64,000 bases of DNA from assembly GCA_964646765.1 (NCBI GenBank), contig CAZYIA010000004.1, positions 77,887 to 141,886 on the forward strand. The letters run 5' to 3'. A model generated the notes under the pieces. It made no database searches. It was not told the origin of the DNA and was given only the letters and a program-made list of their open reading frames with translations. This DNA comes from an uncultured Candidatus Saccharibacteria bacterium. GTDB taxonomy: Bacteria > Patescibacteriota > Minisyncoccia > Phycocordibacterales > UBA9973. Positions 1-64,000 of this stretch are shown here, one piece after another. The number at the start of each line of letters is the position of its first letter. Positions within the stretch are counted from its first letter, which is position 1. The translations under genes were made by a program, and so were the position numbers.

Positions 1-250
1 GCAACTCCTCGGCAAGCGAGTTTTCCACTGCCCAGGCATCGAGCAGCTTGAGTTTCGACCCGTAGGTGCGGCACAACCGGAATAGCGCGGTGCTCATCTG
101 GTTGAAGTCGCTGAGAGACTTCGGGTCGATCACATCCTGCAGCACGGTCTTGCGGCGCGCCTCGGACTGCTTGCTGCTTTCCAGGCGGCGGGCGCCCGAA
201 AGAAACGACGGCCGAACGGCCACAATTGTGACTTTCTCCAAAACTTCCAT
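1..250 (-). CDS. hypothetical protein, N-terminal part (gene runs off the window edge)
   Basis: Open frame with no stop from ~250 to position 1 on the minus strand. GGAG lies ~8 nt upstream of the ATG. Not in the supplied ORF track (edge-truncated). Coordinates approximate. Confidence 0.35.
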   Translation of the reverse strand, partial: MEVLEKVTIVAVRPSFLSGARRLESSKQSEARRKTVLQDVIDPKSLSDFNQMSTALFRLCRTYGSKLKLLDAWAVENSLAEEL

Positions 251-435
251 GAGTTTTCTCCATGCAAAGCCCGCCCCCTCACCCCGAGGGAACACGTCGA
301 CCTTGCAGTGGAGTCAGCCGCAGCGTGAATGCAGCTTTCCGTTTCGGTTCATGTCATATCGTATGAGCCGATATGACTTTGGCCGCAAAAAAAGCCCAGG
401 GACCGGAGTCGCTGGGCTTGTGTGGGTTTGCTTGC

Positions 436-562
436 GCTACCGCTTGTGGGGCGCCTTTTCCATCTTCCTGATCATGAGCTGGAGGCCGATAAAGACCAAT
501 CCAGCCGACAGGCCAGTCAGTGTCATCACCTTCAACGCGAAGTTAATGGTTTCTGCTGCCAT
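436..562 (-). CDS. small hydrophobic protein (~41 aa, single TM)
   Basis: AAGGAG 6 nt upstream of ATG. Product MAAETINFALKVMTLTGLSAGLVFIGLQLMIRKMEKAPHKR is hydrophobic with a basic tail. Below the ORF-track size cutoff; read by eye, coordinates approximate. Confidence 0.4.
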
Positions 563-594
563 GTTCATCTCCTTGATGTCTATGGTAGACGATT

Positions 595-897
595 TTACTC
601 GTCTTTTTCACAAGGCTCCTTGTCGCTGAAGAAAGCGGCCAGGGCCCAGAGGAACGAACCGGCAACAATCACCGCGATCGCCCACCAGACATCGATTCCA
701 GAGACATCGAATTTCAGGAAGCCGATGTCGCCATTGGCGCCCCGGAGCCCCAGTGCCGCAGCGCCGGAGACCAGGAGGATTTCACCCAGCTTTTTCAGCG
801 GAGCGGAAAACGCCTTGGCGACTTTCTTCAGGAAAGGGAGCCAATCCCAATTCAGCAAGCGGGTCACCCACTTGGGGACCTTCATTTTCAGTTTCAT
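595..897 (-). CDS. small membrane protein (~100 aa, 1 TM)
   Basis: Internal Met of the 595..1059 ORF is preceded by AAGGAGAG. TM segment DVWWAIAVIVAGSFLWALAAFF. Confidence 0.55.
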   Translation of the reverse strand: MKLKMKVPKWVTRLLNWDWLPFLKKVAKAFSAPLKKLGEILLVSGAAALGLRGANGDIGFLKFDVSGIDVWWAIAVIVAGSFLWALAAFFSDKEPCEKDE

Positions 898-1055
898 TTT
901 TTCTCTCCTTGCATGCAAAGCCATGCCAGACCATCCGGCATGAACGAACTTTGCCTTTCCGGAAGCGGTTGCGCTCATCTGGCATTGCGCAATGGCTGCC
1001 CTGAAGGCAAAGCGACGGGTTTCCGCGGTGGAAACCGGCAATGCGAAGGAGATGA

Positions 1056-1654
1056 GCATGGGATGGACTTACACCCACAAGCCCGCGGGCCAGAAAATTC
1101 TCGACTTTTTTGTCGACCACGGTGTGCTGCGCTGGCCGGACGACAATCCGCGCGAACACCGTGTGCTCGACACGGCTCTCGTGAACCTTACCGAGTTCTA
1201 CGTGGCCCTGGAGGTCACGGACAAGGCAAGCGGCGAGCGTTACGTCACTGCGCTGGTGATTCTGGTACGTATGACACGCGACCACCGGTACAACTTCGGG
1301 TGGAAAGACATGAGTGAGGCAATGGGTCCGTACCAGACCAACTGCCCCGAGCGCATCCTCAAGCTTCTGACGCCGACCGAGCACGAATGGGCTGCCGAGT
1401 GGCGCCAGAAATGCTGGAAGAAGATCGAGGAACGCAAGCTCGTGCCGACGCTACGGAAAGACGTCGTCCTGAACTTCCAGACGCCTATTCCATTCGCAAG
1501 CGGCAAGCAAGACAAGCTGGTGGTGACGTCTGTCAAAGGGCGCCGGGTCAGCTGCACTGATGCGGACGGCTGGGGCTGGTACCGTCTGACCCGCGACTGG
1601 ATCAACCACAAGGCAGCGATCGGCGAGCTGAGCTTTTCCAGGAGGAACGCATGA
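1056..1654 (+). CDS. hypothetical protein (conserved mobile-element protein of unknown function)
   Basis: Start MSMGWTY is preceded by AAGGAG. Codon usage consistent with neighbours. The stop overlaps the next start (ATGA). Confidence 0.7.
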
Positions 1655-2154
1655 ACAATATGATCGATGAAATCGTGGCCGCAGCACAAACGGCAGAAAA
1701 CGGCGTATTTGCGACGTTCGAGGTGTCCTGGAAGTTCGTTGCGACGATTCAGATCGAAAAAATGGATTCGACGGATCTGAACGAAGACACGCTGCGCCAA
1801 TTGCTTGGCGAACAGGTCGACGAACTGATCTCGATGGAGGATTCCTCCGATGCGATCGAGATCGAATCCCTCATCGGGATTCGCGACGATGTGACCGATT
1901 GCCTAATCGGGACTCCGCTCCGCTTACGCCACTATGCGGTGATCGGCCGAATCCCCGGCGATGACGAGGATACGTGCCGTACTTTCACAGCGACCTCGCA
2001 CGTGGAAGCCATGGAGATGTTCGCCGACGTTGTCTACGCCGAACGCAATCTGTCCGAGAAAGATCGCGAACAGATCGCCGACGAGACCGGCAGCGACCTT
2101 GGGGTTTTCATTAACCAGGTGCTCGCTTCGGACTCCACAATCGACGAGCTTTGA
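1651..2154 (+). CDS. hypothetical acidic protein
   Basis: Translationally coupled to the upstream gene. Followed by a terminator hairpin. Confidence 0.7.
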   Translation: MNNMIDEIVAAAQTAENGVFATFEVSWKFVATIQIEKMDSTDLNEDTLRQLLGEQVDELISMEDSSDAIEIESLIGIRDDVTDCLIGTPLRLRHYAVIGRIPGDDEDTCRTFTATSHVEAMEMFADVVYAERNLSEKDREQIADETGSDLGVFINQVLASDSTIDEL

Positions 2155-2232
2155 CCGCCGGCCTTCGGCGGGTTTGCCCCCCCCCTTCCCCGCGTCTGTG
2201 ATTCGCTCACGGTGGGGATTATTTTGGGTCGT
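2155..2232 (+). terminator. tandem rho-independent terminator hairpins (member of the GATTCG-loop family)
   Basis: ccgccgg-cttc-ggcgggttt, then ccccgcgtctgtgattcgctcacggtgggg plus a T-rich tail. Confidence 0.55.
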
Positions 2233-2342
2233 CCTTCCGTTGCGGCGATGTGCGCTGGGCATCTTCCAATCTGGCCTGCATCCGACCACCTTATCGGGGC
2301 CATGGACCAAATCTGAACCCGGGTTCCGTGCTGCGGCCACGG

Positions 2343-3479
2343 TCATCGCACGCCCATAAGCGACCGGATGCGGTCAAGGGCTTCGTGTGCGGCTGCGCGC
2401 GCTCCTTGCTGCACACTCGCTGCGGCAATCGCGTCGGGCGCGATCTTTTCCGTGTGCCGCCACGCCCCAAGCCGGCCGGCGCGTACGAGCTTCAGCAACT
2501 CGGCGTGCGGCACGCTCCCCGACGCGCCTACGAGCTCGCCATGGAAACCACTTGACCGCTGCCGGATACGGATCGCCTGCGCCCCTCCGTCGACGCAAAC
2601 CAGCGTGTCGACCAGCGCCTCTAACTGCTGCTCGCCGCGATGCGCGGCCGCCTGTTCAACCGCCGCGGCATCCAGCTCACGTTTCTGCCACGCGTAGTCG
2701 ACGTCCTGCCGGATCAGGTGCTGCAGGAAGCCGACCAGCATGCGTCCTCGCCGCTTCTCGATTGCCGCACGCTTTGCTTCCACGATGTCGGACAGGCGCT
2801 TGTTGGACTTGCCCGCAAGGCGCATGAGCCAGAACACCGTCCAGCATGAAAGCCCTTTCTCGATCAGACAGAAAAGCTCCCGCGGTACCGGCTTGTGCAC
2901 CGCTGGGCGGTTATGGGATTGTCTCTTCGAAGAAGATTGCTCTAACGAGTCTTCCTTAATGAGTGGCTCATTTTGAACCACAGGTGAATGGGTCTGGTCG
3001 AACAATGACTGCGGAGGCCTTGGTGCGATCTCGCGCGCCGCGCTGTCGAAGGTTCGCGCGAGCCCGGCCTGCTCGACGAATGTGGCGGCAAAACGGATCG
3101 GAGTGCCCTGGTAACGTCGGCGGCGCGCGTCGTAGCCCTGATCCTCCCGCACCAGCCAGCCGCGTTCTTCCAGAACCGCGTATGCGCGTTTCACGCTCGA
3201 GCGTGAAACGCCGGCGGCCGTCGCGATGAAGGCCTGGTTGTAGGCCGAGGGATGGATCAGCGCCGGATCCTTGAAGTTGCGCCGCGCCAGCAAGGCAATC
3301 AGGACCTCCTGGGTTGCACGGGTCATCGCGAGGAAGTCGGGCATCTGGAAAAGACGCCTGATCGCCGCCCGCAGGACGGCATCATCCGTCGCGCGCGTGG
3401 TCTCCAGTGTCTCCGAAAACCCATCCAGCGAGAGTTGACGTGGCAATACGGCGTGCACAGACATGCTTTTCTCCAACAC
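2343..3479 (-). CDS. RepA-like winged-HTH DNA-binding protein (putative replication initiator or regulator)
   Basis: HTH segment AFIATAAGVSRSSVKRAYAVLEERGWL. 378 aa. An adjacent AT-rich repeat region lies upstream. Confidence 0.55.
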   Translation of the reverse strand: MLEKSMSVHAVLPRQLSLDGFSETLETTRATDDAVLRAAIRRLFQMPDFLAMTRATQEVLIALLARRNFKDPALIHPSAYNQAFIATAAGVSRSSVKRAYAVLEERGWLVREDQGYDARRRRYQGTPIRFAATFVEQAGLARTFDSAAREIAPRPPQSLFDQTHSPVVQNEPLIKEDSLEQSSSKRQSHNRPAVHKPVPRELFCLIEKGLSCWTVFWLMRLAGKSNKRLSDIVEAKRAAIEKRRGRMLVGFLQHLIRQDVDYAWQKRELDAAAVEQAAAHRGEQQLEALVDTLVCVDGGAQAIRIRQRSSGFHGELVGASGSVPHAELLKLVRAGRLGAWRHTEKIAPDAIAAASVQQGARAAAHEALDRIRSLMGVR

Positions 3480-3539
3480 CCTGTTGGCGACCGTGCACAG
3501 CTCTCATCACCTCTCATCCCTCTATCTGACCTGGCAAAA

Positions 3540-3745
3540 CGAACTTGTTGTGGGCAACCGGAAGAAAATGCTTGACTATTTAATTCTTAACTGGTAAAAA
3601 TTAAAGTAATCACCGGTTGATCTGGTGATTCCTGGCGCCAACCAGGTATCGTGTTTTGTTCGCTTCGTAGTTCGTTTTGCTGGTTCGTTTGCCAGATCAG
3701 TGATGACGAGTTCAATTCGAGTTGACGAGTTGCTGTACACGAAAG
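3540..3745. promoter_or_regulatory. AT-rich origin/regulatory region: palindrome ATCACCGGTTGATCTGGTGAT, three GTTCG(C/T)TT direct repeats spaced ~11 bp, TTGACT-17-TAAAAA promoter-like element
   Basis: Local GC drop. Repeats read directly from the sequence. Confidence 0.4.
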
Positions 3746-3780
3746 CCCGGTTTTAACCGGGCTTTTTTTTCGCCCTCCTG
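3744..3780 (+). terminator. rho-independent terminator
   Basis: aagcccgg-tttta-accgggctt followed by TTTTTTT. Confidence 0.55.
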
Positions 3781-3842
3781 AAACCGTCCGTGCGGGACGG
3801 GCCAAAAAAAACGCACCCCTGTCCAGGTAGTGCGTGTGCTTT

Positions 3843-4229
3843 TCACCTTGCGTAGTTCGCAGTCCTTTGGGCAGCGCGAAATGCCATGCCAAGGACGATG
3901 TTCTGCAGCATCACCGCAGAGCGGTTCGCCGCTTCCTCCCGGGCCCTTTCTTCCAGCCGGCGCCGCAGGCTCGGGGAGAGCGCGGCCGGATCCGCCAATG
4001 CCAGGGCCCGGGAGCGTTTCTCGGCGCGCAGAAGGCGCCAGTGATTGCGCGTGGCGTTCTCCACTTCCGCGCGCTCGACGCGTCCCTGTCGTTCCAGCGA
4101 CGCGAGGATTCCGCCTATCTCATGAGCCGCTAACCCTGTCGTCTCGCGTATCTCGCCGATTGTCGTCGTGCGCCCTGTACACATGCGCATGGCTTCAATT
4201 ACCCGGTTGGTCTTGTTCAGTTTCCCCAT
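3843..4229 (-). CDS. DNA-binding protein (wHTH-like), hypothetical
   Basis: 128 aa. Arg-rich C-terminus, IGEIRETTGLAAHEIGGILASLERQGRV HTH-like segment. Confidence 0.55.
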   Translation of the reverse strand: MGKLNKTNRVIEAMRMCTGRTTTIGEIRETTGLAAHEIGGILASLERQGRVERAEVENATRNHWRLLRAEKRSRALALADPAALSPSLRRRLEERAREEAANRSAVMLQNIVLGMAFRAAQRTANYAR

Positions 4230-4498
4230 CGTCTTGCTCCTCCGTCGAATCGATTCCGTTGGTCAAAAAGTGTCGAGGTCATTTACAGCAGTCCGAGGGT
4301 CCGTGGTCATCGTGCACAACGCACACGGTGACGTGGATGCCTTTATAATCCGTGTTGCGTGGTTGTGCAAGTGCTTTTATTCTTGCTCGCGTTGCCGTGG
4401 ATGTGCTGCGCACATCACCGGTCGGGCAACGGCTGGCTCCAGGGCAAGGTGAGCCTGGTGCCCGCGGTGGGGACCGGCCTTGTTTTAAGGAGCAAGTG

Positions 4499-5050
4499 AT
4501 GAACATCAAGACCGTTTTGGCGGCGGCAAGTCGTCTGGCCGCGCGCTTGTTTGGCACGTCGGCTTCGGCAGGCTGGCTGTGGGTCGGCGACGACGATGCG
4601 TCAGTACTGTTCGAGAAGAAGTTCGAGCACGACGAGTTCTTCGTCGTGGCCCGGCTTGCCATCGACGAGGACAGCGGGGTTGACGCACGGTTTTCCGACG
4701 TATGGAAGCCGGGTGCGATGTTGCTGCCCAAGCGATGGAAGGAGCACCTGTCGCGGGACATCCAGTGGTACGTCCCGCGTCAAGGCCTGAAAGCATCCTG
4801 GGTTCTCCAGGACCACATGCAGAGCGACATTCAGGTCGCGCTGGGCGAACGCCCGCTATACCGCCTCGACGTGGAGATCTGGTTCGGCAACGAGTGCCTG
4901 ATCATCCGCGGCAACCAGGGGCTGGTGCTCAATCTCGACGACTACAACTTTGTCGAGGTCGAGGAGATCACTGCTTCGCTCGCCGAGGAAGCAGTGGCGG
5001 CAACCCGCAGAACCAGGCTTTACGAAGATATGGTTCTCGGGATGTGCTGA
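4499..5050 (+). CDS. hypothetical protein
   Basis: Start MNIKTV is preceded by AAGGAG. Followed by a terminator. Confidence 0.65.
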   Translation: MNIKTVLAAASRLAARLFGTSASAGWLWVGDDDASVLFEKKFEHDEFFVVARLAIDEDSGVDARFSDVWKPGAMLLPKRWKEHLSRDIQWYVPRQGLKASWVLQDHMQSDIQVALGERPLYRLDVEIWFGNECLIIRGNQGLVLNLDDYNFVEVEEITASLAEEAVAATRRTRLYEDMVLGMC

Positions 5051-5098
5051 TTTCCCCAAACCCGCGTCAGTGATTCGTTCACGGCGGGTTTTTCTTTG
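5050..5098 (+). terminator. rho-independent terminator (CCCCAAACCCGCGTCAGTGATTCGTTCACGGCGGGTTTTTCTTTGTG)
   Basis: Stem-loop plus T tract. Closely related to the 2195-2232 hairpin. Confidence 0.6.
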
Positions 5099-5187
5099 TG
5101 CGCAAAACCGCATCGACGCACAGGCTGTCTTTGTTGCAAGGGTCGGAGGCGTTCGTTGTGAATGCTGCCTTTGCAAGGAGAATCAAG

Positions 5188-5847
5188 ATGCATCAACATG
5201 CCACCCAGAGTCCGGAAGCCACTCTGAAATACTCCAAGGCGGTCATTTTCGTGCCGCGGGAGGGCTCGATGCTCGATCACCAGATCGCGCCAGCCAGCGG
5301 TATCGTTGGCGTCATGAATGGCGGGCAGTTGGTCCTGTATTTCGAGGGTAACCTGTTTCAGTCGAGCAGCCTTGCCCGCCCTGAAGATCGTGTGTGCTGT
5401 GCCTTTGGGCGTGCCAGTGTCGGTTATCCAACAATCGCCAAGCGTGGCGTGGCTCCGGAAGAATACGTCGACCTGATCCGCGTCGGCGAGGTGCATTGGC
5501 CCAACGAGATTCGCTGGGACAGCCCGGGCAGCGCCCTGGTATTCCAGGAATACATGGCACGCCAGCAGACGCAAGGCGCCCTGTCCGGTTTGCATGTCAT
5601 GGAAGCGGACATGACGGAGCTGCTGGAGTCGTACGAAGATCCCAGGACACGCGAGGAATGGCGCTGGATCGAGGCCATGGCGAGCTTCAATCATGTTGCC
5701 AATGACGTGACCCCCGGCGTGTTCGAGTTCCTGGTGCGTGTGCGGGAAGCGGACGAGTATGAGGCCCCGCCTCCGCTCGCGGTTTGCGGCGTGCTCGATG
5801 CCGCACGCGCCCAGGGCATTGAATGGGTGATGTTCTATCAGGGCTGA
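5188..5847 (+). CDS. hypothetical protein
   Basis: Start MHQHATQ is preceded by GGAG. Own terminator downstream. Confidence 0.6.
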   Translation: MHQHATQSPEATLKYSKAVIFVPREGSMLDHQIAPASGIVGVMNGGQLVLYFEGNLFQSSSLARPEDRVCCAFGRASVGYPTIAKRGVAPEEYVDLIRVGEVHWPNEIRWDSPGSALVFQEYMARQQTQGALSGLHVMEADMTELLESYEDPRTREEWRWIEAMASFNHVANDVTPGVFEFLVRVREADEYEAPPPLAVCGVLDAARAQGIEWVMFYQG

Positions 5848-5857
5848 TCGCTAGCAC

Positions 5858-5900
5858 GGCAGCCGCCCCCCCAACCCCGCGCAGATTCGTCTGCCGGGGC
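5858..5900 (+). terminator. rho-independent terminator (CCCCCAACCCCGCGCAGATTCGTCTGCCGGGGCTTTTTTG)
   Basis: Hairpin plus T6. Confidence 0.6.
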
Positions 5901-6010
5901 TTTTTTGTGTGCGCGGAAACCCGTACTGACGCTACGGCTGACATGCGGACAACGGACAGCTTTTCGCGGTGAAAAGCGCGTTGACTCTGAGTGCACAAGG
6001 AGGCAACAAC

Positions 6011-7387
6011 ATGGAGATCAAGAAAATCTCCGAGCTGTTCGGCGTGGCCGCGCCGGACACCGCTCAAATCGAAGTGAACGAACCTTCGTTCGAAACGCCG
6101 GAAATAGACTCGGCGTACTCGTTTAACGAGGACCAGATCCGGCGTTTGCAGACCTGGTGGCGGGGCAAGGTGAAAAAGTCGATCTTCCTCACCGGGCCCA
6201 CCGGATGCGGGAAGACCACGCTGATCGAGCAGTTCGCCGCGCGCATCGGAGCCGATTTCTTTCTGGTTCCCTGCCACGGCAAGCTCGACATGGCCGAATT
6301 GCTCGGCAGCAAGGGCATCGCCAAGGATGGTTCGACGTTTTTCGAGCACGGTATCGGGGTGCGCGCCATGCGGCACCAGCGCCCGTGCATCCTGGCCATG
6401 GACGAGATGAACTTCGTCCCACCGGGCTCGATCGGCCTTCTCAACCGGATTACCGAGCTGAAAAGCTTTTCGATTCCGGAAACAGGAGAGGTGATCACGC
6501 CCATGCCCTGGGTCCGCATTGCGGCAACCGGTAACGCGGTCGAACGTGGTGACGATGCAGTTCGTTACCGCGGTACGCAGGCCATGAACGTCGCCCTGCT
6601 GAACCGGTTTCTCGGTATGCGGATGAACTACATGGAGGCGACATCGGAAGCTGCGATGTTGAATACGGCGATTCCTGGCCTGCACCCCAGGCTGATCGAG
6701 CGTCTGGTCGAGCTCGCCAATGAGGTGCGGAACGGATTTGCCCAGGGCACGCTGGAAGTCGTCATGTCCACCCGGACCCTGCTCGACATGGCCCAGGCCT
6801 TGTTCGACCGGAAGGCGCTTGTGGCGAAAAATCCAGTCGAAGAGGTCAACTGGGCGATGGAGTTCTGCCTGACCGACCTCGCGCGGCCGGAAGACCGCGA
6901 TGTGGTTGCACGGCTGGTTCAGGACAAGTTTCACGGCCTGAAGCTGTCCCCGGCAACCGCAACGGCGTCGCCAAAGCCGAAGACGTTCTCGTCGGCGCCT
7001 GTCGACCAGTCGAATGCCGAGATCAGCTTCTGGATTCATCCGAACCGTGGAGCCAAGGGTGCGGCATTCTGGGGATACGTCGAAAGCGACGGCGTATGTC
7101 GGTCCGTCAATGGCAACATTGACGAAGCAGCCCCGCGAGACGGCGAAATTCGCGACATGAAGTGGATCGCTGACCGCGCCAGGGACAAGGAAGCCAAGGG
7201 TTACACCAGGGTGTCAGCCCCTTGTCCGATTCTCCTGCCAACCGGCTCGAGTTCCTCGCAAAGCGAGGTCATCGATGCAGTCAGGGCTGTCGTTGAACTT
7301 GTGAGGGATTACAGGGACAACAAGCCCGTGCAAGTCCCGGGAAACCTGCAGGCCTTCATTGTCGAGGCCATGACAGCGTTCTCCTGA
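6011..7387 (+). CDS. AAA+ ATPase, MoxR/CbbQ/CobS-like (AAA_5) with C-terminal extension
   Basis: Walker A LTGPTGCGKTT, Walker B ILAMDEMNF. RBS AGGAGG. Confidence 0.85.
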   Translation: MEIKKISELFGVAAPDTAQIEVNEPSFETPEIDSAYSFNEDQIRRLQTWWRGKVKKSIFLTGPTGCGKTTLIEQFAARIGADFFLVPCHGKLDMAELLGSKGIAKDGSTFFEHGIGVRAMRHQRPCILAMDEMNFVPPGSIGLLNRITELKSFSIPETGEVITPMPWVRIAATGNAVERGDDAVRYRGTQAMNVALLNRFLGMRMNYMEATSEAAMLNTAIPGLHPRLIERLVELANEVRNGFAQGTLEVVMSTRTLLDMAQALFDRKALVAKNPVEEVNWAMEFCLTDLARPEDRDVVARLVQDKFHGLKLSPATATASPKPKTFSSAPVDQSNAEISFWIHPNRGAKGAAFWGYVESDGVCRSVNGNIDEAAPRDGEIRDMKWIADRARDKEAKGYTRVSAPCPILLPTGSSSSQSEVIDAVRAVVELVRDYRDNKPVQVPGNLQAFIVEAMTAFS

Positions 7388-7391
7388 TTTT

Positions 7392-7435
7392 CCTCCCCCC
7401 AACCCCGCATGGATTCGTCCGGCGGGGTTTTCTTT
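7392..7435 (+). terminator. rho-independent terminator (CCCCCAACCCCGCATGGATTCGTCCGGCGGGGTTTTCTTTG)
   Basis: Hairpin plus T tract. Confidence 0.6.
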
Positions 7436-7522
7436 GTTGGGAATCCTCGGTTGCGCATCGGCTTATCCAGGAACAAGGAGCGCTTCCCGTGGTGGGAACC
7501 CTTGTCTGAAAAGGAGCAAATC

Positions 7523-7972
7523 ATGCAGGAACAACAGTCGATCAAAGTCTTCGTCCTCTGCCGGGACGCCAACGGCGCACCGGATCTGGTGACCTATCAA
7601 ATCGCGGCCACGGCCGACGAGATAGGCAACGGCGCGCACTACGAGATGGCCATTGCCCGCGCGGAAAACGACGCCTACGAGAGCCCATTCGAGGCGTTCG
7701 ACGAGCACGATCCCGCGGCGCGCAGGATTGTCCGGGTTGAGCCCGAAGAGCCTGAAGTCTCTCATTACCTGCTCATCATGGTTGGCGACGTCGAGCCCGA
7801 GTTGTCCGGGCCTTACCCGCACGCCGAGGCCGTGCTGGAGGCAGCACGACGTCAGCGCGACGGCGACCCGGACATGGAAAACGGTCTGTTCAGGCTGACC
7901 GTCCGTAATGGACAGCCCGAAGTCGCCGCCTTCAGCGGCATGGATCTCGAACTGGACGAGTTCGCGCCTTAA
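7523..7972 (+). CDS. hypothetical acidic protein (150 aa)
   Basis: AAGGAG upstream of MQEQQSI. Own terminator. Confidence 0.6.
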   Translation: MQEQQSIKVFVLCRDANGAPDLVTYQIAATADEIGNGAHYEMAIARAENDAYESPFEAFDEHDPAARRIVRVEPEEPEVSHYLLIMVGDVEPELSGPYPHAEAVLEAARRQRDGDPDMENGLFRLTVRNGQPEVAAFSGMDLELDEFAP

Positions 7973-7974
7973 CC

Positions 7975-8030
7975 CCTCCCTACCCGGTTCATTCCTTCGG
8001 AATGGCCGGGTTTTTCAATGCCAGGTATTT
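7975..8030 (+). terminator. rho-independent terminator
   Basis: cccggttcattccttcggaatggccggg plus T5. Confidence 0.55.
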
Positions 8031-8039
8031 GTTGTACCG

Positions 8040-8092
8040 TGCTCGGCCAAAAAAAATCCACCACGGCCGAAGCGCATGGTGGATTGGGGAAC
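8040..8092 (-). terminator. rho-independent terminator for the vWA gene
   Basis: A-tract, tccaccac...gtggtgga stem, TTGGGG. Reads stem plus T-run on the minus strand. Confidence 0.5.
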
Positions 8093-8093
8093 G

Positions 8094-10115
8094 TCAGACC
8101 GCGTCCCGGATGGCCTGCATGAGGCCGTCCGCGAGTTGATCCGTCGTGTTGACTTCGATCCATGACAACCCGAACGAGTCGAGCAGGTCGGTGAATCGTG
8201 CGAGAGACCTTCTCTCGTGTTCATGGCCGGAATTGATCAGCAGAATGGATGTTTCCACGCCGAACGACGCGCAGGTCTGCAAGGCGGCAGCGGTCCGGTC
8301 CGGTTCGGCGGGAAAGCCGTCCGTCACCAGCAACAGCAGCTTGCGTTCCTCGTCTCGTGTCGCCAGCTCCGGTACCACGCGCTCGACCGCCTGCCCCGTG
8401 AGGGTGTTGCCTTCGGTCTTGTGCCAGTGAAGGTCCCTGATACGTCGCCACGCCTCCTCGAAACGCTTGACCGGAGTCAGGTTCTCACCGAAGAAGTGAA
8501 GCGAACACGGCACCTCATGCTTGTCCATCGCCGAGACGGCGGCCCGTGCGGAAGCAACGGCGCCATGCAGCCTGGACACGCCGTCGGCAAGCGCGGTATC
8601 CATCGACGCCGAAACGTCGAGCAGCACCGAGACAGCCGTGCTGACCCCGCTGACATCCTCGTCGATCCTGAAGACGCGTGGTTGCGGGCTCGACTTCACG
8701 CTCGCCAGATGTCTGGATGACAGTTTCCGCCCGGAACGCTCAAGATGCGATCGTTCCTCCAGGCGCGATTCAAGCAGTACCTCCAGGTGCGAGACAACCT
8801 TGAGCTCGATCTGCCGCGTGAGCGCGGCGTAGGGCTCCAGTGCCTGGGCATTCGGGAGTGCGCGTTTTTCGCGGATGGTCCAGCTGTTGTCCGGTGGCGC
8901 CACCTGGTCGATCGCCTCTTGCAGCAGGCTGCCAAGGTCGGTCTCCGGCAGATCGTGTGCACTCAACAGTTGCGCGAGCGCTTTGATCGCCTGATCGAGA
9001 TCGCCCTGTTCGACGCCATCCTGCAAGCTCGAGGCTGCCGAGGGATCCCCGGCGTCACCCTGACTGCCTGACGATGATTCGCTACCCTCAGACGGAGTGC
9101 CGTTGGAGTTCTTCTCGTTGTCATCCTGCTCACCTTGCGACGAACCGGAAGCGCTGGGTCCCTCATCCTGCGGATCCTGGCCGGCATTCTGGTCGTCTCC
9201 CTTCCCGTCGCCGTTCTCGCCCTGCTCTTGCGAACCGGCTTCACCACTCCGGGAAGTGTCGCTCGCGGATTCGTCGTCCTCCTTCCCGTCTTTCGACGAG
9301 CCGGAAGCCTCTTGGCTGTCATCCCGGGAATCCTGGTTGGTGTCTTGCTTGCCTTCCGCTTTTCCCTGGTCGCTACCCTGATCCTGCCCGGCGGTGCCGG
9401 AACTGCCATCGCTGGAATCGTCTTGCCCGGCTTGCGCCTGCTGATTCTCCATCGACTGCAACTCGCGCTTGAGGAACTCTTCCAGCGCAATCGAACAATC
9501 CACGACATCCTTCGTGCAACGGCTACGAGCGAGCCCGTCGCGTGCGATGTCCAGAAAGCCCTTGACCACCGGCATGCCGACCATGGTGCACAACATCGAC
9601 ATCCGGGCCCGGTACATCGGCTCGAGGATCTTCTGCCCCAGGTATTGCCCACGCACCCAACCGAGCAGCATGTTGGGAAACAGCTCCTCGACCGGCTCAT
9701 CGGGAGAAGGCATGTCGAACAGCCCTCTTTTGACCATGACCTCCAGCGCAGCCTCGATCCTGACGGCCATACCCGGGTAGTCGCGTTTTTCGCATGCTTC
9801 CATCCTGCCGTCCTCGAGGGAACGGTAGAAGGACAGCGCGAGCGGTCGTTTGAGAATGGTCGTCTTGGCAAGAAAGTCCGTGTAGCGGACGTGTCCGAAC
9901 TCGTGCGTACAGGTGCCGTCGAGCAGAACAACTGCGTCCGGTTCGTCGGAAAACGCCGCGAAGTTGATGGTCACCGTCTTGCCGTCGGTGCATCCGGTCG
10001 AGATGTTGCCTGAACGGATGTTTATCCCCAGCCGCCGGCCAACGATCTCACCGTACATCCTGAGATTGGCGACCCGGCGGGTCACCGTGCCAGACTTACG
10101 AAATGTTGCCTTCAT
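8094..10115 (-). CDS. von Willebrand factor A (vWA, MIDAS) protein with long poly-acidic/Ser-Gly low-complexity spacer; CobT-like partner of the AAA+ ATPase
   Basis: MIDAS motif DVSASM...T...D at the C-terminus. ~150-aa D/E/S/G-rich region. Start MKATFRK is preceded by GAGGAG. Confidence 0.8.
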   Translation of the reverse strand: MKATFRKSGTVTRRVANLRMYGEIVGRRLGINIRSGNISTGCTDGKTVTINFAAFSDEPDAVVLLDGTCTHEFGHVRYTDFLAKTTILKRPLALSFYRSLEDGRMEACEKRDYPGMAVRIEAALEVMVKRGLFDMPSPDEPVEELFPNMLLGWVRGQYLGQKILEPMYRARMSMLCTMVGMPVVKGFLDIARDGLARSRCTKDVVDCSIALEEFLKRELQSMENQQAQAGQDDSSDGSSGTAGQDQGSDQGKAEGKQDTNQDSRDDSQEASGSSKDGKEDDESASDTSRSGEAGSQEQGENGDGKGDDQNAGQDPQDEGPSASGSSQGEQDDNEKNSNGTPSEGSESSSGSQGDAGDPSAASSLQDGVEQGDLDQAIKALAQLLSAHDLPETDLGSLLQEAIDQVAPPDNSWTIREKRALPNAQALEPYAALTRQIELKVVSHLEVLLESRLEERSHLERSGRKLSSRHLASVKSSPQPRVFRIDEDVSGVSTAVSVLLDVSASMDTALADGVSRLHGAVASARAAVSAMDKHEVPCSLHFFGENLTPVKRFEEAWRRIRDLHWHKTEGNTLTGQAVERVVPELATRDEERKLLLLVTDGFPAEPDRTAAALQTCASFGVETSILLINSGHEHERRSLARFTDLLDSFGLSWIEVNTTDQLADGLMQAIRDAV

Positions 10116-10445
10116 GGTTCGCTCCTCGGCTCGAGAGGCCTCCACTGCGGAGAGCCATTCCTCTTTGCATAGGGGCAAGCCGTTGCAAGGTAGCGGCTAT
10201 GGTCGCGACGTCTGTTTTGGAACATCCGCGACCAAAATTGAGGGCAATGGTGCGAAGCTATCGGGTCAGCGCGGTCAACCCGGCGAGCAAAAGGACGGTT
10301 GCAACGATCGCACCGAGTGCCAGTGCGCTGCCCAGCAACGCCGACTTCAGCGGCGGCGGTGCGCTTCCTTCGATTTTCGTCGATGCTTTCATCGGTTCTG
10401 CTCCTGATTGCGGAGCAGAAACTCTCGATCAAAACCGATCGCTGA

Positions 10446-10892
10446 TCAATTTCTTATAGCGTCGATGAATCGCAGCACCTTGGCCGCACGCCTGCCTTCC
10501 TGGTCCGCGACGGCAGACAGCAGCGCGCCGACCAGGCCTTCGGCCAACAACTCGCGTTCTTCGGATGTGGATAGATGGACCGGAGCCCGATCGATCACTA
10601 CGGGGTTGTTGCGGCGCCCCATGCACTCGCTGAGCGTCATCACGCACCACTTTCGCGCCGCACGAGCGACCCAGTCAGGGACCGATTCACGGCCAAGAAT
10701 GAAATCCGAGACGCGACGCGCGGCCGATCTCGAAGAACCGGAAAGCACGGGTCGGCCCGCGATCGCCTCGATCTCCGCGGCCACAAGCAGATTTGTGCCT
10801 GTCTCGGATCCGATCAGGTACCGCATGAGGCCAACAGTATTGAGGACGGGCGCGTCTTCGATGGGGCGGCCAGGCAGATTACTTTTCCTCAA
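10446..10892 (-). CDS. hypothetical protein, paralog 2 of a duplicated pair
   Basis: N-terminus GRPIEDAPVLNTVGLMRYLIG aligns with the upstream gene's GRPLLDHPVRNVIGLMLHLLG. Confidence 0.6.
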   Translation of the reverse strand: MRKSNLPGRPIEDAPVLNTVGLMRYLIGSETGTNLLVAAEIEAIAGRPVLSGSSRSAARRVSDFILGRESVPDWVARAARKWCVMTLSECMGRRNNPVVIDRAPVHLSTSEERELLAEGLVGALLSAVADQEGRRAAKVLRFIDAIRN

Positions 10893-11378
10893 TCAGGGAT
10901 TCTCGCTCTGTTTCAGGATCGTTTCTATGAGCAGCAGCGTTGACCGCAGCTTTCGCTCGGCCTCGGCTGCCGCGTGACGCAGCACCAGGTCTACCAGACC
11001 CGTTGCCAGTAGACGTGCGGCCGTAGCGGACGAGACATCGAGAACATGATCGTCCACCGTGATGCCAACACGCTTGCGCTTCAGTGCCGCCGCGATGTGT
11101 CGCACGCACCATTCGTGAGCGGCTTCCTCGGCCCAGATCGGGATCGCCTTGCCGCCCGATGCAAACTCACCGATGCGTTTTTGTGTTTCGCGCGTGCGCG
11201 CGACACCATCCAGCTTCGGGACGATCGTTCGGCCCGAGAGGGCCTCCAGCTCTTCTGCCAGTTTCCCGCGAGATTCCATGCCGCCCAGCAAGTGCAGCAT
11301 GAGTCCGATGACATTCCGTACGGGATGATCGAGGAGCGGCCGTCCGATCCCCTTGTTCGCGCCTCGAGGCTTGGCCAT
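10893..11378 (-). CDS. hypothetical protein, paralog 1 of a duplicated pair
   Basis: Start MAKPRGANKG overlaps the Macro gene stop (TGATG). Paralogous to 10446..10892. Confidence 0.55.
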   Translation of the reverse strand: MAKPRGANKGIGRPLLDHPVRNVIGLMLHLLGGMESRGKLAEELEALSGRTIVPKLDGVARTRETQKRIGEFASGGKAIPIWAEEAAHEWCVRHIAAALKRKRVGITVDDHVLDVSSATAARLLATGLVDLVLRHAAAEAERKLRSTLLLIETILKQSENP

Positions 11379-11836
11379 CACCGGTTCTTCTCCGGGGGGA
11401 ACAGCCATACGTCCACGGTTCCGGACGGAATCTCGGCAAAGGCCTGCTCGATGCGCTGTTTGACGATATGCCACGAGAGTCCGCCCAGACCGCAGCCGAG
11501 CGCCGGGATCGCGATGGAGTCGATGGCGTTCATTCGCACCCACTCAACGAGTACCGGCAGACCGGCTTCGATGTACGCCATCTTTGACGGACTGCGCCAG
11601 AAGATCTTGGTCGGAAAATGAACAATGCGACGGCCGTCCTCGAGCCAGAAGTCGTGCAGCAATCCCGGCTTGAGTTCCTTGCGTGCGCAGGCCTGGCGGT
11701 ACGACTCGTAAGCGGCGGGAAAGCGTTGCCTGAACTCCAGCGCCAGACCTTTTCCCGCGATGCCTTGCCCGTTCACCGGGTTGACCAGCGCGCGGACTGG
11801 GGCGTCGAAGATGCTGCCTTGGCGTTCTTCAATCAT
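11378..11836 (-). CDS. Macro domain protein (ADP-ribose / O-acetyl-ADP-ribose processing family)
   Basis: GIAGKGLALEF...AIPALGCGLGGLSW matches the macro-domain glycine-rich loops. 152 aa. Confidence 0.8.
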   Translation of the reverse strand: MIEERQGSIFDAPVRALVNPVNGQGIAGKGLALEFRQRFPAAYESYRQACARKELKPGLLHDFWLEDGRRIVHFPTKIFWRSPSKMAYIEAGLPVLVEWVRMNAIDSIAIPALGCGLGGLSWHIVKQRIEQAFAEIPSGTVDVWLFPPEKNR

Positions 11837-12104
11837 TCGGGTTCATTGCCTCGTTGACGCGCATCAACAGCATGGCGCAGGCCAGGATCGCCATTGCTGC
11901 GGCAAATGCCGAGACGTAGGGGTGTCCGTCGAAGCTGGATCCGAAAGCGACGATGATCTCATGCGCCGACGCCCCGGTTGCGAGGTGACCGACAAGTAGC
12001 AAAAGGCCCATGAACACCGCCAGCGCGCCTACCGGCAGGAGGGCGTCAATCAGTTTGTAAGGCACGTCTGTTTTCCAGAAAATCGCGCAGCCGTACGCCC
12101 GCAT
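11829..12104 (-). CDS. small membrane protein (2 predicted TM)
   Basis: Hydrophobic segments LLPVGALAVFMGLLLLVGHL and AFAAAMAILACAMLLM. Its stop abuts the Macro gene start. Start uncertain (12104 or 12011). Confidence 0.45.
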   Translation of the reverse strand: MRAYGCAIFWKTDVPYKLIDALLPVGALAVFMGLLLLVGHLATGASAHEIIVAFGSSFDGHPYVSAFAAAMAILACAMLLMRVNEAMNPND

Positions 12105-12891
12105 CGGCGCGCGCGAAGTTGAACACCGGAATGCCCCAGCGGCTTGCGAGGGCGATCGCCTGCCCTGTCCCGCCCGTGGCAGGCCCGCGCTCCGCTTCGT
12201 TCTCCGCTCCGTCCGGGGTCCAGGCAATGACGAAATCGCTGGGTGTGCGGCAATCGGCACCGAGGATCTGGTGGGTGTTGCGCGCCATCAGCTTGCGGAC
12301 CGCCGGCGACAGCTTGTTCCAGGCCGGATGCAGACAGGCGGCCACCTCCATGGCTTCCTGTGTCGGCTCAACGAAAACCGAACGGCGACCATTGAACCCC
12401 GGCCACGGCAGAAAAATTTCCTTTTGCGCGCCGGCACCTTGCTCGAATGCTGTATCCGCGCCGCCCGCACCGCCGGAACGCAGCGTGTATCCCATGCGGG
12501 CAAGCCGGACAGCGGCTTCGGTCATGCGGGCCAACTGGTCAGGCGGTGTCTTGCGCGAACCGATGCCGGCGTAAGTCATGCTGATTTCCTTCGGGGGCAG
12601 CCCGGTCTCTGCCAGGCGCCGCCAGGCATGCTCTACCTCGGTTCCGTGACAGCGCAACGGAGCGCACGAACAAACAAGGCGGGAATCGGCCTTCAGACCC
12701 AGAAGCGCGGTCAACATTGCGGGGTCGCCTTGCGACACCCTGTAGGCCATACGATCGGCGTACTGCTCGCACACCTGGTCGCGGTCACCGTGCTCGCCGA
12801 TGACGTAGGGATTGCCGAATACCGTCCCGCGGCCGATGTAGATTGAACCGGGTGGCCAGTCGTTGAGGTTCTTGCGGTTGAGGATCTGCAT
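12046..12891 (-). CDS. fusion protein: N-terminal DUF4326-like domain (GNPY...CSC) + C-terminal DprA/Smf-like SLOG Rossmann domain
   Basis: N-terminus GSIYIGRGTVFGNPYVIG...CSCAPLRCHG. C-terminus GIGSRKTP...SGGAGGADTAFEQGA...HQILG...GGTGQAIALASRWGIPVFNF resembles DprA SGLARGIDxxAH...AVP. Confidence 0.65.
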   Translation of the reverse strand: MQILNRKNLNDWPPGSIYIGRGTVFGNPYVIGEHGDRDQVCEQYADRMAYRVSQGDPAMLTALLGLKADSRLVCSCAPLRCHGTEVEHAWRRLAETGLPPKEISMTYAGIGSRKTPPDQLARMTEAAVRLARMGYTLRSGGAGGADTAFEQGAGAQKEIFLPWPGFNGRRSVFVEPTQEAMEVAACLHPAWNKLSPAVRKLMARNTHQILGADCRTPSDFVIAWTPDGAENEAERGPATGGTGQAIALASRWGIPVFNFARADAGVRLRDFLENRRALQTD

Positions 12892-12904
12892 GCCGCCCGC
12901 CGGT

Positions 12905-13402
12905 TCAGGTTCCACTCAAGACAAATGCCTCTTCTGCAGGAATGAACGCGGCGAGCATCGAGCCCAGCAAGGTGTGCACGTAATTGCTGTACGGCAGGTT
13001 CAGCCTCGCGAGTCTGGCACGCAAAGCCGTGAACGAACCTGTTTCGTGGCCCGATTCCACAATCGTCGCCAGATCCCGGCCTGTCCATGCACAAAATCGC
13101 CCTTCGCGATCAAGACCAAACCAGTGCAGCGCGTCGAAACTAAGCTGTGCCGGCTCGCACGCGGCCACGCCGTACGGGATGAACGAGGCGTGCGTCACGG
13201 CGCATCCTTCGTTGGCGGGGTGATCCGCAATCAGGCCCCACGACCGGGTCTCTTTTGCGAGCATCACACGCACTCCCTGCACCGGTCGCCCGGAATCACC
13301 CCGTATCGCGTTGGACAGGACTACCGCATACGTTGGCCCGGCGAGGAACATGGGCGCAGACAAGACAAGCAAGCGTGTCTCCGTTATTTCGTGCGCCGGC
13401 AT
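12905..13402 (-). CDS. hypothetical protein (165 aa) at the head of the Macro operon
   Basis: Internal Met of the 12905..13957 ORF. Ends 13 nt before the next start. Confidence 0.4.
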   Translation of the reverse strand: MPAHEITETRLLVLSAPMFLAGPTYAVVLSNAIRGDSGRPVQGVRVMLAKETRSWGLIADHPANEGCAVTHASFIPYGVAACEPAQLSFDALHWFGLDREGRFCAWTGRDLATIVESGHETGSFTALRARLARLNLPYSNYVHTLLGSMLAAFIPAEEAFVLSGT

Positions 13403-13584
13403 GAGGCATCGACGCTCATGCTGCTGTCTTTCGTCATCTGTTTCAGGAACATGGTTTTGGCCTGCTCGCAGCGCTCCAGGCTGGAGAATTCCTGCCGGCG
13501 TTCTATTGGCGGCTGTGGCTCCGCAAGCGGAGTCCCGCCAACCAGAGTTATGGTCAGCATCAAAACATACACGGCATTCATCAT
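13384..13584 (-). CDS. small secreted protein (signal peptide), low GC
   Basis: N-terminus MMNAVYVLMLTITLVGG. Lies in a local AT-rich patch. Confidence 0.35.
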   Translation of the reverse strand: MMNAVYVLMLTITLVGGTPLAEPQPPIERRQEFSSLERCEQAKTMFLKQMTKDSSMSVDASCRRTK

Positions 13585-13679
13585 CGACCTTCTTTCTCAC
13601 GCTACAGACAATTTCCATATTTTGGAAAATTCCATGAAAACATCCAGTTCTTATACGGCCGCAGCGAAGCATCACCGCG

Positions 13680-14735
13680 CTAACCTCGCCCTTTCCTCTC
13701 CGCTGCCCGCCGCTTGTTTTCCGCACTGCAGATGCGACAGGTGACGATGCGCCGCCCGTCCTCCGTGAAGCGCTCCTGGTACGGATGACCTTTCGGGCAA
13801 TGCGTCTTGTGCCGCACGACCTGCTTGTGAGCGGGATCGAGCTTGCGCAGTCGCTTGCTGATCCCCATGCGATCGGTGCCCAGTTCGGCGGCGATTTCGT
13901 CGATGGTCTTGCCAGCGTGCCGTAGTGCAAGCACGGCAGCGCTGTATCGCGCACCAAGCATGTTCATTTCGGCCTGTTTCGCGAACGGCAACGCCTCGAC
14001 GGTTTCGCTGAACGAGCGCTGGCGCTCGGCGTCGGCCGCCTTCCATGCGCGGAACGTGCTCATGGAAGGCATGCCGGGTCGCGCGCAGGCCTCGGTGGGC
14101 GTCGCGGATTCTGCGCGCATTGTGTCGATCACGCGCCAGAAGTCGGCGTCTGTGAACTGGCGCTGGCGGGCACTGGTGCTCACCCGCTTGTACTCGGTTT
14201 CCGCCGTGCGCGATTTACGCGAGCGAGCCAGTTGAGCCTGTGCCGGGTTGCCCATGAGTCGCCAGTTGCCAGCCTCGATGCGCTCTTCCAGCAATTCACG
14301 ATGCTTCGCTTTCGTCTCCTCGCACGCGAGCCCAAAGGTACGCGGCAGCCGGTACTGGTCGCGGTATTCGTCAAGGTCCACCTTATGCAGGGTGGCGAGA
14401 TGAATTCCGAGTGCCCGATAGGCGTTGCCGCAAATCAGACAGGTGTGCCCGTTCGGTGAGCCCTTGAGGTAGCGGTCGATTTGAGCCTTGGTCTCGAACG
14501 GGCCGATTTTTGGGAAACCTTCGCGGACAATCCGCCGTGCCAGGCGCCGTTTCAGGTTCTTGGCTTCCTGTGCCGTCGCAGCCCCCGAGATCGCGCGCTC
14601 CAGATCGCCCTGGTGTACGCGCATTTCCTGGCCCATTTGGCGAAGACGGTCCCAGAACGGGTTCCCTTCGTGGCGCTCGGCTTGCGATGCAATAGAAGGT
14701 GCCCACTGGTTGCCGGTGATGAATGGTTTGGACAT
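13680..14735 (-). CDS. MucR/Ros-family zinc-finger transcriptional regulator with a second C-terminal Cys4 finger
   Basis: HTCLICGNAYRALGIHLATLHKVDLDEYRDQYRLP matches the MucR C2H2-like finger. C-terminus HCPKGH...CRIC. Confidence 0.7.
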   Translation of the reverse strand: MSKPFITGNQWAPSIASQAERHEGNPFWDRLRQMGQEMRVHQGDLERAISGAATAQEAKNLKRRLARRIVREGFPKIGPFETKAQIDRYLKGSPNGHTCLICGNAYRALGIHLATLHKVDLDEYRDQYRLPRTFGLACEETKAKHRELLEERIEAGNWRLMGNPAQAQLARSRKSRTAETEYKRVSTSARQRQFTDADFWRVIDTMRAESATPTEACARPGMPSMSTFRAWKAADAERQRSFSETVEALPFAKQAEMNMLGARYSAAVLALRHAGKTIDEIAAELGTDRMGISKRLRKLDPAHKQVVRHKTHCPKGHPYQERFTEDGRRIVTCRICSAENKRRAAERKGRG

Positions 14736-15023
14736 TCGATAGGTGTCTATTCAGCGTTAGGGCGCATGTCGGCACGCACGCACTTTCGGGTTTCGCAAAA
14801 CGGCAAGTCTTCGCGTTCGCATGGAGCGAGAGATGTGCCGTGCGGGTATCTGATTCCCTTACACGCTTGCATTCCCGGCCCCGCGTGCCCGTGCTTGCAT
14901 CGGGTTTGGCCGTCGCCGAGTTGCTCCAATCCGCTGCACCATTTCTTCGTGTCCATCGTTCGCTCCGTTCGGGCATTACGCCCTAACAATTCATTCAAGC
15001 CGACGCCTACGGCGCGGCTTAAT

Positions 15024-15290
15024 TCAGGCGTTATGCCCCACGCGCGCTTTAGCGCTATACAGTCCATCCGTCAGCGCGCGGGCCTGTGGGGCGGTAAGGT
15101 GGCACGCGTTGAGACAAATGGGTTCTTCGCCGGCAGTCATGTGCGCGTTGCAATATGGGCAGCGCCAGTGCCCGAAGCAATCAAGAATCGGCTTATCCGG
15201 GTCATACTTCGCAGGTCTACCCCAAACATGGGGCACGCCGTCAACGTATCTCATTCCGCTCATTTCATTTCCTTTCTGGCCGTCTGGCAT
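15024..15290 (-). CDS. small Cys/His-rich protein
   Basis: CFGHWRCPYCNAH...CLNACH. Confidence 0.45.
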   Translation of the reverse strand: MPDGQKGNEMSGMRYVDGVPHVWGRPAKYDPDKPILDCFGHWRCPYCNAHMTAGEEPICLNACHLTAPQARALTDGLYSAKARVGHNA

Positions 15291-15300
15291 AACATTTCAT

Positions 15301-15579
15301 TCAACCCGGACCGCCGCGAAGCGGCGTCGGCTCATTGCTTGCGTTGGGCGCTGCCAAATCAGGCCGGTACATGGCGCGAAAGTCATCATCCACAATTGCG
15401 CGCAACAGCTTGCCAACCTTTGCGTCCCTGTCGTGGTCCCATGCATCGTATGCGTCTCGTGCCAATGAGCGCACGGCCTCGATTTCACGTGCTGCGTCAA
15501 GCATTGCCTTGGCGGAGTCTCTATATCCATCATTCCTCAAGTCAGGTTCCAAGTCCTGCAACCGTGCAACAATGTCCAT
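15301..15579 (-). CDS. hypothetical protein
   Basis: 92-aa ORF co-oriented with the array. Confidence 0.45.
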   Translation of the reverse strand: MDIVARLQDLEPDLRNDGYRDSAKAMLDAAREIEAVRSLARDAYDAWDHDRDAKVGKLLRAIVDDDFRAMYRPDLAAPNASNEPTPLRGGPG

Positions 15580-15612
15580 TCTTTACTCCCTGTTCTGCGC
15601 CCAACAATTCAT

Positions 15613-15813
15613 TCAACATCGCTCCCTCCGGTCGCTGGTAAGCACCTCGACATTTACAATCCATGCCCCCGAACGATTTAGCTCTATCCAGTCGAACACA
15701 TCTTCGAGCGTTTCAGTTTTCTCAAACGTCCGCCCGATCTTCCAATGTTTTGCTTGTGTATCAATCGGCGGCTGGTCGTGAAATTCAGCAACTACGGTAT
15801 ATTGCTCTGCCAT
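15613..15813 (-). CDS. hypothetical protein
   Basis: 66-aa ORF co-oriented with the array. Confidence 0.4.
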   Translation of the reverse strand: MAEQYTVVAEFHDQPPIDTQAKHWKIGRTFEKTETLEDVFDWIELNRSGAWIVNVEVLTSDRRERC

Positions 15814-15996
15814 GTTTCTCTCCGGTTAAGCGCGGCGTTGGGCGTCTTATTCGCGTACCGGCCAGCCCGCGACAGAATCCAAGCGAATGCGCGGCTTTCC
15901 CGGCAATCTGGCAGCGGGAGCGGCCATGCCATCACGATCCGGTAGCAAATCCAGTCAGTGAGCATTGGCCTTCTCCCCGCAGCCGTCGTGGTTCCT

Positions 15997-16548
15997 CTAC
16001 GGTTTCTTGCCTGCCCACCAGTCCGCGCCCGGCGGGTGGTCGGCTTCGTGGCCCGCGTCGATGGCCCGCTTGATGGCCTTGCCAAGCCCCTTGCTGCCGG
16101 CGCCGCCGAGGGCATCGCGCAGTGCATAGAAGGCGGCTCGCACCTTCTCGCGCCGGTCCTCAACCGCTCGAACAGCATCAAGGCGTACGAACTTGTCCCC
16201 GTCGTGACCCCAAAGCTCTCCGGTCTCCAGATCGATCATCACCCACTTGCCCGGACACCGGGTCTTGATGTTGATGTCAGTAAGATCAGGACGGCACTGC
16301 ACTTCCTTGCCGTGCGGCTTGAGCTTTCGCGTCTCACCGGCGATGTTTGGCGCGGGAAGCTCCTCAATGGCCTCTTTCCGGAAGTACGGCAACCACATCT
16401 TTCCAGACAGCCTGCCAACGCGCATCTTGCCGTCGGCGTACTCCCAGTTGACGTGGCTGTTGGCGACGGTGGTGACGCGTCGCACGCCGTGTTTGAAGCG
16501 GAACACGGCGCCAGGCTTTACCTGATTGGTCGAAACTGTCATTGCCAC
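15997..16548 (-). CDS. hypothetical protein
   Basis: 183 aa. Confidence 0.5.
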   Translation of the reverse strand: MAMTVSTNQVKPGAVFRFKHGVRRVTTVANSHVNWEYADGKMRVGRLSGKMWLPYFRKEAIEELPAPNIAGETRKLKPHGKEVQCRPDLTDINIKTRCPGKWVMIDLETGELWGHDGDKFVRLDAVRAVEDRREKVRAAFYALRDALGGAGSKGLGKAIKRAIDAGHEADHPPGADWWAGKKP

Positions 16549-16581
16549 CCCCTGTGCATCCGTCGATTGACATGACCGATG

Positions 16582-16863
16582 TCACACCTCCAGCCCGTGA
16601 TTCTTGGCGCTGCCTTCGTCGTCTTCTTCACGTTGCTGCCGAATGCTTCGGTATGCTGGCAGCAAATATACGGCGTCCGGGTTATGCATGATCCAGACGA
16701 TCATCTGATTGAGTTCCAATGGCAGATCCGATCTGGTCATGTCGATTTTGCCGCCACGAACACGCGCGATGTAGCGGGCATCTGCTGTCGGCAGTTCTCG
16801 CGGATCGAGTTCGTTTTCGGTGGCGTTCTGATGGGCCAGTGTGTGCATCGTGTTTTTCTCCAT
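16582..16863 (-). CDS. hypothetical protein
   Basis: 93 aa. Confidence 0.45.
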   Translation of the reverse strand: MEKNTMHTLAHQNATENELDPRELPTADARYIARVRGGKIDMTRSDLPLELNQMIVWIMHNPDAVYLLPAYRSIRQQREEDDEGSAKNHGLEV

Positions 16864-16925
16864 GTTGAGTGGATCTGCATTCCGCGAGACCCCAAACTTT
16901 AGGGGCGGGCCGGTTCGGCGTCCGG

Positions 16926-17339
16926 TTAAGACCGAGGCGAAAGAGCGCCGCCATCGTCATCCCGCGAATTCGATGTCTTAATTATTCTCCATTTTCGGAG
17001 AAAAAGCAAGCCCGGAAACGTGTCAAGGCGCTGGTGCTTCCGGTAGAATCGCCGTGCAAGGTACACGAGCTGATACCAGCATACGGCGACAGCCAGCAGG
17101 CCCGCGCCACTTTGCCATGACACGCCGGGAAAATCCGGCAGCAGGATCGCGGCGATACCGCCTGCCGTGTAAGCCCACCCGGCCAGCATGAAAACGCCGA
17201 CACCCGCCACCAGTGCGCCCGGCAAGGCAGCCCACCACGGCATCGGGAGCCAGTACCGTATGCCAACAAAGAGCAGTACGCTGCAAAGCATGCCGAGTAC
17301 CACGGCCATCCAGCCCAGCACGTCAAACGGATGCATCAA
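16926..17339 (-). CDS. membrane protein (3-4 TM)
   Basis: Hydrophobic. Overlaps the upstream gene end. Confidence 0.5.
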
Positions 17340-17922
17340 CGCACCCCTCGGTCAGCGCTGCGAACCGTTCCAGAAACATTCGTCTCGCCCGTTCCGGCTC
17401 AACGGGAACGATTGTTTCCCTCAGCGGCTCGATCCCGTCCAGCAGCGACCACGGGACAGGATCGAAGGGCAGGAGGTCGCGGCGCTCGGTGGCGAGAAGC
17501 ACCAGGTCAGCGCGCTTGACCTCGGGCGGCAGCGGCATCGTGAGGCCGAAGCGCGCGAGGACGGCGCGCTCGACGCCTTCTTCAATCGCACGATAACCCG
17601 GCAGAATGTTCTTCAGTGGGGTCACCATGTCGCCGATGAACGCTTCGGGAGCATCGTGAAGCAGACCCGCGAGCGCCAGATGCGCGGGAAGAACGAGCGA
17701 AACCAGGACAGAGTGCTGCGCGACCGAATAGAAGCTACGCGTATGACCCGAAAAGCGGCACAGGTGCGACAACCCGTGCGCCACCTCCTCGATGCCGAAC
17801 ACGCTCTCCGACGGGTTGAGAAAGTCGAAATAATGGCCCCCTGCGGTCAGGATCGCGGGATGCACCCGTGCATCCTTCACGGCCGGATGGTGTGGGTGGT
17901 AGTCGAGAACGGCAGCATCCAT
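17323..17922 (-). CDS. HD-domain phosphohydrolase (YfbR-like 5'-nucleotidase fold)
   Basis: H...HD...D pattern: AQHSV...[23 protein letters not shown]. Confidence 0.65.
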
Positions 17923-17933
17923 GTTCGTTTCCC

Positions 17934-18185
17934 CTAGATCACGCTCTTCGGCAACATCGCCACATACTGCCCTTCCAGCTCCGGTTTGTAGAATCCCTGG
18001 CCGCTGACCTCCTCGTAGAGCTGCCGCATCGTGCGAAGCGTCGATTCGAGGCGCTTCTGATGACCGTCGCCCTCGAAGCGCGGGAAGCTGTCGTAGTAAC
18101 CTGGGCAGCCCAGGCCGTGGTCATAGCGGATCGCCATGCTCATCAGGAGCCCTGGCGGCGGTTCCTTCGGCAGCTCGTTTTTCAT
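17934..18185 (-). CDS. hypothetical protein (83 aa)
   Basis: Start overlaps the stop of the upstream small ORF (ATGA). Confidence 0.5.
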
Positions 18186-18349
18186 GCCGTCCCCTTCAAT
18201 CCACCATCACGTTCTTTGAGCGAGCGGTGCAGGCACTTCTTCCCGGTGGCGAACCACTCCACCGTAAAGAGGGCACGCGCCATCTGTTCGCTCAAAGGCC
18301 AGAAGACATCAGGCACCAGCAGCATTCCGTTCTTGCAGGTCAGTTTCAT
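18182..18349 (-). CDS. small protein (~55 aa)
   Basis: ATGA overlaps on both sides. [55 protein letters not shown]. Confidence 0.4.
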   Translation of the reverse strand: MKLTCKNGMLLVPDVFWPLSEQMARALFTVEWFATGKKCLHRSLKERDGGLKGTA

Positions 18350-18867
18350 GCGCCCTCGGGGATCTTGTTCGCCAGCATCAACGCCGCCGCGTGAAGCCGA
18401 GGATCAGCCCGAGTCAGGACTTCCAGAAGCCGGCGTTTTTCATCGAGGTACGTGATTGCGAAGGCGGGATCGTGTTGAACGATGCTCCCCGTGTTGCTGA
18501 TGAGGTCCGCGCACTTGATTGTCTGGACCCATCCCGGAGCCCGCGCGAGGCGATCACGCGAAGCGGCCATGCGCTGGGCACGGTTTCCGGTTTCGAGATC
18601 GGACAGCATCGCCACGCCGTACGCGACATCGGCACCGAAACGGTTCACCAGCTCCTCGTGGCTAACGCCCTGATCCTCCATGCAGTCGTGCAGCCAGCAC
18701 GCCGACATGAACTTGTCGGGGTGGATTTCGGGGCACCTCCAGCCTACAGACATGGCGATCCCCGCCACCTCTGCCAGGTGATCGGCATACGGGTTGCCGG
18801 TGTACTTGCGCCGCTGGTCCCGATGCGCTTCTCGGGCAAACATCATGGCGTCGTATGCGAGCGTCAT
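18346..18867 (-). CDS. HD-domain protein, SpoT/Mesh1-like small alarmone hydrolase family
   Basis: AREAHRDQRRKYTGNPYADHLAEVA...WLHDCMED. G-rich RBS. Confidence 0.7.
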   Translation of the reverse strand: MTLAYDAMMFAREAHRDQRRKYTGNPYADHLAEVAGIAMSVGWRCPEIHPDKFMSACWLHDCMEDQGVSHEELVNRFGADVAYGVAMLSDLETGNRAQRMAASRDRLARAPGWVQTIKCADLISNTGSIVQHDPAFAITYLDEKRRLLEVLTRADPRLHAAALMLANKIPEGA

Positions 18868-18877
18868 CTCCCCCCCC

Positions 18878-19684
18878 TCACACAAGCGCGTAAGCGCCAA
18901 ACGGACGATCTTCAGGCGCGTCGGCAACCCGCAGGTCGACCAGGCCGATGGACCGCTTGGGAGCAGCGATCACCCCGGTTTTTGCCATCGTCTCGACCAT
19001 GGTGAGGCAGCCTTCTTTCTTCAGGCCGCACTGCCCGAATACCGCGCCCGAATCGATGGCATAGACATTTGCCAGCCGGGTCGCGCCCGTCCATTGCGGC
19101 GTGTGACCGACAAACAAGCGTCCGACACCCCCCACTCCGCTCGTGTCCTGCCTGCGAATCCGATCCCGGCCCCACAAGCAGGTGTGGATGGTTTCTGTGT
19201 CGCCCGCCTCAAGGCGAAGAAGAAACTCGCCCCATCGCATGCCGGTCGGCACGTCCGCGTGAATCAGGCCGACTGAGCCGCGTGCGGTGTCCACCTCGAT
19301 GGCAAGGGGTAGTTTGCGGATTGCGTCGAGGATCTCCATGCGGCGATTCTCCGGCACGTCCAGCCACCACTCCAAGCCGTTATAGCGGCTGGCCACATCC
19401 AGGACTGCTGGATCGGGCACGCCGGCGCTGTAGAGTTCAAGCAGCATGTCCTCGTGATTCCCGCGCACCGCATGCACAAACGACTGGGCAAGAAATGCCG
19501 CGCAGCGATGCGAGCCTGGACCGCGGTCGATGAGGTCGCCGACACTGAAGAGGCGGTCGATCTGCGGGTCGAACCCGGCCTCTTTCATCGCGTCGAGCAC
19601 CAGGTCGAACGCGCCGTGGATGTCGCCGACGACGAAATCGCGACCCACGGTGTTCCGGGAGAATCGCTGGACCGTTTGCATCAT
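18878..19684 (-). CDS. Ser/Thr-phosphatase-fold metallophosphoesterase (PPP / ApaH-like)
   Basis: Motifs GDIHG, GDLIDRG, GNHE. AGGAAGG RBS. Start overlaps the ThiF gene stop. Confidence 0.85.
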   Translation of the reverse strand: MMQTVQRFSRNTVGRDFVVGDIHGAFDLVLDAMKEAGFDPQIDRLFSVGDLIDRGPGSHRCAAFLAQSFVHAVRGNHEDMLLELYSAGVPDPAVLDVASRYNGLEWWLDVPENRRMEILDAIRKLPLAIEVDTARGSVGLIHADVPTGMRWGEFLLRLEAGDTETIHTCLWGRDRIRRQDTSGVGGVGRLFVGHTPQWTGATRLANVYAIDSGAVFGQCGLKKEGCLTMVETMAKTGVIAAPKRSIGLVDLRVADAPEDRPFGAYALV

Positions 19685-20484
19685 GCCACCTTCCTTTGCG
19701 GACGCGCCTGTTTCACGGGTATCTGGTAGCCGAACCGCGCCCAGGCCTCCGGATCCACCGGCAATGGCGTCGCACGCCCCGTCGCGAGGTTGACGAAGAT
19801 GCCGTGGTGGTCGATTTTGCCGTGACGGAACAGCCTCCAGAGGAGATTCAGCCCCCAATCCGACACAGCCCTGTTGATAAAAAGATCCTGGCGCCCCAGA
19901 GCCTCTACCATTGAGCAGCTCGGCGTGTTGTCCTCCGGGATCGTGGGATCGAGGATGTCGGGGAACAGGTCGACAACAGTGGGCAGGCGGTCCGGACTGT
20001 CTTCCGGTCGCGTCCAGGTAGGCAAGGTTTGTCCAAGAATCGCCTGTCCCGAAGTTTCCTGGTTGCCAAGGTCGAGCCATAGCGCGTCGCAACTTTGCAG
20101 CGCCGCATGGATGTCGCGTCGTGCGGCCCGGTTGTCCACCGCCCCGATGACGAGGTCGGCGGAAACCCGCGTGTCTGCCGACAGGCGCTTGAACTCGGCA
20201 GTCCAGTCCAGCCCGTATGCCACGTTGATCCGATGCGTCAGCACGATAGCCTTGCTCGACCCCACGTCGGCCGGGTAGAAGGCCTGCCTTCCGACGTTCG
20301 AGTCGGACACAAGGTCGAAATCCATGGTGGTGACATCGAGGCCGCCTGGATGCCCCAACGCACGCATGGCGCGGTCGAGTTCGGCAAGCCCCGTCAGCAT
20401 CCGGGAACCGTTGCCACCGGCCCCGACCAACAGCACCTTTACGCTGCGTGAAAGCAGGTGACGCGGAATCGCAAATTCAGTCAT
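19681..20484 (-). CDS. PRTRC system protein B, ThiF/MoeB E1-like
   Basis: VLLVGAGGNGS Rossmann motif. GGAGGAGG RBS. ATGA coupling with the JAB gene. Confidence 0.85.
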   Translation of the reverse strand: MTEFAIPRHLLSRSVKVLLVGAGGNGSRMLTGLAELDRAMRALGHPGGLDVTTMDFDLVSDSNVGRQAFYPADVGSSKAIVLTHRINVAYGLDWTAEFKRLSADTRVSADLVIGAVDNRAARRDIHAALQSCDALWLDLGNQETSGQAILGQTLPTWTRPEDSPDRLPTVVDLFPDILDPTIPEDNTPSCSMVEALGRQDLFINRAVSDWGLNLLWRLFRHGKIDHHGIFVNLATGRATPLPVDPEAWARFGYQIPVKQARPQRKVA

Positions 20485-21113
20485 GCCTCCTCCATCAAGC
20501 CGCCGAGATCGACCGGCAGGTAGATGCCGAGTGCACACAATCGCGTCGCCAGTGCGGGGTTCTCGCCTTGCTCGTCGATCTTGCCCACGACAAGTGCGAT
20601 CTTCACCTCGCCACGATCATCCTGGTCATCCGTGCCGGAGAAGCCCGCCGCGTGCTGGCCATGCGAATGCATGTCCACCACCAGATGCTCCTGTTCGCCC
20701 AGACGCGGACGTTCGTAGTTGATATGGCTGCCGGAGGCGCTGATCTCGACGAAGCGCTCGTACCGCCAGGCATTCGTCGCCGCATTCCAGATGATGCCGC
20801 CGGCGATCTCCGTGTGGGGTGTTGCTGCCGCGTCGCGCAAGAAGTCGATCAGCGGCTGCCATTTGATCTTGCCGCAGCCGAGTTCGACGTGATGCCCGAG
20901 CTTGCCGTAGGGCATTGCCACACGGTCCTGTGTGGCCAGCGGAACCCGGACATACAGCCAGGGCCGATGGATCTCGATCCAGAGGCCGTCCTCGGCGGCG
21001 AGGAAGCGATGCCCCGGCGTGGTCAGCGGGACGAACGCCTCGTGGCGCGGCACCATGACGGTCGGCGTCACCGTTTGCAGCGTACGGTCGATCGGATTCA
21101 AGCTGCCGTCCAT
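20481..21113 (-). CDS. PRTRC system protein A, JAB/MPN metalloprotease
   Basis: JAMM motif HLVVDMHSHGQHAAGFSGTDDQDD. Confidence 0.8.
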   Translation of the reverse strand: MDGSLNPIDRTLQTVTPTVMVPRHEAFVPLTTPGHRFLAAEDGLWIEIHRPWLYVRVPLATQDRVAMPYGKLGHHVELGCGKIKWQPLIDFLRDAAATPHTEIAGGIIWNAATNAWRYERFVEISASGSHINYERPRLGEQEHLVVDMHSHGQHAAGFSGTDDQDDRGEVKIALVVGKIDEQGENPALATRLCALGIYLPVDLGGLMEEA

Positions 21114-21114
21114 T

Positions 21115-21858
21115 TCAGCCCCTCCCCTGCTTCTTGAGAGCGAGCACCAGATCGCCCAGGGTGAGATCGGCGGGCGCAAGATGCTTCGTTGGAAAGGTCT
21201 TGAACTTGCCGTCCGCGATCTCCTTCCACAGCCCGCCGACGCCTTTCCGGTGCCGCGTAAGCCGTTTGCCATGGTCGTTCGGATGGGTGAAGGCCGAGTC
21301 GAAGAACAGCGATTCCCATTGCGGGATCGCCTGCAGGCCCGTGCGATCCGGCCGCTGCGCGCTCCCCTGACATAGACGACAGTCCGACCAGGTGTTGTAG
21401 AACGGCGCCATCGAAAGCGGGGTGCCGGGTTCCGGGCGCTCCGATTTGGTGAGCGCGAACACGTAGAGATCGCCCCCCTTCACGGCGAACACCAGTGCCG
21501 GCAGGTGTGTGCTGATTGCCCGCTTGCCGATGGGGTCCGCCCTGTCGGTGTCGAAGAACAGGGTGCGCGCCCCCGCTTCTCGCCACCACACCATCCAGCC
21601 CGCGCCTACCGCAAGCGCATGGGAAGGAAGGTAGTCGATAGCCGAGTCGGGAACGAGTTTCTCGTTGAGCGCGATCAGGGCTTCCCGCGTCACCGGCGTA
21701 CCCGCGAGCAGAAATGGCGCACCGGCGTCGTCCGTGCCAACGCTATGGACGGTCGCAAACGGCTTGCCCATGCCGTTGGCCGGCTCGTAAACGAGCAGTC
21801 CGGTGGCAAGCCGCAGCGGGCTTTCCGTGAAACCGGAAGATACATCAATTCGATTCAT
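21115..21858 (-). CDS. PRTRC system protein (D-like)
   Basis: Position in the cassette. GAGGAGG RBS. Confidence 0.55.
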   Translation of the reverse strand: MNRIDVSSGFTESPLRLATGLLVYEPANGMGKPFATVHSVGTDDAGAPFLLAGTPVTREALIALNEKLVPDSAIDYLPSHALAVGAGWMVWWREAGARTLFFDTDRADPIGKRAISTHLPALVFAVKGGDLYVFALTKSERPEPGTPLSMAPFYNTWSDCRLCQGSAQRPDRTGLQAIPQWESLFFDSAFTHPNDHGKRLTRHRKGVGGLWKEIADGKFKTFPTKHLAPADLTLGDLVLALKKQGRG

Positions 21859-22939
21859 GTCCGACCTCCTCGCCGATCAGGCCCACGAGCGTGTCGAGCT
21901 TGTGCGCCAGGGCGAACCATTGTTTCTTGTGTGCGAGCCAACCCTTGAAACCATCGGGGCTGGCTTCGAAAATCTCGATGCCGAAGGAGTCCGAATACGC
22001 CTCGCCTCCCTGCATGACGTTCTGCTCGTAATCGTCAAGGATGCGCACCATCGGGTCATGATCCGAGGTGTCCCACCAGAGCAGCGCACCATGGCCAATG
22101 AAGTCGAGATCGTTCAGTCCTTCGTAGGCACCGAACGCCCGGAACTTCCGTCCAGCGCGTCGTAGCGCGAGGCAAGTGGCTGCGACCTGGCGGGCGCATC
22201 CGGATAAGCCCGTGTTCCGGGTGATGGCCTGTAGAGCACGCACAGACAGTGCCTTGCGGGGTATCCATGCCCACTCGGGTGCATAGTCGTCGAATTGCGA
22301 GCGCCTTACGATGTAGTCACCCGCTTCCTCCTCGCCGCCGATCTCCTCGATGACCTCCGTCTCATCGGGCTCACCGTACCAATAGAACATGGACGCAAGG
22401 TAGAAGGCGCGCGCCGGATCCATCACGTCAACCGTGCGGATCGCCGCTTCGCGGAGATCGTGAAGCGCGGTCCTGCCAAGGCCGGGACATTCGCATTCCA
22501 GCGCGTTCAGCACACGGCCAACAGTAAAGCTGCGCGAGGACGCCCCCCACGTCGTCACCGCGAGATGCGGGCGATCCGGATCCAGGCCGCGGGCTTCCAA
22601 AAGAGCGGCCCAGTCCCACGCGAAGTCCTGCTCCCCTTCGGCAAGCTGGATCGACAGAGAACAGGCGAGACGGTCGAACCGCCCGTTTCGGGTAGCCCAG
22701 TCCGACAGCGCGGCAAGGACGACGGCCTCCGCGTTGTAGGCGGACTTCCAGTGATGCGGTTTCACCAGACCCGCGTCGTCGCACCATAGCGCCAGGCTGG
22801 CCCATTCCGCCCGCTCGGGACGCAGAGAGATCCTGGTCGGCACACGGTCGAGTTTCGGCAAACCGGCATACACCGACGCGACCTGTCTGCGAGCCGGCCG
22901 CAGGGTTGCCCGTTGAGTGGTTTCGAGCCGGGCGTTCAT
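21845..22939 (-). CDS. PRTRC system protein (F-like)
   Basis: Position in the cassette. 364 aa. Confidence 0.55.
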   Translation of the reverse strand: MNARLETTQRATLRPARRQVASVYAGLPKLDRVPTRISLRPERAEWASLALWCDDAGLVKPHHWKSAYNAEAVVLAALSDWATRNGRFDRLACSLSIQLAEGEQDFAWDWAALLEARGLDPDRPHLAVTTWGASSRSFTVGRVLNALECECPGLGRTALHDLREAAIRTVDVMDPARAFYLASMFYWYGEPDETEVIEEIGGEEEAGDYIVRRSQFDDYAPEWAWIPRKALSVRALQAITRNTGLSGCARQVAATCLALRRAGRKFRAFGAYEGLNDLDFIGHGALLWWDTSDHDPMVRILDDYEQNVMQGGEAYSDSFGIEIFEASPDGFKGWLAHKKQWFALAHKLDTLVGLIGEEVGHESN

Positions 22940-23137
22940 GGCAGCAGGGGTAGCGCCGTCCAGTGCGGCACGGTCGGAGTTCCGTTTCGGTGTGCCGCAA
23001 GCACATCATGGATCAGCTTGCTGGAATCCAGGTTGGCGGCGTGATTTGTCGGGCTTGCGCCGCCCATCCGCGTCGCCGCCATGCTCTCCATCGCCGCCCG
23101 CCATTGCGCTCGGTTCAACCGCATGTATGGCGTCCGG

Positions 23138-23617
23138 TCAAGCATGGCAGCGCCCGGCTGCCGAGTTGCGGAGACTGTCCCGCGCCTCGATCAGCACCCG
23201 CATCGACATGGTGTCGCAGTCCCTCGCGTTGAGGCGAATGTCGATGGCTTCGAGTGCCTGGTCAAGCATCTTTTCGTTGGTCCGGCTCTCCGTCAGGAAG
23301 GCGCGCAGGCAGAGACCGCTCCTCTCGTTGCAGTCGGGGAGTAGGCAGCCAATGCAGATCCGCTCAGACAACTCGCTTGCCTGCCGGACACAGGCTTCGG
23401 TGGTCGAGATGGCCATCCCTTTCATCCCCGCGGCTCGCCGGAAGCTGTAGGTCATCTTGCCATCGCGCGCCTCGGGGCCTTCTACGGTGGCCGTCGCCAG
23501 TTCGGGATACGTGGCGCTGTACACGTCCCGCACCTGGTCGGGCGAGAGGTTGGGGTTGGGGTCGGGCAGCGTCACCCCTGCATAGGAAAAGCTGCGGACA
23601 AGTGCGGTCACTTTCAT
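23138..23617 (-). CDS. PRTRC system protein C (ubiquitin-like beta-grasp) continuing into a ~90-aa Cys-rich C-terminal extension
   Basis: N-terminal 70 aa MKVTALVRSFSYAGVTLPDPNPNLSPDQVRDVYSATYPELA...FRRAAGMKG is typical of PRTRC-C. The ORF continues with no stop. Confidence 0.55.
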   Translation of the reverse strand: MKVTALVRSFSYAGVTLPDPNPNLSPDQVRDVYSATYPELATATVEGPEARDGKMTYSFRRAAGMKGMAISTTEACVRQASELSERICIGCLLPDCNERSGLCLRAFLTESRTNEKMLDQALEAIDIRLNARDCDTMSMRVLIEARDSLRNSAAGRCHA

Positions 23618-23627
23618 GGCGACGGCC

Positions 23628-24068
23628 TCACTCGAACAGGTTTTCCGCCGATGCGGAGTTGGATTCGTCGGCTTCGCTGGCCGCCGTCGCTGCCGGCTCG
23701 GTGACCTTCACCGACACCGGTGTCGCAGCCGGGGTGGCGGCGGACTTGCCTGCCGCGCCCTTCACTGCTTTCGCCGCCTTGGACGTGGCGTCCTTCTTGG
23801 CCGCGTCGATCACTGCCTGGGTGTCCTTGAGGGCGTCGGCCAGCGATTTCCGGCTGACCTCGTAGCTGCCAAGGGCATCGGTGAAACCGGAGTCCAGTTC
23901 CTCCGGGGTGGCCTCGAATTGCAGTGGCTGGTGCAAGGCGGGGTTGGGGTTGTCGCCGACCGCTTTCGGCACGACGGTCACAATAAGCGTGCCCGCCTCA
24001 CGGTTGGCGCTGAAAGTCATCGCCAGGGTGGCGTCCTGCGCGATCTCGAAAATTTTCTGAAACAGCAT
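23628..24068 (-). CDS. PRTRC system protein E
   Basis: AAGGAG RBS. Ala/Lys-rich C-terminal half. Position next to the ParB-like gene. Confidence 0.6.
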   Translation of the reverse strand: MLFQKIFEIAQDATLAMTFSANREAGTLIVTVVPKAVGDNPNPALHQPLQFEATPEELDSGFTDALGSYEVSRKSLADALKDTQAVIDAAKKDATSKAAKAVKGAAGKSAATPAATPVSVKVTEPAATAASEADESNSASAENLFE

Positions 24069-24087
24069 GGGTATCTCCTTCTTGGGT

Positions 24088-25743
24088 TCAGACGCAGCAG
24101 GGTTCCTGCGTCTGTTCGCATTTCAGTTGCTTGATGGGTTTCGCCTTTTTCGCTTCGGCGTACTGCATGCACGCGGGAACCGCGCCCCGATACTCGAAGC
24201 CTTCGACTTTCAACAGGGCCGCGGCGATCTCGGCCTTCTTGCCGGTCATCGCTTTCTTGAAGCCCTCGCCGAGCGCCGCCTTGAGGCCGACTTCATTTGC
24301 CATTGCCTCGATTTCGCTCTTGGTGAGGAGATCGAGGAACGCGTCATCCATGATCCAGTGTTCGGCCAGATCGCAATCCATCGCCTGCAACAGCCGACAC
24401 ACGTCGGTTTCCGACAGGCCGTCCACGGCGGCCAGCGGGATCCGGGCGAGCATGCGGAAGATGTCCTCGTCCGAGCGGCCCTGTGTCGCGCTATACAGGT
24501 CGCCGACGGCAGCCCCCTTGATTTCGAGGTCGAGCTTGCGGCGCGCAATGTGGTGAGCATTACCGGAGAGGACAATCGCCAGCAGGGCACGACCGGCAAC
24601 CTCGACGCTCTTCCTCATTTCAGCCTGGAGCGCGCGTTTCCAGACGGAGAGCCGGTAATCCTTCAATCGCTGCGGTGCGGCAGCCTGGTTGACCTGCGCC
24701 GGCGGTTTCGCCTTTGCCTTGCCGTCCGTCTCCTTGCTGGCGGTCTGCTCGGGGGCAAGCGCTCTCACCTGCATCGACACTTTCTCGAGGTGGCAGGCGA
24801 CGTTAAAACAGAGGTCCGTCTCGATCTTGCCCTCGGAACCCGGCAATGCACTGACGGTGCAGCCGTAATCACCGCAGCCTTTGCAGGACTCGGCCTGCTC
24901 GGTACCGACGCCGACCCGGCCTTCAGCCACGACCGGGATCGTTTCGAGCACCGCGCCGGGGCGGACGAGCTCCACGCGCGGAAAGGCCTCCTGTTGCTCG
25001 ACGACGATCTCGGCCAGCCTGGTGTCGGTTTTCTTCGCATAGCAGACCGGGTTGGTGCAACTGCCCGCCGCGATGGATTGGGTGAACAGCTCCACCTGCA
25101 CGCTGGAGTTGTGCGGGCAGCCGCCACATTCGGATTTGTCGAAGATCGCGGCGCTCAGGTCATGGCTGATGGCAGCCAGTTGCTCACGCAGGGCGGCTAC
25201 CGGGATCGCCCCGGCGATCACCTTCTCCAGAACCTTGTCCTGCTTGTCCTTGGGGGCCGCGGCCAGCAATTCGGCATGCCCCAGGCTGATCTTGCGTGTA
25301 TTGAGCGCCTCGCGCACCGCCGGTGTCGCTTCCATCAACGCGAGACGACGGTGCAGCTTGGACATGGGCCAGCCGAGTTGCGCCGCGGCCTCCGCTCTGT
25401 CGCCCTTGAACTTCAGCACCAGCGCGTGGGCAGCAGCGGATTCTTCCGTGACCGCCATGTCGGCGCGAAGCGTGTTTTCCACGAGAGCCGCGATGTCGGC
25501 TTCGTCATCGGTCATTTCCCGGATGTTTGCCGGAATCGTGCCCGTCTCACCATACACGGCTTTCGCCGCGCGCCAACGGCGCTCACCCGCCACGATTTCG
25601 TACTGTTCGCCCTTTGGGCGGACCAGAATGGGCTGAAGAACGCCGCTGGCCCTGATGCTGTTTTCGAGATCCGTCATTTCTGCCGGATCGAAATACTGAC
25701 GGGGATTGCGCCCCGGAATGATGTTGTAAATGTTCAGTTCCAT
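24088..25743 (-). CDS. PRTRC-associated ParB-family protein
   Basis: ParB N-terminal motif ILVRP...GERRWRAA. Cys-rich middle. GAGGAGGG RBS. Confidence 0.85.
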   Translation of the reverse strand: MELNIYNIIPGRNPRQYFDPAEMTDLENSIRASGVLQPILVRPKGEQYEIVAGERRWRAAKAVYGETGTIPANIREMTDDEADIAALVENTLRADMAVTEESAAAHALVLKFKGDRAEAAAQLGWPMSKLHRRLALMEATPAVREALNTRKISLGHAELLAAAPKDKQDKVLEKVIAGAIPVAALREQLAAISHDLSAAIFDKSECGGCPHNSSVQVELFTQSIAAGSCTNPVCYAKKTDTRLAEIVVEQQEAFPRVELVRPGAVLETIPVVAEGRVGVGTEQAESCKGCGDYGCTVSALPGSEGKIETDLCFNVACHLEKVSMQVRALAPEQTASKETDGKAKAKPPAQVNQAAAPQRLKDYRLSVWKRALQAEMRKSVEVAGRALLAIVLSGNAHHIARRKLDLEIKGAAVGDLYSATQGRSDEDIFRMLARIPLAAVDGLSETDVCRLLQAMDCDLAEHWIMDDAFLDLLTKSEIEAMANEVGLKAALGEGFKKAMTGKKAEIAAALLKVEGFEYRGAVPACMQYAEAKKAKPIKQLKCEQTQEPCCV

Positions 25744-25898
25744 GGTCCCTCCTCTTGTACCGCGCTTACGGTGCGCGGCAAACCACACCAAGAACATTAT
25801 AACACGCCTGTTGCGCGGATATAGTGGGCGTATAGTGTTTTTATAGTGCCGCTATTGTGTTTTTAGACAGAGTCGGTATACTCATTACATGAGGCCTG

Positions 25899-26207
25899 TT
25901 GTTCAAAATGGTGAGATGCGAGCAGATGCAGTTCAGGTCGCCCTACGATATGCCGCGCGATGCGGAGCAGCATGTCCAGCGAATCTTGAATATCGCCGGC
26001 TGCCTGCTGATGGATGCGGCAGCCCTGAGCGTCATGCCTGCGTTTGCACTCGTCATGCTGACAGCCGGTATGGCGTGGGCCGGTGACCGGGCGTGGTCGA
26101 TCCAAATCGACCATCTCGCCGTGCACGCGCTGGCCGCCATATCGGTGGGCTGCATCCGCGCGTGCATGCGCTACACGACACTGGGGCAGGAAATGGAGAT
26201 TCGCTGA
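25899..26207 (+). CDS. hypothetical small membrane protein
   Basis: Coupled to the next ORF by ATGA. Weak support. Confidence 0.3.
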   Translation: MFKMVRCEQMQFRSPYDMPRDAEQHVQRILNIAGCLLMDAAALSVMPAFALVMLTAGMAWAGDRAWSIQIDHLAVHALAAISVGCIRACMRYTTLGQEMEIR

Positions 26208-26419
26208 TGATGACCGCAACTGCTGAAGCGCTGCACGCCATCGTGGCCGATGTCTATCGCCGTGCCCCCGGTACGATGCTGCGCGCCGCGTGCCCCATTT
26301 GCCATGCCAGAGGCACCGTGACGCATGCGGCCATCGAGCCCGGCGACGATATCGACGCGTGTCGATGCGAAGCGTGTGGCGCGGAGTGGCTGGACCGCCG
26401 CGTGCCCGAGGAACGATGA
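26207..26419 (+). CDS. small zinc-ribbon protein
   Basis: CPICH...CRCEAC. Confidence 0.4.
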   Translation: MMTATAEALHAIVADVYRRAPGTMLRAACPICHARGTVTHAAIEPGDDIDACRCEACGAEWLDRRVPEER

Positions 26420-26547
26420 TCTCCCTGCCCACACCCCTGACCTGGTGTGGGTTTGACCGGTGGCCCCTTGCCGGTCTTTTTTACACCCCCCTCCCGTCGT
26501 GCGAAGGGCACGACGGGTCCCCTTCTCCTTGTTTGCCCCCCTCCGAC

Positions 26548-26780
26548 CTTTGCTTCCAGCGCGCGCAGCCCGGCCGCCAGCCCGACAGGGTGGCGGGCAC
26601 CCCGGCGCAGCCGGGGCCGGGCGTCTCCGGCGGGCATGTGCCCGGAGGCCGCAGGCCGGAGCCCGGCGCCGCAGGCGCCGGGGCGAGCGGTAGGCGACCC
26701 CGAGTCCCCGAGGGGGAGGCGGCGAAGCCGCCTAGCCGTATCCCGCGAGCGGTATGCCCGTCCGGGCAGGATGGTGGCAT
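26548..26780 (+). repeat. GC-rich ~230-bp multi-hairpin repeat, copy 1 (immediately upstream of topB)
   Basis: Near-identical to 57352-57603 and to the reverse complement of 30896-31142. Internal palindromes ccggcgccgcaggcgccgg, cgggcatgtgcccg, ggcggcgaagccgcc. Confidence 0.85.
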
Positions 26781-28814
26781 GTGAAGCTGTTTATCGCGGA
26801 AAAACCATCGATGGCGATGGATATCGCGCGGGCGTTGGGGAGCTTCAGGCGCGGGAACGGTTATTTCGAGACGGACAAGGGTTGCGTCACGTTCTGCATT
26901 GGTCATCTGCTCGGACAGGCGCCACCAGAGGCCTATGATGCCGGACTGGCGAAGGACAAACCGTGGACGTTCGACACGCTGCCCATAGTGCCGGCCGTCT
27001 GGCAGCACGAGGTCAACCCGAAGACCAGGGAGCAACTGGCGGTCATAGCCTCTCTGTTGAAACGCGCAACGACAGTCATCCATGCGGGGGATGCGGGCCG
27101 TGAGGGCCAGTTGATTGTCGACGAGGTGCTCCAGCATTGCGGCTTTCGTGGCCGGGTTGAACGGCTGTGGTTGCAGTCGATGACTCCTGACGCGATCCGC
27201 AAAGCGCTTGGCAAAATGAAGGACAACCGGGAGCACGCCGGTCTTTCGGCAGCGGCCACGGCCAGGGCGAGAGCCGATTGGCTGACCGGCATGAACCTCA
27301 CGCGCGCGTTCAGCATTCCCTGGAAGCGCGGCGGCAACGGCGGCGCATTGCACATCGGGCGGGTGAAAACGCCAACGCTGTGTTTCGTGGTCGAGAGGGA
27401 GATGGCAATCCGCAATTTCCAGCCGAAGGACTATTACGTGGTGCGCGCAACCGTCGCGCACCCCAACGGGACATTCGTGGCGACCTGGGAGCCCACGAAG
27501 GAGGCCGAGTTTCTCGACGCCGAGGGGCGCATCGAAAAGCGCATGGTGGCGGAAGCGATGGCCACCTGGTTTGCCGGGATGCCTGCCGAGATTCATGTGT
27601 TCGAGAAAACGGCCAAGAGCGTGCCGCCTCCCCTGCCCTTCTCGCTTGGCGATCTGCAGAAGACTGCGAACCGGCTGCTCGGTCTTTCACCGTCGGAGAC
27701 GCTGGATGTAGCGCAGGCACTCTACGAGAAACACAAGCTGACGTCGTATCCGCGCACCGATTCGAACCATCTTCCGGAGGAAGAGCACAAGCACGCGCAG
27801 ACACTCGTGGAGGCGGCACGCTCGAACTTTGGCAATGTGTGGCCCTTCAAGGGCACGCCGGACTTCTCCTTGAAGTCGCCGGCCTGGAATAGCGCGAAAA
27901 TCAGCGACCATCACGCGATCAGGCCCACGGAAACGCGTGACTACGACCTTGCGAAGCTGTCCGCAGCGGAACTGGCGGTCTACCGGCTCGTGGTCCGGAA
28001 TTTTCTTGCCCAGTTCTATCCGTATTACCGGTATGACGCGACGCGCGTCTCCGTGGACTGCAATGGCGAGAAACTGGTAGCGTCTGGACAGCAGCCGACC
28101 GATGCCGGGTGGCGCGTGCTGTTCGGCATGGACGAGGACGAAGCGCCGGCGGGAGATCCGCCATTGCCGCCCATGGCGGCGGGCGATCTGGTGGCGATCG
28201 CCGACGCGGCGGTGGACACCAGGACCACCACGCCGCCGGCCCGGTTCACCGGTGCGACGCTGATCGACGCGATGGAGCGGGCTCACCTGTTTGTCGGCGA
28301 CGCGGCGCTCAAGGCGACACTCAAGGGGGCGGGGATCGGAACCCCGGCCACGCGCGCCGCCATCGTAGACGAGCTGGTCACACAAGGCTATCTGACGAGT
28401 CAGAAGAAGCACTACCACCCCACCGACCGCGCGATGGCCTGCTACCAGGTCATCCCGCCCACGCTGCGCAAGCCGGATTCCACGGCGTTGATCGAGGACA
28501 CGCTAAGGCAGATTGAAAAAGGGGAAGCCTCGGCCGAGGCGTTCCTTGCGCAGCATGTGGCCGATATCACGGCCCTGGTCGAGACGGCGAAAACCTTGCA
28601 GCCCCCGGATTTCGGCCTTGGGGAGCGCAAGAGCCAGAGGGCAGGGAAAACGGGGCCGCCCTGCCCTGAGTGCGGCAAGCCCATGATTCAGCGTACCAGC
28701 GCGCGCGGGCCGTTCCTCGGCTGCTCCGGGTATCCGACGTGCAAGCACACGCAGAATCTGGAGCCCAGGATTGCGGGGAAAACACCACCACGACCGGGAC
28801 GGCGTGGGGCATAG
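26781..28814 (+). CDS. topB: DNA topoisomerase III
   Basis: KLFIAEKPSMA TOPRIM N-terminus. C-terminal zinc ribbons CPECGKPM...CSGYPTC. Probable GTG start. Confidence 0.9.
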   Translation: MKLFIAEKPSMAMDIARALGSFRRGNGYFETDKGCVTFCIGHLLGQAPPEAYDAGLAKDKPWTFDTLPIVPAVWQHEVNPKTREQLAVIASLLKRATTVIHAGDAGREGQLIVDEVLQHCGFRGRVERLWLQSMTPDAIRKALGKMKDNREHAGLSAAATARARADWLTGMNLTRAFSIPWKRGGNGGALHIGRVKTPTLCFVVEREMAIRNFQPKDYYVVRATVAHPNGTFVATWEPTKEAEFLDAEGRIEKRMVAEAMATWFAGMPAEIHVFEKTAKSVPPPLPFSLGDLQKTANRLLGLSPSETLDVAQALYEKHKLTSYPRTDSNHLPEEEHKHAQTLVEAARSNFGNVWPFKGTPDFSLKSPAWNSAKISDHHAIRPTETRDYDLAKLSAAELAVYRLVVRNFLAQFYPYYRYDATRVSVDCNGEKLVASGQQPTDAGWRVLFGMDEDEAPAGDPPLPPMAAGDLVAIADAAVDTRTTTPPARFTGATLIDAMERAHLFVGDAALKATLKGAGIGTPATRAAIVDELVTQGYLTSQKKHYHPTDRAMACYQVIPPTLRKPDSTALIEDTLRQIEKGEASAEAFLAQHVADITALVETAKTLQPPDFGLGERKSQRAGKTGPPCPECGKPMIQRTSARGPFLGCSGYPTCKHTQNLEPRIAGKTPPRPGRRGA

Positions 28815-28834
28815 CGCAAGTCCCGAACGCCCAG

Positions 28835-29113
28835 TCAGCGGGCGAGTTCCTGATCGATCAGGGCGCGCACCAGCTTTGCAACGGACACGCCACGCTCTAC
28901 AGCGTGGATTTTGAGACGGCGATGAACTTCGACATCAAGCTCGAGGTTGAGGCGCATGGGCTTGAGTCCTCTTCCTCGAGTAATGGTGTCGGCCAGTGCC
29001 GCGCTTTGAATGAATTCCTCGACGCGCTTGCTGTCGCCGGCCGGGCTCTCGCTCGTGACCGGCTGTGGCTTGGGGGGTAGCTTGAAACGGGTCGTCGCAT
29101 TGCTTTGGCTCAT
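28835..29113 (-). CDS. ribbon-helix-helix partition protein (ParG-like)
   Basis: 92 aa. The C-terminal RHH segment LNLELDVEVHRRLKIHAVERGVSVAKLVRALI lies next to parA. Confidence 0.55.
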   Translation of the reverse strand: MSQSNATTRFKLPPKPQPVTSESPAGDSKRVEEFIQSAALADTITRGRGLKPMRLNLELDVEVHRRLKIHAVERGVSVAKLVRALIDQELAR

Positions 29114-29119
29114 TGCCCA

Positions 29120-29176
29120 CCTCGCTTACTCAACGTAATTACTCAACACACTTACTCAACTCAGACGCGCAATGCA
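29120..29176. promoter_or_regulatory. array of TTACTCAA(C) repeats downstream of parG/parA
   Basis: ttactcaacgtaattactcaacacacttactcaactcag. Confidence 0.5.
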
Positions 29177-29177
29177 A

Positions 29178-29816
29178 TTACTCAAGATCGATAAACTCCT
29201 GCGCCAATAGCTGTATCTCCGCCTTCGCCTGGCTGTGATCCGTTTCGACCACGCCACGACCGTCCGCCATCGCCCGCTTGTAGACCTGTCGTGAACGGAT
29301 GATGGTGTTGGCAAGCTTCAATTCCGAGAAGTCCCGAAGCAGTTCCTGTGCTTCCGCCGTCTCCGAAACCAGCGGGTTGGGAGACGCCATCGACAGCACG
29401 GCATAGGCTTGCATGTCGGGGTTGTAGACCTTGGCCGTCTTGATGATCTCGTTGACGCGCGGCATGGTTTCCAGGTCGGGCTGAGAAGCGCCGGTCGGCA
29501 CCAGAATGAGGTCGGCAACGGTTGCGGCAGAACGCATTTCGATGGAATCGCGGCCGCCGGCGTCCACGATGACGACCTGGTGTTTGAGGTCCAGGTCCCG
29601 CAGCGTGTGCGCGACGTTCCCGGTGCGCTGGATGCAATGGATCCGCGGCGTAATGCCGGCCTCGTCGCGCCGGTCGACAAACTGGATGCAGGTGCGCTGC
29701 GTGTCGGTGTCGACAAGCACCAGATCTACGCCGTTCACCGCAAGGTACACCGCGAGGTTCAGGGCAATCGTCGACTTCCCTACCCCGCCCTTCTCCGCCT
29801 CGACAACCAGGATCAT
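29178..29816 (-). CDS. parA: ParA/Soj-family partition ATPase
   Basis: Deviant Walker A KGGVGKST. Confidence 0.9.
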   Translation of the reverse strand: MILVVEAEKGGVGKSTIALNLAVYLAVNGVDLVLVDTDTQRTCIQFVDRRDEAGITPRIHCIQRTGNVAHTLRDLDLKHQVVIVDAGGRDSIEMRSAATVADLILVPTGASQPDLETMPRVNEIIKTAKVYNPDMQAYAVLSMASPNPLVSETAEAQELLRDFSELKLANTIIRSRQVYKRAMADGRGVVETDHSQAKAEIQLLAQEFIDLE

Positions 29817-29829
29817 TTGCCGCTCCTTG

Positions 29830-30240
29830 GTGTAAGCACTCAACTCAACTGAGTAAATGATACGCGCAAATGCGCAGATACACCACTCAAGTGAGTGGCG
29901 GAATTGTGTTGAGTAAACGGGTGCGACATGCCGGTGGCGCGGCCGAGCGTTTCCTGCCGTCAAAGCGTTACCGGAAACGACGGGGGCGAGCCTGGGTGGC
30001 GGGGCCACCACGTTCGTGCCTGCGCCACTGGAGTAAATGAAGCACACAAAAGCGTTGCGTAAATGCGCCATGGCGGAGGGGGGCGGCGTGGGGGAGAGCG
30101 CATGCACCGTGCGCGCGGCACGAAAACATTCCCAAAGGAGGGGCAGTGGGAGCCGCGACGCGGGTGGGGGCCGGCACCGGAGTAATCACGTTACTCAGTT
30201 GAGTTGAGTAAGTGTGTTGAGTAACTGCGTGGGGCGGGCT
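29830..30240. promoter_or_regulatory. centromere/operator-like region upstream of parA: multiple TTGAGTAA / ACTCAA repeats, GTTACCGGAAACG, GAGTAAATGAAGCAC and GCACGAAARCATTCCC direct repeats
   Basis: Repeats read directly. Partially duplicated at 31550-31650. Confidence 0.5.
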
Positions 30241-30634
30241 AGACGCATCCAGGCGCGTCTGCCGTATGGGTCGCACGAAAGCATTCCCGAAAAAGGGAAC
30301 GGTCGCCCAGCGGCTTCGGCATGGAACGGCGGACCAGCACAGGATGCGTGCTGAGAATAAATTCGTAAACACACTAGTGCCGGATGCCTTGAACCCGGAG
30401 CGTCGAAATTGGCCCTGAAGGTCCCGCGATCAGGGCCTGTCCGTAACTGCCATGTCGCACTCGTTCCGCGCCAGGGGCAAGTTCAATGAGAGGACGGCGC
30501 GTCATGTCATATCACATCATGCGCCCCCAAAGCAGATCAGCCCATCCCATCAAAACTTATAGCGTATCGGGTGATATGGTGCTGCTGCGCGTCCGGCCGC
30601 GAGCCGGTACCGGAAAACGGGAAAGGAGGGGCTC

Positions 30635-30889
30635 ATGGACAACAAGACGGTCGCAGCGAAAGAGGCCAGCGTGGATAGCGAGACTTTCAACTGGGGACAT
30701 CCGCGTGTTCCCTGGACGTTCAATTTGCGGCTTTCCGAGCCGCATCAGCGGAAACTCGAATTCATCCTCGCGCATCGGCGCGAGAAAAGCATGCACCAGA
30801 TGCTTGCGTCCTTGATCGAGGCGTTCATCGACACGGAAGTGGACAAGCTGCTTCAAGCGGGGGAGCGCCCGCACTCGGCGCGGAGCTGA
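30635..30889 (+). CDS. ribbon-helix-helix DNA-binding protein
   Basis: Beta-strand FNLRLSEPHQRKLEFI followed by helices. GGAGGGG RBS. Confidence 0.55.
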   Translation: MDNKTVAAKEASVDSETFNWGHPRVPWTFNLRLSEPHQRKLEFILAHRREKSMHQMLASLIEAFIDTEVDKLLQAGERPHSARS

Positions 30890-30895
30890 GGCCCT

Positions 30896-31142
30896 GCGCC
30901 GGACGGGCATACCGCTCGCGGGATACGGCTAGGCGGCTTCGCCGCCTCCCCCTCGGGGACTCGGGGTCGCCTACCGCTCGCCCCGGCGCCTGCGGCGCCG
31001 GGCTCCGGCCTGCGGCCTCCGGGCACATGCCCGCCGGAGACGCCCGGCCCCGGCTGCGCCGGGGTGCCCGCCACCCTGTCGGGCTGGCGGCCGGGCTGCG
31101 CACGTTGGCGGCGAAGGCCCAAAGGGGTCTTCAAAAACAGGG
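30896..31142 (-). repeat. GC-rich multi-hairpin repeat, copy 2 (inverted relative to copies 1 and 3)
   Basis: Reverse complement matches copy 3 including its 5' extension cctgtttttgaagacccctttgggcc. Confidence 0.85.
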
Positions 31143-31922
31143 GCACAGCGGCGCAGCCGCGGCACTCTCGGGCCGTCAGGACTCAGGGATATCCCCCATT
31201 CCCAGGACGCTCTTTGGGGCAGGGTTGTCCGGCTGCCAGGCTGTCCGGAGGCCGGGATTGTCGCCATGGAACAGGACAATCCACGGAATCCAGAGCGGGG
31301 CGATGGGTAACCGATCACAGTCCGCGTGTCGTCTTTACGGACAGATGTTCCTTGAACACGAACAGTAAACCTGCGGCGGGTACACGAGCGGCCCGCAGGC
31401 GATCTGAGCGACCGGCGCTTTCCCTGCGCCGGATCGGCGAGCTGGTATCGCGGGAGCCCTCAAACTGCGGACACGCTGCGTGCAGGCGGGCCAGGCGGGA
31501 AGGGCAGGGGGTGTCCTAATCCGCAGGAGCTTCCAGGGATGCTCGCGCTAACATTGAGTAAATGAAGCACTCAAATGCGCCACATGGATGAGTGCATGGT
31601 AATCCGTGCGGCCAGTACGACATCGTTACCGGAAACGGGAAGGCCGGGGATAGGGCAGGGCGATCCAAGAAGCCGGTGGCTCAGAAAGCAGGGCTCATCG
31701 GGGGCGGTATGGGGAAAGCTGGATATGGGTGGGGCGGCCAGGGGAGCAGGGCAAGCCCGAATCCGGGAAAAACATGCCGCTCTGTGCCTGCCTCGGTGAG
31801 TATGGGGCTGCCGCCGAAGAGAAGAACGGGAAGACCTTTGCGGAAGGGACTTCCCGGAGAGTCCGGGCAAAACTCGGGAGTGGGGCGCCTGGGAGGGTAT
31901 GGGGCAGGCCCGGGAAGCCAGT

Positions 31923-32711
31923 TCAAGGGCCGACGTAGTTGCCGTCCTCGTCGACATAGCTGTCCGGCAACGCTTCGCCAGGGGTGTTGTCCTCGGGGGG
32001 CAGCTCGAACAGGTCGATGTAGTCGGCGGGGTCGGGGAGGGCGGCACGGGCGGCTTCTTCGGCCGCCTGCCGCGCTTTGGCGGCTTTTTGCTGCCGCCAA
32101 AGCTCCATCCGCGCGCGATGGCGCTCGTTGATCCGGTACTGCTCGACCTGAAAGTCGGCGGTGTATTCCGCGTGCGTTTGCCGGGCGGTCGTCATGGAGA
32201 TCTGGATCGCCTGCGAGAAGCGGCCGACGAGCTTGCGCAGGCGCTTGCGGCGGTCGAGGAGGTCCTGCAGGCGGATAACCAGATACCGGACATCCGCCTC
32301 CGTGCCCCGGAACGGCCCATAACTCTTGATGTGCCGTCTTGCCTGACCCGTCGCCACGATGTCGTAGTACCGGATCTCGCGGGTCTTGCGGGTGGCGGCC
32401 GTTCGTTTCCAGGCGATGAACGTCGGCTCCGGCAGTCCACCGCCGTAGTGTGCGATGAAACGCACTTCCAGTTTGCCGGGAGCGTACGGCTGGATGCTGC
32501 GCAACAGCAGCGCTTGCTTGTGAATCAGGGCGTCCAGGCTTTCGATCATGCGGATGGCTTCCTGGATCGGCCCGAGGAAACGGGCGGCAATGGCGTCCGC
32601 CGGCACGGCCTGGTTCGCAGGTGCGGAGGGGGAGGGGGGTGTTGTTTTCATGGCGGCACGAAATGGAGCACGATTACCTGATGGCATGATTGAAGCCATG
32701 CGGCACGACAT
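31923..32711 (-). CDS. conserved mobile-element protein of unknown function
   Basis: 262-aa ORF. Start uncertain (32711 or 32651). Confidence 0.5.
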   Translation of the reverse strand: MSCRMASIMPSGNRAPFRAAMKTTPPSPSAPANQAVPADAIAARFLGPIQEAIRMIESLDALIHKQALLLRSIQPYAPGKLEVRFIAHYGGGLPEPTFIAWKRTAATRKTREIRYYDIVATGQARRHIKSYGPFRGTEADVRYLVIRLQDLLDRRKRLRKLVGRFSQAIQISMTTARQTHAEYTADFQVEQYRINERHRARMELWRQQKAAKARQAAEEAARAALPDPADYIDLFELPPEDNTPGEALPDSYVDEDGNYVGP

Positions 32712-33168
32712 GAGACGGGGGTGAATGATATGAAATCAGTTGATTAGAGTGATATGACATGACATCGTGTTCTCTACTAGTTGTTTCCTGTTTTGCCGTT
32801 GCGCCTCGCCTGCCCTTTAAGCAACTCGCCCGCATTCGGGCAATTTCGACCAAGCCGGCGGCTTGGTGCGTTGCCGGCATAAAGAAGGGCGCCCGTAAAA
32901 CGGCCGCCCTTCGCAGTGTTCTCGGCCAGATGTGACAAGACGCTTGGATCGGTCCCGTCACCATGGCCCCCATGTCAGCCCGCTTCGATGTGTTTCGTGC
33001 CGGCAGGTAATCGAATCGTGCCGGCAGGGTATCGATAGCGTGCCAGCAGGTTTGCGTGTCTGCCCAGCAGCCGAGCGTTCCCGTCGATTCTAGCGGGGCG
33101 CCGCTATAACTTTTGCGCGCCGCCCGGCACACCGGTTTAATCCGGTCATTGGATTCGTGGAGATTGCA

Positions 33169-34185
33169 ATGCACACGGTAGTCGGCTTTGACATTGGGCA
33201 CTCATCGATCAAGATCGAGGCGGCGGCGGCGAACAAGAAGCGGGTGAGCCTGCTTATTCCCTCGCACGCCTGTCCGGCGGTGCCGGTCGACGCCGTTGCT
33301 GGCCTGGACCAAGTGCGCCGAGAAACGGTTGCCGTGGACGGCCAGGACTGGTTTTTCGGCAATACCGCCTTGTGGCAGGGGCGTCATTTGCCGACCGGCC
33401 TGTCAGACGACTGGATCCAGACGCCCGAGCATACAGCGCTTTTCCTCGGCGGCTTGAAGGCGCTCAGGGATGCGGGCCTTCCTGGCGTCGATGATGCGAC
33501 GATCGTTCTGGGGCTTCCTGGTCGTACGTTCAGCACGCAGCGGCACACGCTCTTGACCCTGCTTTCCCAGTACGCGCCCGGCGCGAAGATCCATATCGTC
33601 CCTCAGCCCGCGGGGCCGTTTTATCAAGCGATGTTCACCGAGGATGGGCAGGAGAACTCGCAGCACACGATCGAGGACGAGGCCTGGGCGATCGTCGAGG
33701 TGGGGCACTTCACGACCGATACCGCACTGTTCCGGCATGGACAGTTCATCTCGTGGGCCATGGGGTCTGCGAATGGCGTGCGGGTCGCGGCCCAGGAGTT
33801 GCAGCGTATCGTTGCGGCGGCCCATGGCGTGCAAATCGACCTGGTGGAGGCGACCGAGTCGCTGCAGACCAGGCGTATCGCAAACTTCGGTAATGTCATC
33901 GCCCTGGACGCCGAAGTCTCTGAAGCTGGCCGCATCATTGCCGATCAGGTGATCCGGCACGCCGATCAGTTGCTGGCAGACGAGGCGCGCAAACTGACCG
34001 GCGTTATCCTGGCCGGCGGCGGGGCGCCGCTCGTGTATCCGATGCTTAAAGACCACTGGCCTTCCACGGTCATGCCCCACAATCCGCGTTTTTCCGTGGC
34101 TGACGGGTACTACCGGTATGGGCGTGGCCTGGCCCTGTTGCGCGAGCAATCTGAAGCGAAAGACCTCAAGCGCAAAGTCGCGTAA
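33169..34185 (+). CDS. actin-like ATPase, ParM/StbA-family plasmid segregation protein
   Basis: N-terminal VVGFDIGHSSIK phosphate-1 motif. DAEV / ILAGGGA adenosine motif. Confidence 0.7.
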   Translation: MHTVVGFDIGHSSIKIEAAAANKKRVSLLIPSHACPAVPVDAVAGLDQVRRETVAVDGQDWFFGNTALWQGRHLPTGLSDDWIQTPEHTALFLGGLKALRDAGLPGVDDATIVLGLPGRTFSTQRHTLLTLLSQYAPGAKIHIVPQPAGPFYQAMFTEDGQENSQHTIEDEAWAIVEVGHFTTDTALFRHGQFISWAMGSANGVRVAAQELQRIVAAAHGVQIDLVEATESLQTRRIANFGNVIALDAEVSEAGRIIADQVIRHADQLLADEARKLTGVILAGGGAPLVYPMLKDHWPSTVMPHNPRFSVADGYYRYGRGLALLREQSEAKDLKRKVA

Positions 34186-34189
34186 TCGC

Positions 34190-34489
34190 ATGGGGCGCCA
34201 CAAAAGCCCGTTCGGCCCGGTGCGCAAGCTGTACTTGCGCTATCGTGTGGATGACCCGCGTTACCAAGCGCTTCATGCGAGAATTCAGGAGATACCGGAG
34301 GGGGAGCGCAATGTCGCGCTACTCGACATTCTGGGTGCCGGATTGGCCACCCACGCCGGTGTGTCCGCCCAAAAACACAAGCTGACACCCCCCCCAACCG
34401 GCAATTCGGCGCCGTCCGTGCTGCCCGCCGCGCCCGCGCCCGCGTTTGGGCGTGGGGCGCTGAAAGTGCTTAGCGAGAACTGGGATTAA
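34190..34489 (+). CDS. small hypothetical protein downstream of parM-like gene
   Basis: Start MGRHKS immediately follows the parM-like stop. Confidence 0.4.
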   Translation: MGRHKSPFGPVRKLYLRYRVDDPRYQALHARIQEIPEGERNVALLDILGAGLATHAGVSAQKHKLTPPPTGNSAPSVLPAAPAPAFGRGALKVLSENWD

Positions 34490-34504
34490 CCGGAGCCGTA
34501 GACA

Positions 34505-35560
34505 ATGAAAACGCCATCCTTCCTGAAGCGCCTGTTGTCGCGTTCCACGCAAGAGAATGATCTGAAGGAGATCGATGCATCGATTCTCGATGACCCCTCC
34601 TTGTCGCCGACCGACAAGCTGACCGTGGCTTTCCTGCAGTTTCACCGTTCAAGCATGCGCGAGCGTCATGAGGACATTGCCTGGAAGCGCCGGCGGAACA
34701 TCGCACTTATCGTTTTTGCGCTCGCCGGGACGGTTGTGAGTGTCGTCTACAACGCGGACCGCATCACCAAAAGCGTCGTGCCCTACGATCACGTTGCGGT
34801 CGTCAACATTGCGGGGGCAATTGGTGACACGGCCACTGCCAAGCATGGGCCGATCAATGCCGCCCTCAAGGCGGCCTTCGAGAACCCGAGGGTGAAGCGC
34901 ATCATCCTTCGCATCAATTCGCCCGGCGGGATGCCGAACGAATCGGAGGCCATCATCAACGAAATGGGCCGCCTGAAAGCCAAGCACAACAAGCCGGTCG
35001 ACGCAGTCATCGAGAACGTCGGCGCCAGTGCAGCCTATATGATCGCGGTCCATGCAGACACGGTGTATGCCGGCAGGTATTCGCTGGTAGGGTCGGTCGG
35101 GGCCATCATCGACAGCTGGAACTTCGCGAAAATCGCGGACAAGGTCGAGGCGCAACGCATGACTTTCGTGTCAGGCAAATTCAAGGATCTGCTCAACCCG
35201 TACCGGGCTATCCGCGAGGAGGAGCGCGCGAAAGTGCAGTCGATGGTCGATAGTCTGGGGGCTGTGTTTGCCGGTGAGGTGCTTGCCCGGCGACAGGGCA
35301 AGCTCAAGCTGACCCAGCAGGAGCTGGCCACCGGCGAAGTGTGGGCGGGCGCCGATGCAGTCAAACTGGGCTTGGTGGACAAGATCGGCACGGTCGCCGA
35401 TGTCGCCCATGAGCATGGACTGGAGGCGAAAGACATGGGGCCTGCGGAAGAGCGAGGGTTCTTCGTGCCGTTCACCTCGTCGATGCTGGAAAATATGGGC
35501 GCGTCCTTGAGTCGGGGGGCGCTCTCCGTGTTGCCGAGTCCAACCGGCATCGCGCAGTAA
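34505..35560 (+). CDS. S49-family peptidase (SppA-like, ClpP/crotonase fold) with N-terminal TM
   Basis: INSPGG...SAAY motif typical of SppA. Confidence 0.75.
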   Translation: MKTPSFLKRLLSRSTQENDLKEIDASILDDPSLSPTDKLTVAFLQFHRSSMRERHEDIAWKRRRNIALIVFALAGTVVSVVYNADRITKSVVPYDHVAVVNIAGAIGDTATAKHGPINAALKAAFENPRVKRIILRINSPGGMPNESEAIINEMGRLKAKHNKPVDAVIENVGASAAYMIAVHADTVYAGRYSLVGSVGAIIDSWNFAKIADKVEAQRMTFVSGKFKDLLNPYRAIREEERAKVQSMVDSLGAVFAGEVLARRQGKLKLTQQELATGEVWAGADAVKLGLVDKIGTVADVAHEHGLEAKDMGPAEERGFFVPFTSSMLENMGASLSRGALSVLPSPTGIAQ

Positions 35561-35664
35561 TTACGCAAACGAATCAAATACTTATAATTTTTCGGGGCGC
35601 GCCCTCAAAAAACCGGTTTCAAGGTATAAAATAGTTACGAGTGTGCACAAATTGACTCGTAAGC

Positions 35665-36201
35665 ATGGAACGACGCGGCCCGGGGCGTAAACCTCGTGAC
35701 GATATCATCGAAAGGGAGATCCGCCGCCGGCAAATCGCCGGCGAGCCGATTTCCTACGGGGCTATTCGAGGGACGGTTGGAGGCAGCCCGGCAACCATCA
35801 AACGCGTGCTGCAGCGCCTTGGGTTGCTTACCGACCCGCGCGCCGACGCAGAGAAGGAGTGGCGCGCGCAGGAACGCTTGCGTGACGCCGGGGCAAAGCT
35901 GGCCGAGGCGGAAGCCTTGGTACAAGGCGCCAGGGAAGCCAGTGCCGCCATGGCGCGGGAGATCACCGGCACCCTCGGCATGGTTCGCGACGCGCATGGT
36001 ATTCTGATTCGTGAGGTCGAGGCCTTGCGCCGGACGATGGTTGAGGTGAAACGTGAACTGGCCGCGCATCGTCCGGCGCAGGTTGGCGACCCAATCCTGG
36101 AAGCAAAGCTGCGACAGGCCCATTCCGAAAACGGCCGTATGGCGCAAACGATCGAGCAGTTGAAGCGTCGGCTGTACGATGCGGGGGTGGAGGACGTTTG
36201 A
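35665..36201 (+). CDS. DNA-binding coiled-coil protein (KfrA-N-like)
   Basis: N-terminal basic HTH-like region followed by an Ala/Glu/Arg coiled coil. Confidence 0.5.
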   Translation: MERRGPGRKPRDDIIEREIRRRQIAGEPISYGAIRGTVGGSPATIKRVLQRLGLLTDPRADAEKEWRAQERLRDAGAKLAEAEALVQGAREASAAMAREITGTLGMVRDAHGILIREVEALRRTMVEVKRELAAHRPAQVGDPILEAKLRQAHSENGRMAQTIEQLKRRLYDAGVEDV

Positions 36202-36878
36202 ACATCATCGAAAACTTGCCTGACGATGTGCTTGAATTGCTCGACGAACTTGGGTTTGCCCTTGGTTCGGCGGGCGTCGAAATAGTGGAGTTCGACCTCG
36301 CTGGCGAGTGCTACGTCCATCACACCCAGAAGCCGATTGCGCTGACCGCCTACGCCCAGGTATCGCTACCATTCGCGCGTGGCCGCTTCCCGGACTTCTC
36401 CTTTCTCGACCTGATCCGGAAGCGGCCCTCAATGGACGAGCGCGAGGCCGCTGCGTTCGCGGCGGTTTGTGGCGTTGAAGTCGCTCCGCCCTTCTGGGGC
36501 AACGTCAAACCATTCGCTGCCCATCTTTGGAATGTCATCGACAAGTATGAGTTGGGCGCTTTTTTTGTGCGCACGGAGCGTAGCTACGGGGAGGGCGATC
36601 ACCAGCGCATGCGACCGCGCGGGTTTGATTGGAACGATCCGGAGCAACCGGAAATCCCTGGCGCCCTTGCGCAGTGGCGCAAAGATTTTCGCGCGCTTTC
36701 GCCGGCGCGGCAGCTTATGGTGGCGACCGTTCTGCAGCTCTACATGCAGAAAGACGACAAATACTGGATGGTCCGTGTGCCCAAAAAATGGCACGCCGCC
36801 GAAGGCGTTGAGATCCTGCGTGACGCAGGATATCTAAAGGATTGGTCGAGGTTGGTTGCCCTTTACCCCGGGTGGTGA
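36198..36878 (+). CDS. hypothetical protein
   Basis: TTG start coupled to the upstream stop. 226 aa. Confidence 0.55.
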   Translation: MNIIENLPDDVLELLDELGFALGSAGVEIVEFDLAGECYVHHTQKPIALTAYAQVSLPFARGRFPDFSFLDLIRKRPSMDEREAAAFAAVCGVEVAPPFWGNVKPFAAHLWNVIDKYELGAFFVRTERSYGEGDHQRMRPRGFDWNDPEQPEIPGALAQWRKDFRALSPARQLMVATVLQLYMQKDDKYWMVRVPKKWHAAEGVEILRDAGYLKDWSRLVALYPGW

Positions 36879-37001
36879 TCGATCGTACCGCTTCCACGGG
36901 GAACCTTGTGGGCGAGGGCGCTCTCGTGGCGTAAAAAACCCCGTCGGACAAGTCCGGCGGGGTTGGGGTTGCGCTTGTCGAGTGCGGTTGCCTGCGCAAA
37001 T

Positions 37002-37622
37002 TCAGGCGTTTCCGTCTCCGCGCAGACACCAGGCCGACGTTGTGTCTGCCAGCACGGTGCTGACAAGCCATACGCCGACTTCGGGCCGGATGATCAGGCT
37101 GTCCAGCCCATTCTGGAAAATGGACGCCGCCAGGTCGCCATTGCCGAAGTTGATGTGGACCGCCGGGACGTGGGAGTCATCCACGCCTGGCGTATTGCCG
37201 ACCTCGATTGTGACGCCGATGCCGTTGTCGTCCGTGTGGCCTTCGACAGGCTCGACATCCAGGTAGACCTGACCATTGCTCTGCCGCTGATCGGACATGC
37301 GGAAATTATAGGTGGCGCCGGTCTTCTGGTCGCCGCCGTATTTTTCCGAGTTCCAGTGGGCAGCGGGGACCACGTCATCCGCGGGGGCGCGCTTCGCTTC
37401 GTCAGGCAGACCGCGATGCACCGCATCCCAGTCGATGACGGTGCCCTCCGGCCTTTCCGTGCCGAACACCTTGGCAGGAATGCCGAGCGCGGAGGAAATG
37501 CCGGCTGCAGCCTCGGTGGCAAGATCGGAGCCGGGCATTGCGGCCAGGACCTTCTTCCCGTTGAGGAATAGCGCGGATTCGCCGCTGCGAAGCGCGACGA
37601 GAAGGAGCAAAGGATTTCTCAT
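37002..37622 (-). CDS. secreted protein (signal peptide), hypothetical
   Basis: N-terminus MRNPLLLLVALRSGESA. Confidence 0.5.
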   Translation of the reverse strand: MRNPLLLLVALRSGESALFLNGKKVLAAMPGSDLATEAAAGISSALGIPAKVFGTERPEGTVIDWDAVHRGLPDEAKRAPADDVVPAAHWNSEKYGGDQKTGATYNFRMSDQRQSNGQVYLDVEPVEGHTDDNGIGVTIEVGNTPGVDDSHVPAVHINFGNGDLAASIFQNGLDSLIIRPEVGVWLVSTVLADTTSAWCLRGDGNA

Positions 37623-37630
37623 CTGGCCTC

Positions 37631-37843
37631 CTACGCGCACATGCCGCCGTCCGCCTTGGCGCACTGCATCAGCGCCACGGCGAGTTGCTGGCCGTCGTAA
37701 CCTTCCTGCTCGGCAACGGCCATTTTATCGAAGGGGAGCATCCCGAATCGAACAAGGGTTTTCTCGTTGTCGTCCATCGTGACCCAGAGCGATTGGGCCT
37801 TGGCGACGCACAGTTGTGCGTCCAGCGTTTGTTTTTCGAGCAT
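37631..37843 (-). CDS. small hypothetical protein
   Basis: 70 aa, coupled upstream. Confidence 0.3.
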   Translation of the reverse strand: MLEKQTLDAQLCVAKAQSLWVTMDDNEKTLVRFGMLPFDKMAVAEQEGYDGQQLAVALMQCAKADGGMCA

Positions 37844-37899
37844 CTTGAATCTCCCGCAATAGCCGGCACTCACCTTGAGCGCCTGTCAGCCTTGCGGGA

Positions 37900-38300
37900 G
37901 AGAAAGCGGGTTGCGGAGGCGTGGAAACGCAGAAATGGGTACGCATTGGTGCAGCCAGGAGCGATTGCGGGCGCAGAAACCGGTACGCGGGTGGACGGAT
38001 TTCGCGCAGAAACGGGTACGTCTGGTCTTGCCTGGGGCTGACGCAGAAACCGGTACGCCTGAAACCGAAGTGCGCCTAACGCAGAAACCAGTACGCTGCA
38101 CCCAATCGTGCCCAATCGCGACGTGGGTAACCCTGTGGAAATCGGAAATTATCCACGCAGAAGTCGGTACGCGCAGGGCGCAGAAATTGGTACGCGTGGC
38201 GAAGAAACGGGTACGCGTGCCGAAGAATTGGGTACGGATGGCGCAGAAAGTGGTACGGGAGCAGCCTGAAACCCCCACGGGGCGTGGCGATCCGGCCGAT
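37900..38300. repeat. iteron array: at least 12 direct copies of ~17-bp unit GCGCAGAAAnnGGTACGC at irregular 20-40 bp spacing (putative oriV)
   Basis: Units read directly. Further single copies at ~38385 (inverted), ~39440 and ~40748. Confidence 0.8.
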
Positions 38301-38450
38301 CCCTGTAGTGGTGTTGGGGGTAGTGCTATGTCTATCAAATTGTCGTGACGCATCACCTGTGGACAAGAAACAACCCGTACCCAATTCTGCGTTACAAGCG
38401 CTTCTTTTTTCGCTATGGTCGCGCAAACCCAGCTACCGGAGAGGTTGCAC

Positions 38451-39443
38451 ATGGATTCGGACGACGTGGATGAAAGGGGCAAGGTTCTCGACTTCAAAGC
38501 CAAAGGCAAACGCGACAACCGCTTTCAGCGTCTGTACGAAGAAGCGCTTGCCATCGAGAAGGAGGAGGCGGCCAGGAGCGGCAACCTGGGTTTCATGGCG
38601 AGAAGCCTTGTTCAAGCGACGCTTCCCTACCGAGAGCCCAAGGGATCTCCTCCAGCCTGGGGCCGCACCAACGGCGAAATCTCCCTTGTCATTCAGCCGG
38701 GCTATTACTTCAGAAAAGAAGCGGTCATCAGCAGAGCGGGGAAAAAACTGCGCGACGAGCAGATCCCGGTATCGCTTGGCTATCCCTACGGGTCAAACCC
38801 GCGCTTGATTCTCGCCTGGGTCGCCACCGAAGTTGTTCGGACCAAGAAGAGGGAGCTCGTGCTTGGTGACAGCATGACGGATTTCATGACCCAGATCGGC
38901 ATCCAGAATGCGACTGGTGGAAAGCGTGGAACCATCACGGCGCTGAAAGAGCAGATGCGCCGGCTTTTCGCGGCAAATATCGCCATCACGACCGATCCCA
39001 ATTCGGTGAACTGGGCGAACGACGGCTTCAGGGTGGCCGACAGTTCCAGCTTCTGGTGGGATCCGGTCAATCCGGCGCAGCCGAGCCTTTTTCAGTCGAC
39101 ACTGGTCTTGTCGGAGCGGTTTTACAGCGAGCTGGTCCAACATCCGGTTCCCATCGACTTGCGCGCCGTCCGCGCGCTACGGCAAAGCCCGATGGCATTG
39201 GATGTTTACAGTTGGCTGACGTGGCGCTTCTATGCGTTGTCCCGGCGCACCCAGATTCCATGGGAAGCGCTCCAGATGCAGTTCGGCACCGAAATCAAGA
39301 GCATCCGGAAGTTCAGGCAAACCTTCAATGATGCGTTGAAGCAGGTGTTGACCGTGTACCCGGCCGCCAAGGTTGAGCCAACAACGTCTTCGCTGATCCT
39401 GTTGCCGTCCAACACCAGTATTCCGCGGCTCTCGAAAAATTAA
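38451..39443 (+). CDS. plasmid replication initiator protein (Rep, iteron-binding)
   Basis: Lies immediately downstream of the iteron array. 331 aa. C-terminal LDVYSWLTWRF region typical of RepA-family initiators. Confidence 0.7.
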   Translation: MDSDDVDERGKVLDFKAKGKRDNRFQRLYEEALAIEKEEAARSGNLGFMARSLVQATLPYREPKGSPPAWGRTNGEISLVIQPGYYFRKEAVISRAGKKLRDEQIPVSLGYPYGSNPRLILAWVATEVVRTKKRELVLGDSMTDFMTQIGIQNATGGKRGTITALKEQMRRLFAANIAITTDPNSVNWANDGFRVADSSSFWWDPVNPAQPSLFQSTLVLSERFYSELVQHPVPIDLRAVRALRQSPMALDVYSWLTWRFYALSRRTQIPWEALQMQFGTEIKSIRKFRQTFNDALKQVLTVYPAAKVEPTTSSLILLPSNTSIPRLSKN

Positions 39444-39537
39444 CGCAGAAATCGGTACGCTTCGCGGCTGTTCTGGCCTAATTAAGGTCATGGGAATTCG
39501 TGGTTCGCCTTTGTTTTTTCGTGCGCCAGAAATATGA

Positions 39538-39552
39538 TCTTGCTATAGCAAT
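39538..39552. promoter_or_regulatory. perfect palindrome TTGCTATAGCAA (plus partial repeat CTTGCTGTAG) in the promoter of the xre-RES operon; putative autoregulatory operator
   Basis: Read from sequence, in a local AT-rich patch. Confidence 0.45.
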
Positions 39553-39594
39553 AAATATATCCTATTCTTGCTGTAGACACAGAAGGGGCGGAAC

Positions 39595-39972
39595 ATGGTT
39601 GCTGCGATACAGGCCGGACACAAGCCGGATCCAGGCATCGTACTCGGGAAGGCAGTAACCCGAGCAGCGGATCGACTGGGCTTATCCAAGGCGCTTTTGG
39701 CGAGGATTATCGGCGTCAGCCCTTCGACCGTGACGCGCATCTACGACGGCAAATACCTTTTGGATCAAGGCCGCAAAGAGTGGGACTTCGCCCTCCTGTT
39801 CGTGCGCGTATTTCGGTCCCTCGACTCTATTGTCGGCAACGAAGGAACCGCACAGAAGTGGCTCCGAAGCCAGAACCAGGCACTAAACGGCCGTCCGATC
39901 GAATTGATGACCAATACCGAAGGGTTGGTGCGGGTTGCCCACTATCTGGATGCCTCACGCGGTCTCGTCTGA
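39595..39972 (+). CDS. Xre-family antitoxin (DUF2384-type, partner of RES toxin)
   Basis: HTH GLSKALLARIIGVSPSTVTRI. Overlaps the RES gene. Confidence 0.8.
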   Translation: MVAAIQAGHKPDPGIVLGKAVTRAADRLGLSKALLARIIGVSPSTVTRIYDGKYLLDQGRKEWDFALLFVRVFRSLDSIVGNEGTAQKWLRSQNQALNGRPIELMTNTEGLVRVAHYLDASRGLV

Positions 39973-40645
39973 GGCGTCCCTCTTCCGGGGTGCGATCTGG
40001 CGCATGGTCGAGGCCCAGCACATTGCCTCGACCATGAAGATCGTCGATTCCAAAGACGAGCAAGACATCCTTGAGGGCTTGCTTGAGCGCAGCAAACCTC
40101 CTCTGCCGGCGGGTATCGAAGACCTCGATTACTTGCTGGCGACGCCATTTCGCTATGATCCACGACGCCATGGTTCGCGCTTCCGTGCCAATACCGATCC
40201 CGGCGTCTATTACGGCGCCGAGTCGGTCAGGACGGCGGGGGCAGAACTCGGATACTGGCGTTGGCGATTCCTGAAGGACGCTCTCGAACTCGATCGGGTT
40301 GAGCCCGTGGCCCATACGGCATTCAGCGTTGATATCCGCACAACGGCGATCGACCTCCGCCAGCCACCTTTCAACCAGGACAGGGCGGTGTGGACCCACC
40401 CCGCTGATTATGCAGGCACTCAAGCCTTTGCACGCGTGGTTCGAGAAGCCGGCATAGGTGCGATCATCTATGAGTCGGTAAGGGACCCGGAACCGGCTTG
40501 GTGCGTTGCGCTGCTTCAACCATCCGGCTTTGCGATGAAGCACCCCCATCCCGAGTCACAGACGTGGTGGCTGGCGGTCAACCAGACGGAAGTGATATGG
40601 CGCCGAGATCACGAATCGATGACTTACTCTGCGGAAAATTGGTAG
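39950..40645 (+). CDS. RES-domain toxin (NAD+-targeting)
   Basis: R...E...S context FRYDPRRHGSRFR...GVYYGAESVRTAGAE. Confidence 0.85.
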   Translation: MPHAVSSEASLFRGAIWRMVEAQHIASTMKIVDSKDEQDILEGLLERSKPPLPAGIEDLDYLLATPFRYDPRRHGSRFRANTDPGVYYGAESVRTAGAELGYWRWRFLKDALELDRVEPVAHTAFSVDIRTTAIDLRQPPFNQDRAVWTHPADYAGTQAFARVVREAGIGAIIYESVRDPEPAWCVALLQPSGFAMKHPHPESQTWWLAVNQTEVIWRRDHESMTYSAENW

Positions 40646-40826
40646 CCACGTCAGTTGCGCGAGCGCCGCTCTCGATACCATCCAAAGTCTCCGGCCGCCA
40701 AAATCCGCCTTTACGACTTTATTAGTTGGGAACAGCGGCGCCAGCCTGTGGCGCAGAAATTGGTACGCCCGTGCATTGAAAAACCCCAGGCCGACGATGT
40801 CGCGCGCTGGGGTGGGTGGGGGTACT

Positions 40827-41453
40827 TCAGGATGCCATCCGCATGCCGGGGGCATGGCGGTCAACGATGAGTTGGGCGATCTCCGCGAACGTACTTCCGG
40901 AGTCGGACAGCTTCTCGATGAACTCGGCTTCGGCCGCATCGATGCCGAGCAGCTTCAGGAATGCCTTCGGCAAGGTCGTGTAGCTGCCCAGGATGCCGGC
41001 GACACGAGGCATGTGACGCCAGGTGATCCCGTGACGCTTGCCAATCACGTCGCACGCAACACCCATCGCAGAGAATCCCTTGCGATCGCGTAGACAGTGC
41101 CGCGTTTGCGCGTATTCACCGCCACGAAGGGCGTCGATCCACAGCATGCGGATCGTGTCGATTTGTTGAGGCAGAACTGCGGGATACCATTCCCAGACAG
41201 CGGCCGCTCCAGAAGGGCCGGGGATCTCCTCGACCTTCTTCAGCTCCTCGACCGGGACCGACACAGACACGGATGCCATGAAACGGACAGCGCTGAGGAT
41301 TTCCGCGGTTGCGGTTGCGGGGCGTGGGCCGTGCAGGCGGGTGAACGTGACCGCCGCTGTTTCGGGCGTCCGTGACGTCACGACACCCCATGCACCGTAA
41401 TGGGGGCCGTTGTCGCAGAACCCCCGGTTGACAATCAGGTCTTGAGTTTTCAT
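40827..41453 (-). CDS. hypothetical protein
   Basis: 208 aa. Confidence 0.5.
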   Translation of the reverse strand: MKTQDLIVNRGFCDNGPHYGAWGVVTSRTPETAAVTFTRLHGPRPATATAEILSAVRFMASVSVSVPVEELKKVEEIPGPSGAAAVWEWYPAVLPQQIDTIRMLWIDALRGGEYAQTRHCLRDRKGFSAMGVACDVIGKRHGITWRHMPRVAGILGSYTTLPKAFLKLLGIDAAEAEFIEKLSDSGSTFAEIAQLIVDRHAPGMRMAS

Positions 41454-41593
41454 TCCTGTCTCCTGCAATGGCCGAGGTTCACCATGAACCCCTTCGAAAC
41501 CGTTGCAGGAAGGAAAGTCATTGCGGCATGCCGGAAAACTTATAGCGGCGCTGCTGGCACAATTACCGCGTCGTTCAGCTTCAGGAGCCGCTT

Positions 41594-42355
41594 ATGCAAC
41601 CGTCTGATATTGGGCTTGCCGTGTACCGCCATTTCACCCGTCACGAGAGTGGCGAGTGGATCAAGGGGCAGTTCGTTCTGGCAATTCCGCCAGACACCGA
41701 CCCGACGCTGAATCGTTATGAGCGCACGGACAACGAAACGGACGGGGAGGGCGGGGCAGGGGTTTACCTCTTCGACACGCCCTCTCAGCGCCAGGCGTTC
41801 ATGCAGGGGCTTCTTGCGGCCGGCGATGACATGAGGCAATACGAGATGTACTCGACCAACCTCGGGTGTCCGGCGCTGATCCGCCAGATCACCGCGGTGG
41901 CGCTTGTCCTGGTGTTCGATCTCAGGGGACAAGACGAGATGTTTCAGGAGAAGCCCGCATCCGCGGGCGGTGCCGTTCCTGTCTACCACCGGCAGGCGAA
42001 GCAATATGGGGGCAACGTCGTTGCTTCTCCGGAGTTCATGCTGTCTGTCGCCGATCGCCGGATTGAGCGTGGAGAGGCCGCTATCACGCTTTCCCGCGGT
42101 GAGGATGCCGATCCCTCGAAGGAGCGGATCGATGTGGAGGCCGCACTGGAGACCTATCCGGGTGGCGCGCGCACGGTGCCGTGCCTGTCGATTTCACATG
42201 GCGCCGATCAACAGCGCCTTTTTCGGATCTACGCGCAAGCGAGGCAGGAACACTTGCTGCTGCCTGGGGCGGGTGTGAAGTTCAAGCCGCACCTCCTGCC
42301 AAGCGGGACAATGGGTTTCATCGTCTCACGCGAAGAGCAGAACCAGCACGCTTGA
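41594..42355 (+). CDS. hypothetical protein
   Basis: 253 aa. The AACTTATAGCG motif lies 55 bp upstream. Confidence 0.55.
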   Translation: MQPSDIGLAVYRHFTRHESGEWIKGQFVLAIPPDTDPTLNRYERTDNETDGEGGAGVYLFDTPSQRQAFMQGLLAAGDDMRQYEMYSTNLGCPALIRQITAVALVLVFDLRGQDEMFQEKPASAGGAVPVYHRQAKQYGGNVVASPEFMLSVADRRIERGEAAITLSRGEDADPSKERIDVEAALETYPGGARTVPCLSISHGADQQRLFRIYAQARQEHLLLPGAGVKFKPHLLPSGTMGFIVSREEQNQHA

Positions 42356-42368
42356 GCGGGCGGACGCG

Positions 42369-42881
42369 TTGAGGACGCCGTCCACTGCGGCCTGCGTGCT
42401 GGTTCTTTTGCTGGGCGCGGCATGGTTGCCGGCCGCGGCGAAAGCGGCAGCGCTCAAGGGACAGGTTGTTGCCATTTCCGACGGCGACACGATCACCGTC
42501 CTCGATGCAGACAGGCGACAGCATCGTATTCGTCTTGCTGGAATCGATGCGCCGGAGAAAGGCCAGCCATTCGGGTGGCGATCCAGACAGTCGCTTGCCG
42601 GCATGGTTTTCGGCAAGGCCGTCATAGTGCAATGGGAAAAACGAGACCAATACGATCGCGTCCTTGGTCGTATCAAGGTCGAGGCGACGCAGATGGATGT
42701 CAACCTTGAACAGATCAAGTCTGGCATGGCGTGGCACTATCGGCACTATGCGAAGGACCAGCCGGATGCCGAGCGGACCGCCTATGCTCAGGCCGAGCAG
42801 CAGGCAAGAAAGCAGAACGTCGGATTATGGGCCGACAAGAATCCCGTGCCACCGTGGGAGTGGCGACGGTTGAGGCGCTGA
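42369..42881 (+). CDS. secreted staphylococcal-nuclease-like (SNase/thermonuclease) protein
   Basis: Signal peptide. GDTI...RLAGIDAPE motif. Confidence 0.8.
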   Translation: MRTPSTAACVLVLLLGAAWLPAAAKAAALKGQVVAISDGDTITVLDADRRQHRIRLAGIDAPEKGQPFGWRSRQSLAGMVFGKAVIVQWEKRDQYDRVLGRIKVEATQMDVNLEQIKSGMAWHYRHYAKDQPDAERTAYAQAEQQARKQNVGLWADKNPVPPWEWRRLRR

Positions 42882-42888
42882 ACGAAGT

Positions 42889-43212
42889 TCAACTGCCGTT
42901 TAGCCCGGCAACCGGGCGGTCACAATCGCCGGGCGAGTCGCACCTGGATTTCACGCTATCGCTCGCGCGCTTTCGTTCGCGCGACACGAGTTCCTCGGCG
43001 ACATCCCGGGACAGGATCATCCGCAACACCGCTGCCGACGCCAGATCGTAGCCGCGCATGTCGAGCACGCGGAGCTTCAGTTTGGGTGAGGGCATCTCGC
43101 CCCCAAGAACATCGCCAATATAGGTTGCCGACATGCCGACCTTGGCCGCGAGCTCTCGCTGCGTCCAATTCCGGTCCTGCATCAGCGTCCGAATTTCAGT
43201 AGGCCAGTCCAT
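42889..43212 (-). CDS. XRE-family HTH transcriptional regulator
   Basis: WTQRELAAKVGMSATYIGDV. Confidence 0.7.
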   Translation of the reverse strand: MDWPTEIRTLMQDRNWTQRELAAKVGMSATYIGDVLGGEMPSPKLKLRVLDMRGYDLASAAVLRMILSRDVAEELVSRERKRASDSVKSRCDSPGDCDRPVAGLNGS

Positions 43213-43385
43213 TCGTGCAGAGTCCTTATAACGCCTTGACTTCAACGGGAGTCAAGAATAAGCTTATACTTGATTTGTGAAACAAGCGAAGCATCAGTCT
43301 ACCCTTGTCGTATAGATGATGCTTTTCTTATAGTGGGCTGCGTTGCACAGGGAAACGGACTCTCGAACATCGGACTGCAAAAGGG

Positions 43386-43422
43386 ATAACCCGGATGTCA
43401 CCATCCGGGTTTTTTTCGGCCT
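43386..43422 (+). terminator. rho-independent terminator
   Basis: cccggatg-tcacc-atccggg followed by T7. Confidence 0.45.
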
Positions 43423-43497
43423 GCCCCCCCGCAAACAGGCAAAAACATCGCCCTGGCCAGAAAAACTGGACGCAGGGCGAGGGGGGAGGGAGCCAGG

Positions 43498-43704
43498 CTA
43501 GACGCCCAACTCCTTGCGGACAGCCTGTTTCCGTTGCGGATACGGCAGGCCGCCGGGATGGCGGCAGGTCAGTATTCGCAGGCAGGCCAACCTCGACAGC
43601 ACGGGAACGTCTGGGTCCTTCAGCACGGCGGTCAGCCACGGTGAGGATTGATCGTATGCTGCACGGACCAGAGAGTGGAATTTCCTGATGCGGGGACTCA
43701 ACAT
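43498..43704 (-). CDS. small hypothetical protein
   Basis: Internal Met of the 43498..43890 ORF. Overlaps the upstream gene end by ~6 nt. Confidence 0.35.
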   Translation of the reverse strand: MLSPRIRKFHSLVRAAYDQSSPWLTAVLKDPDVPVLSRLACLRILTCRHPGGLPYPQRKQAVRKELGV

Positions 43705-44291
43705 GCTGCGGCTCCTTTCTCGATAGCGATACGGAGAACAGGGCCGTTGTGCCCGAACGAACGGTAGATCTTCACCAGGCCACGCCGAACCAGCTTCACC
43801 AGGGCAGCCTGGTGCTGGCGGGACATCGTGTCGAAGGCTTTCGCGAATAGCAGGGCGCGACGCACATCCGGCATTGTCTGTCCGTTCCATGCTGCGAGCT
43901 TCTTCAGCGCCTCAATCTCGGCTTTTCCCAGTTGCATGGGCAACCTGGTATCGCAAGCCTTGATCGCCGTGTCGTACTGGGGGTAACCACAGAGTCGTAC
44001 CTCGTGCACGAGACGATCATTGACGAGTTCGCCGGCATGCAAGTGGCGCTCCTCGATCAGGCCAAGACTGAAGGCCGTGGGTGGATCGATCTCCCTGCCA
44101 TTCCGCCCTAAACCGTAGAAAAACCCGGTATCGGACACGGCACAGCGTGGAGAGGACACAAAACCTCCAATGACCCCTTGTCGCATGTAGGTTTCCCCGC
44201 ACGCGTTGTCGGGAACCTGATGCGGCTGACTGACCCACAGGCCTTCGGCAGTCATTTCGCGATAGTGAAAGGTGATTGCGGGTGACGTCAT
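43698..44291 (-). CDS. hypothetical protein
   Basis: Start MTSPAITFHY overlaps the upstream stop. Confidence 0.55.
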   Translation of the reverse strand: MTSPAITFHYREMTAEGLWVSQPHQVPDNACGETYMRQGVIGGFVSSPRCAVSDTGFFYGLGRNGREIDPPTAFSLGLIEERHLHAGELVNDRLVHEVRLCGYPQYDTAIKACDTRLPMQLGKAEIEALKKLAAWNGQTMPDVRRALLFAKAFDTMSRQHQAALVKLVRRGLVKIYRSFGHNGPVLRIAIEKGAAAC

Positions 44292-44836
44292 CACATTTCC
44301 TCCGACCGAACCGGACTGATGTGCCGTGTGCCGCAAGACCCGCAGTCATCGTCGCACATGGCCGACCACTCGTCCAACCACTCGTGACCGCAATTCGGGC
44401 AGACGTAAAAGTTGCGGAAAGTCGTGTTGTCATCTTCAACCAGGTGACGTTTGCCACAGGCCAGGCAACGCTCAATCCAGCGTTCTTCCGCGTCTTTCGG
44501 GCCGACCTGTTCGGTACGAGCGCCGCAATCGACGCAGGTGAACGGTTGATCCGACAGCAGGTAAACCTCATCCGCCTCCCTGGAGTCCGGTGATGTCTCA
44601 TCCTGCGCGTTCTCGACCCAGATCCACGCGAGCACGTAGGCACCGCTACCATCGCCGCCTCGGGATACCACAGTGACATCGTCGATCTCGATTTCACCAT
44701 CCCTGTGATGGGACTTGCGTGCCGCCAGCACGAACGGATCCGTCTGGTCAGCACCGAAGACGGCGATGCAATCGCCAAAAGTGAGTCCCTCTTTCCGCAT
44801 GTGGCGGAGTAGCGAGACAAGGGTGGTTGTTTCCAT
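44291..44836 (-). CDS. Cys-rich (multiple CxxC) hypothetical protein
   Basis: CVDCG...CLACG...CPNCG...CGSCG. Confidence 0.55.
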   Translation of the reverse strand: METTTLVSLLRHMRKEGLTFGDCIAVFGADQTDPFVLAARKSHHRDGEIEIDDVTVVSRGGDGSGAYVLAWIWVENAQDETSPDSREADEVYLLSDQPFTCVDCGARTEQVGPKDAEERWIERCLACGKRHLVEDDNTTFRNFYVCPNCGHEWLDEWSAMCDDDCGSCGTRHISPVRSEEM

Positions 44837-44959
44837 GATTCATCCTCCAACAAAGGCTTTCTCACCATGAGAGCTGGCCTTGTCTTGCTGAAAGAGGTTG
44901 CAGGGGAATGGAAAGAGCCACCGCACTCGTGAAGAGTGAACGGTGGCAAGGGGTAGTGG

Positions 44960-45583
44960 TCATGATGCGGCACTGAGATCACAAATGGCATCCCAGTCGA
45001 ACCAGGTGCACGAGATGACCTCGCAACCCGGATAGGCCGCTTCAGCAAGCTCTGCGGCATGATCGCTGTCGAGCGCATCGCAGTCATAGGCCGTGCGGAA
45101 CTTGTCACCACGATGCTCGTAGAGCATCACCCGGAAGGGCTTGAGCCCGGCCTGCTCGTGACATCGTTGCCGTTGCCTTTCGACGGCTGCACGAAACGGG
45201 ACGACATATTGCTCGCCGATACGCTGAAACGCGGAACCGAGATCGCGCGCTTCCAGTGACGCGCCAAGCGAGGACGCGGTTTCCCATGGGCTTTGGCCAA
45301 ATGGGCCGGGCCATGAGAGATGCTTTACTTCGAGCCAGAATACCTTCAGTTCGTCTTCAGTCGCGCCGGCAGACACCAATGCATCCATCAATACATCCAC
45401 TGGCTTATGCAGGCCGCCAAGCGCGGCATCGGTGAACTTCCGCCACTTGACGAGCACGACTTCCCGGCAGGGGCAGTTGAGTTGTGTTTCCATGTTGCTC
45501 TCCTCATCGTCTTCAAGGGCCTTCACCACGAAGGTTTGCCTTGTATGGAAAGCAAGCGGTTGCCTGATGCACGAAAAAACCAC
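44960..45583 (-). CDS. hypothetical protein, member of AYPGC-motif paralog family
   Basis: Shares ELAEAAYPGCEVISCT with 46238..47230. Confidence 0.55.
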   Translation of the reverse strand: MVFSCIRQPLAFHTRQTFVVKALEDDEESNMETQLNCPCREVVLVKWRKFTDAALGGLHKPVDVLMDALVSAGATEDELKVFWLEVKHLSWPGPFGQSPWETASSLGASLEARDLGSAFQRIGEQYVVPFRAAVERQRQRCHEQAGLKPFRVMLYEHRGDKFRTAYDCDALDSDHAAELAEAAYPGCEVISCTWFDWDAICDLSAAS

Positions 45584-45613
45584 CGTGAATCGTTTGATTC
45601 AACGGTGGTTGGG
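45570..45613 (-). terminator. rho-independent terminator (AAAAAACCACCGTGAATCGTTTGATTCAACGGTGGTTGGGGG, minus-strand sense)
   Basis: Long stem. Reads stem plus T6 on the minus strand. Confidence 0.6.
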
Positions 45614-45615
45614 GG

Positions 45616-46119
45616 TTAGCCGTAACGCACGGCGAAAGCGTCGGCCATGTCGGCCACAATCAGGTCCTCGATCTGATCACCGGCATAGAGACTTCCATTG
45701 GCCCAGCACAGGTCGTCATCAGGTGTCGGACCGGGCTTCGCAGCGATGGCGTCAAGCAATGCATCCAGGCTCACGGCGCGTGTTTCAAGAACTGGCGCGT
45801 CGTCACCCACATGCATCTCCAGCCAGAACTGATCCTGGCACAACCGAACAGCGCTTTGCGCCGGCGCCCAGCATTCTTCACCGGCTTGCCAATAAGGTGA
45901 GGCGTCGGTATCCACCGTCAACACTTGGGTCGGGAGGTCCCGGCCGAACAGGGAAGTCTGTTCGGACAAACGCTTGTGCGCTGCCAAGCGCTCGATCAAC
46001 TCCGGAGTGACATGCACCACGGCGAAACCGGGCACCTGGGTGTGTGGCACAAGCGCCTCCACGACAAGACGTACAGATTGCTCATTCATTACGTGCTCCT
46101 TGGCAAGGCAGCCTTCCAC
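45616..46119 (-). CDS. hypothetical protein, paralogous to C-terminal third of 46238..47230
   Basis: DDLCWANGSLYAGDQIEDLIVADMAD aligns with DEYFRWVDGTLYYAADPAAIVGLVDMSSD. Confidence 0.55.
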   Translation of the reverse strand: MEGCLAKEHVMNEQSVRLVVEALVPHTQVPGFAVVHVTPELIERLAAHKRLSEQTSLFGRDLPTQVLTVDTDASPYWQAGEECWAPAQSAVRLCQDQFWLEMHVGDDAPVLETRAVSLDALLDAIAAKPGPTPDDDLCWANGSLYAGDQIEDLIVADMADAFAVRYG

Positions 46120-46187
46120 TGTGGAAGGGCATCACTCCTTGCCTATGAGCAAGAGGTTGCGTGCGAGCCGAAATCGGAACCGTGGAC

Positions 46188-46237
46188 CAAAAAAACCACC
46201 GTGAATCATTCGATTCAGCGGTGGTTGGGGGGGCGAC
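46188..46237 (-). terminator. rho-independent terminator (same family as 45570-45613)
   Basis: AAAAAAACCACCGTGAATCATTCGATTCAGCGGTGGTTGGGGGGG. Confidence 0.6.
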
Positions 46238-47230
46238 TCAGGTATCGCGGTCACTGCTCATATCGACAAGACCGACAATGGCAGCGGGATCGGCTGCGTA
46301 GTAGAGCGTACCGTCAACCCAACGAAAATACTCGTCGGCTGGGGCGGCATCGGGTCCTGCTTCGATGACATGGCGAAGCATCGCAATGTCAATTCCGCGC
46401 GTCTCGCACGTATAGTCGCTGTGCTTCGGTTGCGCAGTGAACCAGAAGCGACCGTCACACCAGACGTTGAGCGAATTACCGCGCAGATTCAGCTCGTCCA
46501 GATCGCCCCATTCGTCCGGGGACATCGAAACGGCAACCGACTCCAGATCGTAGATCCTGCAGAGGGATTCCATCTCCTCGAGCCGCGTGATGAACTCCTT
46601 GGTGATCGTGATGACGGCGTAGCCGGGGCCGTCGCCGTATTCGTTGAGGGCATACGCTTCGACCACAAGCTTGAACGGCCGCATCGCCGCCTCGTCGGTC
46701 GTGCCGACTACACGACAACCTGGATAGGCGTTTTCAGCCTGCTCGCAAGCGTGTTCAATGGATTCTGCCCAGCAATCGAAAAGGATTGGCTCGGCGCCGG
46801 GTTCCAGTTCGACCTGCAGTACCGTGTAGGAAAGACCGTACGGAGCCCGCATCCAGACGGCATCATTGCCGGCGCTCAGAGGCAGCAGGCCACCCGCTTC
46901 GTCGAACTTCGTGGCGCCGTCGAGCGTTGTCCAGCCATCCTGGTTGGACCAGAAGCCTGCGGTGTCGTCACTGGCGCGCGCCTCGCTGGCTGAAAAAACC
47001 ACGAATTCCGGCACATCGAAAACGGGGTGGAGCATGTCGGTTCTGACGACTTGCCGGGGTGGAAAGCTTAGCCCGGTGCCAACCGGCATGATCAGAACGC
47101 GGCCACCGTCCTCGTCTTCGCAGGCAATCCAGAGTAGCGTTTCGTCTCCTGGATCGCGCCACTCAAGCTTGATTTTCACCCGATCACCCTTGCGGATCGG
47201 GCGTGTTTGAGGTGTTTCTGACATTTCCAT
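46238..47230 (-). CDS. hypothetical protein (330 aa), largest member of the AYPGC-motif paralog family
   Basis: EQAENAYPGCRVVGTT. Start MEMSETP. Confidence 0.55.
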   Translation of the reverse strand: MEMSETPQTRPIRKGDRVKIKLEWRDPGDETLLWIACEDEDGGRVLIMPVGTGLSFPPRQVVRTDMLHPVFDVPEFVVFSASEARASDDTAGFWSNQDGWTTLDGATKFDEAGGLLPLSAGNDAVWMRAPYGLSYTVLQVELEPGAEPILFDCWAESIEHACEQAENAYPGCRVVGTTDEAAMRPFKLVVEAYALNEYGDGPGYAVITITKEFITRLEEMESLCRIYDLESVAVSMSPDEWGDLDELNLRGNSLNVWCDGRFWFTAQPKHSDYTCETRGIDIAMLRHVIEAGPDAAPADEYFRWVDGTLYYAADPAAIVGLVDMSSDRDT

Positions 47231-47309
47231 TCTCCTCGCAAGGACCAGTACCCACCGTGGGTGCTGAAAAGCCCTTGCAGAGGAAGGAAGCAATTGCGTC
47301 CGCGACGGT

Positions 47310-48512
47310 TTAAGTGGTTTCCGCGCCGTTCGAGCCGGGAAGCCTGTGTTTTTCCGCCATTTCGGAATGACGCTCTTCCTCGTCCGTGTGGACGTAACGG
47401 TTGGTCGTCGAAAGGTTTGCGTGGCGCATTACATCCCGCACCTGGGCGATATTCATGCCTTCCCGCACCAGGTTGGTTCCGAGCGAATGTCGGAGCCAGT
47501 GCGCGGATACGCTGCGCAGGAGCATGGCTTCGTCGCCGCGATCGGCACGTTCCAGTCTTCCGGCGACATTCTCGAACACCTCGTCCTTGAGGATGCGGTG
47601 CAACGTCTGCCGGGTGAGTCGCGCGCGACTCGGGCCAAGCGAGAAGATCAATGGTGTCGTTTCGTTGGATCGGGGCAGGGCGGACAGGCCGAATGCTTCT
47701 CGATAGATAGCCAGCTCCCGCATCAATTCCGGCGTCACCGGGATCTCGCCTTCGCTGGAGCCCTTGCCGGTAATCACAAGCCACCATTGGCGTGTGCCCG
47801 CGGGGCCTGGGCGCTGAATGAACCCGCCCATAGTGTTCGATACGGCCTCCGAGATTCGCAGCCCGGACAGATAGAGCAGAACGATCGCCCAGCGCCTCCT
47901 GGCCATCTTGCGAAACTCGGCCTCCCCCTCGCCAGCCGACGTCGCCAGCGTATCCAGCACAAGCGCAACCTGATCGGGGAGCAGATACCGGTGCAACCGC
48001 ACCTTGCCTGCGGTCTGTTTTTTCCTGCGCATCAGGGACAAGGGATTGCCATGCAGGTAGTTCGCGCCGACCAGCCAGTTGAAGAGCCCGTTGATGATGT
48101 TCATGGCCTGCTTCTGGCTTGCTTCCGACAGGGGCCCATAGAAAGGCCGCCAGTCGGGATGCGTAATGGGAAGCTTGCGGTTTGGTGAAATCCACTTGCG
48201 GGCCGGCTCGGGATTCCCCAGAAAACGCGGGTATTCAAGAACATCCGCGTGAGTCAGGGCAGAAAGTGTTTTCTTGCGCTCATGTGCAGCCCAGAGTACG
48301 AAACGGATTGCCTCCTTGCGATAGGACACGAAGGTTTCAGGCGAATCGAGATACCCCTTGAGCCACTCATTGACGGCGGAGAGATCGTCGGTCGCGTCGA
48401 GCTGGCAAACCTTGTCGCGGGCCCGGTTGTATCCGTTTTGCAGAACGACCGATGCCGGAATGCTGAAAATGGCCGGCAATTCTCCCGCAAGGATCAACTG
48501 GGTCGACATCAA
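47310..48512 (-). CDS. tyrosine site-specific recombinase / integrase
   Basis: C-terminal catalytic region HWLRHSLGTNLVREG...RHANLSTTNRYVH (R, H-x-x-R, Y). Confidence 0.85.
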   Translation of the reverse strand: MMSTQLILAGELPAIFSIPASVVLQNGYNRARDKVCQLDATDDLSAVNEWLKGYLDSPETFVSYRKEAIRFVLWAAHERKKTLSALTHADVLEYPRFLGNPEPARKWISPNRKLPITHPDWRPFYGPLSEASQKQAMNIINGLFNWLVGANYLHGNPLSLMRRKKQTAGKVRLHRYLLPDQVALVLDTLATSAGEGEAEFRKMARRRWAIVLLYLSGLRISEAVSNTMGGFIQRPGPAGTRQWWLVITGKGSSEGEIPVTPELMRELAIYREAFGLSALPRSNETTPLIFSLGPSRARLTRQTLHRILKDEVFENVAGRLERADRGDEAMLLRSVSAHWLRHSLGTNLVREGMNIAQVRDVMRHANLSTTNRYVHTDEEERHSEMAEKHRLPGSNGAETT

Positions 48513-48952
48513 CCGAGACGCACCGCGCCGATGTCGGAGAAGCGGGGGAACTCGGCCAGCGGCTTGTCGGACTGGAAGAGCAGGCGCCAGAACTCGGTGG
48601 CGCTACGATCGCGTCCGACTGGCCGCCAGTGAGGGCCGGCAAATGCACCGCCAGTCCAGTTGAGAGCAACGAAGTCGAAGGTTTCACCGGTCGTTTCCCC
48701 GGCGCGGGTGCCGTACTCGTACCGCTCGATCCAGATGATGTTTTCGGGGGAGACGCCACCAAGGAATGCCCGCCGAACCTTCGTCGCGATGACGTCAACG
48801 GCGTTGGTCACGGACATGCCGGGGTTGTGCTGAAACTCGGTCAGAACCACCACGGCCATGTCCGGCGCGGCCTGGAAAATCGACACCCCACACAGGCCTT
48901 CGGCCGCATTCCATGGGGTCTTGTAGCTTACGATGTGATGGCGAGATTGCAC
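48509..48952 (-). CDS. hypothetical protein
   Basis: 147 aa. Overlaps the integrase start. Confidence 0.5.
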   Translation of the reverse strand: MQSRHHIVSYKTPWNAAEGLCGVSIFQAAPDMAVVVLTEFQHNPGMSVTNAVDVIATKVRRAFLGGVSPENIIWIERYEYGTRAGETTGETFDFVALNWTGGAFAGPHWRPVGRDRSATEFWRLLFQSDKPLAEFPRFSDIGAVRLG

Positions 48953-49136
48953 GATGACTGCTCCATTTTTTCTTGCCCAATGTCGAGGGCAAGTTCAAGC
49001 TGATCCAGGCTGTACAGCGATTCCCAATTCGCGCGCCGATAGACGATACCGTTCCGCCCGATTTCTCGGTTGAAAACCTGGTGGTGGGCACGCGCGCCCC
49101 GCACCAGTTGTCTGACTTCGAGTTGACAGGCTGCGC

Positions 49137-49676
49137 TCACGATCGCTCCCGGTTGAGCATATCGGTAATCGATTCGGAGATCGGCCCCGCAATCACCGTG
49201 GTCGTCCGCGGCCCGAGTGCAAGCTTCAGCCTGGCAATCGCAGGGCGATATCTTTTTTCAGCCATGTCGGCAAGCTGGCGCCGGACGGCATCGGAAGCCC
49301 CGAGCGCGCGCTCCTCGTTGGTGTTGTCGTAAAGATCAGCAAGCTTGATCCGCATGGCGCTCGTTGAGCGTGAGGAGATGATGCGCTCGATGAAGGATGG
49401 ATAGGTTTCACCTTGTCCGCGGCAGAGGAGCTGGCACAACCTGATCACAGTTTCAGGATATCCACGCTCGCGCAGGGCGTTGGCTGTCGCGCCGGCGACA
49501 TCCTCGAGGACGTCGTGGAGAAGGGCGGCATGCTTCTCCACGACGTCCGCATCCGGCCCCAGCCGCATCATCACGCGCAACGGGTGGAAGTAGTAGGGTG
49601 CACCGAGCTTGTCCACCTGGTCCGCATGCAGATCGCAGACGAGCATGATGGTTTCGTTGATCGTCGGGCGCGTCAT
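49137..49676 (-). CDS. HD-domain protein, SpoT/Mesh1-like small alarmone hydrolase family (second copy in window)
   Basis: HPLRVMMRLG...LLHDVLED. Confidence 0.65.
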   Translation of the reverse strand: MTRPTINETIMLVCDLHADQVDKLGAPYYFHPLRVMMRLGPDADVVEKHAALLHDVLEDVAGATANALRERGYPETVIRLCQLLCRGQGETYPSFIERIISSRSTSAMRIKLADLYDNTNEERALGASDAVRRQLADMAEKRYRPAIARLKLALGPRTTTVIAGPISESITDMLNRERS

Positions 49677-50212
49677 GCGGCCCCCTTCGCTCGCGGCGAA
49701 ACCGAGATCCAGACCGCATAGCTGCCCAGTGCCTGGCGCAGGGACAGTGAACAAACGACGGCTTTGGAGTCGTCCGGGATAAATCCGCTGTAGCGCAGGC
49801 CATCGATCGGCGCCTTGGGAATGATTGCGTCGGGATCGATCTCTCTCGGGCCGCGACGAACAAGGGTCAGGTTGACCGCTTCGAAGCCCGGCGGCCGGCA
49901 GCCGTACTCAACGAGCGCCGTGTCGTGGATGAGCTTGTGCCAGGCCTTTCGGTAGCGGCGCCGCTCCTGCACGGACATCGCCAGGAGATCGTTGAGCGTG
50001 GCCAGACGCGCGCCGTCGAATCGCAGTTCGAGGCCGCGGCGAGAACTGGTCACGTTGCCGGTGGCCGTTGAAACCGCACGGATGATTTCCGAGGCTTGGC
50101 GAACTTTGGCTTGTTTAGGCGTGGAATTACCGTTTTGAGCGGCAAAAAAGCCAGGTTTTCGCTCCACGATCTCCTGAAACGCCTTTTTTGACATGCGTAA
50201 ACCGCGTTTCAT
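49673..50212 (-). CDS. hypothetical protein
   Basis: 179 aa, coupled to the HD gene. Confidence 0.5.
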   Translation of the reverse strand: MKRGLRMSKKAFQEIVERKPGFFAAQNGNSTPKQAKVRQASEIIRAVSTATGNVTSSRRGLELRFDGARLATLNDLLAMSVQERRRYRKAWHKLIHDTALVEYGCRPPGFEAVNLTLVRRGPREIDPDAIIPKAPIDGLRYSGFIPDDSKAVVCSLSLRQALGSYAVWISVSPRAKGAA

Positions 50213-50215
50213 GCG

Positions 50216-50515
50216 CTACTCCTGCTGTTGCGGGCCGGTGGCGACGTATTTCTCGCCATATTGACGCTGTTTTGTGCTACGAATTGGCATTTCGCCACGC
50301 ATCATTGCGCGGGCGTCCCGTACAAATTCTTTTGGAGTCAGGTGCCAGGAGTTCGGCCAGGCCTGCCACCACTCAATGACCTTGATGGCATCTTCCTCGG
50401 TCGGCGCGCAGTGAATGTCGCGCATTTCGGCAAGAATCCCGGGCAGGCGAGGGTCGTCGTCCGAGATTGGATCGTCCGGGCACAACGCCTCGTAGATTTT
50501 CAGGTATTTGCTCAA
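50216..50515 (-). CDS. hypothetical protein
   Basis: 99 aa. Confidence 0.45.
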   Translation of the reverse strand: MSKYLKIYEALCPDDPISDDDPRLPGILAEMRDIHCAPTEEDAIKVIEWWQAWPNSWHLTPKEFVRDARAMMRGEMPIRSTKQRQYGEKYVATGPQQQE

Positions 50516-50572
50516 TTCAAACCTCCCTGTTGACGCCTACAGCGGAGAGCCTGCTGCCGGAGCGCGGCACCA

Positions 50573-51109
50573 TCACAACCCCAGCTCCTTCAGCGCGCTG
50601 TCAAACGCGGCCTCGACTTCCGGGATCTCTATCTTGTAAGTCCCGAAGAGAGACAGCCCGCGTTCCATCATATCCGTGAAGACCTTCTGAATCTGACCGT
50701 GAGGTGTCAGGTAGGTCACGCCGGCGCCGTCGGCATTGCTCACCGGCTCGCCATCGCAGAGCAGCGAGAAGAGGATCGAAAACATGCCGCCGCCCCGCAT
50801 CAAGAACCACAGCCAGTGCGGCCACGCCTGGTTGAGCGTGCGGAAGAAGGCGGATACTTCCGGGATCTGCGCGAGCTCGCGCGGATCGTCGTTGTAACCG
50901 TCGACCATGAAGGCGAGCGACTCGCGGTAACGGATGACGTTTTCCCGTGAGTCGGTCAGAACATGCAAGCGCTCGATGGCGCTTGCGATATGGCCCGACT
51001 CGATTTCCCGCCGGGTGATCATGAGCACGACCAGGGCGTCCGCGCTGTTGTCGGCCAGCCCATCGGCGTCGAGCATCCGTACCGGAATTTCGCGATCCTT
51101 GTGCAACAT
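50573..51109 (-). CDS. hypothetical protein
   Basis: Start MLHKDREI. Confidence 0.45.
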   Translation of the reverse strand: MLHKDREIPVRMLDADGLADNSADALVVLMITRREIESGHIASAIERLHVLTDSRENVIRYRESLAFMVDGYNDDPRELAQIPEVSAFFRTLNQAWPHWLWFLMRGGGMFSILFSLLCDGEPVSNADGAGVTYLTPHGQIQKVFTDMMERGLSLFGTYKIEIPEVEAAFDSALKELGL

Positions 51110-51254
51110 CTTGTTTTGCCTCCTTTGGCAGCCAAAGCGGAGACCGGTGCTGACCATGATTTTAGCCTGCCGCTCCGATAGCGTAAGGTGACAGTATATG
51201 CATTATGTGAGAAAAAACAAGGGGAGGATAGCAAAAACGCCTAATTACATATTA

Positions 51255-51295
51255 TTTCTTGACCTTGTGGAGATGCTCGATTACCATGCAGATGC
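51255..51295 (+). promoter_or_regulatory. candidate sigma70-like promoter for ssb (TTGACC-17-TACCAT) in an AT-rich leader
   Basis: Read by eye. Weak. Confidence 0.3.
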
Positions 51296-51327
51296 CTGTA
51301 AAAGGTCATGGGAAGGAGGCATCTTGA

Positions 51328-51762
51328 ATGGAAGAAGCGCTGTCATTGGCCGGGAACCTCGGAACCGAGCCAGAGATGAGATACACCGCCGACGGCAAGT
51401 CGGTGGTGACGTTCAGTCTTGCCGCCCATGAGCAGACGGCCCGCTCGGGCGTCTGCGAAATCCGGACGACCTGGTACCGGTGCGTCGTCGCCGGCGAGCC
51501 GGAGCTGGTCGATATGGCCGCCACGTTGCACAAAGGCGCGCGCGTGGAGATCGAGGGGGTGGTGCGAACCCGGTCGTGGCGACGCTACGGGCGGGAGGAG
51601 TCCATCGCGGAACTGCACGTTACTCGCCTTGTGCCCCGTTTTCGGCCGGGCGCCCACGAACGCAACGCCGGCGCCGTGGCGCCAACACCCCGCTCCCCTC
51701 TGGAGGCCGCTAAGGCTGCCGGCCTCTTCGAGGCTGATCGGCAGGACGGCACGGACAACTGA
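51328..51762 (+). CDS. ssb: single-stranded DNA-binding protein
   Basis: OB-fold N-terminus LAGNLGTEPEMRYTADGKSVVTFSLAA...WYRCVV. GGAGG RBS. Confidence 0.75.
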   Translation: MEEALSLAGNLGTEPEMRYTADGKSVVTFSLAAHEQTARSGVCEIRTTWYRCVVAGEPELVDMAATLHKGARVEIEGVVRTRSWRRYGREESIAELHVTRLVPRFRPGAHERNAGAVAPTPRSPLEAAKAAGLFEADRQDGTDN

Positions 51763-51773
51763 AAGGACACGAT

Positions 51774-52892
51774 ATGGCCGAACGGGAGCGGGACAGTGTG
51801 GCGCTGCTGCAGGAAGTGGCTGATCTGTGCGAACGGATCAGCGACACCAGGGAATTGACGCGAGAAGTGGCAAACCTGCTGTTTCAGCGTGGCGAACGCC
51901 CCAATGCAGGGCGGGTGCACCAGTTGACCCGCCGGGGTTCGATGGTGACCGTCCATGACGAGATGAACAAATGGTGGGACGATTTGCGGGCGAAGCTTGA
52001 GGTTCGGCTCGTGAACCCGAACCTGCCTGACGCCCTGCTTGAAAAGCAGAGCGGTCTGCTTGGCGAACTCTGGGATCTCGCCATCACCCGCGCGCGAGAG
52101 GAAATGCAGGCATATCGGGATGCGGCCGATGCGAAGGTGAGCGAAGCAGAGGTCGCCCGCGCGGCGGCGGAGGCGAGCGCCACAGAACACCTACGGGCCG
52201 CACAGACCGCCAACGCCAGCCGCGAGGAAACCGAGCGCCACCTAGCGGCCGAGCGTGCGGCCCGTGCGGCAGCCGAGGCCGACGTCGAGGCCTGGCGGAC
52301 GCAGGCGGAAGCGTCCGCCCGGGAAATGGAAAACAATCGCATCACCCTGGAAGCGCAACTCGATGCCCAGCGTGCTGCGGCCGAGCGCGCGGAGCAGCAG
52401 TTCAACGAGCAGCGCCGCCACACGCTGCTGGAGATCGACACCTTGCGCACCAGCAATGCGGAGCTGCGGGATCACCTCAAAAAAGCCGAGCACCAGATTG
52501 CCCGCCTGCAGGAATCCGAGCGCACCCTGAAGGAGTCCGAACGGGATCTGCATGACCGCCTCACCCGGCAAAGCGAAACGGTCGCACGTCTCACCGGCGA
52601 AGTTTCCGCGCTCACCGCGCGCCTCGATGCCATTGTGAGCGAACGGGACAATCTGGTGCTGGACAGACAGCGGGATCGCGAGGCGCACCAGGAAGCAATC
52701 GCCAGCCGGGACAGCACGGTGACATCACTGCAGGAATCGTTGCAGCTCATGAAGGCCAATGCGGAACTGTTGACGGCCGAAGCAGCCCGGCTGCGCCAGG
52801 CAAACAGCGACCTCAACCTTGCGTTGAAGCGGAAGGACGCGACGCCGGCGACCCCCGAACCGGACCCGAAGGATGAACATGATGAATGTTGA
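51774..52892 (+). CDS. kfrA: KfrA-like coiled-coil DNA-binding protein
   Basis: N-terminal DNA-binding region, then >250 aa of Ala/Glu/Arg-rich coiled coil. Confidence 0.55.
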   Translation: MAERERDSVALLQEVADLCERISDTRELTREVANLLFQRGERPNAGRVHQLTRRGSMVTVHDEMNKWWDDLRAKLEVRLVNPNLPDALLEKQSGLLGELWDLAITRAREEMQAYRDAADAKVSEAEVARAAAEASATEHLRAAQTANASREETERHLAAERAARAAAEADVEAWRTQAEASAREMENNRITLEAQLDAQRAAAERAEQQFNEQRRHTLLEIDTLRTSNAELRDHLKKAEHQIARLQESERTLKESERDLHDRLTRQSETVARLTGEVSALTARLDAIVSERDNLVLDRQRDREAHQEAIASRDSTVTSLQESLQLMKANAELLTAEAARLRQANSDLNLALKRKDATPATPEPDPKDEHDEC

Positions 52893-54804
52893 ACGCACAC
52901 TTGCCGAGCCGATGAAGGCCCTTGCCAGGATCGGTCTCAAACGAGCGGAGGATGCCCTACTGACGGTTCCGCGCCGGTTCGTCGACTATACCCTGCAGCC
53001 GGCCCCGGACCGACTTGCTGACCACATCGGCGAGAAGGTCTCCATCGAGCTCAAGATCATGGCGCCGCCCAAAGCGGACGGCAGCCAGCCGCGGTTCATC
53101 GTCGAAGCAATGGACCGCACACGCCGCGTGCACCGGATGACCGTGTTCGGCGCACTGAAGTGGTCGCCATGGAAGGCGGTCAAGGCCGGTGACGTCGTGA
53201 AGATCCAGGCCAAAGTGACCGACTTCAAGGGGACGCCGTATCTCAACAATCCGGAGTTGATCCGGGACGAGGACTGGGGGCGGGTCATTCCGGTCTACCG
53301 GGCCGTTCCCGGCCGCCTTTCCGGCGACAAACTGGCCGCCGGCATACGCGAGGCCCTTCGCATGCCGCACGCCATCGACGACGCGGTGCTCGCAATCCGG
53401 CAGGCGTTCGGCGGGCAAACCGAAGCCGAAATCCGTCTCATGACGGGCCTCAAGTGGCCGCTGGCCGGACTGGTTCGTGTGCTCCACCAACCCGCGGATA
53501 TGCAACAGGCTGAACGCGCCGTTCTTGCGGCACGACGGCTTGCGGTTCATGCGATCCGGCACCGCGCGACCAAGGCGGTGAGCCGTGCCTTCGAGAAGGA
53601 CTCGGTAATCCGGATCGATGAAGAAACGATCGATGCCATGATCATCGATCTGCCCTTTCGCCCGACCACAGGCGAACTCTCCCAGGAAGAGGCCATCCAG
53701 AAAATCGTCGAGCTGCTTGCGTTGCCCTACCCCATGGCGGCGCTCCTTTCGGCTGACGTGGGTGTGGGCAAGACCCTGGTGTATGCGGTGCCCGCGGTCG
53801 CCAGCCAGCGCCTGGGGCGCAAGGTGGCGGTGATGATTCCGAACAGCATCCTGGTGGAGCAGGTCGCTGCAGAGTTTCGTGAATGCTTTCCGGGAGTCCC
53901 GGTGACGACGGTTGGCGATGCGGCATCTGCGCGTAACCTCGATCTGACGGCCAACCCGATCCTTGTCGGCACGACCGGCCTCATCGGCGTGGCGCGGGCG
54001 CGGGCTTGGGTGCCTGACCTTCTCGTTATCGACGAATCCCAAAAAACCAGCCGGGAACAGCGGGAAGCGCTGTGCGGCCCGCACACGAACGTGCTGGAGG
54101 CGACCGCCACCGCCCTGCCCCGTACGCTTGCGCTCGTCATGCACGGTGGCAAGCAGTTGATCCAGGTGGCCCGCCATCACGCTCGCAAGACCATCCATAC
54201 CCGCGTTGTGACGCCGGCGGAACGGAAGATCGTCATGAACAAGATCCGGGAAATGATCGGTGCTGGCGCTCAGGTAGCCCTCATTTATCCGCGCGTGACC
54301 GGCGAAGAGGCAGGCGATCGTCTGAGCGTGGAGGAAGCCGGCAAGCTTTGGGAACAGCGGTTTCCCGGACAGGTGGCGGTGCTGCATGGGAAAATGAAGG
54401 ATGTGGAGAAGGCGAGCGTGATGGCCGACATGAAGGCTGGACGCAAGGCCTTGCTCTGTGCATCGAGCATCATCGAGATCGGCACGACCATCCGGAACCT
54501 CAAGTTGCTGATGGTGGTGAGTGCCGACCGTTACGGCGTCTCCACTTTGCACCAGATGCGCGGGCGCCTGGTTCGTCACGGAGGAGAGGGTTTCTGCTTC
54601 CTGTATCTCACCGGAGAGGTCGACGAAGAAACGATGGCGCGCCTGAAGCTCATGGAGAACGCGACAGACGGTTTCGAGCTGGCCAACATGGATCTCCAGT
54701 TGCGCGGCTTCGGAGATGTCGGCGAAGACTCCGGTGAGCAATCCGGTGCGAGTCTTACCTTGTTCAGGGATCTGGTGCTGATGCCGGGAGACTTTGAATC
54801 TTGA
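52873..54804 (+). CDS. RecG-like SF2 DNA helicase with N-terminal wedge/OB region
   Basis: Walker A DVGVGKT, DESQ box, LHGKM motif VI region. Confidence 0.75.
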   Translation: MNMMNVERTLAEPMKALARIGLKRAEDALLTVPRRFVDYTLQPAPDRLADHIGEKVSIELKIMAPPKADGSQPRFIVEAMDRTRRVHRMTVFGALKWSPWKAVKAGDVVKIQAKVTDFKGTPYLNNPELIRDEDWGRVIPVYRAVPGRLSGDKLAAGIREALRMPHAIDDAVLAIRQAFGGQTEAEIRLMTGLKWPLAGLVRVLHQPADMQQAERAVLAARRLAVHAIRHRATKAVSRAFEKDSVIRIDEETIDAMIIDLPFRPTTGELSQEEAIQKIVELLALPYPMAALLSADVGVGKTLVYAVPAVASQRLGRKVAVMIPNSILVEQVAAEFRECFPGVPVTTVGDAASARNLDLTANPILVGTTGLIGVARARAWVPDLLVIDESQKTSREQREALCGPHTNVLEATATALPRTLALVMHGGKQLIQVARHHARKTIHTRVVTPAERKIVMNKIREMIGAGAQVALIYPRVTGEEAGDRLSVEEAGKLWEQRFPGQVAVLHGKMKDVEKASVMADMKAGRKALLCASSIIEIGTTIRNLKLLMVVSADRYGVSTLHQMRGRLVRHGGEGFCFLYLTGEVDEETMARLKLMENATDGFELANMDLQLRGFGDVGEDSGEQSGASLTLFRDLVLMPGDFES

Positions 54805-54901
54805 GCCTTGATCGACTGGCCATCGCAAGGGCTTTGTTCTTGCGGCGTTATGCATGTAACGGACGATGATCTGCCAGGCTGGCAGCCGCAGGCCCCACAC
54901 A

Positions 54902-55132
54902 TTAAGCGTCGAGTTTTCCCGCCAACTCGGAAATTGCGCCGCCGACCTCAAGCCAGTGCCTCGCGGTCGGTTCAATTATTGCGCGCATGAGCGTCAGCAC
55001 AACGGCCTGCGAATTGATATCGCACCGCCGGTAAAGGTCCAGGAATGCGTCTTCGCTGGCGTCTGGAACGCTGAAAAGTCCTGTGACACTTTGGCGGGGT
55101 TTTGCCGCTGACGGCCTGATGGCGTCCGTCAT
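54902..55132 (-). CDS. small hypothetical protein
   Basis: 76 aa. Confidence 0.35.
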   Translation of the reverse strand: MTDAIRPSAAKPRQSVTGLFSVPDASEDAFLDLYRRCDINSQAVVLTLMRAIIEPTARHWLEVGGAISELAGKLDA

Positions 55133-55162
55133 CGCGAGCCGAGGGGCGTGCCCAAGAGCGAC

Positions 55163-55852
55163 TCAGCTCGCATGCTGCACTGACTGATCTGCTTCCTGCG
55201 GTTGCGGTGTACCAATCCGCATGGCGTGATAGACCTTCTTGCCGAGCATGTAACCGATACTGGGAGTGCCTTGAATCTCTTCCAGGCTGGCCTGGGCAAG
55301 GCCATGCACACTTCCGAAGCGTTTGGCCAGAATGCCGGCAGCCGTGGTTGATACACCGGGAAGCCCTTCGAGAATGTACCTGGTCAGAACCGATGAATTT
55401 GCCAGGGGCGTTGCGTGCCGCAGCTGGATTGGATACGGCATTCCCGCTTGACAAAGTTGGGCCATGCTGGCGATGAGCTTGGCGCTTTGCTCGATGCTCG
55501 CGGACAAAACCGTTTGCACGCCTGATTTCACGGCCAGCCACGCAAGCGCCTCGACGACGGCTTCCGACTCGATGAAGACGCGAGTTGTCATTGCGCAGCC
55601 CTCGATGACCACGAAAACCTGGTCATTCTGCTCACGCATCAGTTCGATTTGTGGATACAGGCTGCGATTGACAGTCCCGGCGACGAATTCCGCGGCAGTC
55701 AACCTGTTGAGTATGGTGCGTTTGGCAATGATGTGGGTCCCGACATCGAGGTCTGCCGCGATAACCCTGGCGTAGGCGAATTCCTCGATGATCTTGCCGG
55801 TGCCTTCCTCGTACTCCTTCCGGTCGCAAGTGATGTCGATGGTCGTAATCAC
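55163..55852 (-). CDS. nuclease-like protein with C-terminal tandem helix-hairpin-helix (HhH2); ERCC4/XPF-like candidate
   Basis: HhH2 LEGLPGVSTTAAGILAKRFGSVHGLAQASLEEIQGTPSIG. N-terminal D...KR region loosely resembles the ERCC4 GD...ERK motif. Confidence 0.5.
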   Translation of the reverse strand: MITTIDITCDRKEYEEGTGKIIEEFAYARVIAADLDVGTHIIAKRTILNRLTAAEFVAGTVNRSLYPQIELMREQNDQVFVVIEGCAMTTRVFIESEAVVEALAWLAVKSGVQTVLSASIEQSAKLIASMAQLCQAGMPYPIQLRHATPLANSSVLTRYILEGLPGVSTTAAGILAKRFGSVHGLAQASLEEIQGTPSIGYMLGKKVYHAMRIGTPQPQEADQSVQHAS

Positions 55853-56769
55853 GACGCCTCCTCAGCACACATTTCCAGTAACTGCTCCAGTCCCGATTCC
55901 ACCGCGTTGCGCCCGGCAGCCTTGGCACGATATAGCGCACAGTCGGCGGCCTCGATGGATGCTTCCACAGGCCTCCCCCACTCCAGTGCGGCGACACCAA
56001 AAGAAGCCGTGATACGAAACGTCTCGCCATCTGGAGGCACGATGTCCAGCCCCGCAAGGCCCGCGCGCAAGCGCTCGACGATCGCGACCGCATCCGGCAA
56101 TGGCGTGTCGGGCAACAAAATCAGAAACTCCTCGCCACCGTGCCGGTACAACGAGTCGTACTTGCGAAGGCGCGACATCGTGAATTTCGCCGACTGGCGC
56201 AACGCCGCGTCTCCGGCGGCGTGGCCGCGCTGGTCATTGATTTGCTTGAAGTGATCGAAGTCCATCAGCGCGATCGAACAGCCTGACCCGACACGCGCAG
56301 CACGCTCCATCTCGCTGGCGAGTTTGTCCAGCATTCCGCGACGCCCGAATGCGCCGGTAAGAGGGTCGGTGGCCAGAAACTCGGCGATGATTTCAAGCTG
56401 AAGGCTGCGTAGCTGGGTGTTCAGATGGACGCTGAGCGACATGCAATGGTCGTAGTCCTCTTCGGTTATCCGTCCAAACTGGCTTTGGTCCAGACAAAGG
56501 CGCGTCGCGGTTTCCTGTATTTCCCGTTGAATTTGCACGATTGCAGTCACTTCCGGATGCTCGCGAAGCTCATCGATGCCCATGGGGTTCTGCCATTTTC
56601 CGAACAGCGGATGAAGATGCGCGTCTGGTCTGTCGTGGGCGGCCAGCGTGCCGTCCCCGAAAAGCAACGCATGATTGAAACGCTTCAACCATAACTGGTG
56701 AGCCGCAAGAACGATCTCCATCTCCTCAAGGAGGGGGAAGACCAGCTCACGATCAAGGGGTGGTCTCAT
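55849..56769 (-). CDS. GGDEF diguanylate cyclase with N-terminal sensor domain
   Basis: RHGGEEF motif, I-site RxxD. Confidence 0.85.
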   Translation of the reverse strand: MRPPLDRELVFPLLEEMEIVLAAHQLWLKRFNHALLFGDGTLAAHDRPDAHLHPLFGKWQNPMGIDELREHPEVTAIVQIQREIQETATRLCLDQSQFGRITEEDYDHCMSLSVHLNTQLRSLQLEIIAEFLATDPLTGAFGRRGMLDKLASEMERAARVGSGCSIALMDFDHFKQINDQRGHAAGDAALRQSAKFTMSRLRKYDSLYRHGGEEFLILLPDTPLPDAVAIVERLRAGLAGLDIVPPDGETFRITASFGVAALEWGRPVEASIEAADCALYRAKAAGRNAVESGLEQLLEMCAEEAS

Positions 56770-56774
56770 TTCGA

Positions 56775-57197
56775 TCAGGTCGTCGAATGCGCGTCGGCGT
56801 GCGGCAGATCTTCAAGCGCCCGCGCTTTTTTCAGCACGTCGTCAAGGTCATAGCCGATCGCCTTCATGCCGAGCTTGTAGCGAGCCGTGGCGGCGGCACG
56901 GATGAGCGATTCGGCAATCATCCGATGGCCGGTTTCCGGGTCTGGCGGATCCATGAAGTCACCAAACAGATCCTCGCGGACAAAAATCTGGCTGATCGTG
57001 CCAAGGCGCGCGAGGTATCCCTGCCGGTTCACGATTTTCCTGTCGGACAGAGCCCGGTTCACCGCTTGCATTCCGTGGGTCAGTGGTGTGTTTGCGAGTT
57101 TCTTGCTGCCCTCGTCAACCTTGAAAATATCGTTGACGGTCATGGGCCCGGAGGTATGCGCAAGCGCCCCGCTTGCCTCCGCGAACACTCCGAGCAT
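56775..57197 (-). CDS. hypothetical protein
   Basis: Part of the long 56775..57830 ORF that runs into the GC-rich repeat. Start chosen at MLGVFAE before the repeat. Confidence 0.4.
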   Translation of the reverse strand: MLGVFAEASGALAHTSGPMTVNDIFKVDEGSKKLANTPLTHGMQAVNRALSDRKIVNRQGYLARLGTISQIFVREDLFGDFMDPPDPETGHRMIAESLIRAAATARYKLGMKAIGYDLDDVLKKARALEDLPHADAHSTT

Positions 57198-57351
57198 CTC
57201 GATGAAGACGTCGGGTTCGACGGGATCGGAAAGTCCGATCAGCCATTTCTTTGCGTCTCTCTTTTTCACAATCGCCTCCAGATGGTGCGGCGAAAACCAT
57301 AACCGGAGTCCCGCTATAACTTCAACAGGAACCGCGCTGCCGCCTTCCTGT

Positions 57352-57603
57352 TTTTGAAGACCCCTTTGGGCCTTTGCCTCCAACGCGCGCAGCCCGGCCG
57401 CCAGCCCGACAGGGTGGCGGGCACCCCGGTGCAGCCGGGGCCGGGCGCCTCCGGCGGGCATGTGCCCGGAGGCCGCAGGCCGGAGCCTGGCGCCGCAGGC
57501 GCCGGGGCGAGCGGTAGGCGACCCCGAGTCCCCGAGGGGGAGGCGGCGAAGCCGCCTAGCCGTATCCCGCGAGCGGTATGCCCGTCCGGGCAGGATGGTG
57601 GCT
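57352..57603 (+). repeat. GC-rich multi-hairpin repeat, copy 3
   Basis: Near-identical to copy 1. Shares a 5' extension with copy 2. Confidence 0.85.
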
Positions 57604-57614
57604 CGGGGCCACCA

Positions 57615-57662
57615 AGAAAAAACCACCGACTGCGAGGCAGTACGGTGGTTGGGGGGGGGTAC
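57615..57662 (-). terminator. rho-independent terminator (AAAAAACCACCGACTGCGAGGCAGTACGGTGGTTGGGGGGG)
   Basis: Same family as 45570 and 46188. Confidence 0.55.
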
Positions 57663-57666
57663 AGTT

Positions 57667-58341
57667 TCAATCCACGCCCGTAACCGGGCGAAACAACCTG
57701 GAAGAGATGCGCCTCTCCCAGACACGATTATCCCCCGAAGGGTCTGGACGCAACTCCGACGGATGGGCTTCCACGAGAGAGCCGTTCTCGTCCATGAGCA
57801 CAACGATGCTGTCATTCGATTCGATTGCACCAGAATCGCTCGCGATCAAGGAGATGCGGTATGTGCCCGATGAAAACGGCCACGGCATGCCCGCTTCACG
57901 TGCCAACTCTGTCATGGCATCGAGGCTAAGGCTGTTCCAGAATTCGAGGCTCATGTCGTGATACTCCAGGATGGTGTTGCGAGCGGCTTCCTCTTCCGGA
58001 TCAACCCAGTACACCGAGGAACCGACGCAAAGCGACGCATACCAGTCGTCATGCTTGATGAGCCGGTTCTGGGTAGCGTCGGCAAGCTTGTCGAAGCCGG
58101 CGTCGGCGAGCGTAATGGGCAACCCGGCGCGATATGCCTCCAGAAGCAGGGCGGTATCACTCATGGCTTCGAGGCTGGCGAGGCCATGGCGTGCGACTGC
58201 CTTGCGAAAGGCGGCGGTTGACAGCCTGCTTTCGCGATTGCTGGCCAGATCCTCGGCCAAGATCGCGCGCTGTGCCGGCGACAAGGCCTGATTGAGGTTA
58301 TCCACGAGCCATCTCCTTTCCGAGTTGTGCGGCCACTGCAA
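57667..58341 (-). CDS. hypothetical acidic protein
   Basis: 224 aa. Confidence 0.5.
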   Translation of the reverse strand: MQWPHNSERRWLVDNLNQALSPAQRAILAEDLASNRESRLSTAAFRKAVARHGLASLEAMSDTALLLEAYRAGLPITLADAGFDKLADATQNRLIKHDDWYASLCVGSSVYWVDPEEEAARNTILEYHDMSLEFWNSLSLDAMTELAREAGMPWPFSSGTYRISLIASDSGAIESNDSIVVLMDENGSLVEAHPSELRPDPSGDNRVWERRISSRLFRPVTGVD

Positions 58342-58660
58342 CCTGGCCTTGCGGTGTCAGCTTGTGAACCGGCACCCTCACGAACCCGCTGTCGATGTGA
58401 CCGAACGGGATGGCTTCGATCAGCCCGGCCTCTGTGAGCGTGTTCACCATGCCGGTGTTCTCGGAGTAATTCTTTACCGCGACGCAGCCGTCGGGCAAAG
58501 GCTCGATATTGGTCGTCGCCGTGCACACAGGTTCGCCATGAAGGATCCGGGAATCACTGCCGTCGGGGTTGCATCCCACCAACTGAACCGCGATGTTTCC
58601 CGTGTTGTGATAGCGGGCGAAGCGAAGTTCGCACGGATAATTGAGGAATTGACATTTCAT
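58298..58660 (-). CDS. hypothetical protein
   Basis: Start MKCQFLNYP. Confidence 0.45.
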   Translation of the reverse strand: MKCQFLNYPCELRFARYHNTGNIAVQLVGCNPDGSDSRILHGEPVCTATTNIEPLPDGCVAVKNYSENTGMVNTLTEAGLIEAIPFGHIDSGFVRVPVHKLTPQGQVAVAAQLGKEMARG

Positions 58661-58798
58661 GATGTTTGCTCCCACGCACGACCAAAAGCCACAATGGCTT
58701 TTTTCAGTCGTTGCGATGGATGAAAGTGGTTGCGCGGTACGCGCTTCAGCAAAAAAATCCCCGCCAGAGCGAATCTGTGCGGGGATTGGGGACTGGGC

Positions 58799-60658
58799 TC
58801 AACCGTGCATGATCTGCGCGTCACGGGCCCACTGTTGGTACTCCTGGCTGCCGTGTTGCTGCAGCCAGACCTGGTGCTCGTGCATCGCCTTGACCGAGGC
58901 AAACCCCAGGGCTGCGGCTTGCTCTATTTCAGGGTCAGCTCCGGCTGGCTCTGCCTCCTGCCTGATGGCCACCAGGTCGAGTGCGGCAAGTTCTGCCTTT
59001 CTCAACTTCATACCTGCTTTCCGCCGTGCGGCAATATAGGCCTTCACGGCATTGAAGCCAATGCGATGAAGCGTGAACGACACCAAGTCGTGAAAGCGCT
59101 CGTAGAACTCGGCCGGATGGCCATGTCCGGTGCTGTCATTTTCTTCGTGCAGGTACTCGTGAGCGAGCAGATGCTTCACCGCTTCGAAGTGGCTGAAAAC
59201 CGCCCCTTCGTAGCCCGGAACCTTGAGATACTTCCGCTCGACATAGATCACAGCCTTGCCATCGGTGAACCCGTCGACGGTGTCAGATCTGCAAGCACGG
59301 ACCTTGCGGATGGCCGGGTAGCCGAATCCACCGGACAAGGCGATCCGTTCGCTCATGTGGTTGATCACGGAAAGCGTGACTCGCTCGTCTTTCGAGAGCT
59401 GCTTCTCCTCGATGATGTCATGCTGCTCGTTGATCGATTCGGCGACCGATTCCAGGGGTGATATCCGCTCCGCAATTTCCCTCAGTCGCTTTCTGATGGC
59501 CCAGTCTTCGGCAATCCCGAACATTCCGAGATTCGCGTCGATACGCTCGATCACTTCATCGAGCGACTTGAAGCGCGCCCGGTTTGCGAACTTGGGAGAG
59601 AGGACGATGGCCAGGTCCTTTTGGTGTACGCGATCAGCCTGGAGGCTGTGAGATTGCGCCAACACCAGAGGCCGATGCCCGCCCAGACGGGTGGCCAGCG
59701 CGTCGAAGCTGAAATGCCGGTTGGAGTAATCTGTTACTACCTTGGCATCCCTGACGGCAGTAACCATCTCGTCGGCAGAATCGAAGGCGCCGGCAATCAG
59801 GCGATCCAGCATCATGACCCGGTAGGCTTCGTTCTGCACGGGAGCCTTTCCGTGTGTTTTCGCCGAGTGGGCTTTCAACTTGGCGGAGATGCGCTTCCAG
59901 ACTTCGCAGCTCGACACGAGGATGTCGTTCCGGGCGAAGTTGACCTGCAACGGCTTTTTGCTCACGACCAGGCCACCAACCCCCATGGCCTGCGCACCGT
60001 AGTAGCTGCGGACCAGTACGCCGAGGTTGTAGGCCTCCAGCGAGTTGGATTGCGGCCTCAGCAGGTAATAGGCGTCATCGTCCTCGAAGGTCCATTTCAC
60101 CGAGTCCATCGCAAGGGAAACGCGCTTGCCGTTGATGAATGCGGGAATGGGCAGGTACTTGCACATGTCCGTCAGCCCATCGATCGTGCGAAGCGTGTCG
60201 GACGGGCTCATCGGGTCGTACAGCTCACCCTCGATCCGGCAGCCGGCCACTGTTTCCGGCAGCGTCTGCAGGTCGTACTCCAGGCCTTTTTCGCGGATGT
60301 CGACGTGCATGGAGAACGCGCCTGAGCGCCAGCGATTGCGCGTGAACCCCATCACCTGCCCGCGGCCCATCCGAAACCGGCCAAACACCGCGTCGCCCTG
60401 GCTGTGAGGTGTGCCGAAAGTTTCGAAAAACGCCTCGATCTCCTGCCGGTCCCGAAAGCCCTTGCCATCGTCCTGCATGACAAAGGTTTTGCCGTCGAAG
60501 TCGAAGCGGGCTTCGGTTGCACCTGCGTCAACCGCATTCATCATCAGTTCGAGGATGGCTTTGTCAAACGTGCCCGCCTGCGATTTGATAATTGAGAACA
60601 GCATGTCCGGGTGCATTCGGAATGCGCGGGTTTCCTGGGTATGGTTTGTTTCCTTCAC
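58799..60658 (-). CDS. GHKL-superfamily ATPase (Bergerat fold) with C-terminal HExxH motif
   Basis: N-box ELMMNAVDAG, G1 box MQDDGKGF. C-terminal HEYLHEEND. Alternative start at 60616. Confidence 0.7.
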   Translation of the reverse strand: MKETNHTQETRAFRMHPDMLFSIIKSQAGTFDKAILELMMNAVDAGATEARFDFDGKTFVMQDDGKGFRDRQEIEAFFETFGTPHSQGDAVFGRFRMGRGQVMGFTRNRWRSGAFSMHVDIREKGLEYDLQTLPETVAGCRIEGELYDPMSPSDTLRTIDGLTDMCKYLPIPAFINGKRVSLAMDSVKWTFEDDDAYYLLRPQSNSLEAYNLGVLVRSYYGAQAMGVGGLVVSKKPLQVNFARNDILVSSCEVWKRISAKLKAHSAKTHGKAPVQNEAYRVMMLDRLIAGAFDSADEMVTAVRDAKVVTDYSNRHFSFDALATRLGGHRPLVLAQSHSLQADRVHQKDLAIVLSPKFANRARFKSLDEVIERIDANLGMFGIAEDWAIRKRLREIAERISPLESVAESINEQHDIIEEKQLSKDERVTLSVINHMSERIALSGGFGYPAIRKVRACRSDTVDGFTDGKAVIYVERKYLKVPGYEGAVFSHFEAVKHLLAHEYLHEENDSTGHGHPAEFYERFHDLVSFTLHRIGFNAVKAYIAARRKAGMKLRKAELAALDLVAIRQEAEPAGADPEIEQAAALGFASVKAMHEHQVWLQQHGSQEYQQWARDAQIMHG

Positions 60659-60757
60659 GGTTTGCTCCTTTTCTGGAACAAGGCCGACTCGACCGTCGAG
60701 TCGCTTGCTGAACCTTGCAACAGGGGAGCGATTGCGCATTCGAGGATACCGGGCGCA

Positions 60758-60800
60758 AATAAAACCCACCAGCCGAAGCTTGGTGGGTTGGGGGGTAATT
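60758..60800 (-). terminator. rho-independent terminator (AAAACCCACCAGCCGAAGCTTGGTGGGTTGGGGGG)
   Basis: Hairpin. Same CCCCCAACC flank family. Confidence 0.55.
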
Positions 60801-60869
60801 AGTCGCCCCTGATTTATTTATAAGACATTGATTTAATTGTATAATCTACTATTTTTTGATAAAATATCT

Positions 60870-62440
60870 CCCACTTTGATTGTCTGCACACGTCAGTTTC
60901 CGGGAGTTTTCGATGTTCGCCTGCCCCGCCACTGAAGACTTCTTTCGCTCGCGCATTGACCAGATGATCGACCTGCGCCACCCATTGGCGGTGCTGGCCT
61001 CGCGCATGCCCTGGCAGCAGATCGAAGCGAGCGTGGCGCACTTGTTCATGCGCAAGGCCCGCGCTGACGTGGCCATGCCCGATCTGGACCTCTTTGGCGA
61101 GAAAGCGGTGCGTGCTGGCTCACGCAGCAATGCAGGACGCCCGCGTGTGCCGCTTCGCATCATGATCGCGCTGCTGTACCTCAAGCACGCCTTCAACGAG
61201 TCCGACGAAGGCGTCGTTGCGCGCTGGGCCGAAACACCAACATGGCAGTTGTTCTCAGGACAGGCGTACTTTGAACACCGCCAACCCTGCGACGCCACCA
61301 CCTTGGTGAAGTTTCGCCAGCTGCTTGGCGAAGAAGGCGTCGAAGAGCTGCTGGCGCAGACCATCAACGTCGCGGTTGAACAAGGACTGATCAAACCTCA
61401 GGAACTCTCGCGCGTGATCGTCGATTCCACAGTGCAGCACAAGGCGATTGCCCACCCCACGGACAGCCGGCTGCTGGAGACGGCCCGGGTGAAGTTGGTG
61501 CAGGCGGCCAAGGAGGCGGGCATCGGGCTCAAGCAGACCTTCGCCAAGGAAGGCAAGCTGCTGGGCTACAAGGCCTCCCGCTACGCCCATGCGCGTCAGT
61601 TCAAGCGCATGCGCCGCACCATCAAACGGCAGAGAACCATCGTGGCCCGCTTGGGCCGGGAGATCGAGCGCAAGGCCAGCGCCATTGGGATGGCAGTGCG
61701 AGAAGCACTGGGCCATACACTGAACAAGGCCGCTCGCATCGCAGGCCAGAGCGGCCAGCGCAAAGCGATCGAGGGGCAACCCAAGCTCTACGCCTGGCAT
61801 GCGCCAGAGGTGAGCTGCATCAGCAAAGGCAAGGCCAAGACACCCTACGAGTTCGGGGTGAAGGTGGGCATCGCCAGCACGCTCAGGGGCAACCTGATCG
61901 TGGGAGCACGAGCGTTTCACGGCAATCCGTACGACGGACACACACTCAATGAACAACTGGAGCAGGCCGGCATCCTGATGCAGGACAGCGGGCACAAGCC
62001 GACAACTGCCTTCGTCGATCTGGGCTATCGCGGTGTGGATGCGGACAACCCGGGTGTGAGGATCGTGCACCGGGGCAAGGCCAGACGCATCAGCGAGCAG
62101 GAGAAAAGACTGCTCAAGCGTCGTCAGGCCATTGAGCCCATCATCGGACACCTCAAGAGCGACCACCGCATGGGGCGCTGTCATCTCAAGGGGGAAGTGG
62201 GCGACAGCATCAACGCGGTGCTCGCTGCTGCGGGCTACAACATCCGCTGGCTGCTGCGCCAGATCGTCAAGAAGGGGCTGGCCTTTCTTGAATGGGCTTT
62301 TTTGCGCCTGCTTCAGGCGCTGAACACGCAGCTCAATTGGCTGCAGAGGTTGTGCTCATGGAGCACGCTATCGCGTAGGGTGCACTCTCGCGCAGCTTGA
62401 GCTTGAAATGAAGGGTATCCGGATTTCCTGATTGATACAG
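60870..62440 (+). mobile_element. IS5/IS1182-family insertion sequence (ends not resolved)
   Basis: GC-rich transposase ORF embedded between AT-rich flanks. I could not identify terminal inverted repeats by eye. Confidence 0.5.
60913..62400 (+). CDS. IS5/IS1182-family DDE transposase
   Basis: 496 aa. N-terminus MFACPATEDFFRSRIDQMIDLRHPL and a DDE region typical of IS4/IS5-superfamily transposases. Confidence 0.8.
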   Translation: MFACPATEDFFRSRIDQMIDLRHPLAVLASRMPWQQIEASVAHLFMRKARADVAMPDLDLFGEKAVRAGSRSNAGRPRVPLRIMIALLYLKHAFNESDEGVVARWAETPTWQLFSGQAYFEHRQPCDATTLVKFRQLLGEEGVEELLAQTINVAVEQGLIKPQELSRVIVDSTVQHKAIAHPTDSRLLETARVKLVQAAKEAGIGLKQTFAKEGKLLGYKASRYAHARQFKRMRRTIKRQRTIVARLGREIERKASAIGMAVREALGHTLNKAARIAGQSGQRKAIEGQPKLYAWHAPEVSCISKGKAKTPYEFGVKVGIASTLRGNLIVGARAFHGNPYDGHTLNEQLEQAGILMQDSGHKPTTAFVDLGYRGVDADNPGVRIVHRGKARRISEQEKRLLKRRQAIEPIIGHLKSDHRMGRCHLKGEVGDSINAVLAAAGYNIRWLLRQIVKKGLAFLEWAFLRLLQALNTQLNWLQRLCSWSTLSRRVHSRAA

Positions 62441-62590
62441 GCAATCCATAACCATGTAACATTGCATGCGAATTCCGGCGAGCCAGATTGATTGAGTAGG
62501 TAACAACTTATTCGAAACCGGCATATTTGATTGACGACGCACCTCTTTTTGTGTAGGCTGGTTGCTATACAAATTTCATAGAGGTGCCAT

Positions 62591-64000
62591 ATGGCCAAAA
62601 AAGAAGCGGTAACGGATTTGTGGGTTCATGGGTTGCTGCAAGAAGCAAATATCCATCTTGACCCCCAGGGCAGTACGATCCTTGAGATTGACCAAGCACT
62701 CAAAACGGCGTCAAAAAGCGGGTCCGGGAAGGTTGGCTTTCCTGAATACGTTGGTGTCGTGAAAGACTTTCTTTTGGTCATCGAAAACAAGGCCGACATC
62801 TCCCGCCACGTAAAAGTGGATGAGAACGGGGTGGTGAGCCTTGATCCCGTCGATGTCAAAAATTACGCCATCAATGGCGCCGTGTTTTACGGAAAACACC
62901 TGGCCAAAAACACGTCCTACAAAAAGGTTATTGTTTTTGGCATTTCGGGTGATTCAAAGAAACACCGAATCAGCCCGGTATACATCGACGAAACCGAGTA
63001 TTACCGGGAACTCCCCGATGTCGAGTCCTTTATATCGTTTTCAGCGGAGAACATCGACGAATACTATGTTCGAGAAGTTCTCAAAGAAGAAACCGATACC
63101 GAAAAGGAGTTGGCTGAGATTTTGAGGGATGCCGCAGCGCTTCATGAAGACTTGAGAAATTATGGCAACCTGAAAGACATCGATAAACCCCTTATCGTTT
63201 CCGGGATCTTGCTTGCATTACGTGAAGCGGAGTCCAAAAACTTCTCCATTGACGATCTGACGGGCGATGTCGTTGTAACGGATGGGCAAAAGATTTTCAA
63301 TGCCATTCAAGCGAATCTGACGCGATCCCGAGTCGCTCCGGAAGTCAAAAAAGACAAAATATTGAGTCAGTTCTCGTTGTTCAAGAATTCGGTTCGACTC
63401 AATGAGGTTCATGCAACGCTTGCGAAAACGCCGTTGAGGCATTTCACAGAGTTTTTGAATTCCAAAATTTACAGAAGCATCAAGTACACAAAATCCTCCG
63501 AAGATTACCTTGGGCGCTTCTACGGGGAGTTCATGTCGTATTCTGGCGGTGATGGTCAGACGCTGGGTATTGTTCTCACCCCAAAGCACATTACCGATTT
63601 GTTTTGTGACCTGGTGGCAATCAAGCCAGATGACGTGGTTCTGGACCCCTGTACGGGCACCGCAGGCTTTCTGGTTGCGGCAATGCATCACATGCTTTCG
63701 CAAACGGATAACGAAAACGAAAAGAAAACAATCCGCCAGGAACGGCTGCACGGCATTGAAGACCAGGAGTACATGTTCACCATTGCCACCACCAACATGA
63801 TTTTACGGGGTGACGGAAAAAGCAATCTAATCAATGGTGATTTTCTGAAAGAAAACCCAAGCAAACTTCAATTGAAGCAAGCTACGGTTGGCATGATGAA
63901 TCCGCCGTATTCACAGGGCTCCAAAGCCAACCCGTCTTTGTATGAAATTTCGTTCACCGAACATTTGCTTGATTCTCTGGCCGAAGGCGGCAGAGTGATT
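62591..64000 (+). CDS. hsdM: type I restriction-modification DNA methyltransferase subunit M (partial, continues beyond window)
   Basis: HsdM N-terminal domain. SAM motif VLDPCTGTAGFL. NPPY motif MMNPPYSQ. About 43% GC against 65% background. Confidence 0.85.
   Translation, partial: MAKKEAVTDLWVHGLLQEANIHLDPQGSTILEIDQALKTASKSGSGKVGFPEYVGVVKDFLLVIENKADISRHVKVDENGVVSLDPVDVKNYAINGAVFYGKHLAKNTSYKKVIVFGISGDSKKHRISPVYIDETEYYRELPDVESFISFSAENIDEYYVREVLKEETDTEKELAEILRDAAALHEDLRNYGNLKDIDKPLIVSGILLALREAESKNFSIDDLTGDVVVTDGQKIFNAIQANLTRSRVAPEVKKDKILSQFSLFKNSVRLNEVHATLAKTPLRHFTEFLNSKIYRSIKYTKSSEDYLGRFYGEFMSYSGGDGQTLGIVLTPKHITDLFCDLVAIKPDDVVLDPCTGTAGFLVAAMHHMLSQTDNENEKKTIRQERLHGIEDQEYMFTIATTNMILRGDGKSNLINGDFLKENPSKLQLKQATVGMMNPPYSQGSKANPSLYEISFTEHLLDSLAEGGRVI

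Follow-up and report, generated by a model that had tools for sequence, protein, structure and literature searches.

The IncC plasmid protein Vcrx089 has been described as an AAA_5 plus CbbQ_C protein (PMC7498323) and, with the adjacent Vcrx090, it provides anti-restriction against type I restriction-modification systems, acting in the recipient cell (PMC7498323; PMC11602122). Deletion of vcrx089-90 lowered transfer 25-fold, a defect that complementation from the recipient repaired and that was absent with a ΔhsdR recipient (PMC7498323); without vcrx089-090, restriction by EcoBI was 424-fold and by EcoKI 906-fold higher (PMC11602122), and AntiDefenseFinder lists the system as vcrx089_090 (PMC11724313). 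The published system consists of these two genes, and the vWA and DUF3150 genes are not part of its definition. In SXT, deletions of s067, s068 and s070 changed transfer by at most 10-fold between restriction-compatible strains (PMC2791158); these are conserved genes of the bet/exo region that houses the module in SXT/R391, and they are not equated here with the ATPase or the vWA gene.

A similar motor-adaptor logic is found in NorQ-NorD, CbbQ-CbbO and RavA-ViaA. The clients of NorQ-NorD and CbbQ-CbbO are housekeeping proteins (cNOR and Rubisco), and in all three systems the adaptors lack a CobT_N-type HExxH domain and no DNA-linked domain is present. Phage 'cobST' pairs occur in cyanophages, SSU5 and jumbo phages; an N-terminal metallopeptidase-like domain has been noted in the jumbo-phage adaptors (PMC7824862), and the roles proposed for these pairs, a B12 boost or virion assembly, differ from the one we propose below.

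The window, that is, the whole stretch of 64,000 nucleotides that was analysed, carries a motor-adaptor pair of which we regard the homology and architecture as very well founded. The features of the locus are:

1-250, minus strand: partial DUF3150 (PF11348) gene, N-terminal 83 codons, the remainder lying beyond the left edge of the window
4499-5050, plus strand: upstream gene co-oriented with the ATPase gene, 183 aa, conserved only in the close subfamily
5098-5847, plus strand: gene directly 5' of the ATPase gene, about 220-249 aa, conserved in the close subfamily
6011-7387, plus strand: ATPase gene, 458 aa, AAA+ of the CobS/MoxR class
6011-7015, plus strand: AAA+ motor module of the ATPase (large subdomain, CbbQ_C lid, extra C-terminal helices)
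7016-7384, plus strand: C-terminal extension of the ATPase, predicted WGR-like beta-sheet/helix core (7016-7231), then two helices (7259-7375)
7398-7435, plus strand: terminator-like hairpin and U-run after the ATPase gene, -22.2 kcal/mol, z -2.24
7523-7972, plus strand: acidic ORF, 149 aa, pI 4.27, 31 D+E, last plus-strand gene before the convergent adaptor gene
7982-8015, plus strand: terminator-like hairpin and U-run after the acidic ORF, -19.1 kcal/mol, z -4.32
8045-8088, minus strand: terminator-like hairpin and U-run after the adaptor gene, -23.2 kcal/mol, z -3.62
8094-10115, minus strand: CobT-like adaptor gene, 673 aa, convergent to the ATPase gene
8094-8930, minus strand: C-terminal half of the adaptor, shaft-like segment (8670-8843) and vWA domain with complete MIDAS
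8931-9419, minus strand: acidic linker of the adaptor, aa 233-395, 163 aa, Ser/Gly/Gln-rich
9420-10115, minus strand: N-terminal domain of the adaptor, zincin motif HEFGH (9891-9905) and LEDGRME, predicted topology like M48C-like CobT_N

The ATPase gene has a Shine-Dalgarno sequence (AAGGAGG) 7 nt 5' of its ATG, and the two motifs named in the preliminary description were both located, Walker A (GPTGCGKT) at 6194-6217 and Walker B (LAMDEMN) at 6392-6412. The protein matched Pfam AAA_5 (4e-17) and CbbQ_C (3e-6), phrog_249 (9e-46), the solved structures of CobS (4e-19) and NorQ (1.5e-13), and, more generally, NorQ and CbbQ at 1e-13 to 1e-8. Across 22 ATPase homologues the invariant or near-invariant columns include G62-K68 of Walker A, D131/E132 of Walker B, N175, R187 and R255; the last three are assigned as putative sensor-1, Arg-finger and sensor-2 by analogy to the published CobS structure.

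The C-terminal extension of the ATPase, overlooked in the first reading, was modelled by AlphaFold2 with a pLDDT of 91.7. With this model, the top Foldseek match in the PDB was 2ra8 (prob 0.96, E 0.14), the N-terminus of which is a WGR domain, and the top match in BFVD was a 'WGR domain-containing protein' (prob 1.00, E 0.043, rmsd 2.4 A). The Pfam WGR model did not match the extension, and hhalign against a small WGR alignment gave E 8.9e-4 at a probability of 23%, the overall range for this link being 2-23%. As judged from the predicted structure, the domain is likely to have a WGR-like fold, and its link to WGR at the sequence level is marginal. It is also rare, being present in only 17 clusters among 1.84 billion representatives. 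WGR-type motifs (RWGKT...QKQAKGY) open the proteins at the Vcrx090 position of Methylomonas and of an SXT/R391 element, where the Pfam WGR model gives E 0.087.

For the adaptor, the longest ORF, 8094-10178 on the minus strand, encodes 694 aa from a TTG; the homologues begin at the ATG of position 10115. This ATG has a GAGGAG of its own, and a start there gives the 673 aa first reported. The C-terminal MIDAS vWA domain was likewise found, with DVSAS at 8604-8618, T571 and D599. A profile built from nine homologues aligned to residues 221-552 of solved CobT (7.9e-10), a span that includes the shaft (Q373-R413), and to solved NorD through the vWA/MIDAS part (1.5e-12), while CobT_C matched the adaptor at 22.8 bits against a cut-off of 21 and phrog_1576 at 5e-27. 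Together with the AAA_5 and CobS matches of the ATPase, these profile searches (AAA_5, CobT, VWA) bear out the earlier view of a CobS/CobT-like pair of the MoxR AAA+ and vWA class. In the C-terminal half, Y429, R434, G462, R468, D500, S502, S504, T571 and D599 are invariant.

The linker, which had been likened to that of CobT, contains 40 D+E, 9 K+R and 56 S+G (pI 4.05) and is presumably disordered. D/E-rich acidic linkers lie at the same place in the IncC adaptor, there with Q/G/N as well, and in solved CobT, where the linker is about 90 aa long as against about 160 aa here, and the comparison to a CobT-type feature is thereby upheld. Variants that are 95-99% identical differ mainly in this linker; a DNA tandem repeat was looked for under it and none was found.

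An intact HExxH motif in the N-terminal domain had escaped the first reading. The domain was modelled with a pLDDT of 88 and has one helix, three strands and about nine helices, matching the description of CobT_N; Foldseek against the PDB gave no significant match, and the peptidase fold was not confirmed. Even in homologues of only 23% identity, residues H71, E72, H75, E101 and E106 do not vary. Of the 17 mobile-element adaptors, 15 have HExxH, and an SSU5-like copy carries HEVAH. Since two adaptors, those of loci L022 and L032, lack the motif, proteolysis cannot be universal in the family. Taken as a whole, the sequence and model of the adaptor show the CobT architecture: an N-domain of predicted CobT_N topology, then the acidic linker, the shaft-like segment and, with its full MIDAS, the vWA domain.

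The co-occurrence of these genes was counted over 18 independent plasmid or ICE loci. In 17 of them the vWA partner accompanies the ATPase gene, so that the pair is no chance juxtaposition and its two members are indeed conserved together. DUF3150 accompanies the pair in 13 loci and was not found within the flanks of the other five. An HMM made from DUF3150 proteins matches the window ORF 2-313 (minus strand) at 1e-37, and a contig with the same element (L004) carries the full-length gene (Pfam DUF3150, 7.2e-38). By gene content, the pair belongs to a triad in which DUF3150 is a recurrent third member, and the preliminary description, which spoke of a pair alone, has to be widened. Its placement of the locus on a mobile element agrees with the RepA, ParA/ParB, KfrA and actin-like segregation genes of the window; a DarG-like macrodomain gene (1e-51) is also near the pair. 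In other elements the ATPase and adaptor genes adjoin ssb/bet/exo, RadC or ArdC, and of 820 plasmids in which tblastn matched the adaptor, 776 are predicted to be conjugative.

The window ATPase and the IncC ATPase (Vcrx089 by position) are 28% identical (E 4e-36), and the two adaptors align collinearly across 628 columns (E 1e-28). Because the window ATPase shows much the same identity to genuine CobS (26-29%) and to Vcrx089, the grouping rests on a small neighbour-joining tree (200 bootstraps) and on shared context. In this tree, the WGR-fused subfamily and the IncC/SXT clade were separated from CobS and from the SSU5-like and P. aeruginosa megaplasmid copies with 85% bootstrap. The window shares with the 'hde' vcrx089-vcrx090 locus of IncC and SXT/R391 the AAA_5 plus CbbQ_C ATPase and, on the same conjugative element, the collinear CobT-like vWA gene and the DUF3150 gene. 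However, IncC encodes a separate Vcrx090, of which no homologue is detectable in the window, where the ATPase instead has a fused WGR-like domain; in IncC the module belongs to an ssb-bet-exo operon, whereas the window genes are convergent and have their own terminators, and the window adds the conserved acidic 149-aa protein. Phage cobST pairs have phrog_249 and phrog_1576 in common with the window pair, but lack the WGR-like domain and DUF3150 (no DUF3150 PHROG, and none in L024), and their genes are adjacent and co-directional.

The role of such pairs had been called unknown; for the ATPase family this is outdated, given the anti-restriction conferred by Vcrx089 with Vcrx090. By analogy, this function might extend to the window ATPase across 28% identity, and we see roughly an even chance that the pair serves plasmid establishment, specifically evasion of host defence by anti-restriction, and not cobalt insertion. 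As in CobSTN, NorQD-NorB and CbbQO-Rubisco, six ATPase subunits would form a ring; the adaptor N-domain would dock on the small AAA subdomain, the shaft would enter the ring pore, and ATP hydrolysis would be passed via the adaptor to a client held at the MIDAS face. The WGR-like module, fused here to the ATPase and in IncC/SXT perhaps provided as the separate protein Vcrx090, may seat the machine on DNA, e.g. where newly transferred DNA has nicks, ends or ss/ds junctions. One possible client is a host restriction complex on the DNA, which would be dislodged or else cleaved by the zincin domain; the other is DUF3150 itself, loaded or activated as an effector. In these particulars the mechanism is speculative, and we think it unlikely to hold as drawn.

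The pair could instead be a general chaperone for establishment, replication or recombination, acting on proteins of the element itself and not on a host defence enzyme. Its clients might be SSB/Bet/Exo complexes, the relaxosome, partition or replication proteins, or DUF3150, a plausible dedicated client, and the IncC anti-restriction would then be indirect, e.g. through double-strand-break repair. The module is co-transcribed with ssb/bet/exo in IncC, where the Δvcrx089-90 phenotype is partly entangled with polar effects on these genes; it adjoins RecT/exonuclease genes in L030, L032 and L033 and dnaE in SSU5-like phage-plasmids, and the known relatives CobST, NorQD and CbbQO each mature a dedicated client protein. 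Restoration of transfer from the recipient, disappearance of the defect in a ΔhsdR recipient and the large effects specific to EcoKI and EcoBI all speak against it, as does the lack of ssb, bet or exo in the annotated parts of the window, and we consider it a rather improbable alternative. Still less probable is a plasmid-borne defence or exclusion system in which the WGR-like domain would sense invading DNA and trigger a zincin or DUF3150 effector against phages or competing plasmids. MoxR-vWA modules are among the core components of NTP-dependent conflict systems (PMC7159879; PMC8195603), and a variant of the same element has SIR2-STAND and NACHT genes nearby (L005). The weak PADLOC matches (mad8, 2e-5; IetA, 4e-4), however, are generic to the P-loop, the adaptor has none, and the experimentally tested homologue aids DNA entry instead of blocking it.

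The pair could also be a genuine or moonlighting cobaltochelatase motor that plugs into a host CobN or ChlH-like subunit and boosts cobalamin synthesis. The homology to CobS/CobT is real, from the AAA+ ring protein with a CbbQ_C lid to the adaptor with its M48C-like N-domain topology, linker, shaft and MIDAS in the same order. RepA points toward a Burkholderiales-like host, and the aerobic cobalamin pathway is present in many Burkholderiales. A viral cobST hypothesis has been published (PMC8651126). Yet the scores against the NCBI equivalogs are 6- to 30-fold under the cut-offs (CobS, 85.5 bits against 558.55; CobT, 23.9 against 759.05), in the tree the ATPase is not a member of the genuine CobS clade (100% bootstrap), and HExxH, intact in the window adaptor, was found in none of the three genuine CobT proteins that adjoin cobS. 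The window system further has the WGR-like extension and the DUF3150 partner, neither with a chelation role, and plasmids of Klebsiella, Escherichia, Salmonella and Vibrio, genera that are not known to have CobN, carry the family in abundance. The window has no cob gene context, and its largest ORF encodes 694 aa, so it holds no CobN. The low scores and the lack of a CobN-size ORF led us to reject a genuine cobaltochelatase, and the wider cobaltochelatase reading seems to us highly improbable.

Among the remaining genes, the acidic ORF lies between the pair as described, with 149 and not 150 codons for amino acids. None of Pfam, NCBIfam, PHROG and PADLOC gave a family match for it; its homologues in L001 (12755-13384) and L002 (12423-13061) are 58-70% identical in the C-terminal half, and this conservation in related elements indicates that it is not a random insert. 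At the matching positions of the same two loci, tblastn found the 183-aa gene at 41% and 34% identity and the gene at 5098-5847 at 47-52%. The former has no match in the same four databases, and the sole match of the latter is the DUF5983 C-terminal part (7e-4, below cut-off). A simple terminator scanner gave 6 sites where 4.5 ± 2.0 were expected, which is no excess; folding of the three intergenic ends gave GC-rich hairpins followed by U-runs at all three, and the observation of separate terminators therefore holds, while independent regulation was deduced from these terminators only. Elsewhere, in L016, L017, L022 and L030, these genes are arranged as a single compact operon, contiguous or nearly so.

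The window is plasmid-like: it encodes RepA_C, ParA, ParB and KfrA proteins, an actin-like ALP, topoisomerase III and an integrase, and its GC content is about 60%. The host is probably Burkholderiales-like, because RepA is ~54% identical to RepA of Ralstonia, Cupriavidus and Burkholderia plasmids. The element occurs in dozens of public assemblies, and the ATPase, the acidic ORF and the adaptor are each recorded on 57-82 contigs; near-identical DNA was absent from the plasmid and E. coli collections. A scan of genome contigs with the ATPase alignment, in which one pattern was the generic P-loop, recovered 8 loci, none of them close. At the right end of the window (60880-62400 and 62001-64000) there is an IS-type transposase (DUF772 and DDE_Tnp_1), and GC falls there to 0.49. 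The genes on which the analysis centres are the following.

From 250 off the left edge, minus strand: fragment of a DUF3150 gene, matched at 1e-37 by an HMM of DUF3150 proteins
6011-7387, plus strand: ATPase, 458 aa, Walker A GPTGCGKT, Walker B DEMN
7523-7972, plus strand: acidic ORF, 149 aa, pI 4.27
8094-10115, minus strand: adaptor, 673 aa, convergent, homologues starting at the ATG at 10115

The ATPase, the acidic ORF and the convergent 673-aa partner named in the preliminary description are thus all present; the length of the partner stands, and the coordinate 10178 has to be corrected, being that of the longest, TTG-started ORF only. All three genes have good Shine-Dalgarno sequences, and each, as had been proposed, ends in its own terminator, a stable GC-rich hairpin followed by a U-run (z -2.2, -4.3 and -3.6 for ATPase, acidic ORF and adaptor); a simple consensus terminator scanner missed all three hairpins. 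The acidic ORF is kept in related elements as a ~210-aa protein, always the last plus-strand gene ahead of the convergent adaptor. Between ATPase and acidic ORF, related elements carry variable cargo; in L001, a contig with homologues of the module, the slot directly after an ATPase with the WGR-like domain described below holds a gene for a WGR and ATP-dependent DNA ligase protein (11517-12596; WGR 2.9e-7, ligase 5e-7). Conservation of the two genes that precede the ATPase is confined to the close subfamily.

Pfam searches with the ATPase gave AAA_5 at 62.9 bits (cut-off 22) and CbbQ_C at 27.8 bits (cut-off 20.6), and the protein matches solved CobS (4e-19) and also NorQ and CbbQ. The Walker motifs and the residues assigned, by analogy with CobS, as sensor-1, Arg-finger and sensor-2 are invariant or near-invariant in 22 homologues. 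By sequence, then, the ATPase is assigned to the MoxR/CobS class of AAA+ proteins. For the adaptor, CobT_C scored 22.8 bits against a cut-off of 21, with VWA_2 and VWA slightly below theirs. Among solved structures, a profile built from the adaptor with eight homologues matches NorD (1.5e-12) and CobT (7.9e-10), and its CobT alignment spans linker, 'shaft' region and vWA domain. The MIDAS residues D500, S502, S504, T571 and D599 and the shaft-like segment are invariant among adaptor homologues. With its complete MIDAS and an AAA+ partner gene nearby, the protein belongs to the vWA adaptors of MoxR-class ATPases.

The adaptor linker (aa 233-395) contains 40 D+E against 9 K+R, and 56 S+G; no DNA tandem repeats lie beneath it. 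It is also the main variable part of the adaptor (8931-9419), where substitutions are concentrated among cluster members of 665, 673 and 676 aa that are 95-99% identical. A homologue search with the full adaptor returned 9 proteins only, and we suspect the low-complexity linker of swamping the word index.

Recent structures of cobaltochelatase CobSTN show a CobS hexamer acting as the motor, with the M48C-like N-domain of CobT docked on the small AAA subdomain, a disordered CobT linker of ~90 aa, a CobT shaft that enters the ring pore upon nucleotide binding, and the client CobN held by the vWA/MIDAS face of CobT (bioRxiv 10.64898/2026.07.21.739949). The N-domain, linker, shaft and vWA/MIDAS of CobT each have a counterpart in the window adaptor, and homologues carry the public labels 'cobaltochelatase CobS', 'cobalamin synthase' or 'porphyrin biosynthesis' (JGI, GenBank, PHROGs). 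A genuine cobaltochelatase pair was nevertheless rejected, since the scores against the NCBIfam equivalogs are far under the curated cut-offs (ATPase against TIGR01650, CobS, 85.5 bits with a cut-off of 558.55; adaptor against TIGR01651, CobT, 23.9 bits with a cut-off of 759.05) and the ATPase lies outside the genuine CobS clade. A small, distance-based NJ tree (200 bootstraps) places genuine CobS in a clade of its own (100%), and the window subfamily joins the IncC/SXT clade, excluding CobS, in 85% of replicates. A cobaltochelatase is further disfavoured by the window itself, in which no ORF has the size of CobN (~1200 aa; the largest has 694 aa) and no cob genes are among the annotated ORFs, although the host chromosome may encode a CobN, and by the motif HEFGH in the adaptor, at the M48C-like site where genuine CobT, its N-domain being a pseudo-peptidase, is without HExxH. 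The CobS/CobT-like pair of the preliminary description is therefore borne out by the profile searches, while the phylogeny sets its ATPase apart from genuine CobS. The cobalamin and porphyrin names are probably misleading for the mobile-element clade, and 'cobaltochelatase CobS' and 'porphyrin biosynthesis' are probably wrong as annotations of this family.

The adaptor has an intact motif of a putative M48-like zincin: H71-E72-x-x-H75 and E101/E106 (LEDxRxE) are invariant in its homologues down to 23% identity. We compared this region with genuine CobT from three genes adjoining cobS, of Cereibacter, Sphingomonas and Pandoraea. In the alignment, genuine CobT has ADAFAL or GDAAAL at the HExxH site and mobile-element proteins have HEFGH, HEAAH, HECSH or HEVAH; both glutamates are common to all aligned proteins, genuine CobT included. 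Over all loci, 15 of 17 mobile-element partners have HExxH, two adaptors being without it, versus none of the three genuine CobT. The model of the adaptor N-domain (pLDDT 88) predicts one helix, three strands and about nine helices, matching the description of CobT_N; a profile search of the N-domain against PDB sequences gave no CobT_N match, and Foldseek no independent confirmation of a peptidase fold. A metallopeptidase domain was noted earlier in phage versions (PMC7824862), and cyanophage cobT often bears a peptidase annotation (PMC8651126).

A function for ATPases of this kind has been described on IncC plasmids. In pVCR94, vcrx089 (AAA_5 and CbbQ_C) together with vcrx090 shields the plasmid from a type I R-M system, that of V. 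cholerae (Roy et al., PMC7498323); their deletion caused a 25-fold transfer defect that was rescued only from the recipient and was gone in a delta-hsdR recipient, and the authors termed this a novel anti-restriction mechanism (PMC7498323). The same deletion in pKAZ3 increased EcoBI restriction 424-fold and EcoKI restriction 906-fold (PMC11602122), and AntiDefenseFinder lists vcrx089_090 as a two-gene system (PMC11724313). The mechanism is not stated in the vcrx089-090 papers. In SXT, deletion of s067, s068 and s070, conserved genes of the bet/exo region, lowered transfer 10-fold or less (PMC2791158); these may be genes other than those of the ATPase and the vWA protein.

The window ATPase is 28% identical (E 4e-36) to the IncC ATPase, whose gene is vcrx089 by position, and on this sequence match we assign it to the Vcrx089 type; the window and IncC adaptors are collinear. 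In the gene order of an IncC plasmid, DUF3150 and the vWA gene directly follow exo, which makes them vcrx094 and vcrx095 by position, and pVCR94 cDNA primed in vcrx094 held vcrx087, vcrx089 and bet (PMC7498323), so that the DUF3150 and vWA genes are probably co-transcribed with the hde operon; the pVCR94 paper does not discuss these two genes (PMC7498323). PADLOC gave generic P-loop matches only, and a known defence system was rejected.

The last ~125 residues of the ATPase are covered by no plasmid or phage match. This C-terminal domain is present in a subfamily of 454-505-aa homologues, with W354, N367, R376, K393 and G397-Y398 conserved, and it is rare, with 17 clusters among 1.84 billion representatives, nearly all at the C-termini of ~460-495-aa proteins. 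The predicted model (pLDDT 91.7) has a b-b-b-b-a-b order plus two helices. Its best Foldseek match in the PDB is 2ra8, the N-terminus of which is a WGR domain (prob 0.96, marginal E 0.14), and its best match among viral models (BFVD) is a 'WGR domain-containing protein' (prob 1.00, marginal E 0.043, rmsd 2.4 A). The Pfam WGR model (PF05406) matched none of 20 members of the domain's subfamily at E up to 10, and hhalign against a small WGR alignment gave a weak result (E 8.9e-4, prob 23%); against a single WGR protein and against the Vcrx090-type alignment the K-G-Y motif alone was aligned, at 1-2% probability. The domain retains K..GY, and 'FNG' stands in place of 'WGR'. From the modelled fold we call the domain WGR-like, not a proven WGR.

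BLASTP with Vcrx090-type proteins found no Vcrx090 homologue among the neighbouring genes of the window. In Methylomonas and SXT/R391 elements, the proteins encoded at the Vcrx090 position, directly behind the ATPase, start with WGR-type motifs (RWGKT ... QKQAKGY and RFGKAG ... EKINKGY) and align with bona fide WGR domains, the SXT/R391 one matching Pfam WGR at E 0.087. This suggests the hypothesis that the window ATPase is a Vcrx089-type motor fused to a Vcrx090-type DNA module, for which profile comparisons with Vcrx090-type and WGR proteins gave 2-23% probability, the direct Vcrx090-type comparison being not significant.

DUF3150 genes recur among the genes tabulated for related contigs. 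In contig L004, which carries the same element, the gene is full-length and scores 130.8 bits against a cut-off of 24.9 (Pfam PF11348), and the window fragment can be assigned by sequence to this family. Every locus retrieved was scanned, as six-frame ORFs, with HMMs for the ATPase, both adaptor halves and DUF3150. The 18 independent plasmid/ICE loci comprise the window family, SXT/R391, IncC, a P. aeruginosa megaplasmid and the homologue-bearing loci L001, L002, L010, L012, L016, L017, L020, L021, L022, L024, L029, L030, L031 and L032 (counted separately) and L033. The pairing of ATPase and vWA genes extends to these elements, with the adaptor within the flanks in 17/18; DUF3150 is within the flanks in 13/18 and is not universal. 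In L016, L017, L022 and L030 the three genes lie side by side or almost so. The SSU5-like phage-plasmid locus lacks DUF3150, as do the short flanks of genuine cobST loci, and the domain has no PHROG family; searching PHROG and Pfam for DUF3150 and Vcrx090 was uninformative, and in the literature searched DUF3150 is mentioned by one unrelated preprint alone.

Taken together, homology and domain architecture are solid, and so are the rejection of a cobaltochelatase, the HExxH that the adaptor keeps and the recurrence of the triad. A role in restriction evasion and establishment is plausible, although transferred across low identity. We infer, further, ring-shaft mechanics, DNA targeting by the WGR-like module, and a client that would be a host restriction complex or DUF3150. 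In the fullest version, the CobS-like ATPase, the CobT-like zincin/vWA adaptor and DUF3150 would form a single ATP-driven machine that is frequent among conjugative elements. Freshly transferred DNA would be found by a WGR-type DNA-sensing module, which is part of the ATPase here and elsewhere may be the separate Vcrx090; brought there by it, the machine would mechanically strip DNA-bound type I restriction complexes or inactivate them by proteolysis. That one such WGR-recruited machine inactivates these complexes on new DNA is a speculative proposal, and we consider it unlikely as a whole.

What the locus suggests is a mechanism. It places a Vcrx089-type ATPase in a CobS-CobT-like motor-adaptor machine of which structures were recently solved. 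The zincin-motif vWA adaptor, DUF3150 and the WGR-like DNA module are new candidate parts, unlinked to the phenotype in the vcrx089-090 papers, and that phenotype is reportedly a several-hundred-fold protection of IncC multidrug-resistance plasmids against EcoKI and EcoBI. If the proposal were true, anti-restriction would here be active and driven by enzymes, in contrast to DNA mimics or methylases. Housekeeping CobST would have branched off from this lineage and lost its peptidase, or the derivation would run the other way. The annotation of 'cobalamin' genes on >1000 resistance plasmids, and on phages of hosts that do not make B12 that way, would also be explained.

Several other features of the neighbourhood were recorded. 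The window carries a complete-looking PRTRC cassette (ParB-related, ThiF-related) at 19681-25797 on the minus strand, and two further genes on that strand are conserved with the locus in L001.

11378-11836, minus strand: macrodomain protein
12046-12915, minus strand: DUF4326 protein
19681-20538, minus strand: PRTRC ThiF
20481-21272, minus strand: PRTRC DUF2016 and JAB
21845-22939, minus strand: PRTRC alpha-hel2
23138-23617, minus strand: Prok_Ub
23628-24068, minus strand: PRTRC_E
24088-25797, minus strand: ParB-N protein, 569 aa

Because Aromatoleum plasmid 1 (L029) holds a PRTRC cassette between the AAA/vWA genes and DUF3150, the PRTRC and AAA/vWA modules may travel together. The macrodomain protein stands alone and matches DarG, an antitoxin, in the N-terminal half of the latter (1e-51), with no DarT seen, and the macrodomain gene could be an anti-DarT counter-defence gene; the neighbouring DUF4326 protein has a weak DprA/SLOG-like match. 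Just upstream of the adaptor gene, 10446-10892 and 10893-11378 (minus strand) are tandem paralogues of 148 and 161 aa, 33% identical and with no family match, one copy of which is kept at the same place in L001 and L002. In L005 (1-7658), a variant of the window's element from one sample, genes for a 2161-aa NACHT protein, a SIR2 and nSTAND NTPase, and Xre/MbcA-ParS type proteins take the place of the DUF4326/Ros-MucR segment that adjoins the macrodomain gene, which looks like a swap-in of defence-type cargo beside the conserved module. In Caballeronia pSBC1_4 (L032) the ATPase gene directly adjoins an ArdC anti-restriction gene. The small Allochromatium plasmid pALVIN02 (L030) has the order RecT-exo-AAA-DUF3150-vWA-RadC in a compact block and also encodes a type I R-M system of its own.

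Follow-up and report, generated by a model that had tools for sequence, protein, structure and literature searches.

The minus-strand operon at positions 10446-13402 of the window (the whole stretch of DNA analysed, 64,000 nucleotides) is best explained, with a probability of roughly 55%, as a counter-defence or establishment cassette of a mobile element built on the erasure of ADP-ribose. By homology, the product of its fourth gene, g4, would hydrolyse the ADP-ribose that DarT2-type toxins place on thymidines of single-stranded DNA (ssDNA), would thereby let the element's DNA replicate again in DarTG2-positive hosts, and would act as a catalyst without the toxin-binding domain of DarG. With lower confidence, the DUF4326-SLOG fusion protein encoded by the second gene, g2, may belong to the same pathway, where it would either process ADP-ribose (ADPr)-derived products or immune signals or bring the eraser to its substrate. 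On the same footing, the SLOG domain of g2 may bind a ligand of the adenine-nucleotide or ADP-ribose type, possibly a nucleotide within ssDNA, and its DUF4326 domain may be a rhodanese-phosphatase-like phosphoesterase, as predicted in the literature. The g5/g6-family protein, of which this operon has two copies, and the membrane protein g3 would be clade-specific accessories, possibly a regulator or an adaptor, and the overlapping stop and start codons would provide for co-expression. A sequence-only reading of this DNA had pointed in the same general direction, namely ADP-ribose erasure by a mobile element against its host, especially anti-DarT action, and the resemblance of the DarG2-type g4 to the phage protein AdfM bears this out.

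The Macro assignment of g4 (11378-11836, 152 aa), made originally from the letters alone, was upheld by Pfam PF01661 (3.4e-12, 46.8 bits, cutoff 22, positions 1-116 of 118), and could be narrowed to the DarG2 type with its catalytic residues intact. The protein matched the PADLOC DarG profile at 3.2e-56 and the macrodomain structures of M. tuberculosis and Thermus DarG at 9e-35 (PDB 5m3i) and 4e-34 (PDB 5m31), while its NCBIfam antitoxin_DarG match (1.1e-51, 176 bits) was below the equivalog cutoff of 250 bits and aligned only to profile positions 1-150 of 338. Thus g4 has the same macrodomain type as DarG of the DarTG2 systems of Thermus and M. tuberculosis, with matches of 1e-34 to 1e-51 over the full macrodomain length, but differs in that the C-terminal DarT-binding domain is missing (152 aa against about 340 aa for full-length DarG). 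No DarT (DUF4433) was found in the operon, in the ORF g0 upstream of it or among the 78 ORFs of the 64-kb window (PADLOC, E<=1e-5). The best 120 homologues of g4 were almost all stand-alone proteins of 142-196 aa. Of the same type is AdfM (gp104 of the chimallivirus PhiKZ), likewise a stand-alone DarG2-type macrodomain of about 150 aa from a mobile element and 34% identical to g4 (E 1e-27); it de-ADP-ribosylates DNA and rescues DarT2 toxicity, and its N23A mutant is less active (PMC13309987). The catalytic Asn of g4, N22, corresponds to AdfM N23 and was invariant in an alignment with Taq DarG, Mtb DarG and AdfM, as was F74-P75-T76-K77 with its Lys. In contrast to AdfM, which was described as a single phage protein, g4 lies on a plasmid-type replicon and is translationally coupled to the DUF4326-SLOG gene, to which it is fused in relatives, and its activity is a predicted one. 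In sum, g4 is an orphan DarG2-type macrodomain with a predicted ADP-ribosyl-thymidine (ssDNA) glycohydrolase activity.

The fusion protein g2 is encoded from an ATG at 12891 to 12046 (281 aa). The 289-aa form chosen by gene callers would start from a GTG at 12915, but the ATG is favoured because homologues begin MQILNR. Its N-terminal domain (approximately aa 1-100, 12592-12891 on the minus strand) is DUF4326, as had been proposed: it matched Pfam PF14216 at 7e-17 (62.3 bits, cutoff 25) and phrog_464 at 6e-21. In a 32-sequence alignment R21, G26-N27-P28, R37 and C74-x-C76...C81-H82 were invariant, and an AF2 model of the domain (pLDDT above 90) placed the CxC...CH loop between strand 71-74 and helix 83-96. 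DUF4326 has been classed as a rhodanese-phosphatase clade in PMC9503650; fold searches with full-length g2 returned Rossmann-type or otherwise unrelated folds, none of them rhodanese or phosphatase. The C-terminal domain (aa 104-281, 12049-12582 on the minus strand) carries the motifs YAGIGSRxTP, SGGAxGADxAFE, R204-N205, T225-x-D227 and TGGTGQAI. Taking a shared Rossmannoid fold with Gly-rich loops after strands 1 and 3 as the mark of the SLOG superfamily, the structure places it there, with the fold common to DprA, LOG, MCP, YpsA and the SLOG domain of ThsA. The phosphoribohydrolase motif of LOG is PGGxGTxxE, with a catalytic Glu; g2 instead has TGGTGQAI(A/D) across 32 homologues, with Gln for Thr and Ala or Asp for Glu. 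Of the earlier description of this domain as DprA(SLOG)-like, the SLOG fold stands, whereas DprA as a family does not: scores were below threshold for PF02481 (16.3 against 29.6 bits) and TIGR00732 (13.1 against 191), a profile search reached PDB DprA chains only at E 0.08-0.1, and MCP, LOG and YpsA were equally close in fold.

The link between the two proteins shows in relatives in which they are physically joined or repeatedly neighbours. Two proteins, P0007 and P0032 (approximately 75% and 66% identical to g2), are single DUF4326-SLOG-DarG-macro chains, an Erythrobacter plasmid encodes a SLOG-Macro fusion, and a NADAR gene adjoins the fusion gene in L093. The fusion gene, the Macro gene and one g5/g6-family gene occur together in L005/L009, L090 and L096, and this order is kept across loci 53-80% identical. 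The functional link suggested at the outset is thus borne out, and the proposed check on the neighbourhoods of fusion homologues did recover co-occurrence with Macro in this clade. When loci were found from Macro homologues, three of four had a DUF4326 gene within 4 kb. Near most distant fusion homologues (L010-L016, L024, L034, L091 and L092), however, Macro was absent, and overall roughly 7 of 20 distinct loci had it near the fusion gene, so that the pairing is facultative. The complete six-gene set was confined to near-identical contigs. The conserved unit is smaller and consists of the fusion gene, the Macro gene and a single g5/g6-family gene; g1 and the other paralogue are clade-specific.

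The six co-directional, coupled genes were confirmed in coordinates, order and junctions on the minus strand, all overlapping or abutting. The first gene, g1 (12905-13402, 165 aa), is separated from g2 by 13 nt, or overlaps it by 11 nt if g2 begins at the GTG; g2 overlaps g3 (GTG 12065 to 11829, 78 aa) by 20 nt; g3 overlaps g4 by 8 nt (ATGATTGA); g4 overlaps g5 (10893-11378, 161 aa) by 1 nt (TGATG); and the TGA of g5 is directly followed by the TTG of g6 (10892 to 10446, 148 aa). To these must be added g0 (13384-13584, minus strand), a 66-aa ORF with a hydrophobic N-terminus that was absent from the original description and whose last 19 nt, stop codon included, overlap the start of g1. Gene calls in independent contigs gave it 65-66 aa, its 100% tblastn matches were limited to L001-L004, and the HMM library searches gave no family match. 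Downstream, a 44-aa single-TM ORF (10258-10392, minus strand) starts 53 nt after g6 and is possibly a trailing member of the transcription unit; it was called in L001-L003, and L096 has a 43-aa gene at the equivalent position, with which it shares no significant similarity by tblastn. The same gene set is present in at least 24 independent metagenome contigs, showing that the genes are real and not chance ORFs. The six genes are embedded in a co-directional minus-strand array of about 17 kb, from ParB and a PRTRC cassette down to CobT-VWA, and since no sigma-70-like promoter was found within 10100-14900 and terminator-like sites there were at chance level, the operon boundaries are provisional.

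No family match was found for g1 in Pfam, NCBIfam, PHROG or PADLOC; Thiobacillus-type loci lack it upstream of the fusion and have a non-homologous 201/213-aa gene in the slot, L096 has one 34% match 3 kb upstream of the fusion, and g1 is not a conserved module partner. Gene g3 overlaps its neighbours g2 and g4 on either side and could have a longer form from an ATG at 12104; its product is by hydropathy a small 2-TM membrane protein (segments at residues 3-34 and 48-71). It is 49% identical to the N-terminus of a 184-aa gene product in the equivalent slot of L090, is replaced by a non-homologous 74-aa 2-TM protein in L005, and has no counterpart in L096 or in the triple-fusion proteins. The two small paralogues proved to be true ones (33% identity, E 7e-23). 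Their family is very small and confined to the module; g5 is helical with no fold match to any enzyme, the single paralogue of L096 is closest to g6 (53%), and the TTG start of g6 is supported because the N-terminal GRPxxD...N..GLM motif is kept in g5 and family members.

The distribution of the family is that of mobile elements. A protein search with the DUF4326-SLOG protein gave 2773 matches at E <= 0.001; the fusion family was found on 41 plasmids, and N4-like, T4-like and PAK_P-like phages also have homologues. Phage Zuri carries the full fusion close to one genome end, phage N4 has DUF4326 alone in a similar position, and the SLOG domain was present in 1609 of 50,697 phage records (about 3%). 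In the window the backbone is of plasmid type (RepA, ParA, ParB, KfrA, SSB and TopoIII), so that g4, as a stand-alone DarG2-like macrodomain, shares its replicon with RepA, ParA, ParB and KfrA; Pfam scans of the window ORFs also list an integrase and PRTRC genes. The element had been called conjugative, and the window supports neither this nor a leading-region position of the cassette: no relaxase or T4SS family was among those listed by the Pfam scans (in one scan, the first 25 of 49 families), though such genes may lie outside the window. Other conflict genes on the replicon are a RES-Xre pair (about 39.6-40.6 kb), the PRTRC cassette and a Shedu-like match.

This arrangement has precedents, and the earlier statement that it is not a described system is not supported. 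Orphan DarG-like counter-defence enzymes are known from experiment, AdfM (PMC13309987) and AdfN (PMC11825919), and Iyer, Burroughs and Aravind (2022, PMC9503650) predict that DUF4326, SLOG and Macro act together in ADPr processing, describing viral associations of these domains with NADAR, the same fusions and a predicted role against NAD+/ADPr immunity. That work is purely computational; what differs here is the plasmid-borne operon, the separate DarG-type Macro gene, and the 2-TM protein and narrow helical g5/g6 family, which its passages on these domains do not mention. A further parallel is ORF83, a DprA/LOG-like phage SLOG protein that acts as an anti-type III Avs factor (EVADES preprint, 10.1101/2025.06.06.658234). 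It is a stand-alone SLOG protein annotated DprA/Smf with LOG and DprA as structural neighbours, and its R-N...T-x-D site resembles R204-N205...T225-x-D227 of g2, the likeness being one of motif and PHROG-type annotation; in its amoeba-virus homologues DUF4326 is C-terminal, whereas in g2 it is N-terminal. In the literature searched, DarG-like macrodomains were nowhere tied to plasmid transfer or leading regions.

It could be envisaged that the SLOG domain acts as a DprA, binding incoming or replicating plasmid ssDNA and physically protecting or repairing it with the Macro eraser, as an eraser complex aimed at ssDNA and not a processor of small molecules. This is unlikely, as, in addition to the sub-threshold scores above, g2 lacks the flanking SAM and winged-helix domains of DprA/Smf, the SLOG domains of MCP, LOG, YpsA and ThsA score nearly as well, the residues for DprA dimerisation and RecA binding are reportedly missing from the related ORF83 (10.1101/2025.06.06.658234), and nucleotide chemistry better fits the association with DUF4326 and NADAR. 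The cassette might also itself be a toxin-antitoxin or defence module, in which a toxin among g1, g3, g5 and g6 makes the ADP-ribose adduct and g4 is the antitoxin. DarG-type macrodomains are classically antitoxins, g4 is tightly coupled to small proteins with no assigned function, the g5/g6 family is found only in this context, and the replicon holds the conflict genes listed above. We nevertheless consider it improbable: four HMM libraries gave no ART, DarT, RES or other toxin signature in g0-g6, g5 matches no enzyme fold, g4 has lost the toxin-binding domain, the great majority of its homologues are orphans with differing gene neighbourhoods, and the triple-fusion relatives need no partner gene.

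The variable neighbourhoods of the fusion, with Macro at a minority of distinct loci and many small unrelated ORFs around the region, could alternatively mean that these are independent cargo genes packed in an accessory island with no common pathway, and the fusion-Macro pairing could reflect such co-residence. The odds are nonetheless well against this, given three separate arrangements (DUF4326-SLOG-Macro, SLOG-Macro and DUF4326 adjoining NADAR), the recurring fusion-Macro-paralogue order, the stop/start overlaps, and an association noted independently in viruses (PMC9503650). A self-directed, housekeeping role, clearing ADPr-phosphate or NAD-breakdown products such as those of the replicon's own RES toxin, would draw on the RES-Xre pair and on statements in the same paper that RES enzymes make ADPr-1''-phosphate and that DUF4326 is predicted to remove terminal phosphates from ADPr products. 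The pair lies 27 kb away on the opposite strand, however, g4 belongs to the DNA-specific DarG type and not to the Poa1p/MacroD type, and the family is found predominantly on plasmids and in phages, in the latter also at genome ends, making this role the most improbable of those considered.

ADP-ribose-erasing counter-defence thus remains the preferred explanation, and the cassette joins one part of a kind proven in phages, the orphan eraser, to another predicted in viruses. In phages, orphan erasers of the DarG-like and NADAR kinds have been proven as counter-defences, and as DarT acts on ssDNA, a plasmid-borne eraser would suggest that DNA ADP-ribosylation limits the spread of plasmids too. 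A more specific and rather doubtful proposal is that the conserved triad of DUF4326-SLOG protein, DarG-type macrodomain and g5/g6-family protein forms a dedicated complex erasing ADP-ribose from plasmid ssDNA, in which the DprA-like SLOG domain would load onto ssDNA, the macrodomain strip DarT adducts and DUF4326 remove the phosphate or ribose-phosphate remnant; if true, it would give plasmids their first anti-DarT system and DUF4326 its first biochemical role. DUF4326-SLOG is a very large family whose activity is so far a prediction, and the operon and its triple-fusion relatives offer a compact, genetically coupled setting in which to assay it beside a partner with a guessable substrate.

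The six minus-strand genes that the sequence-only reading had placed between positions 10446 and 13402 were confirmed, in the same order, by their open reading frame coordinates and junctions. They comprise g1 (12905-13402, 165 aa), g2, encoding the fusion protein (ATG 12891 to 12046, 281 aa), g3 (GTG 12065 to 11829, 78 aa with two hydrophobic segments), g4, encoding the Macro protein (11378-11836, 152 aa), and the paralogues g5 (10893-11378) and g6 (TTG 10892 to 10446), which share 33% identity (E 7e-23). To these was added g0 (13384-13584, minus strand, 66 aa), the stop codon of which overlaps the start of g1. The junctions from g1 to g6 are either overlaps or gaps of at most 13 nt; g3 and g4 overlap at ATGATTGA, the g4/g5 junction is TGATG, and at the g5/g6 junction TGA is followed by TTG. 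Gene callers chose an upstream GTG at 12915 as the start of g2, but the ATG at 12891 is favoured since nearly all homologues open with MQILNR. Gene calls on no fewer than 24 independent metagenome contigs gave the same set. The cassette is contained in a much longer co-directional array, and scans of the surrounding region (10100-14900) yielded no promoter-like site and terminator-like sites at chance level only. Thus, the term 'six-gene operon' describes the packing of the genes and not a demonstrated transcription unit. Directly upstream of g0, across a gap of 95 nt, lies a gene for a 351-aa Ros/MucR-domain protein (13680-14735, minus strand), an arrangement also seen at four related loci (L001-L004), and this protein is a possible regulator of the genes downstream. 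Just downstream of g6 is a 44-aa ORF with a single transmembrane segment (10258-10392, minus strand); the related locus L096 has a 43-aa gene in this slot, with no similarity detected by tblastn.

The g4 protein matched the NCBIfam DarG antitoxin model (1.1e-51) and the PADLOC DarG model (3.2e-56), and its best solved relatives were the DarG macrodomains of M. tuberculosis (E 9e-35) and Thermus aquaticus (E 4e-34). Of the 338 positions in the DarG model, the match took in 1-150 alone, and its score lay below the equivalog cutoff, indicating that the toxin-binding C-terminal half of DarG is missing from g4. Searches of the operon and of the 78 ORFs over the whole 64 kb turned up no DarT; with neither DarT nor the DarG C-terminal domain present, a DarTG system was ruled out. 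When g4 was aligned with both DarG structures, six homologues and the PhiKZ gp104 macrodomain AdfM (34% identity to g4, E 1e-27), Asn22 and F74-P75-T76-K77 were invariant, and the lysine of this FPTK motif corresponds to the catalytic lysine of DarG. Nearly all of the top 120 g4 homologues are between 142 and 196 aa, sizes which place g4 within a large clade of orphan DarG-like macrodomains. The phage protein AdfM, a macrodomain that stands alone, strips DarT2-made ADP-ribose from DNA and rescues DarT2 toxicity, and its N23A mutant, altered at the equivalent of g4 Asn22, shows reduced activity (PMC13309987). Judged by its sequence, g4 is a DarG2-type macrodomain with intact catalytic residues and without a toxin partner.

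The N-terminal 100 residues of g2 were assigned to DUF4326 (62 bits against a cutoff of 25), while the C-terminal 178 residues matched the 'DprA-like' phrog_768 (1.2e-55). HMM searches and fold comparison bore out the Macro, DUF4326 and SLOG assignments of the sequence-only reading, although of its 'DprA/SLOG' label only the SLOG fold stood. The C-terminal domain fell below the Pfam and TIGRFAM thresholds for DprA, which ruled out membership of that family, and LOG membership was ruled out as the catalytic motif is not kept (TGGTGQAIA). Fold neighbours of the SLOG domain were DprA (14.3 and 13.5), a Moco carrier protein (13.2), TM1055 (12.7), LOG enzymes (12.7 and 11.6), ShosA (11.5), YpsA (10.9) and the SLOG domain of ThsA (10.1), figures by which DprA is merely the nearest of several near-equal neighbours. 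In the fold searches with full-length g2, no match could be attributed to the DUF4326 domain. Invariant residues define two candidate sites, one in DUF4326 (R21, GNP, R37 and the loop C74-x-C76...C81-H82) and one in SLOG (GSR113, SGGAxGAD, R204-N205, T225-x-D227 and TGGTGQ). Some homologues, such as P0073 and P0049, have DUF4326 and SLOG separated by an insert of about 110 aa, the NCBIfam 'A1S_2505_Nterm' domain, which shows, by eye, the macro-like motifs IPTK and GCGLAG; its similarity to g4 reached only E 0.029 in BLASTP, with no Pfam match, and its kinship to macrodomains is a tentative lead.

The linkage of these domains was then followed in relatives. Two homologues of g2, P0007 (429 aa, about 75% identical) and P0032 (425 aa, about 66% identical), carry DUF4326, SLOG and a DarG-type macrodomain on one chain, the last matching the DarG model at 3e-58 and 5e-54, respectively, and a SLOG-Macro fusion is encoded on an Erythrobacter plasmid. 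In Thiobacillus denitrificans and related contigs the order fusion, Macro, g5/g6-family gene recurs, interrupted by a small 2-TM gene and another of 84 aa; L096 has the fusion, Macro and a g6-like gene as immediate neighbours. When Macro homologues of 56-73% identity were taken as the starting point, three of four loci proved to have a DUF4326 gene within 4 kb. The orphan DarG-like Macro gene at L095 (3208-4459; 73% identical) has an SSB gene immediately upstream and an HU gene nearby, and DUF4326 genes are absent within 4 kb of it. In another clade, on a betaproteobacterial contig (L093/L094), a 146-aa NADAR gene (4170-4610, minus strand) divergently adjoins a 56% identical DUF4326-SLOG gene, an adjacency that parallels the pairing with Macro in the window; NADAR is the other known type of DNA ADP-ribose eraser. 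Of 20 distinct fusion loci, about 13 had no DarG-like Macro nearby, among them those of Acidithiobacillus and methanotrophs and two that encode a 70% identical fusion. The genes are linked, but only as a core of the fusion, Macro and a g5/g6-family gene, and conservation does not extend to the proposed unit of six. Relatives do not keep g1 in the slot preceding the fusion, and it was ruled out as a conserved member of the module. For g5, a word-indexed search returned a single 97% identical protein, and exhaustive HMMER was required; this recovered seven representatives of the g5/g6 family among 1.84 billion proteins, by which measure the family is extremely narrow. Its structure model is helical and confident, and a fold search with it gave no meaningful match.

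The window carries a plasmid-type backbone (RepA_C, ParA, an actin-like segregation protein, KfrA, SSB, topoisomerase III, ParB and a tyrosine recombinase), and megablast found no near-identical DNA in plasmids. The operon is flanked by a PRTRC-type Ub/E2/JAB/ThiF cassette and a CobS/CobT-like pair. The former (19681-25797, minus strand) consists of Prok_Ub, alpha-hel2, Prok-E2_D, DUF2016/JAB and ThiF with a 569-aa ParB upstream, and is separated from the operon by Metallophos and HD_4 genes; all of these share the strand of the operon. At the downstream end of the operon are a CobS-like AAA_5/CbbQ ATPase (5969-7387, plus strand) and a CobT-like VWA protein (8094-10178, minus strand) whose very long linker is acidic and abounds in Ser, Asp, Glu and Gly; the pair also stands beside the cassette in L001-L003, and L096 and L005 contain a CobT-like gene. 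No relaxase or T4SS family appeared among the families listed in the scan outputs (for one scan, the first 25 of 49), so that the earlier descriptions of a 'conjugative element' and of action in the recipient are still assumptions. Elsewhere on the replicon, an Xre/MbcA/ParS-type antitoxin and a RES-domain toxin (39595-40645, plus strand; Pfam RES 6.5e-33, Xre_MbcA_ParS_C 1.8e-13; assigned to genes by ORF reading and not by per-gene scan) form an NAD+-targeting TA pair alongside the ADP-ribose-processing cassette. A 643-aa DEAD/RecG-like helicase (52873-54804, plus strand) is probably the ORF behind a PADLOC DpdF match (6e-97), with no further dpd genes detected in the window, and the PADLOC scan of the 78 ORFs also returned Shedu SduA (DUF4263, 1.7e-9) and 'SNc+LTD' (1.9e-11). 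Beyond an IS-type transposase (DUF772 and DDE, 60880-62400), the final 2 kb of the window have a GC content of 0.49, down from about 0.60 (region 60880-64000), which suggests an insertion or element boundary.

The sequence-only reading had not recognised this combination as a described system; in fact, DUF4326 was already predicted to process terminal phosphates on ADPr products, in association with SLOG and Macro, a role within the measures by which viruses counter NAD+/ADPr-based immunity (PMC9503650). The phage protein ORF83, a DprA/LOG-like SLOG protein, evades type III Avs, and its giant-virus homologues carry DUF4326 (10.1101/2025.06.06.658234). The site proposed for ORF83, R-N...T-x-D, is similar in motif to invariant residues of g2. 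Of 50,697 phage records, 1609 contain the g2-type SLOG domain, which also occurs on 41 plasmids amid small unannotated genes; Pseudomonas phage Zuri encodes the full fusion near one genome end, and N4 has DUF4326 alone, likewise placed. Orphan antitoxin-like erasers are an established class of counter-defence, represented by the NADAR enzyme AdfN against DarT1 (PMC11825919) and by AdfM against DarT2 (PMC13309987), while AdfB is of another kind, a DarT-binding inhibitor (PMC11481870). In the literature searched, no paper tied DarG-like macrodomains to plasmid transfer or leading regions. The kind of cassette is already known and partly characterised, and what is new here is a plasmid-borne example.

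At the level of sequence, the genes are tightly coupled, g2 joins DUF4326 to SLOG, and fusion unites all three domains in relatives. The cassette most likely serves mobile-element counter-defence, and the earlier guess of a module acting on ADP-ribose signals or ADP-ribosylated ssDNA pointed in the right direction, now sharpened to an orphan DarG2-type eraser plus DUF4326-SLOG. By homology to tested proteins, g4 would strip ADP-ribose off thymidines in ssDNA. From the published prediction and genomic context, g2 may bind and process an ADPr-derived nucleotide, or direct the eraser to DNA, and the whole cassette would favour the element where the host carries DarTG2 or another NAD-based defence. 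The less likely rival explanations are that the SLOG domain has a DprA-like role in loading ssDNA, against which count its near-equal fold neighbours; that the cassette is a self-contained TA or defence module, against which counts the missing toxin-binding domain of g4; that the genes were co-located by chance in a cargo island, against which counts the recurring core; and that the cassette detoxifies products of the replicon's own RES toxin.

The cassette is of value as a compact setting, with its genes coupled, for uncovering what DUF4326-SLOG proteins do, and it suggests as a possibility that plasmids may have to erase DarT marks, as phages do.

What the first reader, a model, noticed from the sequence alone, without database searches (positions are those of the whole stretch)
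17323..19684. Three phosphohydrolases (YfbR-like HD, SpoT/Mesh1-like HD, PPP/ApaH-like metallophosphatase) co-transcribed with the PRTRC cassette
Seen in sequence: ATGA/TGATG-coupled genes run directly downstream of PRTRC-B: metallophosphatase (GDIHG, GDLIDRG, GNHE), SpoT-like HD (RDQRRK...HDxxED), two tiny ORFs, then a YfbR-like HD protein (HD...D). A second SpoT-like HD gene lies at 49137-49676. Established knowledge: SpoT/Mesh1-type small alarmone hydrolases degrade (p)ppGpp/(p)ppApp. ApaH-type PPP enzymes hydrolyse Ap4A. YfbR-type HD enzymes are 5'-deoxynucleotidases. Mobile elements use nucleotide-degrading enzymes to blunt alarmone- or cyclic-nucleotide-based immunity. Inference: this trio could be a counter-defence or early-establishment module that clears toxic or signalling nucleotides in the recipient.
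Basis: partly seen in the sequence, partly recalled or inferred. Interest (0 to 1): 0.55.

Follow-up and report, generated by a model that had tools for sequence, protein, structure and literature searches.

The report
Phage-type hydrolase cargo behind plasmid PRTRC
Three real and probably active phosphohydrolase genes sit behind a plasmid's ubiquitin-like PRTRC cassette, but they are separate phage-type accessory genes that come and go between related plasmids, not a conserved three-enzyme module or part of PRTRC.

Summary
Three tightly packed minus-strand genes follow the PRTRC cassette. The gene just upstream is PRTRC-ThiF, not PRTRC-B.

- MPP (18878-19684) is a lambda NinI/PrpA-type protein phosphatase, not ApaH-like.
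- HD4 (18346-18867) is a stand-alone small alarmone hydrolase. It is 39% identical to phage SSU5 PaSpo, which neutralises toxSAS toxins experimentally.
- HDy (17323-17922) is an Atu1052/YfbR-type HD hydrolase.
- The second HD gene (49137-49676) belongs to the Aph1 (p)ppApp-hydrolase family.

Catalytic motifs are intact in all four.

The module reading fails. Of 65 other PRTRC loci with at least 3 kb downstream, none carries HD4 or HDy and one carries MPP. The ThiF 3' flank is hypervariable. Within this plasmid clade, one relative joins ThiF directly to HDy, one has MPP-HDy, and one has a truncated MPP. Only the window lineage has HD4. In 160 viral loci the three families never co-occur.

A stand-alone DarG-type macrodomain lies in the same co-directional array. 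This keeps an "orphan eraser enzymes" counter-toxin or counter-defence reading plausible, but it is untested.

Verdict: new members of known kinds, of modest interest.

The parts
18878..19684 (-). MPP: lambda NinI/PrpA-type calcineurin-like metallophosphatase (268 aa); its start overlaps the ThiF stop (ATGA)
   Evidence: Pfam Metallophos 2e-11 and NCBIfam PrpA 1e-36 over the full length, against ApaH 3e-16 for the N-terminal part only. PDB 1g5b lambda phosphatase 6e-19, with GDxHG, GDxxDRG, GNHE and GHTP aligned. phrog_246 NinI-like 1.8e-57.
18346..18867 (-). HD4: stand-alone small alarmone hydrolase (RSH hydrolase domain, 173 aa)
   Evidence: Pfam HD_4 3e-10. PDB matches to P. aeruginosa SAH 6yvc and Mesh1 3nqw at about 5e-8. 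39% identical to SSU5 PaSpo gp099, E 7e-24. R12, H15, R20, H30, H60-D61, E64-D65, K118, D121 and N125 are conserved in at least 97% of 121 family members.
18182..18349 (-). s55: 55-aa ORF, translationally coupled on both sides, no homologue outside near-identical copies
   Evidence: Called as a gene on independent contigs. No Pfam, PHROG or PADLOC hit. GC3 0.73.
17934..18185 (-). s83: 83-aa conserved small protein of unknown function
   Evidence: phrog_30214 1.9e-12. 80% identical copy directly after an MPP homologue in Thiobacillus locus L017.
17323..17922 (-). HDy: Atu1052/YfbR-type HD phosphohydrolase (199 aa)
   Evidence: PDB 2gz4 (Atu1052) 4e-21. Pfam YfbR-like 1.5e-6. phrog_318 'deoxyribonucleoside 5' monophosphate phosphatase' 7e-74. 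R56, H70, H89-D90, E93, D98 and D139 are conserved in at least 97% of 121 homologues.
16926..17336 (-). d136: small predicted membrane protein; its start overlaps the end of HDy by 14 nt; conserved partner of HDy
   Evidence: Homologues directly follow HDy in L014, L015 and L262. No family hit.
19681..25743 (-). ParB plus the PRTRC cassette (E, C, o69, F, B, A, ThiF), the upstream context from which the hydrolase genes are probably read through
   Evidence: NCBIfam PRTRC_ThiF 1.7e-94, PRTRC_A 1.3e-63, PRTRC_B 1.6e-61. Pfam ParB_N, Prok_Ub, Prok-E2_D and Prok-JAB. Junction gaps of 19 nt or less.
49137..49676 (-). Second HD gene: Aph1-family (p)ppApp hydrolase homologue, unlinked to the trio
   Evidence: PDB 7smg 6.6e-15. 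phrog_990 1.4e-27. Only marginal similarity to HD4 (E 0.03). Preceded by a RusA-like gene and followed, after a 147-aa ORF, by an integrase.
11378..11836 (-). Stand-alone DarG-type macrodomain in the same co-directional array (context for the 'eraser' reading)
   Evidence: PADLOC DarG 3.2e-56 covering only the macrodomain half, positions 1-148 of 329. PDB DarG macrodomains 5m3i and 5m31 at about 1e-34. Neighbouring ORFs have no DarT/DUF4433 hit.

Best explanation
**What it is.** The three enzymes are separate, individually mobile accessory genes of phage type. They have accumulated in a hypervariable cargo slot just 3' of PRTRC-ThiF on a RepA-type plasmid. In this lineage they are probably read through from the ParB/PRTRC operon, but they are not part of PRTRC and do not form an obligate three-enzyme pathway.

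**Most likely mode of action (inferred).** Each is an "eraser" that undoes a toxic or growth-arresting modification in the cell that carries or receives the plasmid.
- HD4 is a PaSpo-like small alarmone hydrolase. It would remove the 3'-pyrophosphate from (p)ppGpp, (p)ppApp and pyrophosphorylated tRNA CCA ends. That would neutralise toxSAS/CapRel-type toxins and Tas1-type effectors, or relieve stringent arrest.
- MPP is a Mn-dependent NinI/lambda-type protein phosphatase. It would reverse Ser/Thr/Tyr/His phosphorylation by host or toxin kinases.
- HDy is a YfbR/Atu1052-type HD phosphohydrolase acting on a nucleoside monophosphate-like substrate that is still unknown. It may work with the small membrane protein d136.

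**Shown versus inferred.** Gene models, family membership, intact catalytic motifs, tight coupling, lack of linkage to PRTRC, and gain and loss among relatives are shown. Substrates, timing of expression and any counter-defence effect are inferred.
For: - **Family assignments and intact motifs:**
- **Phage origin.** The closest non-plasmid relatives of HD4 (66-77% identity) lie in prophage early regions beside RdgC, NinB/NinG/NinX, DNA methylases and integrases. In the phage collection, HD4 homologues occur in 183 records and HDy homologues in 328. IMG/VR gave at least 132 confirmed hits for HD4 and at least 589 for HDy.
- **Not part of PRTRC.** Of 65 PRTRC loci with at least 3 kb downstream of ThiF, none has HD4, none has HDy and one has MPP, by tblastn and by HMM. 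The 360 downstream ORFs fall into 244 clusters, and the commonest family is present in only 11 of 65 loci.
- **Flux within the clade.**
  - L261 (ThiF 94% identical) joins ThiF directly to HDy and keeps the first ATGATGCAAA of MPP, which looks like a deletion scar.
  - L262 (71%) has MPP-HDy.
  - L014 (70%) has a 76-aa MPP remnant and no HD4.
  - L016 has HD4 and HDy without PRTRC or MPP.
- **No co-occurrence in viruses.** None of 160 viral loci carries a second member of the trio within 10 kb.
- **Experimental precedent.** Stand-alone phage SAHs neutralise all tested toxSAS (PMC7229694). SAHs restore pyrophosphorylated tRNA (bioRxiv 10.1101/2021.04.30.441581). PaSpo is used to tame CapRel (PMC9712102). 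HD4 is 39% identical to PaSpo.
- **Thematic context.** The plasmid also carries an orphan DarG macrodomain and an Aph1-like (p)ppApp hydrolase.
Against: - No biochemical or expression data exist for any of these proteins.
- The biological role of lambda NinI is itself unknown, and no paper found here assigns it an anti-defence role.
- None of the three families appears in a 2025 catalogue of 268 anti-defence proteins.
- PADLOC gives no hit for the trio, but that library covers defence proteins, not counter-defence.
- Loss of MPP in two relatives, and absence of HD4 from all of them, could equally mean neutral and dispensable cargo.
- HDy is stable in all four clade members and always sits next to ThiF or close to it. 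A lineage-specific functional tie between HDy and PRTRC cannot be excluded.
- Leading-region position is unknown.
Confidence: 0.6

Rival explanations
1. The three enzymes form one cooperative counter-defence or establishment module that is functionally tied to PRTRC.
For: - The genes are tightly coupled behind ThiF.
- All three are phosphohydrolases with intact sites.
- Pairs recur on some plasmids. HD4 and HDy occur together in L016. HD4 and MPP lie within 6 kb of each other on Burkholderia pBVIE01, and tblastn places both on three related plasmids.
Against: - Of 65 other PRTRC loci, none has HD4, none has HDy and one has MPP.
- The closest relatives lack MPP and/or HD4.
- In 160 viral loci no two of the families lie within 10 kb of each other.
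Confidence: 0.08
2. They are host-physiology or nucleotide-pool modulators (auxiliary metabolic genes) rather than counter-defence genes. The SAH would lower (p)ppGpp to keep replication and transcription running. The HD nucleotidase and the phosphatase would tune nucleotide or phosphoprotein pools for the plasmid's benefit.
For: - PHROG labels HDy a deoxyribonucleoside 5' monophosphate phosphatase.
- A phage genome paper hypothesises that a phage SAH reprograms the stringent response (PMC12846349).
- A 2026 preprint shows that the stringent response restricts phage and that phages suppress alarmone synthesis.
Against: - A plasmid has no obvious need for dNMP disposal.
- This rival overlaps with the best explanation. 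Relieving alarmone arrest is the same chemistry, so the two are not cleanly separable without experiments.
Confidence: 0.22
3. They are neutral, decaying hitch-hiker cargo with no current function in the plasmid.
For: - MPP is truncated in L014 and deleted in L261.
- HD4 is absent from all diverged relatives.
- The slot is hypervariable.
Against: - The reading frames are intact.
- Catalytic residues are fully conserved.
- RBSs are good and the genes are translationally coupled.
- The identical array was recovered from about 97 collection blocks.
- HDy is retained in all four clade members at 74-89% identity.
Confidence: 0.07
4. They are antitoxin halves of plasmid-addiction (toxin-antitoxin) pairs, for example HD4 as a SAH antitoxin to an adjacent toxSAS.
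For: SAH antitoxins exist, such as ATfaRel (PMC7229694).
Against: - No RSH synthetase or any other toxin-sized gene is adjacent. The neighbours are 55 and 83 aa with no toxin family hit.
- Phage homologues of HD4 also stand alone.
Confidence: 0.03

Closest known systems
Stand-alone phage small alarmone hydrolases (PaSpo of Salmonella phage-plasmid SSU5; PbcSpo of PVP-SE1)
   Same: HD4 is a single-domain RSH hydrolase on a mobile element with no adjacent synthetase. It is 39% identical to SSU5 gp099 over residues 1-151. The hydrolase motifs are all present.
   Different: HD4 is plasmid-borne and sits behind a PRTRC cassette. Its activity is untested, and its subfamily was not assigned by phylogeny.
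Bacteriophage lambda NinI (lambda Ser/Thr protein phosphatase, PDB 1g5b) and E. coli PrpA/PrpB
   Same: The alignment covers the full length and all metal-binding motifs are present. MPP falls in phrog_246, the NinI-like family.
   Different: MPP has a C-terminal extension of about 50 aa. Its scores are far below the PrpA equivalog cut-off (127 against 326 bits), so it is a family relative and not an orthologue. The substrate is unknown.
Atu1052 (PDB 2gz4) and the E. coli YfbR 5'-deoxynucleotidase family of HD hydrolases
   Same: The HD fold is shared, and the pattern of conserved R, H, HD, E, D and D residues is retained.
   Different: The match to YfbR itself is weak (NCBIfam 7e-4, 19 bits against a 122-bit cut-off). 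Atu1052 has no assigned function. HDy is paired with a small membrane protein.
Aph1 (p)ppApp hydrolase of Bacteroides caccae (PDB 7smg, PMC10083569)
   Same: The second HD gene (49137-49676) aligns over residues 6-123 at 6.6e-15. It lies near an integrase, as about 14% of Aph homologues do (PMC10083569).
   Different: No Apk/Tas1-type toxin is adjacent. This gene is not part of the trio.
Anti-defence islands in plasmid leading regions (PMC11541004)
   Same: It is a long co-directional array of small, tightly packed accessory genes. The array includes candidate counter-toxin enzymes: a SAH and an orphan DarG macrodomain here, and a weak Pfam Lar match in a relative.
   Different: No oriT or relaxase was located. 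No ArdA, KlcA, PsiB or SSB was found among the roughly 50 ORFs scanned against Pfam (about a third of the called ORFs were not scanned). The paper's text does not mention hydrolases, HD domains, ThiF or ubiquitin, and mentions ParB only as the hok/sok locus name in its references.

Membership tests
PRTRC cassette (ParB-related, ThiF-related cassette) | The gene family is a recurrent component found next to PRTRC E, C, F, B, A and ThiF across elements | tested here: not met
   Of 65 PRTRC loci with at least 3 kb downstream, none has HD4, none has HDy and one has MPP. The downstream region is hypervariable.
RSH small alarmone hydrolase (SAH; Mesh1, PaSAH, PaSpo) | Single HD_4 hydrolase domain with the R/K, H, HD, ED and D...N catalytic motifs, and no synthetase domain | tested here: met
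   Pfam HD_4 scores 40.3 bits against a 27.2-bit cut-off. Alignments to 6yvc and 3nqw. Conserved R12, H15, R20, H30, H60-D61, E64-D65, D121 and N125. The protein is 173 aa.
RSH small alarmone hydrolase (SAH; Mesh1, PaSAH, PaSpo) | Hydrolysis of (p)ppGpp, (p)ppApp or 3'-pyrophosphorylated tRNA | not testable with these tools
   This needs an enzyme assay or a toxSAS rescue experiment.
Lambda-phosphatase / PrpA-type PPP metallophosphatase | GDxHG, GDxxDRG, GNH[ED] and downstream His motifs, with full-length similarity to lambda PPase | tested here: met
   1g5b aligns over residues 15-219 at 6e-19 with the motifs in register. NCBIfam PrpA covers 6-217 of 268 at 1e-36, which is below the equivalog cut-off. 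phrog_246 1.8e-57.
ApaH symmetrical Ap4A hydrolase | Full-length similarity, including the ApaH-specific C-terminal cap region | tested here: not met
   The ApaH models match only residues 16-147 or 17-83, at 59.5 bits against a 176-bit cut-off and 37.5 bits against a 222.85-bit cut-off. In the PDB ApaH alignment (9t9n) the only significant match covers residues 17-164; the C-terminal stretch scores below zero.
YfbR-type HD 5'-deoxynucleotidase | HD-domain metal ligands H, HD and D, plus the catalytic E and the substrate R | tested here: met
   R56, H70, H89-D90, E93, D98 and D139 are conserved. Pfam YfbR-like scores 28.5 bits against a 25.9-bit cut-off. The correspondence with YfbR residue numbers rests on my recollection of the YfbR structure paper, not on a tool result.
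YfbR-type HD 5'-deoxynucleotidase | Orthology to E. coli YfbR, or dNMP phosphatase activity | tested here: inconclusive
   The NCBIfam equivalog scores only 19.3 bits against a 122-bit cut-off. The closest solved structure is Atu1052, which has no known function. Activity cannot be tested here.
Aph1 (p)ppApp hydrolase family (second HD gene) | Sequence similarity to Aph1, with the HD and ED motifs | tested here: met
   7smg matches at 6.6e-15 over residues 6-123, with HP, LHDVLED and KLADLYDN aligned.
Plasmid leading-region anti-defence island | Position directly downstream of oriT on the first-transferred side, with genes oriented away from oriT | not testable with these tools
   No oriT, relaxase or T4SS was found among the roughly 50 window ORFs scanned against Pfam, or in the 10 kb to the left of the window. 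Co-orientation of the array is met.
Known anti-phage defence systems (PADLOC) | A match to a defence-system protein model | tested here: not met
   MPP, HD4, s55, s83, HDy, d136 and the second HD gene give no hit at 1e-3. Only the macrodomain protein hits, and it matches DarG.

The most novel reading that the evidence does not exclude
The 17-kb co-directional array behind ParB/PRTRC may be a plasmid "eraser island". It would be a collection of orphan reversal enzymes carried without their cognate toxins:
- a PaSpo-like SAH;
- a NinI-type protein phosphatase;
- an HD nucleotidase;
- a DarG-type macrodomain;
- elsewhere on the plasmid, an Aph1-like (p)ppApp hydrolase.

Together these would give the plasmid broad, mechanism-level immunity against toxSAS/CapRel, DarTG, kinase toxins and (p)ppApp effectors in new hosts. 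The slot 3' of PRTRC-ThiF would act as a hotspot for acquiring such genes.
Probability: 0.3. Interest if true: 0.6.

Novelty: new member of a known kind. Interest (0 to 1): 0.3.

Why it matters
If the eraser reading is right, plasmids would defeat abortive-infection and toxin systems by enzymatically undoing the effector's chemistry, rather than by inhibiting the sensor. That strategy has so far been shown for alarmone hydrolases only in co-expression experiments. It would also give testable substrates for NinI-type phosphatases and Atu1052-type HD proteins, two very common phage and plasmid genes whose roles are unknown. As it stands, the main value is corrective. The three genes are ordinary, shuffled phage-type cargo, and they tell us nothing about how PRTRC works.

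Tried and rejected
- **Megablast of 16-22 kb against PLSDB:** no match.
- **PRTRC literature:** 43 papers mention it, but the abstracts and the paper read give no functional characterisation.
- **NinI / lambda phosphatase literature:** nothing on a biological or anti-defence role.
- **Leading-region paper and anti-defence catalogue:** neither mentions HD domains, phosphatases or alarmone hydrolases.
- **Promoter and terminator scan:** counts equal the shuffled expectation, so it is uninformative.
- **Walking 10 kb left of the window:** only Rep3-like, helicase, HATPase and DUF3150 genes, with no transfer genes.
- **Toxin-antitoxin reading of the second HD gene:** rejected, because the upstream gene is RusA-like and not an RSH toxin.
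- **ApaH assignment for MPP:** rejected in favour of NinI/PrpA.
- **Structure prediction and fold search:** judged unnecessary and not run, because solved homologues were found by sequence for all four enzymes.
Full report
**What is there.** On the minus strand a tightly packed gene array runs from a ParB homologue (24088-25743) through the PRTRC cassette. The cassette order is E 23628-24068, the Ub-like C 23138-23617, a 69-aa ORF (o69), F 21845-22939, the E2-like B 21115-21858, the DUF2016+JAB protein A 20481-21113, and ThiF 19681-20484. The array then continues into the flagged region. The flagged region holds MPP (18878-19684), HD4 (18346-18867), s55 (18182-18349), s83 (17934-18185) and HDy (17323-17922), followed by a small membrane protein, d136 (16926-17336). 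Gene callers on independent metagenome contigs give the same models. Every junction from ParB to d136 has a gap of 19 nt or less, and seven junctions overlap. ThiF/MPP, HD4/s55 and s55/s83 share ATGA. The gene just upstream of MPP is PRTRC-ThiF, not PRTRC-B. Co-transcription is therefore plausible, but it rests only on spacing. The terminator and promoter scan found no more sites than shuffled sequence gives.

**What the enzymes are: MPP.** MPP carries GDIHG, GDLIDRG, GNHE and GHTP. Its best matches are full-length ones to PrpA (NCBIfam 1e-36), lambda phosphatase (PDB 1g5b, 6e-19) and phrog_246 "NinI-like serine-threonine phosphatase" (1.8e-57). ApaH models match only the N-terminal part and score far below their cut-offs. 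MPP is thus a NinI/PrpA-type PPP phosphatase rather than an ApaH.

**What the enzymes are: HD4.** HD4 starts at M21 of the 193-aa ORF. It matches Pfam HD_4 and the solved small alarmone hydrolases of P. aeruginosa (6yvc) and Drosophila and human Mesh1 (3nqw, 5vxa). All RSH hydrolase motifs are conserved across 121 family members. HD4 is 39% identical, over its whole catalytic domain, to gp099 of phage-plasmid SSU5, the PaSpo SAH.

**What the enzymes are: HDy.** HDy matches the structural-genomics protein Atu1052 (2gz4, 4e-21), Pfam YfbR-like, and phrog_318 "deoxyribonucleoside 5' monophosphate phosphatase" (7e-74). It keeps the conserved R, H, HD, E, D, D pattern. Its match to E. coli YfbR itself is weak.

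**The second HD gene.** The gene at 49137-49676 misses Pfam thresholds, but it matches Aph1, the (p)ppApp-specific hydrolase (7smg, 6.6e-15; PMC10083569). It sits between a RusA-like gene and, after one further ORF, an integrase.

**What kind of replicon this is.** The window is plasmid-like. It carries RepA_C (38415-39443), a ParA/MipZ gene, an actin-like segregation protein, KfrA, topoisomerase III, a RES-Xre toxin-antitoxin pair and an integrase. The identical array occurs in about 97 blocks of the metagenome collection, including a 174-kb contig. No relaxase, oriT or T4SS was found among the roughly 50 window ORFs scanned against Pfam, or in the 10 kb to the left. About a third of the called ORFs were not scanned. 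Leading-region status therefore cannot be judged.

**Is the trio part of PRTRC?** I built a ThiF alignment (A1) and collected 80 PRTRC loci from species-representative genomes, at 46-57% ThiF identity. Of the 65 loci with at least 3 kb downstream of ThiF, none has an HD4 or HDy homologue within 10 kb. This holds both by tblastn and by family HMMs. One locus, Thiobacillus L017, has an MPP homologue 6.2 kb downstream, followed by an s83 homologue. The 4 kb after ThiF is hypervariable. Its 360 ORFs fall into 244 clusters, and the commonest family is present in only 11 of 65 loci. The trio is lineage-specific cargo in a variable slot.

**Is the trio a module?** Within the plasmid's own clade the content changes quickly.
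- In L261 (ThiF 94% identical), ThiF is followed directly by HDy. The junction keeps the first ten bases of MPP (ATGATGCAAA), which looks like a deletion scar.
- L262 (71%) has a 68-aa ORF, then MPP, HDy and d136.
- L014 (70%) has a 76-aa MPP remnant, three unrelated small ORFs, and then HDy and d136. A varied set follows, including DUF1643, DUF4326, a macrodomain gene and a weak Pfam match to Lar (restriction alleviation).
- HD4 and s55 occur only in the window lineage.
- HDy-d136 is the stable pair, and MPP-s83 recurs in L017.

Elsewhere, HD4 and HDy occur together without PRTRC on another plasmid-like contig (L016). On Burkholderia pBVIE01, HD4 and MPP lie 5-6 kb apart among hypothetical genes, and tblastn places both on three related plasmids. 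In IMG/VR, 80 loci seeded with HD4 and 80 seeded with HDy each carry only the seed family within 10 kb. The three genes therefore behave as independent units.

**Where they come from.** The nearest relatives of HD4 outside the plasmid (66-77% identity) are in prophage or phage early regions. They lie beside RdgC, NinB, NinG, NinX, DNA methyltransferases and integrases. HD4 and HDy homologues occur in 183 and 328 phage records respectively. MPP belongs to the lambda nin-region NinI family.

**How it most likely works.** Established knowledge points to a reversal function for HD4.
- Stand-alone phage SAHs (SSU5 PaSpo, PVP-SE1 PbcSpo) neutralise every toxSAS tested (PMC7229694).
- SAHs remove the pyrophosphate that toxSAS enzymes put on tRNA CCA ends (bioRxiv 10.1101/2021.04.30.441581).
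- PaSpo is used to tame CapRelSJ46 during protein expression (PMC9712102).
- Aph1 protects against (p)ppApp synthetase toxins, including Tas1 (PMC10083569).

The same array holds a stand-alone DarG-type macrodomain (PADLOC DarG 3e-56 over the macro half only; PDB DarG macrodomains about 1e-34). It has no DarT next to it. I therefore infer that these genes act individually as "erasers" of toxic modifications or alarmones, helping the plasmid persist or establish itself. For MPP (protein dephosphorylation) and HDy (an unknown nucleotide substrate) this is inference by analogy only. A milder rival, general relief of stringent arrest or tuning of nucleotide pools, cannot be separated from this reading without experiments. 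Neutral cargo is less likely, because the frames, catalytic residues and coupling are all intact. However, the repeated loss of MPP shows that it is dispensable in some settings.

**Novelty.** All four enzymes are new members of known families in a known kind of setting, namely shuffled accessory genes of phages and plasmids. None of these families is listed in a 2025 catalogue of 268 anti-defence proteins. The eraser-island idea is therefore untested rather than known. The finding says nothing about the mechanism of PRTRC.

Noticed in passing
window 11378-11836 (-): A stand-alone 152-aa DarG-type macrodomain with no DarT beside it. PADLOC DarG scores 3e-56 over the macro half only, and PDB 5m3i and 5m31 score about 1e-34. 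It is a candidate orphan reversal enzyme against DarT DNA ADP-ribosylation.
   Followed up: partly
window 23138-23617 (-); compare L262:3283-3780, L017:2747-3250, L014:4889-5399: The PRTRC Ub-like protein C is 159 aa here. The Ub-like part ends in ...AAGMKG and runs in frame into a Cys-rich protein of about 90 aa. In L262 and L017 a stop codon follows that terminal Gly directly, and in L014 it follows two residues later (...TKGKS*). This may be a Ub-fusion precursor that the cassette's JAB peptidase would have to process.
   Followed up: partly
L261:2921-3010 versus window 19655-19714 and 17893-17962: In a 94%-identical relative, ThiF is joined directly to HDy. The junction keeps the first ATGATGCAAA of MPP, which looks like the scar of a 1.75-kb deletion that removed MPP, HD4, s55 and s83.
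   Followed up: yes
window 16926-17336 (-) with 17323-17922; L014, L015, L262: HDy is always followed by a small predicted membrane protein (d136; 33-40% identical in relatives) whose start overlaps the end of HDy. This may be a two-gene unit of unknown function.
   Followed up: partly
L017:12032-13096 (Thiobacillus denitrificans) and window 17934-19684: MPP (67% identical) and s83 (80% identical) are directly adjacent in Thiobacillus. In the window, HD4 and s55 sit between them, as if inserted.
   Followed up: partly
window 12046-12915 (-): A fusion protein with an N-terminal DUF4326 domain (7e-17) and a C-terminal DprA-like domain (phrog_768, 1.3e-55). It is conserved at 75% identity in relative L014.
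   Followed up: no
window 8094-10178 (-) and 5969-7387 (+): A CobT-like VWA protein with a long acidic, low-complexity middle region is paired with a MoxR/CbbQ-type AAA+ ATPase (phrog_249). Phage-plasmid SSU5 has an adjacent gene pair (gp049/050) that carries the same 'porphyrin biosynthesis' annotation as phrog_249; homology to that pair was not tested.
   Followed up: no
window 39595-40645 (+), 38415-39443 (+): A RES-domain toxin (6.5e-33), with a small upstream ORF that may be its partner (not scanned), lies right after the RepA_C replication gene.
   Followed up: no
window 49673-50212 (-), 48509-48952 (-), 47310-48512 (-): A RusA-like resolvase, the Aph1-like hydrolase, a 147-aa ORF and a tyrosine integrase form a phage-like gene string on the plasmid.
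   Followed up: partly
window 55849-56769 (-), 60880-62400 (+), 62001-64000: A GGDEF diguanylate cyclase gene and a DDE transposase (DUF772/DDE_Tnp_1). G+C drops to 0.49 in the last 2 kb, which suggests a junction with foreign DNA.
   Followed up: no
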